Shown piece after piece: positions 1-33,683 of a DNA stretch of 33,683 nucleotides. Numbering within the stretch: the first letter of the stretch is position 1; each line of letters starts with the position of its first letter. Under the pieces are notes generated by a model. It searched no databases. It was not told the DNA's origin and saw only the letters and a program-made list of their open reading frames with translations. This DNA comes from a virus (lineage: Duplodnaviria > Caudoviricetes): IMG/VR virus record IMGVR_UViG_3300048882_000756, positions 1 through 33,683 of that record, one strand, 5' to 3'. The position numbers and the translations under genes were made by a program.

Positions 1-1
1 C

Positions 2-325
2 GTCAATTCGGAGCCGTGCAAAAGGTCGACCCCTTTGAGCCAAGGGCAGACGGCGACGTGTCAGGGGATACTGGTTCCGACTGAGTCGATGCGAGCCGCC
101 CTTCTCTGTGCAAAAGAGACGGTCCCAACCCTGAAGAACGACCTGGTCAGATGCGAGAAGTTCAATAAGATTAAGATAGATAGCCTCTATGCCATCCTGT
201 CCCATAAGGACCGAGAGCTTGATGCTGCACGGTCGGGCCCAGGCTGGTTTACGGCGGCCGGGTACATCTTAACTGGGGCCCTCGTCGGGGCGACTGCAGC
301 CCTGGCCATAGCCTCCTCGCGCTGA
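2..325 (+). CDS. 5'-truncated hypothetical membrane protein (coiled coil plus C-terminal TM helix) next to lysis genes
   Basis: Frame is open from base 2 to TGA at 325; hydrophobic C-terminus WFTAAGYILTGALVGATAALAIA. Confidence 0.6.
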   Translation, partial: VNSEPCKRSTPLSQGQTATCQGILVPTESMRAALLCAKETVPTLKNDLVRCEKFNKIKIDSLYAILSHKDRELDAARSGPGWFTAAGYILTGALVGATAALAIASSR

Positions 326-345
326 GGGGCGCGAGCCTCCCCACA

Positions 346-374
346 TTGTCTTACTCATCAAAAAGCGTCATAAT
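346..374 (+). promoter_or_regulatory. candidate sigma70-type promoter
   Basis: TTGTCT-17nt-CATAAT in the intergenic gap before the ORF at 390. Confidence 0.45.
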
Positions 375-389
375 GAATAGTGAGCCTTA

Positions 390-746
390 ATGGAGATGGA
401 TATGTTCTCACGAGGCGACTATACGCAGGGGCTATGTACGGCCCATGAATACTACATCCAATACGTCACCAACGACGTTCTAGACACCGTATCGTCTTGG
501 CTTGTCTCCTCGGCCGCCCTTCAGTCGAAGCGTGGCATCTGTCGAGACTGGTCGGAGGTGGCACACACTCTGGATACCGCGATCATACGCCGAGCCTTCG
601 AGGCCAGGGGGGACGAGGTAAATGGAGTCGTCTTGGTGTGCGTAGCCAAGTGTGCGTCGAACGCCATAGCCAAGAGTACCGTTGTTCACGTGGAGAGGGA
701 CGCTCAAACGTTCATCTCAGACCGGGGCGGCCGGAGGCCAGGTTGA
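390..746 (+). CDS. hypothetical phage protein
   Basis: 118-aa ORF after the candidate promoter; its stop overlaps the TTG start of the endolysin. Confidence 0.6.
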   Translation: MEMDMFSRGDYTQGLCTAHEYYIQYVTNDVLDTVSSWLVSSAALQSKRGICRDWSEVAHTLDTAIIRRAFEARGDEVNGVVLVCVAKCASNAIAKSTVVHVERDAQTFISDRGGRRPG

Positions 747-1408
747 CACCATCAGAATATAACGCATCCAAGTTCGAGAGCGGAGACCTCACGGGAGGAA
801 TGATCGCGGCACTCGTCGAGCGATTCCAGGAAGAGATGGGTCTCGCAGTCGATGGCAAGTGCGGGCCCATCACGAGGGCAGCGCTGCTTTCTCCTGCCGA
901 CCCACCCGACGACGTCTCAGAACTCGCATTTGGCGCTCTTCGTATAGCCATAGAAAGCATCGGCAAGGGCGAGGAGGGGGGCAACAACTCTGGCGTGTTT
1001 GTCGAGATGCTCCACCAGAAGCACTTCGATGGCAACAATGATGACGACGGGGCCTGGTGTGCCGCTTTCATGTCACACTGCTTTGAAGAGAGCTGCTCTC
1101 GCCTCGATGTGGAGATGCCGTTCCTTCGCAGTGGGGGGGCAAAGAAGCTCTTCAGGCACGCATGGACAGCAGGGAGGTTATTGGAGGGGGGAACCACGGG
1201 CGTCGAGCGACTTGTCCTTCCTGGTGATCTCGTGTGCTGGCATCGCGGAGATCCAACGGGCTGGATGGGTCACATTGGAATCGTTGAGCGAACGGAGGGG
1301 GAACTGTTCTTCACCATCGAGGGCAACGTCGGCCGATACCCCTCCAAGGTTCGTCGATTCAGGCACACATTCGACGAGCCGAGGCTCATCGGCTTCGCCC
1401 GAGTCTAA
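743..1408 (+). CDS. endolysin: N-terminal peptidoglycan-binding domain plus CHAP domain
   Basis: FQEEMGLAVDGKCGPIT (PG_binding_1 pattern); WCAAF, GHIGIV and TIEGN (CHAP motifs); TTG start at 743 with GGAGG at 733-737. Confidence 0.85.
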   Translation: MTPSEYNASKFESGDLTGGMIAALVERFQEEMGLAVDGKCGPITRAALLSPADPPDDVSELAFGALRIAIESIGKGEEGGNNSGVFVEMLHQKHFDGNNDDDGAWCAAFMSHCFEESCSRLDVEMPFLRSGGAKKLFRHAWTAGRLLEGGTTGVERLVLPGDLVCWHRGDPTGWMGHIGIVERTEGELFFTIEGNVGRYPSKVRRFRHTFDEPRLIGFARV

Positions 1409-1914
1409 TCCCCTCTCGGAAGTATTACATGCTGTATAACCGGCTTCCGAAGCGTTTCTGAGAAAACGAGAAGCGCACTAGGGGCCGTGGCGGGGCCGGC
1501 GGCGCTGCCACGGTTGAAGTGGACACGCCCCTTGATGAAGCGTATCTCGGCAGCGCGGCTCGCATACAAGTGCCACCACCTGGTGTCGGTGCGAGCGAAG
1601 ATTAGCACGACTACCGTGCAACCGCGCAGAGAGGTGAGATAGGCCTTCTTTACCCAGTCAAGCACACCCCTACCGTATGGGGGGTTGACCCAGATGGTCG
1701 AGCCCCGAGTTTCCCAGTCAACGGTCATGGCGTCCTCGTCTGGGGAGATAAAGTCATCGCAGGTTGCGTTGCTTGCCGTGGCGCACGCATCGAGGTCGAA
1801 GCCAAACTCAGCGTCTAGCGCCTCGAAGAGGGTCGAGGGGGTGGCCCAGTCACCGCTACCCTCGATGCCGGTCGAGGAGAACAGCTGCTCACGGTTCCAG
1901 GAGGTCTTAGACAT
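1405..1914 (-). CDS. dam: phage DNA N6-adenine methyltransferase (phage Dam family)
   Basis: DWATP, FDLDACA, WVNPPYG, ARTDTRWW and IRFIKGRVHF motifs; ATG at 1914 overlaps the end of the upstream gene. Confidence 0.85.
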   Translation of the reverse strand: MSKTSWNREQLFSSTGIEGSGDWATPSTLFEALDAEFGFDLDACATASNATCDDFISPDEDAMTVDWETRGSTIWVNPPYGRGVLDWVKKAYLTSLRGCTVVVLIFARTDTRWWHLYASRAAEIRFIKGRVHFNRGSAAGPATAPSALLVFSETLRKPVIQHVILPRGD

Positions 1915-2929
1915 CGAGCCACTCGGGGTGGGAGAGATACCAGTGAACGCACCGCTCAAGGCTTGCGTCAAAGGCGACCGGTGGCCGCCATGACAGTGCC
2001 GCCATCCTAGAGCCGTCGAGGGCATACCGCAGGTCGTGCCCCGGTCGAGTGCTGTGAGCGTCTACCAGGTTGTACTTGAGGGGCTTGCCGACGATTGTAG
2101 CGATGCGCTTAGCTAGCGCGAGGTTGTCCAGCTCTACCTCGCCAACCACGTTATAGCGGTCGGGCCTGTCAGCGTATGGGGGCTCGCGAAGTGGAGATTC
2201 ATAGGCGCTTGGCCTCCCCATGGTGAGGAGGTGCAGACACGCAGATGCGTGGTTGCGTGCATGCAAATAGTGGCGAGACCCGATCACGCCGCCCTGGCTG
2301 TGGATGTCGACCGTCTCTTCATTCAACACCCTCTTAATCACCATGGGCACGTACTTGTCTGCCCCTTGCCGTTCACCGATGTTGTTCATTGTGTTTGTGA
2401 GGATGACGGGGACGCCATATGTACGCCAATAGGAGATGGCTATCGCCTCTTGCGCGGCCTTCGATGCTGCATACGGATTGCTCGGGATGATGGGCTCCCA
2501 CTCGCGGTGACGGTGGGAGAGGGGCGCAGGGCCATATACTTCATCAGTCGAAATTTGGATGACGCAAGCAGGATTACAACTCCGGGCAAGCTCCATGACG
2601 GAGAGGGTCACCGACACGTTGTTCTCAATCACCTGCCGAGGCTCTCGGATCGACCTATCGACATTGGAATCGGCGGCGAAGTGGATGATGAAGTCGATGG
2701 ACCCCAGACGGTCGAGGAGCACATTGCTAAGCGGGGCAGTGAGGTCATGTGTAAAGAACGACAACCGGCCTCGATGGCGTTGAACGTGGGCGCTGTCTGA
2801 TAGGCGCTCTGGGACCCCGTCGTGCCGCCATGAGGCAAGACACAGAATCTCCCAGTCTGTGTTGATAAGAAGGTGCTCGACGCAGTGCGAGCCTATGAAC
2901 CCATCGGGCCCCGTAACAAGACACCGCAT
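1907..2929 (-). CDS. rfbB: NAD-dependent dTDP-glucose 4,6-dehydratase-like (RmlB/RfbB, extended SDR)
   Basis: LVTGPDGFIG (GxxGxxG), HFAADSNVDRSI, ISTDEVYG, PSNPYAASK (YxxxK), RPGHDLRY. Confidence 0.85.
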   Translation of the reverse strand: MRCLVTGPDGFIGSHCVEHLLINTDWEILCLASWRHDGVPERLSDSAHVQRHRGRLSFFTHDLTAPLSNVLLDRLGSIDFIIHFAADSNVDRSIREPRQVIENNVSVTLSVMELARSCNPACVIQISTDEVYGPAPLSHRHREWEPIIPSNPYAASKAAQEAIAISYWRTYGVPVILTNTMNNIGERQGADKYVPMVIKRVLNEETVDIHSQGGVIGSRHYLHARNHASACLHLLTMGRPSAYESPLREPPYADRPDRYNVVGEVELDNLALAKRIATIVGKPLKYNLVDAHSTRPGHDLRYALDGSRMAALSWRPPVAFDASLERCVHWYLSHPEWLDV

Positions 2930-2931
2930 GG

Positions 2932-3525
2932 CTAAGCCTTTCCAGACAGGTAGTCGGCACAAATAAGCTCGACGGCTCGCCCCTCCTGCATGTCGAGGTC
3001 TTCAGCCTCCTCTCTCATGACCCTAATGGCAGCATCCACAATCTCTCGCTGCCCCTCGGTCAACCGAAGAGGGTGCCCCATTTTGAGAGGCTCTGCGATA
3101 TGATCCATCGGGGTCTCACCAGTATCGACGAGCGCCAGGACCTCCGCGTCTGTCCATCCAAGTTCGTGGACATCGAACTCGTCAGCAACCTGGGACAGCT
3201 GCTCATGGAGTTCGTAGGTATCCCAGTCGGCCAGCTCAGCCGTCCGGTTGTCGGTGATTGCGTAGGCTGTGGCAGCGCTTTGTGGGCCAGTAAAGACGGA
3301 TACGGCTATCTCGTCCCACCCCAAGCGCTTGGCGGCTGCCAGGGTGGCGTTACCGGCGATTATGGTGCCGTCTGGGAGGGCGACCACAGGCTTCTGCTGG
3401 CCAAACTGCTTAAGGCTGTTCATTACAGACTTAATGTTTCGCTCCGAGTGGGTGCGAACATTCTTAGGATCTGGAGAGAAGTCGCCTATGGGCTTTCCAA
3501 GGTGTTGAAGTGAAGCCTCTATCAT
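2932..3525 (-). CDS. ParB/Srx-like N-terminal domain protein
   Basis: PKNVRTH, SLKQFGQQKPVV, IIAGN and DNRTAELADWD are typical of phage ParB-like proteins; ATGA overlap with the upstream gene. Confidence 0.8.
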   Translation of the reverse strand: MIEASLQHLGKPIGDFSPDPKNVRTHSERNIKSVMNSLKQFGQQKPVVALPDGTIIAGNATLAAAKRLGWDEIAVSVFTGPQSAATAYAITDNRTAELADWDTYELHEQLSQVADEFDVHELGWTDAEVLALVDTGETPMDHIAEPLKMGHPLRLTEGQREIVDAAIRVMREEAEDLDMQEGRAVELICADYLSGKA

Positions 3526-3899
3526 GGCTCTGGGACTACCACGGGGGTAGCCTCTGAGCAATCGCTCCATCGCCGCTCAATGAAGTTCGCACCAGCCCTA
3601 ACGGCCTGGGCTCTCTCCTCTGCGGACTTATAGCGCGTAGGCTTAAGTTGCACAGTCAGCAACTCCAACGCCTCAACACCCGAAACGCCTCGACGGGTCC
3701 GGCCGCGACTGTGGGCCCCGAGGTCCTCCCCACGGTCCAATGCGTTCTTAAACGCCGACCAGTTCATACCTAGTCCCGTATAGACTTCCCTCACGCTCGT
3801 CGGCCCCACAAACCTCTTTAAGATGTCTATGATCTCTTTGTTAATTCGGATGATCTCATAGACATCTTCCAAGGTGATCAAGTCATTATCATTGCTCAT
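3522..3899 (-). CDS. hypothetical protein
   Basis: 125-aa ORF coupled to both neighbours by ATGA overlaps. Confidence 0.65.
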   Translation of the reverse strand: MSNDNDLITLEDVYEIIRINKEIIDILKRFVGPTSVREVYTGLGMNWSAFKNALDRGEDLGAHSRGRTRRGVSGVEALELLTVQLKPTRYKSAEERAQAVRAGANFIERRWSDCSEATPVVVPEP

Positions 3900-4114
3900 C
3901 GGAACTCCCTATCAATCCACATCGGACAAGTAATGGAGAGCCCCAGCTCTCCGTCTTCCAGGGCCTGCTCCTGGATATGTGTTAAGTCGTTCGACACACG
4001 GCCCTCATCAATAAGGGCACACGTGGTAAAGACCTCAGCCAGACTGCCCCGCACGCCATGAGTCTCATGCTCAACACGGCAATACCCACACGTATCACAC
4101 CGACCGGGATTCAT
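3896..4114 (-). CDS. small Cys-rich hypothetical protein
   Basis: CDTCGYC...C...CP; coupled start at 4114. Confidence 0.55.
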   Translation of the reverse strand: MNPGRCDTCGYCRVEHETHGVRGSLAEVFTTCALIDEGRVSNDLTHIQEQALEDGELGLSITCPMWIDREFR

Positions 4115-4524
4115 TGATCCCCCCACAGGCTGGGCTGTGCAGAAGCCGAGCCGGGAGACACTCGCCGCAGCTCAGCCTTCAGGCCAGCAACCTCAGCACG
4201 GAGGCGCTGGATCTCGCCGCTCATCTCTTCCCTGGTAACAGTCCTGGCTTGGGGCCTGTCGACAGACATGGCCCCTACGGGGCCAGGCCCCCAGACGACA
4301 GACCTTCGGCCAGACACTCGGCAAGGCCTGTGACCCTGCTCCACAATCAGACCCTCTCTCGCAAGCTCCGAAAGGCGCTTGTGCGCCGACTGAGAAGAGA
4401 GGCTCTCGTTAAGCTCCCTGCCAGTATGTCCACCTCGCTCTATAAGGTGGCGAAACACCAGAGCCCTGGTCTCTGGAAGACTTCTTAACACTTCCCTATA
4501 CGCATCAATTGAAGACCACCGCAA
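4111..4524 (-). CDS. putative winged-helix DNA-binding protein with coiled-coil tail
   Basis: TGRELNESLSSQSAHKRLSELAREGLI...RPCRVSGR resembles phage wHTH proteins. Confidence 0.55.
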   Translation of the reverse strand: MRWSSIDAYREVLRSLPETRALVFRHLIERGGHTGRELNESLSSQSAHKRLSELAREGLIVEQGHRPCRVSGRRSVVWGPGPVGAMSVDRPQARTVTREEMSGEIQRLRAEVAGLKAELRRVSPGSASAQPSLWGDQ

Positions 4525-4572
4525 AACACACCCCCAAAAGCTGAGGCACCAGAACGCCTAATGCCTACATCA

Positions 4573-4602
4573 CTTGTATCGCAGTGCTTAACATAAAGTC
4601 AA
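4573..4602 (-). promoter_or_regulatory. candidate sigma70-type promoter
   Basis: Minus strand TTGACT-18nt-TACAAG in an intergenic gap. Confidence 0.35.
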
Positions 4603-4654
4603 GTGATTGTTCGGTGGGGACGACGCTGTGTAGTAGAGGAGGGGCCCACAGGGG

Positions 4655-4948
4655 CTAGTGAATGGTCTTATCTTTCAGGATCTGTTCGGCAATGAACGCC
4701 GTGAACTCGGTGACCGAGGCCTCGTCGTCGGTCCTGACAGTGCCAGCCAGGACATCAAGGCCCGCCATGAGTGGCGCGAGGTAGTCCAATATGAGGCGGG
4801 CAGTCGCACACTCTGCGCCGCCTTCGGCCATGGAGGAGGCCACCTCAACCTGCGAAACGGCATGAGCCGCAGCGAGGCACTGGGGGTGGAGCGGTATCAG
4901 CTCCTCGTGCGCACCTGTGGCGCTTTCGACAGTAATCCTTATCTGCAT
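4655..4948 (-). CDS. hypothetical protein
   Basis: 97-aa ORF with AAGGA upstream, in operon context. Confidence 0.6.
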   Translation of the reverse strand: MQIRITVESATGAHEELIPLHPQCLAAAHAVSQVEVASSMAEGGAECATARLILDYLAPLMAGLDVLAGTVRTDDEASVTEFTAFIAEQILKDKTIH

Positions 4949-4962
4949 GATGTCTGTGGTCC

Positions 4963-5352
4963 TTACCGTATAGGTGGGGTTCCCCCAATAGCCATTATGA
5001 ACAGGTCGGCCAGATACTGCGTCATCAGTTGTTGTTTTCTGAGCGCAGCGGCTAACTTAGCTTTGTCCTCCTCCATCTCGGAGAGGGTCTTGCGGAACCC
5101 GTCACGCTGGGCGTCCGCATCTGCCATGGCGTCATCCTTCTCACGCGAGAGCTGTTCGAGCAGATAGAACAGCTTATGGGTTCGGTTCATTTCCGCCCAC
5201 TGGGGCGGGGAATCGCCACCCACAGACACGCCCTCTGAGTGGTACGATGCTGCGCTCATTGCCTCTGCCTCGAATAAGTCGAAGTCATTGCCATCTAAGG
5301 CGGCAGCTACCGCCTCGGGGAAATGCACTGTGAGCTTCTTCTCTGTTGCCAT
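4963..5352 (-). CDS. hypothetical coiled-coil protein
   Basis: 129-aa ORF with AAGGAG RBS. Confidence 0.65.
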   Translation of the reverse strand: MATEKKLTVHFPEAVAAALDGNDFDLFEAEAMSAASYHSEGVSVGGDSPPQWAEMNRTHKLFYLLEQLSREKDDAMADADAQRDGFRKTLSEMEEDKAKLAAALRKQQLMTQYLADLFIMAIGGTPPIR

Positions 5353-5364
5353 GATGTCTCCTTG

Positions 5365-5886
5365 TCAGATTGACGTATGTTGTCCTGTTGTTGTGTAGAT
5401 GCGCCCCACCCCTGAGATGGGCTTATAGGCGCACTGATGGAGGGCGGCCTTGATTACGGGCGCGGCGTCTCCTTCCCATAGCACTGCCCGCCTCGATGCG
5501 GACGCCCGATTAGCGGTGGCCGAGTCGTTGGTGACATAAACAGAGATCTGAGCAGTTCGACACACGCAGCCGCGCCAATGTTTGGTGGCGGCATCGAATG
5601 CTTCTGGGTCGTTTGTCTCGACACCAACAACGCACCGGCCCCTGACGGCACCACCCCACGGCACCACGTGTCGCTTGGCGTAGCCGGGTGGCTCATACAT
5701 GCCATCCAGAACGAGGACGTCTACTTCCCGCGCCTTGCGGAGCAGGAGATCTAGTCGGTAGTCTGTGGCCTCTTCAAGCTCCTCTATACGGTCGCGATAG
5801 TGAGACGGGGGGGAGACAACGGTTTCACCGGCCGCCTCCAGAAGCGCGGCGAGACCAATGGAGTCGCCCGTCAGGAACCACTTCAT
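5365..5886 (-). CDS. hypothetical protein
   Basis: 173-aa ORF with GAGGAG upstream and ATGA overlap. Confidence 0.6.
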   Translation of the reverse strand: MKWFLTGDSIGLAALLEAAGETVVSPPSHYRDRIEELEEATDYRLDLLLRKAREVDVLVLDGMYEPPGYAKRHVVPWGGAVRGRCVVGVETNDPEAFDAATKHWRGCVCRTAQISVYVTNDSATANRASASRRAVLWEGDAAPVIKAALHQCAYKPISGVGRIYTTTGQHTSI

Positions 5887-6056
5887 GGATAGCTCTCCTC
5901 ATCGAAGACGAACGAGAGCACCTCTGCGCCCTCCTCGTCCAGCGTCTCAATAAGGGGTTCGCCTACGACTTCGCAGGGGGCCCCGCACTCATCGCAACAC
6001 CCGGCCTGCGACTGAACGTGATCACACTCGAAGCAGAGGTAGTCTCCCGTTTTCAT
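5883..6056 (-). CDS. 57-aa zinc-ribbon-like protein (not in ORF track)
   Basis: MKTGDYLCFECDHVQSQAGCCDECGAPC...EESYP*; two CxxC motifs; ATGA overlaps on both sides fill the gap exactly. Confidence 0.65.
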   Translation of the reverse strand: MKTGDYLCFECDHVQSQAGCCDECGAPCEVVGEPLIETLDEEGAEVLSFVFDEESYP

Positions 6057-6529
6057 TGGTTTCTCCCGCAGAATGTCATTAGTCCATAATAGGCAAGGAG
6101 GGCCCCGTCCGCTATACCGTCGTGAGGCTTCGTCCTTCTGCCTGGAGTAAGGTCTAGTGACGGGAACAGTCGTCTGGCGGCAGCCACGTTCCTAGCCTTC
6201 CCCAAGCCCGGTACCCCAGCGAGGGCTTTTTTTGTCCAGGCACTCGGGAGCGGCGTGACATATCGAAGGCCAACACAGACGCACGTCGCCCTCAAGGCCC
6301 CAAAGGAAGACCCAAGGGTGAAGATGCTGCTACGACCCTGGGCAGGCATGGCGTGCTGCCTCTCCAGAACGACAGCGTCGGCGTGGGCCCCAAGGAACGA
6401 CTTGACGGTGGCAACGTCTAGCTCTTTGCCGTCGTAGGGCATCAGGAGAACCTCGCCCACCTCCAGGGTCTCGGAATCAATCGTGACGATTGCCCCGGAC
6501 TTTCCGGGGTCGATGCCGGCTATTCGCAT
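6053..6529 (-). CDS. RuvC-like Holliday junction resolvase
   Basis: IAGIDPGKSGA, VVLE, SIFTLG, PSAW and HDGIADG motifs. Confidence 0.8.
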   Translation of the reverse strand: MRIAGIDPGKSGAIVTIDSETLEVGEVLLMPYDGKELDVATVKSFLGAHADAVVLERQHAMPAQGRSSIFTLGSSFGALRATCVCVGLRYVTPLPSAWTKKALAGVPGLGKARNVAAARRLFPSLDLTPGRRTKPHDGIADGALLAYYGLMTFCGRNQ

Positions 6530-6789
6530 GTCTCGGCCGGTGGGTGAAGCCCCTCGAAATTAACGGGGTCCGTATAGGTGAGTTCCACCCTATTGGCCTC
6601 CCTGCCATATGAGGTGGGCTCACTAATCGAGACGCCCATCCCTCGGTCACGGCACGCCACGCCGAGAAGAACAGACCACCCGTCAGGGTGGCTTATCCTA
6701 ATCGTGTGGTCGTCACCCTCTGACAGAAAGACCGAGATGGCGCACCGAGAAGATTCAGAGATTCCGCAGATGTTGAATGAGCTGGGCAT
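6520..6789 (-). CDS. hypothetical protein
   Basis: ATG at 6789 directly after the ssb stop; fills the gap to the resolvase. Confidence 0.5.
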   Translation of the reverse strand: MPSSFNICGISESSRCAISVFLSEGDDHTIRISHPDGWSVLLGVACRDRGMGVSISEPTSYGREANRVELTYTDPVNFEGLHPPAETCE

Positions 6790-6790
6790 C

Positions 6791-7198
6791 CTAGTTCCCC
6801 CAGCCCCCACCACCCTGGCCCCCGTTGCCCCCGTTGCCGCCGTTGCCCCAGCCGCCTCCGCTTGGCCCATCGGCCTTGTCTCCGACCCGCTTGACGGGCA
6901 TCACGCTCGTCAGGTTGAACTGTACGGTAGCGCTCGCGACCCCGTCTTGTTTCGCGTAAGCGTATACCCCCGACATCGACCCAGAAACGAAGACGGTGTC
7001 CCCCTTTACGAGGTTGTGCTCACGGACCTCCTCCGCAAGTCGCTCCCAACACGTGCCCTCGCACCAGGCATACGTGTCCTTCCGGCAGTAGACGGACATG
7101 GGTAGCTTGAGAATGTTCTTACCGTTGATCTCTTTGGTCTCCGGGTCGCGTGAGATCTTTCCGTAGAATGCTGCGATGAACTTGGGTGAAAATGCCAT
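6791..7198 (-). CDS. ssb: single-stranded DNA-binding protein (OB fold)
   Basis: GKISRDPE, W...CWERLAE, LVKGDTVFVSG and a Gly-rich tail; adjacent to the annealing protein. Confidence 0.75.
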   Translation of the reverse strand: MAFSPKFIAAFYGKISRDPETKEINGKNILKLPMSVYCRKDTYAWCEGTCWERLAEEVREHNLVKGDTVFVSGSMSGVYAYAKQDGVASATVQFNLTSVMPVKRVGDKADGPSGGGWGNGGNGGNGGQGGGGWGN

Positions 7199-7200
7199 GT

Positions 7201-7890
7201 CTATACTCTCCAGTTGTTGTCGGCCTTCTCGGCGTTTACGATGAAATCTTGTAATGTCTTGAGGTCACCAGGGCTCAGGTCGTTGAGCTTCGAATCCCGC
7301 TGCTTCTTGACGAAGTCGTGTACGTCGGAGATCTTCACCCCGAGACTATACATACAGTCGATGAAGCCATCGACGCCAAAGGCGTCGTCACTCTCTTGGC
7401 TCTCTGCCTCCAGCCCTGGAGCCGGGGCGTCGTCTAGGGATGAATCATCTTCAGCGCCCTCGTATATGTGGAGCCCCAGGCCAAGAAAGGCGAGGCACTT
7501 CACCTGTGACCGGCGACGAGCCTTATTGATTGCAAATGCGTCTGGGTTCTTGATGGCCCGGTTGTTCGAGTCGATGACCGGATATGTGTGCTCCATGGGC
7601 TCATCGCCGGGGACGGTGATTACCGTGGTAACGCTCGCGCTACCGTCCCTGTAGTACATCACGTCCAGCTCAGACCCGTCTGCCTGGCGGAACATCTTCT
7701 CGTAGATTCGGGTTCCTGGGAAGTGGTCCTGAATCAGACGCCACGCAGATTGCCACCGAAGGTAGTTATATCGGCCCTTTTGCTCGACTTGGTTTTCCTC
7801 GAATACGCGGAGGATGGACAGGGCGCTCCACACTGTTGTTTCCTCCACTGGGCCTTCTCTGGGCTCCATCGTCACAAAGTCGTCAGACAT
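7201..7890 (-). CDS. Sak3/DUF1071-like single-strand annealing protein
   Basis: KGRYNYLRWQSAW, YPVIDSNNRAIKNPDAFAINKARRRSQVKCLAFLGLGLHIYEG. Confidence 0.8.
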   Translation of the reverse strand: MSDDFVTMEPREGPVEETTVWSALSILRVFEENQVEQKGRYNYLRWQSAWRLIQDHFPGTRIYEKMFRQADGSELDVMYYRDGSASVTTVITVPGDEPMEHTYPVIDSNNRAIKNPDAFAINKARRRSQVKCLAFLGLGLHIYEGAEDDSSLDDAPAPGLEAESQESDDAFGVDGFIDCMYSLGVKISDVHDFVKKQRDSKLNDLSPGDLKTLQDFIVNAEKADNNWRV

Positions 7891-9059
7891 TTTGCACCCC
7901 CGCCTTCTTTGCTCTCTCCATTGCTCTCTCCTTTGGCTTTCGTGATGGAGACCCCTATCGATGGTCCTCCAGGCCTTTTGTAAAGCTCCCAAAGCTCCGG
8001 TCGCTCACTCCGAAACCTCGCAGAATCAAACCTTCTTGTTCCCTCCCTATGCTTTATCATCACCACAGACTGGCCCGTTTCGGCACCAGCGTGGTTCATT
8101 AGGAGGCTCCTCAGCTCATTGTCGAGTCGGCTAACCTCATCGCCGTGGGCTTTCGCCTCCTTCGTCGCGCCTTTCTTCCTGTCGGCAGCCGCCTTTCTCT
8201 GGTTTAGGGCCTCCACCACCGAGCCATATAGTTCCGGCTCGTCATCTTCCAGAAGCATTGCGGGACCGGCCCCCTCGGCGGCCTCGCCACGAGCCTCCAT
8301 TAGGCCCATAGAACACTCGTCGCTGCCGTCAGTTGGCGGAAGGCGGCGGTTTACTACGTGTTCTCTGTACCATGTGGCGAGCCGGGGCAGCTCATCAGCC
8401 TCATACCGGGACGCTGACACGTAGTCTGACATCCCCACCTCTCCGGCCCTGCGAATCTGAACGTCGTATCCAGCGAGGGCCTCAGCGACAGCGTTGGGCC
8501 CCGCCGCATCGAGCAGCCTTACGAGAGCCCTAAAGTCCGAGTCATGGGCCTGCAGGACAATAAGGTAGTGTTCAGTCAGGCAGCCGTCATCAGGCAACTT
8601 TCCTTGGTCTCGAAGATGTCGAGACAGGACGCAAGAGTAGTGCGCGACCTGCGTCCAATAGTCTTCTCTCGACCAGTCCAGCTCCTCCCACCTGCTGTCG
8701 TATGTCTTAATTTCAGCAATCCCTACAGGCCGACCTCGGCCGTCGTAGACCAGCCGGTCTATCGTCGCGTGGATGGACGGGTGCGCCGGGTCGTATGTTA
8801 CGCCGCGACCCCACAGCTCCCCCAGCTGTCGACTACCATCGGCAAACGGGCCCATTTGCGCGGCCCGTAGCGCAACCGGTGCCTCTAGGACTATCCCCCT
8901 GTGCATCGCGAACGTCGTCTCCTTGCGGGGGTCAAGACCGAGGAGCTTTCGGTACGCCTTGTGCGGGCCGCCATACTTGCTCTTTCCCAAGATCATGGTC
9001 GCCGTTGTTCCACCGATAGTGTCGGTGGGTGGAGACATCCTGGTTTCGTCAACCCTCAT
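7872..9059 (-). CDS. YqaJ-like viral recombinase exonuclease
   Basis: IGGT...ILGKSKY, AMHRGIVLE, ATIDR, EIKT, YWTQV..Y and C-terminal FDSARFRSERPELWELY. Confidence 0.8.
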   Translation of the reverse strand: MRVDETRMSPPTDTIGGTTATMILGKSKYGGPHKAYRKLLGLDPRKETTFAMHRGIVLEAPVALRAAQMGPFADGSRQLGELWGRGVTYDPAHPSIHATIDRLVYDGRGRPVGIAEIKTYDSRWEELDWSREDYWTQVAHYSCVLSRHLRDQGKLPDDGCLTEHYLIVLQAHDSDFRALVRLLDAAGPNAVAEALAGYDVQIRRAGEVGMSDYVSASRYEADELPRLATWYREHVVNRRLPPTDGSDECSMGLMEARGEAAEGAGPAMLLEDDEPELYGSVVEALNQRKAAADRKKGATKEAKAHGDEVSRLDNELRSLLMNHAGAETGQSVVMIKHREGTRRFDSARFRSERPELWELYKRPGGPSIGVSITKAKGESNGESKEGGGAKCLTTL

Positions 9060-9336
9060 TGAGCTTTACCCTCCCAAGCTCTGCTCCACCAATAAGAGCC
9101 TCTGCGGCGCTCTCTGCAGCGCCGAGCAGGACAGAGGGTGTAACGCCTAGACCAACGGCCGCCTCCGTGATGGCCGATACGGGGGAGTCCGTTGACAGCC
9201 CTCGCCACCAGGCATAGCTTCGGTGGCCGCCGTCGACCAGGTAGGCCCGGTGGAACTCAGACATTGATGCGTAGCCTAAAGCGGCTACCCTTATCCTGAC
9301 CCGTCTTTCTATGGGGTCTAGCTCGACTGTTCTCAT
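9049..9336 (-). CDS. putative HTH (Cro/XRE-like) regulator
   Basis: AAGGAGG RBS; SMSEFHR...AITEAAVGLGVTPSVLL; first gene of the divergent operon. Confidence 0.45.
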   Translation of the reverse strand: MRTVELDPIERRVRIRVAALGYASMSEFHRAYLVDGGHRSYAWWRGLSTDSPVSAITEAAVGLGVTPSVLLGAAESAAEALIGGAELGRVKLNEG

Positions 9337-9461
9337 CTCGACCTCCTTCGTTGTAACAAAAACGGTACTACCAATTATCACAGAAAGAAATATATTTTAT
9401 TGGTATGGCTAAAAAAACTTCGCTCTGCTAACAATATAGCGACCAGTCTCGGGGGCACAAG

Positions 9462-10745
9462 ATGTCGATGGATCAGACGTATCAGGAGTTCGAGCGCCAG
9501 ATTTTGGGCATGGCGCTGCAGGGTGAGGACTTGACGCGGTTCGTCTCTCTCCCGCCTGATGCGTGGGGGGTTCAGGCACACAAGCAAATCCACGATGCTA
9601 TCTGTACGGTTTTTCTGGCGGGCGGTCGCGTAGACGAGGTCGAGGTCCTCAAGACGCTTGGCGTGAGCGGGGTGGCAGACGTCGGCCTAGAAGACCTCAT
9701 GGGCCTGACGCGGCACTGGGTTCCCACTGGCCAGCTCCCCATCCTTTGCGACCAACTGGCAGAGCAGGCCAGCCACCGACGAGTCATTAGCGCAGTCCAT
9801 AGCGCGGTCGGCCTTGCACAGGGCGCGGGTAGCGCCGTTGAGGCGAAGCAGTGCGCCATCGGCCGAATCCTCAGCCTTGAAGAGGTAAAGACTGAGGATC
9901 GGGTCTTCAAGATATCCCAATCTCTAGACGAGCTGCGGAAGCTGTCTCTTGACGCCTTCAACCGTACAGACGAGGAAAAGCGTCGTCCCCAAGGGATAAC
10001 CTCTGGCCTCCGCGCTCTCGACATGGTCCTGGGCGGGTTCCTCCACGGGGCCACATACATTCTCGGTGCAGCGACAGGGCGCGGCAAGAGCGTGCTCGGC
10101 CTGCAGTGGGCGATGGCGGCGGCCACGGACCGGAAGAGGGTCCTCTATGTCTCCCTCGAAATGTCTCATGTTGATCTGGTTAGACGTGCAGTCTCTGCCA
10201 AGTCTGGCGTCAACCCCAGCGACATTCAGAGCGGCACCCTTTCTTCGGGAGACCTGGAGCTTATGACGGACGCCTTCGCACAGCTACTTCGTCTCAACGA
10301 ATATCTTACTATCTATGATCAGCCAGCCCTAAGCCTATATCAGCTCGCCGCCACCGTTCGGCAGATGGCTCAAGGCGATGGGATAGACATGATGATCGTG
10401 GACTATCTGCAACTCCTTCGGACAGACCAGACGTACTCTCGGGAACGAGAGGTTGCGACGGTCTCAGCTGGCCTGGTCGCCATCGCAAGGACAAACAACA
10501 TACCCGTCATCGCCATCTCGCAACTCAATGAAGATGGGAGGATACGGGAGAGTCGGGCAGTAGAGCACGACGCCTCCGCCGTGATGAAGATAGACTACTC
10601 AGAGGGGGCATGGAAAGAGGGGTCTGGGCCCATAGAGTGCGATCTCGCCGTGATAAAACACCGACATGGCAGGACGGGGCGAGTACCCCTGACCTTTGAG
10701 CGGTCCAAGCAAAGGTTCGAGGAGCGTTTATACGGCTCGTTCTGA
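9462..10745 (+). CDS. dnaB: DnaB-like replicative helicase
   Basis: N-terminal ERQILG..HKQI; Walker A GAATGRGKS, SLEMS, IVDYLQL, ISQLN, KHRHG. Confidence 0.9.
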   Translation: MSMDQTYQEFERQILGMALQGEDLTRFVSLPPDAWGVQAHKQIHDAICTVFLAGGRVDEVEVLKTLGVSGVADVGLEDLMGLTRHWVPTGQLPILCDQLAEQASHRRVISAVHSAVGLAQGAGSAVEAKQCAIGRILSLEEVKTEDRVFKISQSLDELRKLSLDAFNRTDEEKRRPQGITSGLRALDMVLGGFLHGATYILGAATGRGKSVLGLQWAMAAATDRKRVLYVSLEMSHVDLVRRAVSAKSGVNPSDIQSGTLSSGDLELMTDAFAQLLRLNEYLTIYDQPALSLYQLAATVRQMAQGDGIDMMIVDYLQLLRTDQTYSREREVATVSAGLVAIARTNNIPVIAISQLNEDGRIRESRAVEHDASAVMKIDYSEGAWKEGSGPIECDLAVIKHRHGRTGRVPLTFERSKQRFEERLYGSF

Positions 10746-10831
10746 GTCCGTGTGGCCAAAATAAGGCGAGAAACTCGATAATCGGCTAATCTTTTGGTGG
10801 GCACACACACAGAACTGACAGAGGAGCGGGC

Positions 10832-11914
10832 ATGTCACCACCATGGCTAGCCTCCGAGCTGGTATCCAGCTGCGGAGCCGAAATCACGAAATGGCAAGTC
10901 GAGGGGATGGGGCGACGTAAGATCGCCCAGCTCATCGAGGATAAAACGAGGCGTCGATGTACGGAGCATGCGGTGCGTGCAGCGATTACCCTGTTATCGT
11001 CACAGATTAGACCACAGAATGCCGCCCCGAGAATCCAGATAGTAGACGCGAGCGAGCCTATTGACGAGATACCAATCGAAGACCTGATCCAGCGTAGAGT
11101 GGAGGCGGCACTCCGAAAGAGAAGCAAGGCCGGAATCCACACAAAGACACTCGTACTCCCTGTCGAGCCGACCGGTATCATGATCTTTGGCGACCCACAT
11201 GTGGACAACGAGGGGTGCGACTGGGGCTCGCTTCGATCTCATGTCGAGCTTGCCGCGAGCACGGAAGGCGTCCTCGCCAGCTGCGTGGGCGACATGTCTG
11301 ATAATTGGGTTGGGAGGCTGGCCCGCATTTATTCAGAAGCCTCGATTACTGCGGAGAACGGGTGGAGGCTGTCGGAGTGGATGTTTCAGCAGCTGGATTG
11401 GATCGCTGTCGTTGGCGGTAACCACGACGCATGGGCCAACGGCCCAGGCGTGGACCCAATGGCGTGGCTGTCAAAGCAGACGCGGGTTATGTGCTATGCG
11501 CCTGACGAGATCAGGATAACGCTGACGTGGAAGGATGAGCCAGAGCTAGAGCCCATCACTTGGATACTCCGACACGACTTCGGCGGTAGGTCGTGGTACC
11601 ACCCGACACACGGCCCGAATAAAGAAGCCATGCTGGACGGGCGTTGTAACTTACTGACCGCTGGGCATATCCACCAGTGGGGCCAGCTCACGACGGAACA
11701 GAGGCATGGCCGAATCACGCACGCCCTCAGAGTTCGAGGGTACAAGCGGAGCGACACCTATGCTCGAACCAGGGGCTTCTATGAGCAGGAGTACGGTGAA
11801 AGCGTCCTCGTCATCATCGACCCCAGGGCTTCTGGGCCTGGACGAATAACCGTCCACTGGGATCTCCACAAGGGGTGTGACCACCTCACGTGGCTTAGAT
11901 CACGCGCAGCGTAG
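10832..11914 (+). CDS. calcineurin-like metallophosphoesterase with N-terminal HTH-like region
   Basis: GDPH, GDMSDN, GNHD, RH and GHIH motifs; N-terminal GMGRRKIAQLI. Confidence 0.8.
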   Translation: MSPPWLASELVSSCGAEITKWQVEGMGRRKIAQLIEDKTRRRCTEHAVRAAITLLSSQIRPQNAAPRIQIVDASEPIDEIPIEDLIQRRVEAALRKRSKAGIHTKTLVLPVEPTGIMIFGDPHVDNEGCDWGSLRSHVELAASTEGVLASCVGDMSDNWVGRLARIYSEASITAENGWRLSEWMFQQLDWIAVVGGNHDAWANGPGVDPMAWLSKQTRVMCYAPDEIRITLTWKDEPELEPITWILRHDFGGRSWYHPTHGPNKEAMLDGRCNLLTAGHIHQWGQLTTEQRHGRITHALRVRGYKRSDTYARTRGFYEQEYGESVLVIIDPRASGPGRITVHWDLHKGCDHLTWLRSRAA

Positions 11915-11943
11915 TTGACGGCTCCTCAGTTACGGCCTACCCT
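11915..11943 (+). promoter_or_regulatory. candidate promoter giving a leaderless terS transcript
   Basis: TTGACG-17nt-TACCCT ends 6 nt before ATG 11950; no SD sequence. Confidence 0.4.
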
Positions 11944-11949
11944 TGTGTC

Positions 11950-12456
11950 ATGGAAGACACTACAGACACTACAGACATCGCAGTAAAGAAGAAGAAGAAG
12001 CGAAAGCGGGCACCGCGTGGCCACACCGCAGAAGTGGAGTACCGTATCGACATGGCCGAGCAGTTGCTGTTGCAGGGCCTCACCCACAACCAGTCCCAAA
12101 AGGTCCTCAAGGAACAGTTCAACGTATGCAGGCGAACGTCTGCTCGATACGTAAGCGCCGCCTACGCCCGCTGGAAAGAGGCCGCAGCCGTGGAGAACAA
12201 TCGCTCCGTCAACGAGCGGCGCAAGGAACACGAGTGGATGATCAGGCGCATCGTGACCAAGGCGGGGAAGGAGAACCGGCTCGACCTACAGCTCAAGGCG
12301 GTAGACATGCTCATGCGGCTATACGGCACCCCTACAAACTCCAGGCTTGAAGTGACGGGACGGGACGGCGGCCCCATCCAGTATGCCCAGATGACAACCG
12401 AGGAGCTGGAGAGGTTAATCCTGGATGCAGACGTTACAATCGAAGCTCTCACCTGA
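11950..12456 (+). CDS. terS: putative terminase small subunit
   Basis: Directly upstream of terL; HTH-like N-terminus; C-terminal LEVTGRDGGPI...MTTEELERL. Confidence 0.7.
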   Translation: MEDTTDTTDIAVKKKKKRKRAPRGHTAEVEYRIDMAEQLLLQGLTHNQSQKVLKEQFNVCRRTSARYVSAAYARWKEAAAVENNRSVNERRKEHEWMIRRIVTKAGKENRLDLQLKAVDMLMRLYGTPTNSRLEVTGRDGGPIQYAQMTTEELERLILDADVTIEALT

Positions 12457-13867
12457 CAAGATAGCGGCAGTTCACGAGCTGGCTCGTCGAAGACTTTCAG
12501 AATCATTACACGCCTTTATGAAGGCTGCCTGGAAAGAGGTGGAGCCAGAGACTGAGTTCGTCGATGGCTGGCATCTAGAGTGTATCTGTGAGCACCTGGA
12601 GGCGGTAACGAAGGGCCACCTACGGAACCTGGTCATCAACATGCCGCCAAGGCACTGCAAGAGCCTTTTATGCGGCACCTTCTGGCCAGCCTGGGTCTGG
12701 GCAAGAACCCCAAGCAAGAAATGGCTGTGTTCTTCCTATTCATTCGGGCTCGCTGTAAGAGACAGTCTCCGCATGAGGCGGCTAGTGGAGGGACGATGGT
12801 ACCGGGCAAGATTTGATGACTTCCGCCTACGGGCCGACCAGAATCAGAAAGGAAGATTCGAGAACGAGAGCGGGGGCTACCGCATAGCAACAACAGTTCT
12901 CGGAGCAGCAACAGGGGAGGGGGGAGACTACATCGTGGTCGACGACGCCCACAAAGTTTTGGAGGCGCAGTCAGACCGAGCAAGGAACGCCGTCATTGAG
13001 TGGTGGGATCAGACTATGAGCACTCGTGGGAACGATCCCAAGACTGTAGCCAGGGTCGTGGTCGGCCAGCGCGTTCACGAGGACGACCTCTGCGGCCACC
13101 TTCGAGAGCGTGGAGACTACGAGCACCTCATCTTGCCCGCAGAATGGGACGGTCAGATTAGGAAGACTTCTATCGGGTGGCGGGACCCCAGGTCCGAGCA
13201 GGGCGACCTCCTCTGGGAGGCCCGGTTTGGAAGGCCGGAAATCGACGAGATAAAGAGGGCCCTCGGTAGCTTTGCCTCAGCGGCACAGTTGCAGCAGGCC
13301 CCGACACCGCAAGAGGGCGGGATGATAAAGGGTGGATGGTTCCACTACTACGACGTGGTGCCGAGGTGCACGCGGGTCATTCAATCGTGGGACACTGCGT
13401 TCAAGGCAGGGGTCGGGTCATATGTTTGTGGACAGGCTTGGGGGATCCATCAAGGGAACTACTATTTGCTGGACCAGGAGCGCGGCCGGTGGGGATTTAC
13501 GGACACCCTTCGCGCCATAGAGAGGATGTGCTCAAGGCATCCAGACTGCATTGAGGTGCTCGTGGAAGACGCGGCGAACGGCCCAGCCATTATCGATTCC
13601 CTCCGTGGCCGAGTAAATGGGATTATCCCCATCAGGCCAGACGGCTCAAAGCAGGCAAGGCTCTCGGCGGTGAGCCCGCTTTTCGAGAGCGGACAGGTCT
13701 TCATCCCACGCAACGCCCCGTGGCTCATCGACTACGAGATAGAGATGACGCAGTTCCCGATGGCTAAACATGATGACCAGGTCGACGCTACAAGCATGGC
13801 CCTTCGCCGCCTCTCAAGGGGCGGCGGGATGAGCATCCTCTTCCCGCGACGAAAGATTATCCGCTAA
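12425..13867 (+). CDS. terL: terminase large subunit
   Basis: INMPPRHCKS (Walker A), IVVDDAH (Walker B), QRVHEDDL, SWDTA, VEDAANG, HDDQVDA. Confidence 0.93.
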   Translation: MQTLQSKLSPDKIAAVHELARRRLSESLHAFMKAAWKEVEPETEFVDGWHLECICEHLEAVTKGHLRNLVINMPPRHCKSLLCGTFWPAWVWARTPSKKWLCSSYSFGLAVRDSLRMRRLVEGRWYRARFDDFRLRADQNQKGRFENESGGYRIATTVLGAATGEGGDYIVVDDAHKVLEAQSDRARNAVIEWWDQTMSTRGNDPKTVARVVVGQRVHEDDLCGHLRERGDYEHLILPAEWDGQIRKTSIGWRDPRSEQGDLLWEARFGRPEIDEIKRALGSFASAAQLQQAPTPQEGGMIKGGWFHYYDVVPRCTRVIQSWDTAFKAGVGSYVCGQAWGIHQGNYYLLDQERGRWGFTDTLRAIERMCSRHPDCIEVLVEDAANGPAIIDSLRGRVNGIIPIRPDGSKQARLSAVSPLFESGQVFIPRNAPWLIDYEIEMTQFPMAKHDDQVDATSMALRRLSRGGGMSILFPRRKIIR

Positions 13868-13977
13868 ATCTCTGGACGTAAGCTGTCTGGCTGGCTCGCC
13901 ATGGGCCAGTGGGTGGCCATGGGCGTGCTGCGAGTGTATATTGGGCATATACCTGATCCGGCACACCGGGGAGACCA

Positions 13978-15525
13978 ATGCCAGAGCAAAAAACCTCAGA
14001 TTCTCCGCTAGCTAGACGAATCTCAGACAAGGTGATGCGACTTTTTCGGGGGTCTCCCGAGATAATCGCAGCAGAGTATGGGGGGCGTCGTGACATTGCT
14101 TGGTCTAAGACCACCGCTGGCGACACCCAGGCCGAGCGCAAGGCACGTCGTGCGAGGGGCCGTCTCCGCAACACGGCGCAGCCCAGCTTCGATCTTTCGA
14201 GGCGGAAAAGGTACAGCGACTATAGAGAGATGCTCGACGAGGTCCCGGAGCTGGCGACCGCCCTCCAGGTGCTAACCGACTTTGTTTTCGGTGGCGGCTC
14301 TGATTCGGTGAGGCTGGAGTTTTCAGACGAGGCAACCAGCGGCAGCCGCGACATCATGAAATCTGCATGGCGAGACATTGGGGGAAGCGCGTTTTTCGTT
14401 GAGGCGTTCAGAGAGGGGACATGTCTCGGGGATTCCTTCACCGAGCTTATCTACTCGAAGGCGGGCCTTATTGCAGAGCGGCCCCTCGATGCCGCATTGA
14501 CAGAGGTCAAGACTAACAGCTTCTCCCAGGTGGAGTCGTTCTGCGTCTTGCCTCCTGGAGGCTCAGCCTCGCAGGGGCGTGGCTCAGGGTTCTCACTAAC
14601 GCCCCTCCAGGTTCTCCATTATGCGCCAGACAAGCAGCGTGGCCACAGATACGGAAGGTCCATGTGGTCGAGCGCCAGAAAGCTCTGGCGACAATCCGAG
14701 GCTACAGAAGACGTGATGTCTCTTCTCTCTATCCTGCAGGCTTCGGCCAGGAAGAGTGTTGCGTACCCGCTTCCCTCCAACATTCGGCCAGACCAGGTCG
14801 ATGAGTTCCTCAGCTCCCTAAAGGGGGAGTCCTGGTCCTCCCAGGTGTTCGACAGGGACGGCAAGATGCGGCGCAGGATCACGTCTCTCCTCGCCATGGA
14901 CGATCTCGTGTATCCATACCGGGAGGGAAGCGAGCCTCCGACATTTCACAACGAGCCGCCCGCTGACCTTACGCAGCTCACCGAGGTGCTGAGATATCTG
15001 CAGGAGCGATACTTCATCGCTGCTGGTGTTCCTGCGGCCCTCTGCGGGTACGAAAGAAACGTGAACTCCAGGGCCACCCTTGAGCAGCAGGGCCTGCAGT
15101 TTGTTCGGACGGTCCAGCGAAAGCAGCAGGAGGTGGCCCAGATGGTAACCTCTGTGATGCTGCGCGCTCAGGCTGCGGCCGGTCTACACCCGAAGATGGA
15201 CTTTACTGTGTCGATGCCTTCAGTCTCGACGTTCGATGAGAAGCTCCGAGCCGAAGTAAACCGCATCAACGCAGAGACCGCGAAGATCCTCGGTGTCGAT
15301 GTGGGAATCAATATGAGGTACGTCTTATCGGACACGCTTGGCCTGAGCGACGACGAAGTGAACATGGTGCTCGAATCCGCAGAGCTGGCCAGGCTGAGCC
15401 GGGAGCCAGCAGACATTGAGACCACAACCAGGCTGCTCGGGGAACACGTCATTGGCGATGTGGTGGAATCGATTGCAGACCTGGTGTCATCGGGCCGTAA
15501 AAATGCCTATGGCCTCCTTCCATGA
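13978..15525 (+). CDS. portal protein
   Basis: 515 aa, follows terL; YSDYREM..VPELATAL, YGRSMW.ARK.W, AAGVPAALCG. Confidence 0.8.
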   Translation: MPEQKTSDSPLARRISDKVMRLFRGSPEIIAAEYGGRRDIAWSKTTAGDTQAERKARRARGRLRNTAQPSFDLSRRKRYSDYREMLDEVPELATALQVLTDFVFGGGSDSVRLEFSDEATSGSRDIMKSAWRDIGGSAFFVEAFREGTCLGDSFTELIYSKAGLIAERPLDAALTEVKTNSFSQVESFCVLPPGGSASQGRGSGFSLTPLQVLHYAPDKQRGHRYGRSMWSSARKLWRQSEATEDVMSLLSILQASARKSVAYPLPSNIRPDQVDEFLSSLKGESWSSQVFDRDGKMRRRITSLLAMDDLVYPYREGSEPPTFHNEPPADLTQLTEVLRYLQERYFIAAGVPAALCGYERNVNSRATLEQQGLQFVRTVQRKQQEVAQMVTSVMLRAQAAAGLHPKMDFTVSMPSVSTFDEKLRAEVNRINAETAKILGVDVGINMRYVLSDTLGLSDDEVNMVLESAELARLSREPADIETTTRLLGEHVIGDVVESIADLVSSGRKNAYGLLP

Positions 15526-17099
15526 CGCCCGCCGCACGAAAACGGGCGGCTACAGAGATCAGACGACTTGCAGCCCGAATATCTGAGGGCGTCCCTCTCT
15601 TCGAGACAACGCGAAACGCTCCGAGGAAAATAGCCTCGGCCTCCGATTCCTTCAAGAGAGAATGGTTCAAGGCGCTTCAGGAGTTTGACGACGTACAGAG
15701 GGCGTCTTCATCGATGTCTCCCAGCGCTCGTGCTGCGCGCCTCAGCGCGGCGAGAACAAAGCTAGAAGACAGCTGGAGGGCAACCATCCGTCGTGGGTAT
15801 GAGCGCTCGTTTAGATTGGGATACGGGGCAAGGGGAAGGGCAGGCGCGACACGCCTCACCACACTGCAGATTGCTCAGCTAGATCCATCCTTCGAGAGCA
15901 TGGTGAGGTCCCAGGCAGAGTACGCTGCACGCTTTGCGAGAGAGTATGCGTCTGGTGCACTCCAGGCGCGAGGAAGGATGGGGGTGGGCCCACGCTCTAC
16001 GATGTACGCGAACTCCCTCAAGGCTGGATTCGGGGCTGGCGCTGTGGCTGGTGGGACGAGGGGGGAAAGAATCGACTGGAAGCTCGGGGCCTGTGACCAT
16101 TGCCCAGACTGCCCGCTACTGGCGGCCAGCGGGCCGTTCACCAAAAACACGCTTCCGACATACCCCGGCGCAGGTAAAACGGTCTGTGCTACCAACTGTT
16201 GTTGCCACCTGGTCTTTCGACCAGGCCCGAGGACGGCGGCCGATGTAGATGCGCCCCCTGGGGCAGTGTCGGCCTTCATCGATCCATCAATGCAGTTCCC
16301 GTCTGGATATGAGCTGGCGACTGCGGAAGACGTGGCCTTTCTCCGGGACCTTGAGCTTCGTAGGAACTTCGCAAGGCGCAAGATAGCGGAGCTTCCACCC
16401 GGAAGGGACAGGGACAAGTGGATGGGTGTCCGTAGTGAGCTTCAGGGCACGATGAATGACTACCGTCGAGACAGGGGGATCCGTTGGACGCCGCGATTTA
16501 GTGTCGGTGACGCACTGACCAGCACCGACATCGCCCTGAAAGACGTGGAGGACATCTTCCTGCGCGGCCTCGACGGTTCAACCATCTCACGGGCAGACCT
16601 AAAGCTCGTCAACGATCTGGTAAGACAGTCGAACGACGCTCTGATGGGAGCACTGGGGAGGATGGGGATACCCCCCGCAAGCCCCGCCGTCCCGACAGGT
16701 GCGGCCGTGTTGAAAATCAAGACCCAGGCTGCCGACCCAGACGACGGAGCCGAAGACGACTTTGCCTCCACCCTCAAGGTGGACGAGTCAGCAAGGAGGA
16801 GGGAGTCTAAGTCCGCAGCCCTTCTCGAAGATGAAAGGCACCCGACAGCCGCCCCGAGGTGGACTGTGAACCTTGTGGGAATGGGGCTCTTAGCCTCGTT
16901 CGCGGTTCACCTTGCCCTCCTCAAGACCTTGCGCGGTCCAGGGGCCCCCTACTTCGTAGAGCTAGCCCCACTTGATGTTGACTGGCCCCTTATCGTGTCG
17001 GCCTCTGGAAGCTGGGTTCGGGGCGACGGTGGAGAGGTGAGGAGGCTATTGGAAGACGCGGGGATCGAATACATGGCGGCCCCATGGGTGGGCCCATGA
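15522..17099 (+). CDS. MuF/SPP1 gp7-like head morphogenesis protein with long C-terminal extension
   Basis: Follows portal; W.LGACDHCPDC...PGAGKTVCATNCCCHL Cys cluster. Confidence 0.6.
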   Translation: MTPAARKRAATEIRRLAARISEGVPLFETTRNAPRKIASASDSFKREWFKALQEFDDVQRASSSMSPSARAARLSAARTKLEDSWRATIRRGYERSFRLGYGARGRAGATRLTTLQIAQLDPSFESMVRSQAEYAARFAREYASGALQARGRMGVGPRSTMYANSLKAGFGAGAVAGGTRGERIDWKLGACDHCPDCPLLAASGPFTKNTLPTYPGAGKTVCATNCCCHLVFRPGPRTAADVDAPPGAVSAFIDPSMQFPSGYELATAEDVAFLRDLELRRNFARRKIAELPPGRDRDKWMGVRSELQGTMNDYRRDRGIRWTPRFSVGDALTSTDIALKDVEDIFLRGLDGSTISRADLKLVNDLVRQSNDALMGALGRMGIPPASPAVPTGAAVLKIKTQAADPDDGAEDDFASTLKVDESARRRESKSAALLEDERHPTAAPRWTVNLVGMGLLASFAVHLALLKTLRGPGAPYFVELAPLDVDWPLIVSASGSWVRGDGGEVRRLLEDAGIEYMAAPWVGP

Positions 17100-17422
17100 T
17101 CCGACTTATTCTTTGGCTGTCAGGCTGGAGGGTGTTCACGCACAGGGGCGTCCGCATCTGCCAGAGAGACATGCTGATTGACCAGTCTGCTGTGTCGGCT
17201 GCAATAGAGGCCACAGAGGGCAAGTATTCATGGTGCAAGCCTTCACGGGTCACCATCTACATCGAGCGGGGGCCGTTCGTTGGATACTATGGGGCGTCGG
17301 CCACTGGCGAGGTGTGCAGATACGAGAGGTTCGGTCGACGTGCCACTGTCAGAATCTCTTCCACGAGGCTGTACTTCGAGGCGCTGTCATCCCTCTTGAA
17401 GGAGCTGGGTCGTGACGATTAA
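17096..17422 (+). CDS. hypothetical protein
   Basis: ATGA overlap with the upstream gene. Confidence 0.5.
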   Translation: MIRLILWLSGWRVFTHRGVRICQRDMLIDQSAVSAAIEATEGKYSWCKPSRVTIYIERGPFVGYYGASATGEVCRYERFGRRATVRISSTRLYFEALSSLLKELGRDD

Positions 17423-17810
17423 GGGAGATATAGAGCGAGACGTCCGAACGAGGCAGCGTGGCGTGCGCCTGAAGAAAGGTGACCAGTTCTGGCGAGGGCT
17501 TGACTTGGTTACGGTCGATAGCGTCACGGCAAAGGAGGTCGTGTTTACGGTCATGAGTACGGGGCGCAAGGAGAAGGTCGAGAGGCGAGACTTTGTGAGC
17601 CGTGCGGTCACGAGGGTGCCAGAGCCAACGGGTCAGGCCGCGCCGCTATTGGATAGGGCGTGGGCAATTGTGGGCACAAAGTCCCTGCCGAGAAGCTACA
17701 GGATAACGCTCGGAAGAAAGATGATGAAGCTGGCAAGCGAGCCAGCAGAGAAGCAGAAGATCCAGTCATGGGTATACGCCCTTCGCATGGACCGGGAGCC
17801 GAAAAGATGA
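17412..17810 (+). CDS. hypothetical basic protein
   Basis: AAGGAG RBS, GTG start, coupled to the next gene. Confidence 0.55.
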   Translation: MTIKGDIERDVRTRQRGVRLKKGDQFWRGLDLVTVDSVTAKEVVFTVMSTGRKEKVERRDFVSRAVTRVPEPTGQAAPLLDRAWAIVGTKSLPRSYRITLGRKMMKLASEPAEKQKIQSWVYALRMDREPKR

Positions 17811-18244
17811 GTAGCCCAAAGACGCAGAAAGACATCACCGGCCGCCGAGGGGCGGCACTTTCGGCAGAGGCTGGCTCTGTCCGCGCCGGCTTCATAAACC
17901 GCAAGCCCAAGTCAGGGTTCGGGGAAGAGTACGCGCAGAAGCAGCTGTCCAAGCAGTATCTTGTTAAGGGTCGCCTCTGCGGCGGCGGCAGGGTCTGGGA
18001 CGTTTTCGAGCTTGATGGTTTTGCTGAGCCCAAGGTCGTGGGTTGCGACTTCGCGTGGCAAGAGGAGGCAATCGCGTATGCCAGAGACAAGTCTCTTGGC
18101 AGGATGTGTGTGAGCTTCGGTGGTTTGAGGGGTGTCTTTCGGAGGGGCTCAGGGGGCGTATTGTCTACGGACACGACCATAGAGCTTCCCGGCAAGGCGT
18201 CGGTTCCCGTTAAGAGCACGCGGCAAGGGGTGATTGTGGGATGA
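17807..18244 (+). CDS. hypothetical protein
   Basis: ATGA overlaps at both ends. Confidence 0.55.
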   Translation: MSSPKTQKDITGRRGAALSAEAGSVRAGFINRKPKSGFGEEYAQKQLSKQYLVKGRLCGGGRVWDVFELDGFAEPKVVGCDFAWQEEAIAYARDKSLGRMCVSFGGLRGVFRRGSGGVLSTDTTIELPGKASVPVKSTRQGVIVG

Positions 18245-20256
18245 GCTTTAACGCCTACATTGTTATCGACCTGGATCACGGCCAGCGCGCCGTGTCCACG
18301 ACAGACCCCGTGACCAAGACGTTCGACGGTACAGAGTTCGCGTTCATCTCGGGAGCATCAGACGTCTCTCTTCCCAGCTCTAAGATCAATCCTGAGAGCG
18401 GGCGGGGCTCGTCTGGTGAGGCGTCTGTTAGGCTTTTCGATGACGAGCTAACTCCTGGGGCCCTTCTGAGCACCTATGCCAGAATACAGGGGTGTCGCAT
18501 GCGTGTGTGGGTGGAGGGAGACGACGCCACGAGCCTCCTCGCTTTCGACGGGGAGGTGAATGGGGTCAAGCATCTAGTCGATGAGGCCTCCATCATCATT
18601 GTTGGTGGCCCCGTCCAGAGGAATGTTGAGATCCCGTTTCCCCCTGGGTTCACCCTCGAAGACGGCCGATTCATTGACAGAGAGACCAAGCACATCGAGT
18701 TCAGGCGTATTGTGAATGCGGTGTACGAGGACGCAACGGCCACGTTCATCTGGCTCAAAGACAAGATGCAATTCAAGTCACAGTTCGGCACGCCAGACGC
18801 CCCGAGCTTCCCGTTTAGCGGGCCGCAGGGCGGCGGCGGGGTTCCAGCGGCGTATGAGACTGAGTATATCCTTGAGAATATTATTCAGATCGATGGGTCC
18901 CACGAATACGGGGACATTACGGAGGCGGGCACGTATCTCCACTGGGAGAACTCAGCGAAGAATGACGCAATCCCAGTGATCTATGGACGGTGCATAAACG
19001 TGCCGTTAAGGCCGATGGCGCACTACAGGTTGAAGTTCCCCGGCAGAGACATCTCTGGTTCAGGGTTCCATACGAACTACGCGAAGGTATACATCTACAT
19101 CGTGGCCTGCCACCCCGTGATTGGAGATGACAGGGAGACCGGCGTGCTACTCATGGCGAACAGGCAACCAGGAGGAGGAACGCCAGACTTCTATCTCTCA
19201 GCGAGGTGGGGCGACGACCACTTTGTGCCCGCGCCGCTCTCGGCGGCGGTCTCATCATACGAGGGGGGCATTCCGGGGTACACTGTAGGAGACGGCCTGG
19301 GCGGGACGGTATCATATGTAACGATACCTGTGCCGTACACCGACGACACCTTTGATAATATTCTCGGGTCTGCGGGGCAGATAGAACAGCTTCACTTGTG
19401 GGACGATAGCGGTGCCGGAAGTATCTTTACCGTAAACTGCTCGGGCTATGGAGACTTCGTTCCGGGGGAGGCCCGCGCCCTCATGTGCAAGGGGAAGCCA
19501 AAGTCTGGGACAGAGGTGATGAGCGGGCTTGGTGATGTAATCTACGACATGTGGACGACGTTTGGCGCTGGAACGGCAGACGCGGTTGACTGGGAGACCT
19601 CGGCCAGGTCTACAAGCAAGCTGAACAGCTACACGTGCGATATGATCGTCAACACGCGCCAGAAGGCTCAGACGATTGACCGCGTTGTGAACTCACGCAT
19701 GGCCAAGCAGTTCCCGGTTGCCTTTGGCTATCCAAGGGGGAAGCTCGCGTGGACGAGTACCGCACTCCCCACCCAGGCGGGTGGTGGCATTCGCCACTTC
19801 GTGTATGGGGAGGACCTACTTGAGCGCACGGCGATCACGGAGACGCCTCGTTCACAGATAGAGAACATCATCACGTACAGCTATGGCCTCGACGGTGAAC
19901 GCAACGGCAACAGGTTCACGGGAAGGATCGACGAGACAAACAGCAACGTTTGCAGGGCCAGCGCCTCGCGGTGGGGCAAGTCGAGAGAGACGAGGATAGA
20001 CTTGCCAGATACGCAGGACGCAGTAACGGCTAGCCTTGTTGCTGCTGAGAGGCTGAACCAGAGGGCGGGGGTGAGGATTGCGGTGTCCTACACGTGCACG
20101 GACGTGTCAACGACCAGGATCCCCCTTCTAAGCGTCGTATCAATAACAGACGAGCCAGCGGCCTTTGATGAGGAAGAGTTCTTCTTTCTTGGCTATGAGT
20201 GGGGGCAAGACCTCACCTCTATCACCTTGGACTTCATCAGCGTTTCAATGGTGTAG
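18241..20256 (+). CDS. putative tail/baseplate hub-type structural protein
   Basis: 671 aa, beta-rich; FDGEV, IPVIYGRC and ASASRWG patterns resemble tail hub/host-specificity proteins. Confidence 0.6.
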   Translation: MSFNAYIVIDLDHGQRAVSTTDPVTKTFDGTEFAFISGASDVSLPSSKINPESGRGSSGEASVRLFDDELTPGALLSTYARIQGCRMRVWVEGDDATSLLAFDGEVNGVKHLVDEASIIIVGGPVQRNVEIPFPPGFTLEDGRFIDRETKHIEFRRIVNAVYEDATATFIWLKDKMQFKSQFGTPDAPSFPFSGPQGGGGVPAAYETEYILENIIQIDGSHEYGDITEAGTYLHWENSAKNDAIPVIYGRCINVPLRPMAHYRLKFPGRDISGSGFHTNYAKVYIYIVACHPVIGDDRETGVLLMANRQPGGGTPDFYLSARWGDDHFVPAPLSAAVSSYEGGIPGYTVGDGLGGTVSYVTIPVPYTDDTFDNILGSAGQIEQLHLWDDSGAGSIFTVNCSGYGDFVPGEARALMCKGKPKSGTEVMSGLGDVIYDMWTTFGAGTADAVDWETSARSTSKLNSYTCDMIVNTRQKAQTIDRVVNSRMAKQFPVAFGYPRGKLAWTSTALPTQAGGGIRHFVYGEDLLERTAITETPRSQIENIITYSYGLDGERNGNRFTGRIDETNSNVCRASASRWGKSRETRIDLPDTQDAVTASLVAAERLNQRAGVRIAVSYTCTDVSTTRIPLLSVVSITDEPAAFDEEEFFFLGYEWGQDLTSITLDFISVSMV

Positions 20257-20261
20257 GGTCA

Positions 20262-21245
20262 ATGAGGGTAGTCATGTTGACAATGGACGACTACGGAGGC
20301 TCTGGCTGGCAGATCTGCGAGGCCGTGAGGCGCACTGGTGGAGCAGAGATGCTTCACATCCGGTCAAGGCCTCACCGCTTTGGCTACCCCACCGACATTG
20401 ACCTTGATCCACGCAGAAGGGCTTCGATGGTGCGTGCACAGGAGGCCGTAAACGGGGCAGACATTCTCCACTTCAAGGGCGATGATCTCCCATCATCCCG
20501 GCCATGGGCGGGCATCACAATCCCCCGAACCACCCCCGCCATCATCACTGTTGGCGGAAGCGGCTTCAGGCGGCGGTTGACGCACGCTGCCCCACACCGT
20601 CTCCAGCGGCACCCGATAATGGACTATGTCTCTTATTTCGATTCCCGCGTGGCCCTAACGCCAGACTTGAACTATGAGGATTTCCGGGGCCAGTGGGTTC
20701 CGGCCGCAATAGATTGCGACGGGGTTCCACTTACCTTCAAAGCGCCAATAGGCGCAAACGGAAAGCCAAACATTGTCATCGGACACAGCCCGTCAAACCG
20801 AAGAAAGAAGGGGACGGATGACGTTCTGGTCCCAGCAGTCGAGACACTTCGACGCGAGGGCTTAAATATAAACCTAAAGATTATCGAGGGGGTTTCTCAC
20901 GAGGAGTGCGTAGATGCCAAGGTGGGCCTAACAATCTTCTGGGATCAGTGCATTGTTGGTGCCTACGGAAACTCGGCACTTGAGGCGATGCAGTTTGGCA
21001 TACCGACCATGTGCTGGCTTGCCCCCAAGACACTTGTTCAGGCGCGAGGGCAGTTAGACGGCTGCCCCATAGTAAACTTCGATCCAACGCCAGATGGCTG
21101 TGCAGAGGCCATTAGGGGGCTGCTGTCTCAAGACCTTTCTCTTGTGGCCAGGGAGACAAGGCGCTGGACGAGAGAGGTGCATGGCTACGGGGCCGTGGGC
21201 GGAAAATACATGGCTCTATACCGAAGCCTGGTTGGCCAGCACTAG
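20262..21245 (+). CDS. GT-B (GT4-like) glycosyltransferase
   Basis: IGHSPSNRRKKGT, IFWDQ..GAYGNSALEAMQFGIP. Confidence 0.8.
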   Translation: MRVVMLTMDDYGGSGWQICEAVRRTGGAEMLHIRSRPHRFGYPTDIDLDPRRRASMVRAQEAVNGADILHFKGDDLPSSRPWAGITIPRTTPAIITVGGSGFRRRLTHAAPHRLQRHPIMDYVSYFDSRVALTPDLNYEDFRGQWVPAAIDCDGVPLTFKAPIGANGKPNIVIGHSPSNRRKKGTDDVLVPAVETLRREGLNINLKIIEGVSHEECVDAKVGLTIFWDQCIVGAYGNSALEAMQFGIPTMCWLAPKTLVQARGQLDGCPIVNFDPTPDGCAEAIRGLLSQDLSLVARETRRWTREVHGYGAVGGKYMALYRSLVGQH

Positions 21246-21255
21246 GCCCAAGAAT

Positions 21256-21275
21256 GAAAAACTAAGTACGTAAGA
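21256..21275 (-). repeat. degenerate repeat copy closing the leftward array
   Basis: gaaaaactaagtacgtaaga, between two convergent stop codons. Confidence 0.6.
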
Positions 21276-21302
21276 AGTTTGGCAACGACCGTAGCACGGA
21301 AG

Positions 21303-22805
21303 TCATACGGCCTCCACCCCTGGCGAGGGGGCCGTGATCTGATACTTCTTACGGATGGGGGTGTCGTCAATGCCAGAAACCCAGGACGGCGGGTGCCACC
21401 TGAGCACGAGCTTTCTTTCATGCTTCTCGATGTTGGCACCAAGGTCATCCTTCATCGGGCCAACCCTGTGCCCGTGCCAGTGACCCCTACGAACGTGGGA
21501 CCGCATCTTTGCATTATCTGCAGACATCATCTCTCGTAGCTCAGCTGACGCGCCTGCCCGTGCTCCAATCTCCACGGTCTTGTATCTGAGTTTCTCATAC
21601 GTGCGAAGCTCGCGCCTTGCGGCCTTCTCTAGCCGCTTCCTTGCCTTGCCCCCACGCGATGCTTCAGCGCGGCTGAGAAGGGCGCGGTGGCGCTCTAGTG
21701 CAGCCTCTGCCTCCTCCACAGAGGAACACTCGACGATGTCGGCCCACCCCGTAGGGGACTGGGCATACAGGATCGTGTTGACGATAATTCTCGTCAGCTT
21801 GAAACCGAGATACATACAATCTTCGTGCGAGCGGCCACTGTGATGCGAGCCCATCTCTTGAAGGGCCAAGAGCGCCAGCCGGTCCCGCGTTGGTTCATCA
21901 TTGAGGGCCCCCTTCACGGCCGCCGCTGTAAGGGAGAAGAACTCTTCGAGGTTGACGGAATGATTGAACAGGGCAGGCATCGGCTTCTCACGAGCGCCCT
22001 TCACCCCCACCAACATCACCGCGTCCAGCCATTTGAGGGCCCCCTCCACCTCTTCCTGGTCTATCCCGTGGTGAAGCGCCAGCATTGAGACCCTGTTGCA
22101 CCGATCTTTGGGCTCCCGACTGTCGGAAAGCACGGGCCGCCCATTTGGGCCCTCCCACCAATCGGACTTGGAGAGGTCATAGAGGAAGTCGTCGAGACCA
22201 TGGAGGCCCGAAATGCACCCGCTGTGGCGTCTAACGACGTCTAAAAGAGACACCCTTGATCCTTCCGGGGGGAGAGCCTCTACGATACTTGAGGTCAGGG
22301 CCCCTGCTTCAAGGGTCACGTAGATGCCCGCTATCGGCCGCCCCTCTCCCCCCGTGCCCTGCGGGTACTTGTACGACAGGCCCGAGCCCGAGAGGTCGAG
22401 AAAAAACGTCCCCCATGGCGAGCGCAAGAACGACCTCGGGACACTACGGATTTCTGTCTCAGCGAATGCGCGTGCCATCGTGGGGTTGAGGGAGACAACG
22501 GTGAGCCCGTCAGCCTCGAACTGGACCATGTTAGACAGAAGCTGGTGAGCATACATGCTGTCGAGTTCTTCAGCCTCTTCTTCGGGAAGGTGGTCGAACA
22601 GCATTATGTCCCTGTCCGCGTCTTTGAATTCGATGGGGCCGTTATACCCGTGCGGTGATATCCTGCCGCCAAGACCGAGGGTCATTGCCTCTAGCCCGGT
22701 ACATCCGTGGGCGCTGGCCCGCTGCGCGGCAGACGAGCGGACCTTGTCCAAAACGGTGCGAAGGCCGGGACACCGTCGACACGCCAGGTCAAAGTGTGTC
22801 TCCAT
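21303..22805 (-). CDS. large hypothetical protein with C-terminal HxRRGHW motif
   Basis: 500 aa; AGGAG RBS; RSHVRRGHWH...LRWHPPSWV tail seen in uncharacterised phage proteins. Confidence 0.75.
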   Translation of the reverse strand: METHFDLACRRCPGLRTVLDKVRSSAAQRASAHGCTGLEAMTLGLGGRISPHGYNGPIEFKDADRDIMLFDHLPEEEAEELDSMYAHQLLSNMVQFEADGLTVVSLNPTMARAFAETEIRSVPRSFLRSPWGTFFLDLSGSGLSYKYPQGTGGEGRPIAGIYVTLEAGALTSSIVEALPPEGSRVSLLDVVRRHSGCISGLHGLDDFLYDLSKSDWWEGPNGRPVLSDSREPKDRCNRVSMLALHHGIDQEEVEGALKWLDAVMLVGVKGAREKPMPALFNHSVNLEEFFSLTAAAVKGALNDEPTRDRLALLALQEMGSHHSGRSHEDCMYLGFKLTRIIVNTILYAQSPTGWADIVECSSVEEAEAALERHRALLSRAEASRGGKARKRLEKAARRELRTYEKLRYKTVEIGARAGASAELREMMSADNAKMRSHVRRGHWHGHRVGPMKDDLGANIEKHERKLVLRWHPPSWVSGIDDTPIRKKYQITAPSPGVEAV

Positions 22806-22810
22806 GACCG

Positions 22811-23137
22811 CTACTCCTTTCGCCTGTAGTAGGCACCTCTATCAGAGAGGCCTGCGCGGTAGCCGCACACATAGCTATAAGAGCCGGGAGGGTATCGGTC
22901 TGCGTCCTCTGGCGCATCGCACCCTGCGTCGTAGCCAGCCTCGTAGTCTACGTATTGACCACGCGCCATGTGGTCGTGTGTTCCGGGACCGACGTCCACG
23001 ACGGAGCCGCCGGTTCCCCACCATGCTCGTGATGGGCCCTCATCCTTCATAAAGCGAATGTAGTCGTTGCACTCGAACTCGTTGTCAGCCACGAAGACAA
23101 TCTCTTTTCGCTCGTTCTCAACTCCAAAGTATTTCAT
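22811..23137 (-). CDS. hypothetical protein
   Basis: GGAGG RBS; YEAGYDAG..Y..GYRAG pattern. Confidence 0.65.
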   Translation of the reverse strand: MKYFGVENERKEIVFVADNEFECNDYIRFMKDEGPSRAWWGTGGSVVDVGPGTHDHMARGQYVDYEAGYDAGCDAPEDADRYPPGSYSYVCGYRAGLSDRGAYYRRKE

Positions 23138-23167
23138 AGCTACCCTCCGCTCGTGTTATGTTTCCGC

Positions 23168-23234
23168 GTCGACACCGGGAAAGGTATCGGCGCAATTTCA
23201 AACCATTTAATGGGGTTGAATTCCCGGTGTCGAC
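23168..23234. other. intergenic long inverted repeat / structured RNA element
   Basis: Perfect 14-bp arms GTCGACACCGGGAA / TTCCCGGTGTCGAC enclosing an inner TTCAA..CCATT/AATGG..TTGAA stem. Confidence 0.75.
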
Positions 23235-23264
23235 TTTGCGCGTGCCACGTTCATTTCAGAAGAC

Positions 23265-23552
23265 CTAGATGCCTAAGTCCAGTCGGTCGTGGTGCATGGC
23301 CGAGGCCTGATTCAGGGCCTCTGCTTGATGTATCTCTGCCTGGAACAGCCGCGCCAGGTGTATGGCGTCTCCAACGCTGTAGACGGGATCCGGTTCCTCC
23401 AATCTATCGAGGGTGTCTATGGCCGCCCTTGCCAGCCGAAACAGGACAAAGGCCCGCTCAATTGAGGCCCCCTCTCCCGGCTTTAGGCAACCCCACCACG
23501 TGCTCTCCTTCATATGATACAGCTCCTCACTGAATTCCATCTTCGTGCCCAC
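23265..23552 (-). CDS. hypothetical protein
   Basis: 95-aa ORF with AGGAGG upstream. Confidence 0.6.
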   Translation of the reverse strand: MGTKMEFSEELYHMKESTWWGCLKPGEGASIERAFVLFRLARAAIDTLDRLEEPDPVYSVGDAIHLARLFQAEIHQAEALNQASAMHHDRLDLGI

Positions 23553-23554
23553 TC

Positions 23555-23962
23555 TCAGCCTCCTTTAGGTTTAAACTCCCTGAGATAGTGAAACGGCGTC
23601 TTCTGCCGAATCTTCCGTATTACGAACCCTTCAATCTGCCTAACCTGCTCACGGTGTATGCCGTGTATTTTGCCTATCTCCGTTAACGTTTGAGGTGGAT
23701 CGCCCCGAAGTCCGAACCTGCGACTGAGAACATCTTTGGCCCGCTCTCCATAGCGCTCCCCAACAGTGCGGACACACTCACCGACTGCGGCAACCAGCTG
23801 ACTATGGGCGGCCATTTCAAATGGGTCGCCATATTCATCGCCAGTCATGATTCCCCAGTCGCCCATCTGTTTTGTCAGCTGACTGGCGCTGTCCTCGCTT
23901 GCAGGCTCGGTCGTCCGCATATCATGAATGGTGGCCTCCGATAGTTTAGGCTCTCGCTTCAC
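23555..23962 (-). CDS. stand-alone sigma70 region 3.2/4 protein
   Basis: DPFEMA...ERAKDVLSRRFGLRGDPPQTLTEIGKIHGIHREQVRQIE..VIRKIR matches the RpoD/RpoS region-4 HTH; GTG start at 23962 with GGAGG. Confidence 0.8.
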   Translation of the reverse strand: MKREPKLSEATIHDMRTTEPASEDSASQLTKQMGDWGIMTGDEYGDPFEMAAHSQLVAAVGECVRTVGERYGERAKDVLSRRFGLRGDPPQTLTEIGKIHGIHREQVRQIEGFVIRKIRQKTPFHYLREFKPKGG

Positions 23963-23970
23963 GCCCCCTC

Positions 23971-23990
23971 CAAAAATCACATACGTAAGA
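23971..23990 (-). repeat. degenerate repeat copy abutting the RBS of the sigma-4 gene
   Basis: caaaaatcacatacgtaaga. Confidence 0.65.
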
Positions 23991-24021
23991 AGTATTGTCC
24001 CTCGCATAGGCGCGGATCTTA

Positions 24022-24423
24022 TCAGTAGTCATTTATCCTACTTTGAGCTTGAGAGGGTTGGGACGTCTTGGGGGGGTCTGGTGGCGAGACTACGTGCGAC
24101 CAATACCCCTGGAACAGGTGTTTTGCTGAACCAACCGGCCTGGCCGACCTCAAGTCGTCTGCGTGTGGCGCAAGGTGCGCTGCCAGATCGATGGCTTTCT
24201 TGAGTGCCACCTTTAACGCCTTTATTTCCGTCTCTCTTGGATCCTCTGCGTCCTCTGCGTCCAGGGATTTAATCCCCAGAAGAATGGCCACGCCGGCCAC
24301 AAAGGATCGAGAACTCTTTTGGTCGTCTGCAATTCGGTCCAGCGTAGAGATCGCCTTCTCGTCGAGCCTAACGCTCACCACCTTTTTTGTCTTCATAGAC
24401 TTCATGTTATCCCTCCTCCCCAC
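24022..24423 (-). CDS. ribbon-helix-helix (CopG-like) DNA-binding protein
   Basis: KKVVSVRLDEKAISTLDRIADDQKSSRSFVAGVAI; true start may be an internal ATG near 24406. Confidence 0.65.
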   Translation of the reverse strand: MGRRDNMKSMKTKKVVSVRLDEKAISTLDRIADDQKSSRSFVAGVAILLGIKSLDAEDAEDPRETEIKALKVALKKAIDLAAHLAPHADDLRSARPVGSAKHLFQGYWSHVVSPPDPPKTSQPSQAQSRINDY

Positions 24424-24589
24424 TTAGACCCTCTGCTTCGAGGAATTCTGCCAACCCGTCTGGCCCCCCGACCCGGCCGAGAAACTCGCCATCGGATAGG
24501 GCGTCCTGCTGCCTCTTCGTGCAGCGCTCCCAGACACCTTCAATCATCTCCATCATGTCCATGTCTTCCCGCGCCTTCTCGTCACTCAT
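24407..24589 (-). CDS. small acidic hypothetical protein
   Basis: 60 aa, coupled to neighbours. Confidence 0.5.
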   Translation of the reverse strand: MSDEKAREDMDMMEMIEGVWERCTKRQQDALSDGEFLGRVGGPDGLAEFLEAEGLSGEEG

Positions 24590-25070
24590 CTCTCACCCCC
24601 AATTGCTTTATCATTCCCCCCGTGAACCCTGCAGGCGTCCAGTGTCGACCCCAGGACTTTGCGTCAGACAGTACGGTGCGCCCCTGCCAGACCGCGCACC
24701 ATCGGACAAGGGTGCGGCCATTACGCTTGATGCGTGCACACTTGAGCGCGTACTCGTCGGGCCGACCCATAAGGTCTAGCTTCTGGGCCACGCGCTCAGC
24801 TGTGGCCCGCGTCATCCTATAGTCCTCTGCCTTGATGGCCAGAGCAGGGCCGTCGTCAGCCTTGGCGGCCCTGATGGACAGCGCCCGCTTTAGCTCGGTT
24901 ATCCGCTCTTGTGCCCCGGCGAGGGCAATGATCCTCTTCGCCCTCGCCGCGCCTTCGCAGTGCTCCAAAGACAAGACGTGCTTTGACACGTCTACCCTTC
25001 GCTCCTCCGCCCTTATGCACCCCTCGATTCCAGCCACGGTCAAGTTCAACGCAAGCTCTTCTGCCTTCAT
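24582..25070 (-). CDS. hypothetical protein
   Basis: 162 aa with GAGGAG RBS. Confidence 0.6.
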   Translation of the reverse strand: MKAEELALNLTVAGIEGCIRAEERRVDVSKHVLSLEHCEGAARAKRIIALAGAQERITELKRALSIRAAKADDGPALAIKAEDYRMTRATAERVAQKLDLMGRPDEYALKCARIKRNGRTLVRWCAVWQGRTVLSDAKSWGRHWTPAGFTGGMIKQLGVRDE

Positions 25071-25134
25071 TCTCTCTCTCCTCTCTGCCCGTCTCTGTTC
25101 TGTGGTCTATTAGTTATCACTCACCCCACCCCCC

Positions 25135-25485
25135 TCACGGGGTGGGGCTGGACGTCTCTGCCCTTTGCTCCATCCTTACAAGTGGCAGTCCGACCCGCCG
25201 CATGATGTACGCATTGGTCATTGGTGAGATGGCGAACTCGACCCTCCAGACAAGGTCTCCCGTGAATTTTGCACGGTGCGTCTTTTGCACAGTGACGTGG
25301 CCTTCGCCGCAGGCCCCAAGAATGGACGCAAACGTCCGTGCGTCCTCCTGCCCCCGAAATCTTACCCAGTCGTAGATGCCGTTCTCCCCCATCTTTCGAG
25401 CGGCCTCGCGGTAGTTCGCAGTCCGTCGTCGGGCCGCCTTCATCGCGTCGGTCTGCCTTCGCGCTTCTGGATACATGCACTTCAT
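25135..25485 (-). CDS. hypothetical protein
   Basis: 116 aa with GGAGGTGA RBS. Confidence 0.6.
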   Translation of the reverse strand: MKCMYPEARRQTDAMKAARRRTANYREAARKMGENGIYDWVRFRGQEDARTFASILGACGEGHVTVQKTHRAKFTGDLVWRVEFAISPMTNAYIMRRVGLPLVRMEQRAETSSPTP

Positions 25486-25502
25486 TTCTCACCTCCACCA
25501 TT

Positions 25503-25532
25503 ATCTTATGTCGATAAACCCAACATAATCAA
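25503..25532 (-). promoter_or_regulatory. candidate sigma70-type promoter
   Basis: TTGATT-18nt-TAAGAT with a T-rich upstream tract in an AT-rich gap. Confidence 0.35.
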
Positions 25533-25564
25533 AACAAAACAACAAGCACATGAATTCATTAACG

Positions 25565-25605
25565 AAAAATCATGTACGTAAGACTTCTACTTCGTCCCGT
25601 AACGA
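25565..25605 (-). repeat. repeat copy (degenerate distal half)
   Basis: aaaaatcatgtacgtaagac-ttctacttc-gtc-ccg-taacga. Confidence 0.85.
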
Positions 25606-25892
25606 GGCCCCAGACACACCCCCCCCTTCACCCCAAGCGCCGTGCCCATCGACGACGGAATCGTCACCAATCGGCCGTATCGTCTCTCGAACGCTGGCAG
25701 AAGCTCCTCACAGCGCTTAATGACGCGCCCCTTCAAAGCATCGTCCCACGTCGCGCCCATGTACTTAGCTTGAGACCTGCACTGATCCTCTTGTGCGCCG
25801 TCTACGTGCCCAGCGTGAGGCACAAGACACCCCCATGTGAAGATGAGATCCCTCGCAATCCAGTCTACTTGTCTCGTGTTCAGCCTCTTCAT
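25587..25892 (-). CDS. hypothetical protein
   Basis: 101 aa; stop lies inside the repeat. Confidence 0.6.
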   Translation of the reverse strand: MKRLNTRQVDWIARDLIFTWGCLVPHAGHVDGAQEDQCRSQAKYMGATWDDALKGRVIKRCEELLPAFERRYGRLVTIPSSMGTALGVKGGVCLGPRYGTK

Positions 25893-25975
25893 TCCCCTTG
25901 CTCCCTCGCGTCTATAGCGAAAAGGATTAGGACAATGGCTCCGATAAACAAGAACGCGAACAGTCCATCACTCAT
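25889..25975 (-). CDS. 28-aa single-TM peptide (not in ORF track)
   Basis: MSDGLFAFLFIGAIVLILFAIDAREQGE*; AAGGAG RBS right after a repeat; ATGA overlap with the next gene. Confidence 0.6.
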   Translation of the reverse strand: MSDGLFAFLFIGAIVLILFAIDAREQGE

Positions 25976-25988
25976 TTCTATCTCCTTC

Positions 25989-26008
25989 AAAATTCATGTA
26001 CGTAAGAC
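25989..26008 (-). repeat. repeat copy
   Basis: aaaattcatgtacgtaagac. Confidence 0.9.
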
Positions 26009-26023
26009 CCTGGTGGACCCTTC

Positions 26024-26359
26024 CTAGAAGGAGGGGTCCGAATACTTGTCGTACCCATTGGTCCAGATATTGGCGAAGCTGTGTCCCTTCGGTTTAAAGC
26101 GTTTGGCCCTACGTCGCCACGTCGCCGCGCTCACTCGCCCATTCGGGTTGGGGGTGAACTCGTAGCCCTGGCATTCGCTCAGTCCGTTGCTGTCGGTGCG
26201 CTTCGCGTTGGCCGCCCTGTAGTAAATGGTCTTGCCACTCTTGGTCCACCCTATGATGGTGATCGGATAGCGGTCGCTTCCTACGCTGTAGCTTCCACCC
26301 TGACCAGCGCCGATAGTTTGCCCGTTGGGCAGTGTAATTGTCCCCTGGTTCAACATCAT
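26024..26359 (-). CDS. hypothetical phage protein
   Basis: Start ATG 26359 after repeat and GGAG; GSDRYPITII...YSDPSF. Confidence 0.7.
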   Translation of the reverse strand: MMLNQGTITLPNGQTIGAGQGGSYSVGSDRYPITIIGWTKSGKTIYYRAANAKRTDSNGLSECQGYEFTPNPNGRVSAATWRRRAKRFKPKGHSFANIWTNGYDKYSDPSF

Positions 26360-26372
26360 TCTTCTCCACTTC

Positions 26373-26414
26373 AAAAATCCATGTACGTAAGACCGTAGCA
26401 AGGCCTTGTGACGT
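26373..26414 (-). repeat. repeat copy with distal half-site
   Basis: aaaaatccatgtacgtaa-gaccgtagcaaggccttg-tgacgt. Confidence 0.9.
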
Positions 26415-26432
26415 AAGGGTTTCAAGGAATCG

Positions 26433-26732
26433 TTACGTCGGGTTGGCCGCCCTAATGATAAAGTTGTGTCCGCTGTCGGGCGTTCGATGCCACCCCTCGG
26501 TAGCCTTGAGCCAGATCTTCCCCACCTCTGCTTCGCATTCGGCGGCAATGGCCGTGGGCTCTTCGTATATCCCCCTTCCGAAGTGTTCAGAAATCAGCCT
26601 TACCTCACTCTCGGTCCTATCCATCAACCAAGACGAGATTGCGTACAAGCAATACTCTGCACCCTCCTCGTTACTCCAGTCTTGAAGATCGACCTCGAAG
26701 GTGAAGCCCTTTTCCTCGATAATGGCAATCAT
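26433..26732 (-). CDS. hypothetical acidic protein
   Basis: 99 aa with ATGA overlap. Confidence 0.6.
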   Translation of the reverse strand: MIAIIEEKGFTFEVDLQDWSNEEGAEYCLYAISSWLMDRTESEVRLISEHFGRGIYEEPTAIAAECEAEVGKIWLKATEGWHRTPDSGHNFIIRAANPT

Positions 26733-26941
26733 GATTGAAGCCTTGTTAGGCCTGGCCTGTACGTGCCAGACCCCCTGGCATGGGTGTACCCCTCAGAGTG
26801 CGCCGCTCTCATTGCTGCAGCCTTTGTCGGTAGCCCAGCGCCGCTTGCGTCCATGTAGTCCAGGTAGTCGCAACAGACAAAGTATCCGCCGATGTCCTCG
26901 AATATACGGGCCGTTTTCATTTTTATTCGTCCTCTCATCAT
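26729..26941 (-). CDS. hypothetical protein
   Basis: 70 aa following a repeat copy. Confidence 0.55.
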   Translation of the reverse strand: MMRGRIKMKTARIFEDIGGYFVCCDYLDYMDASGAGLPTKAAAMRAAHSEGYTHARGSGTYRPGLTRLQS

Positions 26942-26952
26942 CGAACCCCCTC

Positions 26953-26972
26953 AAAATCCATGTACGTAAGAC
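26953..26972 (-). repeat. repeat copy
   Basis: aaaatccatgtacgtaagac. Confidence 0.9.
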
Positions 26973-26986
26973 TTCCTGGGCTTCGT

Positions 26987-27238
26987 TTATTGTTCCTCGG
27001 AAACCCAGAACGTACCGAAGGATACCTCGCCCCCCTCCGTGGAAATGCTTGCAGGCATTTCGCCCTCAAGGTCGCCTATGACGTCATTCATAAAGATTTC
27101 CCGCACCTGTTTTTCAATGACGCCTTTTGAACAGCGCTTGTAGACGTTGTCCTCGTCTACATCATCGAGGCCAATATGTTCTGCTAGCGTTTCCGCATAC
27201 ACCTTGAACGACACCTCAACACATAATGTGATTTGCAT
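26987..27238 (-). CDS. hypothetical acidic protein
   Basis: 83 aa with TAATG coupling. Confidence 0.6.
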   Translation of the reverse strand: MQITLCVEVSFKVYAETLAEHIGLDDVDEDNVYKRCSKGVIEKQVREIFMNDVIGDLEGEMPASISTEGGEVSFGTFWVSEEQ

Positions 27239-27423
27239 TAGTCTTCCCCCTCCTCTTCCCTGAAGTCCTCAACCAGTTCGCTGTCCTCGAACGCGAACGA
27301 AAGCTCCACAACACACGCAGACCTAAGCCGTGCTGCCTCTATTGCTACTTGGGCCCGTTCATACTCCATACCCCCGTCGATATTGCTTGGGTCATTTGTT
27401 ACGATATACTTATAGATTATCAT
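27238..27423 (-). CDS. hypothetical acidic protein
   Basis: ATG 27423 preceded by GGAG (ORF track extends it to TTG 27471). Confidence 0.55.
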   Translation of the reverse strand: MIIYKYIVTNDPSNIDGGMEYERAQVAIEAARLRSACVVELSFAFEDSELVEDFREEEGED

Positions 27424-27476
27424 TATACTCTCCAAGATTGTTAGACATTCTAACAGAATGCTACGTTTCAAACTTC

Positions 27477-27518
27477 AAAAATCCATGTACGTAAGACCTT
27501 ATGATGGTCTCATTACGT
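27477..27518 (-). repeat. full repeat copy with bulged hairpin
   Basis: aaaaatccatgt-acgtaa-gacc-ttatgat-ggtc-tca-ttacgt. Confidence 0.92.
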
Positions 27519-27523
27519 GCACC

Positions 27524-28390
27524 TCAGTGAAGGAGAAAGCCGATTGCATCGCCACCCTTCCTGGTCGTCGCATCGCACATACCGCAATCATTGCAGGTCA
27601 CTGGTCGGCTTCGGCCATTACGCTCTTTAATCGTGGCCCCGGTTTGACTTGGACATATGGTTATCCGTCTACCCTTGGGAGTTGTGAAGGTTTCACCGGA
27701 CCAAGTTTTGAGGCCCTTCCTTTCCCACCGCTTAGACTTTGAAGGCCTTGTCTTTGGGTCGATAGCAGGCACAACCACAGCTACTCGCCAACCGCTATCC
27801 ATAACCCGATCTGCCTGTTCCAGCGTGTCGCATGAGCCCATCACCAAACCCTTAAGGTGTGAGCCTTTTGTTTCGGGAAAGTGTGTGTATCCGAGTAGGC
27901 CCTTAAGGCCGTACTCCCTGGCCGTGTTTCTCCATTCGTCCATTTGGCTAACGGTGAAGACGTTGGGATCACCCCCGACTGCAATGCGGACGAAGTTCGC
28001 CGATACAGCTGAATCCTTCAGCACTTCGCCTAAGTTAGACCTACGCTTGTGCTTGTCTTTGGCATGGGCTTTTTGCATGGAGCCCTGCGCTAATTGCGAA
28101 CTTCCAAACCAATGGTAACAACCGTCCTCCAAAAACCTGCACCCCTCGCATGATGCCCTAGCCTCATCTCTTGTCTCACCAACGTGGCCTTGAGGCATAT
28201 TTCCGGTCTTTGGCTGCTTCGACTGTGCAGCAAATAGGTGGTTAACCAGCGGTTTAGTTTTGAACATGGGCAACGATTCACGAGTGTTGTCACACTCGAC
28301 CGCACCCCATTGGTCATAACCGTTGTCCCTATCATCGTCCGCTGGATCATACGTCCAATTTTCGGCGTATTTGTACACTTGTGCAGTCAT
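27524..28390 (-). CDS. Cys-rich phage protein, Gp88/DUF7227-like (possible Fe-S enzyme)
   Basis: KTGNMP, CEGC...CY, RIAVGGD, GYTH, CPSQ, CNDCGMC, IGFLLH. Confidence 0.65.
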   Translation of the reverse strand: MTAQVYKYAENWTYDPADDDRDNGYDQWGAVECDNTRESLPMFKTKPLVNHLFAAQSKQPKTGNMPQGHVGETRDEARASCEGCRFLEDGCYHWFGSSQLAQGSMQKAHAKDKHKRRSNLGEVLKDSAVSANFVRIAVGGDPNVFTVSQMDEWRNTAREYGLKGLLGYTHFPETKGSHLKGLVMGSCDTLEQADRVMDSGWRVAVVVPAIDPKTRPSKSKRWERKGLKTWSGETFTTPKGRRITICPSQTGATIKERNGRSRPVTCNDCGMCDATTRKGGDAIGFLLH

Positions 28391-28416
28391 GGCTCACCTA
28401 CTTTCACCTACTTTAG

Positions 28417-28455
28417 AAATTCATGTACGTAAGACCCTAGTCGAGGTCCGTACAT
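28417..28455 (-). repeat. repeat copy with alternative hairpin
   Basis: aaattc-atgtacg-taa-gacc-ctagtcga-ggtc-cgtacat. Confidence 0.9.
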
Positions 28456-28880
28456 ACGTAGACCACCTCACACATTCCGTATCCCAGGGAGACGATTTCA
28501 TCGCCTTCACATAGTGAACACTCTGAATCTTCGTCGTGGGGTTCCCCTTGGCAGTTCCAACAAGCCGCTTCGCCGCTGCTAGTCCAGTGGCCAATTTCGA
28601 CCCACCCCTTGGGTGGCGCAGGTTTTCCGTATAGCCTGCATTCAATGGCTGTGCGGAAAGTAAAGTCATATTGGCTTTGTCCGAATTCCTGTTTTTTGGC
28701 CAGTGCCTGTACTTCAGAGTGTTCGAGTAGTTCGCTCTCAGATACGTAGTCTGGTGGACCCTCGTACCAGTGCGCTCTTACTGGTTCCCATTCGTCCGGG
28801 AAATCAGGATGAGGAACATGGAGTTCTCCACCCCCTAGACCGAAGACACACTTCACCCTTTCAGTTTCTAACTGATCCAT
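28437..28880 (-). CDS. hypothetical protein with CxxC...CxxC
   Basis: 147 aa; TAGGTGG RBS; stop in the repeat loop. Confidence 0.7.
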   Translation of the reverse strand: MDQLETERVKCVFGLGGGELHVPHPDFPDEWEPVRAHWYEGPPDYVSESELLEHSEVQALAKKQEFGQSQYDFTFRTAIECRLYGKPAPPKGWVEIGHWTSSGEAACWNCQGEPHDEDSECSLCEGDEIVSLGYGMCEVVYVCTDLD

Positions 28881-28906
28881 GATCCACCTACTTTCAACTA
28901 CTTCAG

Positions 28907-28947
28907 AAATTCATATACGTAAGACCTTACAGTGGTCTCATTACGTA
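28907..28947 (-). repeat. full repeat copy with bulged hairpin
   Basis: aaattcata-tacgtaa-gacc-ttacagt-ggtc-tca-ttacgta. Confidence 0.92.
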
Positions 28948-28951
28948 AGGC

Positions 28952-29545
28952 TTAGTACCTCTCGCCATTGGCGAGGTACTCAGTGTCAGTTTCAGCAAGG
29001 TCTTCCTTGATGGTGTCTTCGCTGTAGTACCAAGCGAGTTGTGATTCTAGCGCTTCGAGTAGCGCATGCTCGATCTGTTCGATGCACCCTTCCATGGCTT
29101 CGCTTGTCTCATCAAAAAGCTCATGGGTATAGTCGCTGGACCAATGGTCCTTCCACGTCCTACGATAGGATGCACGCTGATATGACAGCCCATAGAAATG
29201 CCTTTGTTGAAGCGCTTGTAATTCTCTCACAGCATCATGAAGAGACGCCCATTGTGGGTACTCGGCCATGATTGCAGGTAGAGATCCAGCAGTGTACGAA
29301 TAACTACCCTCTAACTTTGCGAATGAGCCACCGCAACCAATGGAGCCAAAATACATTTCTGTGGAACTGCAGAATCCAAGGGCCCTTGCTACCTCAAGAC
29401 ACATGCCCCTCGCAAACTCTAGACCACATTCATCAAGGTCTGCATTCCAACGATATTCAAGTTCATCTTGAACCGCCTTATCTTGGGCGTCTTCGCTCAA
29501 CTCGCTCCACGTAAACACTTCGATCTTTTTGATTTCAACTCTCAT
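28952..29545 (-). CDS. acidic hypothetical phage early protein
   Basis: VFTWSELSEDAQDKA...EYLANG; start ATG 29545 with AGGTGA RBS. Confidence 0.7.
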   Translation of the reverse strand: MRVEIKKIEVFTWSELSEDAQDKAVQDELEYRWNADLDECGLEFARGMCLEVARALGFCSSTEMYFGSIGCGGSFAKLEGSYSYTAGSLPAIMAEYPQWASLHDAVRELQALQQRHFYGLSYQRASYRRTWKDHWSSDYTHELFDETSEAMEGCIEQIEHALLEALESQLAWYYSEDTIKEDLAETDTEYLANGERY

Positions 29546-29560
29546 GTTTTCACCTACCTC

Positions 29561-29601
29561 AAAATTCATGTACGCAAGACCACAGAAGGGTCTCATTAGG
29601 G
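29561..29601 (-). repeat. repeat copy
   Basis: aaaattcatgtacgcaa-gacc-acagaag-ggtc-tca-ttaggg. Confidence 0.9.
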
Positions 29602-30366
29602 ATCAGGCGTGAAGATACCTTTATCTTTCAGGGCCTCGAAAATCCGGTCCTCGTCGGGGGTACGTTCATGGATCGAGTACCATGACAGCCCATCGCAGAT
29701 TTCATGCGGGTTTCCTGTTATCTCTCCGTCATTTGCCCAAGCTATTGACTTGCACGTCTCTTCTACGTGGTCATCAAACATCTCACCGTCTAGCTTCTCC
29801 ATGCAGTCAAGGCATACGGGCGAGCCATGGTAGGGGTCTCTTGGATCGGGAAATGGCGATCCAGCATCATAGGTATCATGACCGTTGTTTGGACCATCAC
29901 CAATAACGGTTTCACACTCCCCACATATCCGAGCACAGCCCGGACAATGCTTCTCGCCTTCGATGGTTAACCAGTTCTCTGGCTCGCCATGGTCATAGGC
30001 CTCTTCATGGCCATGGTGTCCACCATAAGAAACGCCTAGACGTGAAGTAGATCTCATCATCCTAGTCCAGTCGGAATAATGGGTCTCTTCTCCACCTATC
30101 CAAACCCGCAGGGGTTCGCCTTTCAGGCGTCCGATGATTTCGTCTTCCTCTGGATCGAGACCCACCTTAACCCCACAGCTGTGACACTCACAGCCTTCGA
30201 TGGGTACGGGCTCGGGCTTCTCCCATTCCTCACCCAGACTGGGCCCACAACAAGGGCAACCAAGGCCTTGGTTAAAAAGGACCGCTTCCCAGCGGTACAT
30301 GTCCCCATGGTCAACCCCATATCGGTTCCATGGCTCACTGCAAACTTTGCATGAAACGTCCATCAT
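29596..30366 (-). CDS. Cys-rich (multiple CxxC) hypothetical protein
   Basis: 256 aa; CKVC, CPCC, CHSC, CPGC, CGEC, CLDC; AGGTGA RBS. Confidence 0.7.
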   Translation of the reverse strand: MMDVSCKVCSEPWNRYGVDHGDMYRWEAVLFNQGLGCPCCGPSLGEEWEKPEPVPIEGCECHSCGVKVGLDPEEDEIIGRLKGEPLRVWIGGEETHYSDWTRMMRSTSRLGVSYGGHHGHEEAYDHGEPENWLTIEGEKHCPGCARICGECETVIGDGPNNGHDTYDAGSPFPDPRDPYHGSPVCLDCMEKLDGEMFDDHVEETCKSIAWANDGEITGNPHEICDGLSWYSIHERTPDEDRIFEALKDKGIFTPDP

Positions 30367-30379
30367 TCACCTACTTCAG

Positions 30380-30419
30380 AAATTCATGTACGCAAGACGT
30401 TTAGGGTTTCCCCTTACGT
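30380..30419 (-). repeat. repeat copy with distal half-site
   Basis: aaattcatgt-acgcaa-N18-ttacgt. Confidence 0.9.
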
Positions 30420-30449
30420 GCACGCACGTGGTCTTAAGAATATACGGTA

Positions 30450-30503
30450 CTATTGATTATACGGTACCCCCCTCCCTCCAAAGGGAGGGGGGAACATCAA
30501 TAG
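30450..30503. other. long hairpin in a non-coding inter-repeat unit
   Basis: CCCCCCTCCCT-ccaa-AGGGAGGGGGG inside CTATTGAT/ATCAATAG arms. Confidence 0.7.
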
Positions 30504-30541
30504 AACGATACCGGTACTCTTTATAGAAATGTTCTAGTCAG

Positions 30542-30560
30542 AAATTCATGTACGCAAGGC
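30542..30560 (-). repeat. repeat copy overlapping the stop of the upstream gene
   Basis: aaattcatgtacgcaaggc. Confidence 0.85.
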
Positions 30561-30947
30561 TTTAACTACGTCCATATATTTCTTTGCCAGGTTCTCACCA
30601 GTGGCCTCACTCAAGACGTAGTCGAAGCACTCGGCAATGTGATCCTTGATGTCGTTTCTGTTTCGACCGCTCACCTTGATGTCGAACCCATAGAACGACG
30701 GTCGCACTGTTACCCGATGCTCTGTCCATCCAACATAATATCCAAGGTCGTTCATGTGGTGGAACGCGGTAGAGAAAACCAATTTCTCTTCTGTGGTCTT
30801 TTCAACGTCGATTGACGTGCCAGAATCGAAGCCAGACCCACTAGGTAGGTACTCAGAAATGATCGGAGCCATTTCTTCAAATACGATACTTGCTGGGTGT
30901 CGCGTCAATCCCGAAATTAATCGGGCTAGTGATTGCCTATTGCTCAT
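30546..30947 (-). CDS. hypothetical phage protein
   Basis: LPSGSGFDSG...FHHMNDLGYYVGWTEH..V.PSF. Confidence 0.75.
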   Translation of the reverse strand: MSNRQSLARLISGLTRHPASIVFEEMAPIISEYLPSGSGFDSGTSIDVEKTTEEKLVFSTAFHHMNDLGYYVGWTEHRVTVRPSFYGFDIKVSGRNRNDIKDHIAECFDYVLSEATGENLAKKYMDVVKALRT

Positions 30948-30961
30948 TTTATCCCCTAATG

Positions 30962-30980
30962 AAAATCATGGTCGTAAGAC
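30962..30980 (-). repeat. repeat copy
   Basis: aaaatcatggtcgtaagac. Confidence 0.8.
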
Positions 30981-31034
30981 TTCTAAGCCTTTGCATATGG
31001 TAGGGCCCAGTGCCTGGGCCCTATACCTTGATGG

Positions 31035-31133
31035 TCACACCCTGATGGTCCTACCGGTCTTCTCGACCACGGCCGTAGACGTCAACGAAACAAGGGCAAC
31101 AAACGAAATGATGGTGTAAGTGATGACAAGCAC
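31035..31133 (-). CDS. 32-aa hydrophobic peptide (not in ORF track)
   Basis: GTG start after GGAGAG; MLVITYTIISFVALVSLTSTAVVEKTGRTIRV*. Confidence 0.45.
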   Translation of the reverse strand: MLVITYTIISFVALVSLTSTAVVEKTGRTIRV

Positions 31134-31150
31134 ACTCTCTCCAATGCCCC

Positions 31151-31247
31151 TTAGAGGCCAATGGTTGACGTCTAAGGCGCGGTATACCCTTGACCTATGC
31201 CAGGGTGTTGGTTTTGGTTTCTTTAGCTTCTATCGGCCGTTATGGGC
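31151..31247 (-). repeat. diverged ~100-nt intergenic leader, copy 1
   Basis: Aligns nearly ungapped to 32341-32437 (CGTCTAAGGCG, CTATGCCA, GCTTCTRTCGG shared). Confidence 0.55.
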
Positions 31248-31679
31248 CTAGTTTTCGATGATTCTGATTTTGGAGCGAATCCCAAGACCTTTAGCGATAG
31301 CCTCTAGGCTTTCGCGAATTGCATATGAACCTACGCCACCAATGTAGGACCGGTCACTTCCACGGTGGAGCGTAATGCCTGCAGAGTGTAGGGCTTCGCC
31401 TATAGCTGTCGATTCTTTGCAGTAGCCATACCCGCCAGCTGTGCCATGACCGGAACTGTGAAAGCTAGAATCCTTAACACCAGACAGCCAGACAGAAGCG
31501 TATACCGTCGAAGCGTTGCTACTCCGACCCATCCAAACCCGAACGGTTACAGGTGAGACAATCTCACCCTTGTAGATTCCAACAACGCTATATGAGGAAG
31601 TTTGTTCCTTCTGACCATAAAGGTTTCGGCCATTTTGGTGATGTCCAGAAAACTTCGCCTTCATTGGTGCGTCTATCAT
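31248..31679 (-). CDS. hypothetical phage protein
   Basis: SGHGTAGGYGYCKESTA; GGAG RBS. Confidence 0.75.
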   Translation of the reverse strand: MIDAPMKAKFSGHHQNGRNLYGQKEQTSSYSVVGIYKGEIVSPVTVRVWMGRSSNASTVYASVWLSGVKDSSFHSSGHGTAGGYGYCKESTAIGEALHSAGITLHRGSDRSYIGGVGSYAIRESLEAIAKGLGIRSKIRIIEN

Positions 31680-31682
31680 TTT

Positions 31683-31925
31683 TCATTTCTCCGCTGATGG
31701 GTGGGCATACTCTCTTATGATGAGCCTCTCACCCTTTGAAATTATGTAGTGAGTTCCTGAGTTACTCCAGCACATGCAGTAGACGCGATAGAGCCTTCCC
31801 TTGTATTTAACTTTCCAAGGCGTTGTGAGCTTTGAGCCATAACCGCTAGCAGTTTGGATAAGTCCGTTTTTGTGAAACCATAGAGGCGCATCTATCAGCT
31901 GTGCAACTTCGTCTAGATAGGTCAC
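31683..31925 (-). CDS. hypothetical phage protein
   Basis: TASGYGSKLTT..KVKYKGRLYRVY..CWSNSGT; likely GTG start 31925 after GGAG and a degenerate repeat. Confidence 0.7.
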   Translation of the reverse strand: MTYLDEVAQLIDAPLWFHKNGLIQTASGYGSKLTTPWKVKYKGRLYRVYCMCWSNSGTHYIISKGERLIIREYAHPSAEK

Positions 31926-31936
31926 TTCGACACTCC

Positions 31937-31957
31937 AAAAAACTATGAACGCAAGAC
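31937..31957 (-). repeat. degenerate repeat copy
   Basis: aaaaaactatgaacgcaagac abutting GGAG. Confidence 0.55.
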
Positions 31958-32049
31958 TCTCGACGGTCCGCATAATGTGTAGACCTATAGCCAGAAGGGC
32001 AATTTCAGGGTCGACCCCATCGGGGGTCGTAACCCCCTGGAATCATTGA

Positions 32050-32319
32050 TTAATGGGCCAAGGTCGTAGGCTTAGAATCCCACCATCGGATACCCCAAAC
32101 GGTCCCGGATCGCGCCTTCTCCCGTGGATCGCCCATTGGATGACAATCAGCAACGCCCCCACTGTATGCGACGGAGTAGGCCGCACCTGGTGCCATGTTA
32201 AGGGGTGGTCTGATAGGGCTATCGCATACGATAACGCCTTCACGGTAGCTAAGGTGCGGATCAAAGAGGGCCCATAATTCCGGCTCGTTGTCCCCATTGA
32301 AGTGTTTTTTCATTGCCAT
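32050..32319 (-). CDS. hypothetical protein
   Basis: 89 aa with GGAG upstream. Confidence 0.5.
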   Translation of the reverse strand: MAMKKHFNGDNEPELWALFDPHLSYREGVIVCDSPIRPPLNMAPGAAYSVAYSGGVADCHPMGDPREKARSGTVWGIRWWDSKPTTLAH

Positions 32320-32340
32320 GCTCTCACTCCATTGTTGCCA

Positions 32341-32437
32341 TTAATGGCCCACAGTGGGCGTCTAAGGCGTGTTTAGGTATTGGCTATGCCATGGGATAGG
32401 CTGTGCCTTTCCCTGGCTTCTGTCGGTTGTTCTAGGC
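32341..32437 (-). repeat. diverged ~100-nt intergenic leader, copy 2
   Basis: See 31151-31247. Confidence 0.55.
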
Positions 32438-32520
32438 TGTCCTAGCTCTTGATGGCAGCAGACTCTTGTCCCTTGTCCCTAGCTGCAGTTCCTCGCGGCC
32501 GATTCTCACTTTTCGCCAAT

Positions 32521-32835
32521 TCATTTGTTGACCTTGAACACGATGTCCTCGGTACTCCAAATGGCGCGGATGCCGCCACAAGGACCGCCTAACTCTTCAA
32601 AGCCTAAGCGGTACAGCCCAACATTGCCGATGGGTAGGCCACAAGGCTTTAACGTGAGGCTATCACCGCTAAAAGCTCTGTCTTCACTCAAGTGGGCACC
32701 AAACCGTTGATAGAGGCCTCGGCACCCATAAAGAAGACAAGCGAAGTCATCACGTATCACCTTCGCTTGGTCGGCGTTGACGTGTATCGGAATCTTGATG
32801 ACCAAGTCTTGGTTGATGGTAGCTTCGAAAATCAT
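32521..32835 (-). CDS. hypothetical protein
   Basis: 104 aa with AGGGGA RBS. Confidence 0.6.
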   Translation of the reverse strand: MIFEATINQDLVIKIPIHVNADQAKVIRDDFACLLYGCRGLYQRFGAHLSEDRAFSGDSLTLKPCGLPIGNVGLYRLGFEELGGPCGGIRAIWSTEDIVFKVNK

Positions 32836-32874
32836 GGAATCCCCTAGTTGTTAGATGTTCTTAAACTATGGTGC

Positions 32875-33204
32875 TCATTTGCTGCACCGTGCCAGTCTCT
32901 TGAGTAGGCGGCGTTGGACCCTATGAGGGGTCAGCGTATCGCCGTCCAACAGTATCAGCGCAGAGAAGTCATATTCGCCCTCATAACTATGCGAAGTGGC
33001 ATCGAAATCAGGGGTGTAAAAGTCCGCCTTCACCTCGAAATAAACCTGCATACTGGTGTCAGACTGAAAAATACGGCGAATGTCCTTGGTCTGCTGTACC
33101 CCGTCATGGACGAAAGAGACGTTTCCCCCGACAATACAAAGCACTTCGCCAATTTCCGGACCCCGGTAAGCAACAACCCGGCTGATTTCGCTGTATCCGA
33201 TCAT
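32875..33204 (-). CDS. hypothetical protein
   Basis: 109 aa with AAGGGGA RBS. Confidence 0.6.
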   Translation of the reverse strand: MIGYSEISRVVAYRGPEIGEVLCIVGGNVSFVHDGVQQTKDIRRIFQSDTSMQVYFEVKADFYTPDFDATSHSYEGEYDFSALILLDGDTLTPHRVQRRLLKRLARCSK

Positions 33205-33361
33205 TTCGTTCCCCTTAATCCAAAAAAAGCTCTGTCTTCACTGTCTCGCCTTGCGCTCGCCTTCTGACCACCTTTGAACTGTCAAGCCGCTGTCACCTAC
33301 TTGGGTCGCTGGCTGTCTCGCTCTTGGCTGCCTTGGTTGCGCTCTCCCTCTATCCACAAAC

Positions 33362-33391
33362 AGAATAGCCTGATTATGTGATGCTGGTCAA
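33362..33391 (-). promoter_or_regulatory. candidate sigma70-type early promoter at the head of the leftward array
   Basis: TTGACC-18nt-TATTCT. Confidence 0.45.
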
Positions 33392-33683
33392 CACTACCTT
33401 AAGCCAATACCACAGCAAACAGGCTGTAAGTGCTTGAACCGTAAGGCTTATAATTATTTTCATACAGGGTAAAATAAGCTGTATTTTATGCCCATTGATA
33501 GGCCCAACAGTGGTCCATAGACCCCCTTGACCACCGCTTAGGGTCTACCGTAGGGGTAGGCTGGACACCTATCGGGCCTCCATGTATATTACCCGTGCGT
33601 TATGCACGCAGGCTTCAACATGACCGCGGGTAAGGCATGGTGCCAGGGGCCATGGTCCAGGGTAGAGCAGTGGTGAGGGCGTC

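Follow-up and report, generated by a model that had tools for sequence, protein, structure and literature searches.

Repeats of the general kind analysed here are already in print as the PeSL, cluster EC and SAS elements. Promoter-early stem-loops (PeSLs) of T4-type phages combine a sigma70-like or MotA promoter with a stem-loop in ∼100 bp (PMC2839356, PMC4122927), and their crossovers fall at varying points (PMC2839356); promoter/terminator activity and mini-circles have been demonstrated for them. Microbacterium cluster EC phages carry 12 co-oriented copies of an 18-bp asymmetric intergenic motif, located in small gaps upstream of the ribosome site at non-structural genes, and encode a RecET-like pair together with a sigma-factor gene (PMC7302621).

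The locus examined is an array of small genes in a 33.7-kb stretch of the partial genome of a tailed, uncultured marine phage (the window); at least 36 kb, more than half of the genome, lies outside it. Like PeSLs, its probably regulatory repeats are co-oriented and lie in a variable region of small genes (the early region in the case of PeSLs), and single genes are gained or lost between flanking copies with one chimeric copy remaining, varied crossovers and no dedicated recombinase apparent. Unlike PeSLs, the repeats have no sigma70 consensus, share only 19 to 45 nt of homology and carry stem-loops at a minority of copies, and the phage is not T4-like; hairpins of ≤ -15 kcal/mol lie within 80 nt upstream of 5/14 copies versus 14% of 150 random sites (binomial p = 0.036; rank test p = 0.12). 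With the cluster EC motif the element has in common a length of ∼18 bp, asymmetry, co-orientation and an intergenic position upstream of a ribosome site; a recombination pair and a sigma-type gene are likewise encoded here. The EC motif is, however, unrelated in sequence, so that the resemblance is one of kind and not of homology, and some of its copies lie among structural genes. The section of PMC7302621 used here describes no gain or loss bounded by the EC motif, whereas three such events were found in this phage, and the upstream box of the present element is common to a distant relative.

As in the cluster K SAS and ESAS repeats, the element is polar, lies near the starts of non-core genes and is more variable in its upstream part. 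In contrast, SAS overlaps the ribosome-binding position immediately before the start and pairs with 16S rRNA, whereas the present motif lies upstream of a separate site; ESAS has 17-bp inverted repeats, whereas the arms here are partial and confined to a minority of copies (PMC3203893). Integron attC arrays also consist of small unrelated ORFs with a repeated site between them and unit-wise gain and loss, but here no integrase was found in the window, no reordering was seen, and sequence rather than structure is conserved (PMC3053210).

Copies of the element and their position

A weight matrix run over the whole window recovered exactly 14 copies at 27 to 37 bits (22 to 36 in leave-one-out tests), all on the minus strand, which is the coding strand of the small-ORF array, and spanning 21258 to 31957; the best non-copy site reached only 9.2 bits and the shuffled maximum was 17. 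The original prediction of at least 14 co-oriented copies at gene junctions is thus confirmed: the 19-nt core lies at a gene junction in 14/14 cases and nowhere else in the window. A pattern search of the window gave 11 matches at up to three mismatches, five of them exact, and none in 100 shuffles. The predicted lengths of the units between copies also held (424, 385, 579, 525, 938, 490, 655, 818, 162, 420 and 977 bp, the last given earlier as ∼980). The copies are the following.

21258..21276, minus strand: degenerate motif copy (27.1 bits) after the last leftward gene, with a GC hairpin upstream
23973..23991, minus strand: degenerate motif copy, with the GTG of the sigma region-4 gene 10 nt further on
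25566..25584, minus strand: motif copy with the start 80 nt downstream and a perfect TTACG upstream box at 25598-25602
25990..26008, minus strand: motif copy; 21 nt (25989-26009) duplicated in strain X12
26375..26393, minus strand: motif copy with a partial inverted upstream arm
26954..26972, minus strand: motif copy
27479..27497, minus strand: motif copy with a partial inverted upstream arm, start 55 nt downstream
28417..28435, minus strand: motif copy B, left end of the 490-bp unit
28907..28925, minus strand: motif copy A, end common to the 490-bp and 655-bp units
29562..29580, minus strand: motif copy, right end of the 655-bp unit
30380..30398, minus strand: motif copy
30542..30560, minus strand: motif copy enclosing the stop of ORF 30546-30947 and preceding an ORF-less hairpin unit
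30962..30980, minus strand: motif copy with a strong GC stem-loop upstream
31939..31957, minus strand: degenerate rightmost motif copy (weight matrix)

The element is bipartite, (T/C)TA(C/T)G-N13-GTCTTRCGTACATGRATTT. Its upstream box, (T/C)TA(C/T)G at columns -18 to -14, was overlooked in the first reading, and a second TTACG lies inside the core at columns 4 to 8. Promoter prediction over the window found 8 sigma70 promoters where 8.2 were expected; none of the 14 copies coincided with a TTGACA/TATAAT-type site, as the original prediction had held. Consensuses for sigma54, sigma32, ECF and Bacteroidetes-type promoters, compared by eye, did not fit the element. Some copies contain an AGACC-N7-GGTCT half-palindrome with a 3-nt bulge.

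The core ends 10 to 16 nt before the next start in 8 of the 12 copies that have a downstream gene; the full range is 10 to 80 nt, with two copies at 55 and 80 nt, and the core is always upstream of a separate ribosome site. The earlier statement that most copies run straight into the ribosome site stands only in part, since a AGTAGGTG-type site follows 4/12 copies and the exact GAAGTAGGTGA lies directly behind the core in 1/12. Two of the 14 copies have no downstream gene. For one of these (21258-21276) the same strand offers no convincing gene beyond the copy, which faces the end of a convergent gene.

Gain and loss of units between strains

A metagenome scan with the motif gave 12 distinct loci, four of which are strains of this phage (L022, L027, L031 and L032); the other eight have only the motif in common, in single copies. 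Strains differ at 6/209 core sites versus 246/1504 third-codon sites (p = 4e-9), and the nine invariant core columns show no strain differences at all. Relative to other intergenic DNA (44/673 differences), conservation of the core is only marginally higher (p = 0.058).

Among the strain joints listed, all three clean whole-unit indels run from copy to copy. Two of them concern these units.

28436..28925, minus strand: 490-bp unit with the 147-aa ORF 28437-28880, absent in L031 and run X8, where one chimeric copy remains
28926..29580, minus strand: 655-bp unit with the 197-aa ORF 28952-29545 (phrog_5162/10310), absent in run X12, where one chimeric copy is left

In the third, X12 has about 748 bp extra, a 21-nt duplication of 25989-26009 around about 727 bases. 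The crossovers differ in position, lying in the ribosome-site block in one indel and in the core in two. These three natural copy-to-copy events, each leaving one chimeric copy as in PeSLs, occurred at a repeat of only ∼20 to 45 nt without sigma70 boxes and show that modular turnover of the PeSL type also reaches a marine phage that is not T4-like.

The genes recognised in the array, and the recombination genes of the window, include the following.

7201..7992, minus strand: Sak single-strand annealing protein, a candidate for mediating recombination between copies
7872..9059, minus strand: YqaJ/RecE-like exonuclease
21303..22805, minus strand: AcrVA2-like (PF26125) protein, last gene of the array
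23555..23962, minus strand: sigma-70 region-4-only protein with a motif copy in front, a candidate but doubtful reader of the element
24022..24405, minus strand: ribbon-helix-helix/Arc-like protein, the only repressor-like gene in the array
27524..28390, minus strand: DUF7227 protein, 288 aa

A 500-aa ORF had no homologue in viral contigs, and an Atlas search with ORF 5365-5886 gave no match above 0.76.

Whole-unit turnover is likely the outcome of ordinary recombination rather than of a dedicated cassette enzyme. Sak and the RecE-like exonuclease would pair two copies through 19 to 45 nt of imperfect homology, and this pairing would delete or insert the interval and leave one chimeric copy, so that the next gene would keep its expression signal. 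Rad52-like phage recombinases favour short, diverged homologies, and the minimum for Red-beta is quoted as 23 to 27 bp (PMC3945230); the homology of the X12 insertion, 21 nt, falls below that minimum.

Breakpoints had been expected at the motif if units are shuffled as cassettes. That expectation was borne out for the clean indels but not for gene replacement, which among the joints listed was found at 5/11 motif-free junctions versus 9/14 junctions with a copy (p = 0.43). This count is incomplete: it draws on 15 of the 18 joints and 21 of the 37 loose ends and leaves out the side-21 joints 22021-33128 and 24418-24582 as well as short or AT-rich loose ends. Gene order is collinear, with no reordering or inversion in any strain contig listed. 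Four near-identical populations yielded no joints, from assembled contigs, which drop rare variants.

Relatives and the proposed promoter

A promoter or operator is favoured by where the copies lie, by their conservation and by the relatives. On balance, the element is probably a lineage-specific non-sigma70 promoter whose copies double as short homology seams for the gain and loss of units; judged from the DNA itself, it likely serves the small non-structural genes of the phage. Host RNA polymerase, perhaps with an additional factor, would open the A/T-rich 3' end of the element, and transcription would start around columns 19 to 24, just ahead of the ribosome-binding site. The element likely works as T4 PeSLs do, although it lacks their sigma70 promoter. 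The original prediction offered a cassette site, a promoter or operator, or both; "both" comes closest, but a dedicated shuffling site is not supported.

A complete relative, G006, carries seven strong co-oriented AATTACG-N9-AAAAACCTTTATAG copies in a leftward small-gene array. Their geometry is TTACGT-17-TATAGA, and they repeat TTACG-N15-CTT in the same register as in the window: the TTACG of G006 aligns with column -18, likewise 20 nt away from the invariant CTT. The boxes match at 42/70 letters (null mean 17, maximum 36 in 100,000 draws); the whole-profile comparison is also best in the same register, yet negative overall (-6.5, next -8.8), and the comparison with G006 was made after the data had been seen. 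The hexamer after CTT is ACGTAC in the window, unlike the TATAGA of G006, and no sigma region 2 or 4 match was found in G006. The TTACG-N15-CTT geometry, common to the window and a relative whose terminase is 54% identical, suggests that a marine host lineage uses a promoter class not yet described.

Other relatives differ. G001 has three plain sigma70 promoters (TTGACC-17-TATATT) before small genes, and the array of G002 has only repeated ribosome-site words. Scanned with the window matrix, G001, G002 and G003 gave no copies, and a loose pattern gave none in G006, G008, G009 or G010 and one two-mismatch site in G007. Three TTACG-N15-CTT matches in G014, all within a single very long ORF, were dropped as chance. 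A terminase search of genome contigs gave five loci at 39 to 47% identity in four taxa, uninformative as to the host. In viral contigs, the strict motif matched once, as a single copy in an unrelated contig, and the bipartite pattern occurred at 33 loci, none with a window-related protein; in our reading the two-copy loci L130 and L131 belong to unrelated large viruses and are probably the ends of duplicated capsid genes. Literature searches listed no account of the motif.

Operator, RNA signal or recombination site

A possible but rather unlikely reading is that the element is an operator and not a core promoter. A phage or host protein bound to a pair of TT(A/G)CG-like boxes, spaced 21 bp, would activate, repress or road-block transcription at each junction, and recombination between copies would be the same by-product. 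Stoperators, which are polar and asymmetric, sit at junctions between genes, in some cases over a stop codon, and binding of the phage immunity repressor to them blocks elongation. Those of cluster A mycobacteriophages are named in PMC3203893. The present copies are likewise asymmetric polar junction sites, one of which overlaps a stop codon, but they are longer and occur in a single array, and neither a conserved repressor nor a temperate module was found with them. The distance from the core TTACG to the -18 box (21 nt, about two helical turns), the copy at 21258-21276 with no gene to drive, the stop codon inside one copy, and the presence in the array of the Arc-like gene and of the sigma region-4 gene behind its own copy would all suit an operator. 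However, strains X8 and X12 keep the motif although their Arc-like gene has been replaced, and X12 retains the copy next to a sigma region-4 gene whose body is skipped or diverged. Moreover, no other promoter is apparent for the array genes, the G006 version has a promoter-like 17-nt spacing, and the window yielded neither a repressor nor an integrase that would belong to a temperate cycle.

Action on RNA, as a processing site or translation hand-over that cuts or restarts a long early transcript at the junctions, is improbable. Strict polarity and closeness to ribosome sites are consistent with it, as are several upstream stops that end within 16 nt of the core. Of the four stops originally placed inside the motif, only 30546 is within the 19-nt core; 25587, 28437 and 29596 end 2, 1 and 15 nt upstream of it, and upstream stops overall lie anywhere from -14 to +93 relative to the core. 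Five of the 14 copies fold a hairpin at z ≤ -2. Conversely, 9/14 copies lack a fold at that z score, and an Rfam search matched no family (one chance snoRNA match, at 26 bits versus a 60-bit cut-off, lies away from the copies). The ribosome site follows the element and does not coincide with it, and two copies are without a downstream gene. Its rigid bipartite spacing, common to G006, suits recognition of double-stranded DNA, and the copy at 30542-30560 fronts an ORF-less structured unit and hence suits a promoter, not a translation signal.

A dedicated site-specific cassette system, with the copies as sites for an enzyme encoded by the host or by the genome beyond the window, is very unlikely. 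The three copy-to-copy indels, the X12 duplication of exactly the 21-nt motif, the half-palindrome, the extent of genome outside the window and a serine resolvase adjoining the array in G006 and G007 count in its favour. The constant gene order, the varied crossovers (one of them outside the core) and the comparable turnover at motif-free junctions argue against it, as do the lack of joints in near-identical populations and the 7-nt spacers of the half-palindrome, which are unrelated (0/91 pairs identical, mean identity 0.30). Dif/Xer-type sites, with inverted 11-bp arms around a conserved 6- to 8-bp spacer, were matched no better than background (best arms 5-7/11), and attC cores (RYYYAAC...GTTRRRY around a 57- to 141-bp palindrome) were absent within 100 nt on either side of all 14 copies, in line with the original prediction. 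A tyrosine or serine recombinase (PF00589, PF00239) had no match in the window's part of the genome, PF00589 had none in five relatives, one of them a complete genome, and general profiles identified no HUH nuclease among the 51 of 290 ORFs scanned. A new kind of phage-borne, integron-like array, in which each copy is both promoter and site for an enzyme encoded outside the window and counter-defence or host-takeover genes (one AcrVA2-like) would be swapped as expression-ready units, is equally hard to credit.

The structured unit mentioned above is a separate feature of the array.

30399..30541, minus strand: ORF-less unit with a long hairpin (z = -4.4), candidate small RNA or terminator

Between the window and L022, two sequences only, this unit shows three C-G to U-A double changes.

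Number and placement of the motif copies

A weight matrix scanned over the window recovered exactly 14 copies of the 19-nt core, at 27-37 bits (22-36 bits leave-one-out), against 9.2 bits for the next-best site and a shuffled maximum of 17 bits, and a pattern search at ≤3 mismatches gave 11 matches, every one on the minus strand, versus 0 in 100 shuffles. Thus, the co-oriented repeat of the original prediction is real, and its unit spacings were reproduced. Nine of the 19 core columns are invariant. Column statistics revealed a second box that the prediction had missed, (T/C)TA(C/T)G at columns -18 to -14 upstream, making the element longer. The absence of sigma70 hexamers and of an attC core from the motif was borne out.

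The start codon lies 10-16 nt past the core in 8 of the 12 copies that have a downstream gene and 26, 26, 55, and 80 nt past it in the remaining 4, always with a separate ribosome site in between. Upstream stop codons had been placed inside the motif; one (30546) is within the core, and the others end 1-92 nt before it. Because start spacing is tight and stop spacing loose, the element is tied more to the sequence that follows than to the one that precedes it. For two of the 14 copies, no convincing gene follows:

21258-21276, minus strand: motif copy facing the end of a convergent gene (weight matrix)
30542-30560, minus strand: motif copy ahead of a 143-nt ORF-less stretch (pattern and ORF map)

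The ORF-less stretch (30399-30541, minus strand) lies between two copies, folds as a long hairpin (z = -4.4), and is a candidate small RNA. Within it, L022, a metagenome contig from a strain of this phage, differs from the window by three compensatory C-G to U-A double changes, a count that comes from two sequences only and was as high in 67 of 500 shuffles; Rfam holds no family for this unit.

Compared with four strain contigs 88-96% identical to the window (L022, L027, L031, and L032), differences affect 6 of 209 core sites and 6 of 221 sites in the 20 nt upstream. The core is more conserved than third-codon sites (246 of 1,504 differ; P = 4e-9), and the comparison with other intergenic sites (44 of 673) gives P = 0.058. 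All six core changes are confined to variable columns. Some copies have a partial inverted arm (AGACC-N7-GGTCT), and 5 of 14 fold with z ≤ -2, but 11-bp arm matches are no better than background and the spacers are unrelated. The motif was found in none of the family relatives scanned, which were gathered via portal and terminase; it is a real, conserved, lineage-specific element.

Strain differences at and away from the motif

Three clean whole-unit differences between strains are bounded by motif copies, although gain and loss cannot be told apart for any of them. Contig L031 aligns to 27331-28439 and then to 28885-29222, so that a 490-bp unit is missing; the junction letters in X8, a metagenome run with strain variants, match those of L031, and both were counted as one event. 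In X12, another such run, 28899 is joined to 29562, with a 655-bp unit missing, and a different contig is longer by ∼727 bases, flanked on each side by the 21 nt of 25989-26009. Copy-specific letters place the crossover for the 490-bp unit in the ribosome-site block that the copies share, immediately 3' of the core, and that for the 655-bp unit within the core; the crossover of the insertion lies within the 21-nt duplication.

No reordering was seen among the listed strain pieces, all of which are collinear, and no joints were found in four near-identical populations, whose contigs drop rare forms. Replacement affected 9 of 14 motif junctions versus 5 of 11 motif-free ones (P = 0.43), a count that covers 21 of 37 loose ends and 15 of 18 joints. 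Several further gene replacements lie in the right end (32049-33223), where there is no motif. Breakpoints therefore do fall at the motif, as predicted, but replacements are frequent away from it too, so the motif is a seam in use that is not required for turnover. Within ORF 24582-25070, 215 bp are missing in X8 and X12 (24640-24856), with no motif at either end. A second intergenic repeat, family D12, has two 32-nt copies of 75% identity near the right end of the window (31148-31179 and 32338-32369), close to strain replacement breakpoints 31262 and 32334.

Comparison with relatives and known systems

In the PeSL (promoter-early stem-loop) cassettes of T4-type phages, a gene is removed or added by recombination between the promoter elements on either side of it, which leaves a chimeric copy, with crossovers at varying points and without a dedicated enzyme (PMC2839356, PMC4122927). 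The window element is similar in its copy-to-copy unit turnover and varying crossovers but has no sigma70 hexamers, and a stem-loop of -15 kcal/mol or lower within 80 nt upstream accompanies 5 of 14 copies versus 14% of 150 random sites (rank test, P = 0.12; binomial, P = 0.036); it is not classed as a PeSL. The closest anatomy among the systems compared is that of an asymmetric 18-bp motif that lies upstream of genes in Microbacterium cluster EC phages, the role of which is given as unknown (PMC7302621); the window copies differ from SAS in position (PMC3203893) and from integron attC in the core (PMC3053210).

Family relatives carry other repeats. G001 (portal 62%) has three copies of a block containing TTGACC-17-TATATT, each ahead of small genes. 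G002 has a comparable leftward array that ends, as in the window, in a phrog_6160-family homologue (the phrog of ORF 21303-22805), and its repeated element consists of ribosome-site words only. In the complete genome G006 (75,141 bases; terminase 54%, portal 42%), the leftward small-gene region contains AATTACG-N9-AAAAACCTTTATAG in seven strong and two borderline copies, all in one orientation; G007 carries one copy. The offset from TTACG to CTT in G006 is 20 nt, and TTACG scored on the window copies peaks at that same offset from the invariant CTT (42 of 70 letters; next best among 36 offsets, 29; null maximum, 36 in 100,000 draws), in a test devised after the data had been seen. This register also gives the best alignment of the full profiles, yet the overall score is negative, so only two boxes are common to both elements. 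Sigma region 2 or 4 has no match in G006, and a shared phage sigma factor would therefore be an unlikely reader of the two elements. Other G006 products include an RNA polymerase alpha-CTD-like protein and a Mom-family protein.

Possible functions of the copies and gene content of the array

We lean toward a putative non-sigma70 promoter repeated in front of small non-structural genes, the copies of which would act as short homology for the phage Sak and exonuclease. Both recombination genes, Sak and a YqaJ/RecE-like exonuclease, are encoded in the window, as are terminase, portal, a DnaB-like helicase, a Holliday junction resolvase, and SSB (51 of the 290 listed ORFs scanned). The Rad52-like phage recombinases, to which Sak belongs, favor short, diverged homologies, and 23-27 bp is quoted as the minimum for Red-beta (PMC3945230); the 21-nt duplication in X12 is slightly below this.

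A putative operator or road-block is a distinctly less probable function. Neither of the two local DNA-binding candidates is a convincing reader of the motif: X8 and X12 have the Arc-like gene replaced, and in X12 the body of the other candidate, the sigma region-4 gene (region 4 only), is either skipped or diverged, yet the adjacent copy is retained in both cases. The homologue P0002, 80% identical to the sigma region-4 protein, is extended at its N terminus by a stretch that includes the residues an in-frame motif would encode, hinting that its gene may also lie behind a motif copy.

We regard an RNA-level signal as improbable. Least probable, and very unlikely, is a dedicated site-specific cassette system with its enzyme encoded in the genome half outside the window: a search for a Tyr/Ser recombinase gave no PF00589 or PF00239 match in the window (a partial genome) and PF00589 has none in five relatives, although a serine resolvase/recombinase gene adjoins the motif-bearing region in G006 (locus L035, 12963-13679) and G007 (locus L168, 8686-9393). 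At 33,683 bases, the window spans an entire linear virus record of IMG/VR type, put by CheckV at 28% complete; the product of ORF 21303-22805 has an identical counterpart encoded on a 69,638-bp contig, and over half of the phage genome therefore lies outside the window.

All six runs covering at least half of the window are hydrothermal vent DNA metagenomes, one of which may have yielded the window record itself. ORF 21303-22805 (minus strand) closes the array, and its product is similar to the AcrVA2-like family PF26125 (218 of 256 features; Atlas score 0.97), which is present on 56-66% of the members of the matched cluster; the domain is also precomputed on P0003, a protein identical to the product of this ORF. 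A sigma70-like TTGACC-18-TATTCT (33362-33391, minus strand) ahead of the motif-free rightmost genes is a lead only, because the scan found 8 sigma70-like sites versus 8.2 expected. Just past window position 33677, contigs of several runs have a palindrome with TTGACA both ways, and four related TTGAC...GTCAA repeats are located near the right end of G002; together, these could be an operator or a terminal promoter cluster.
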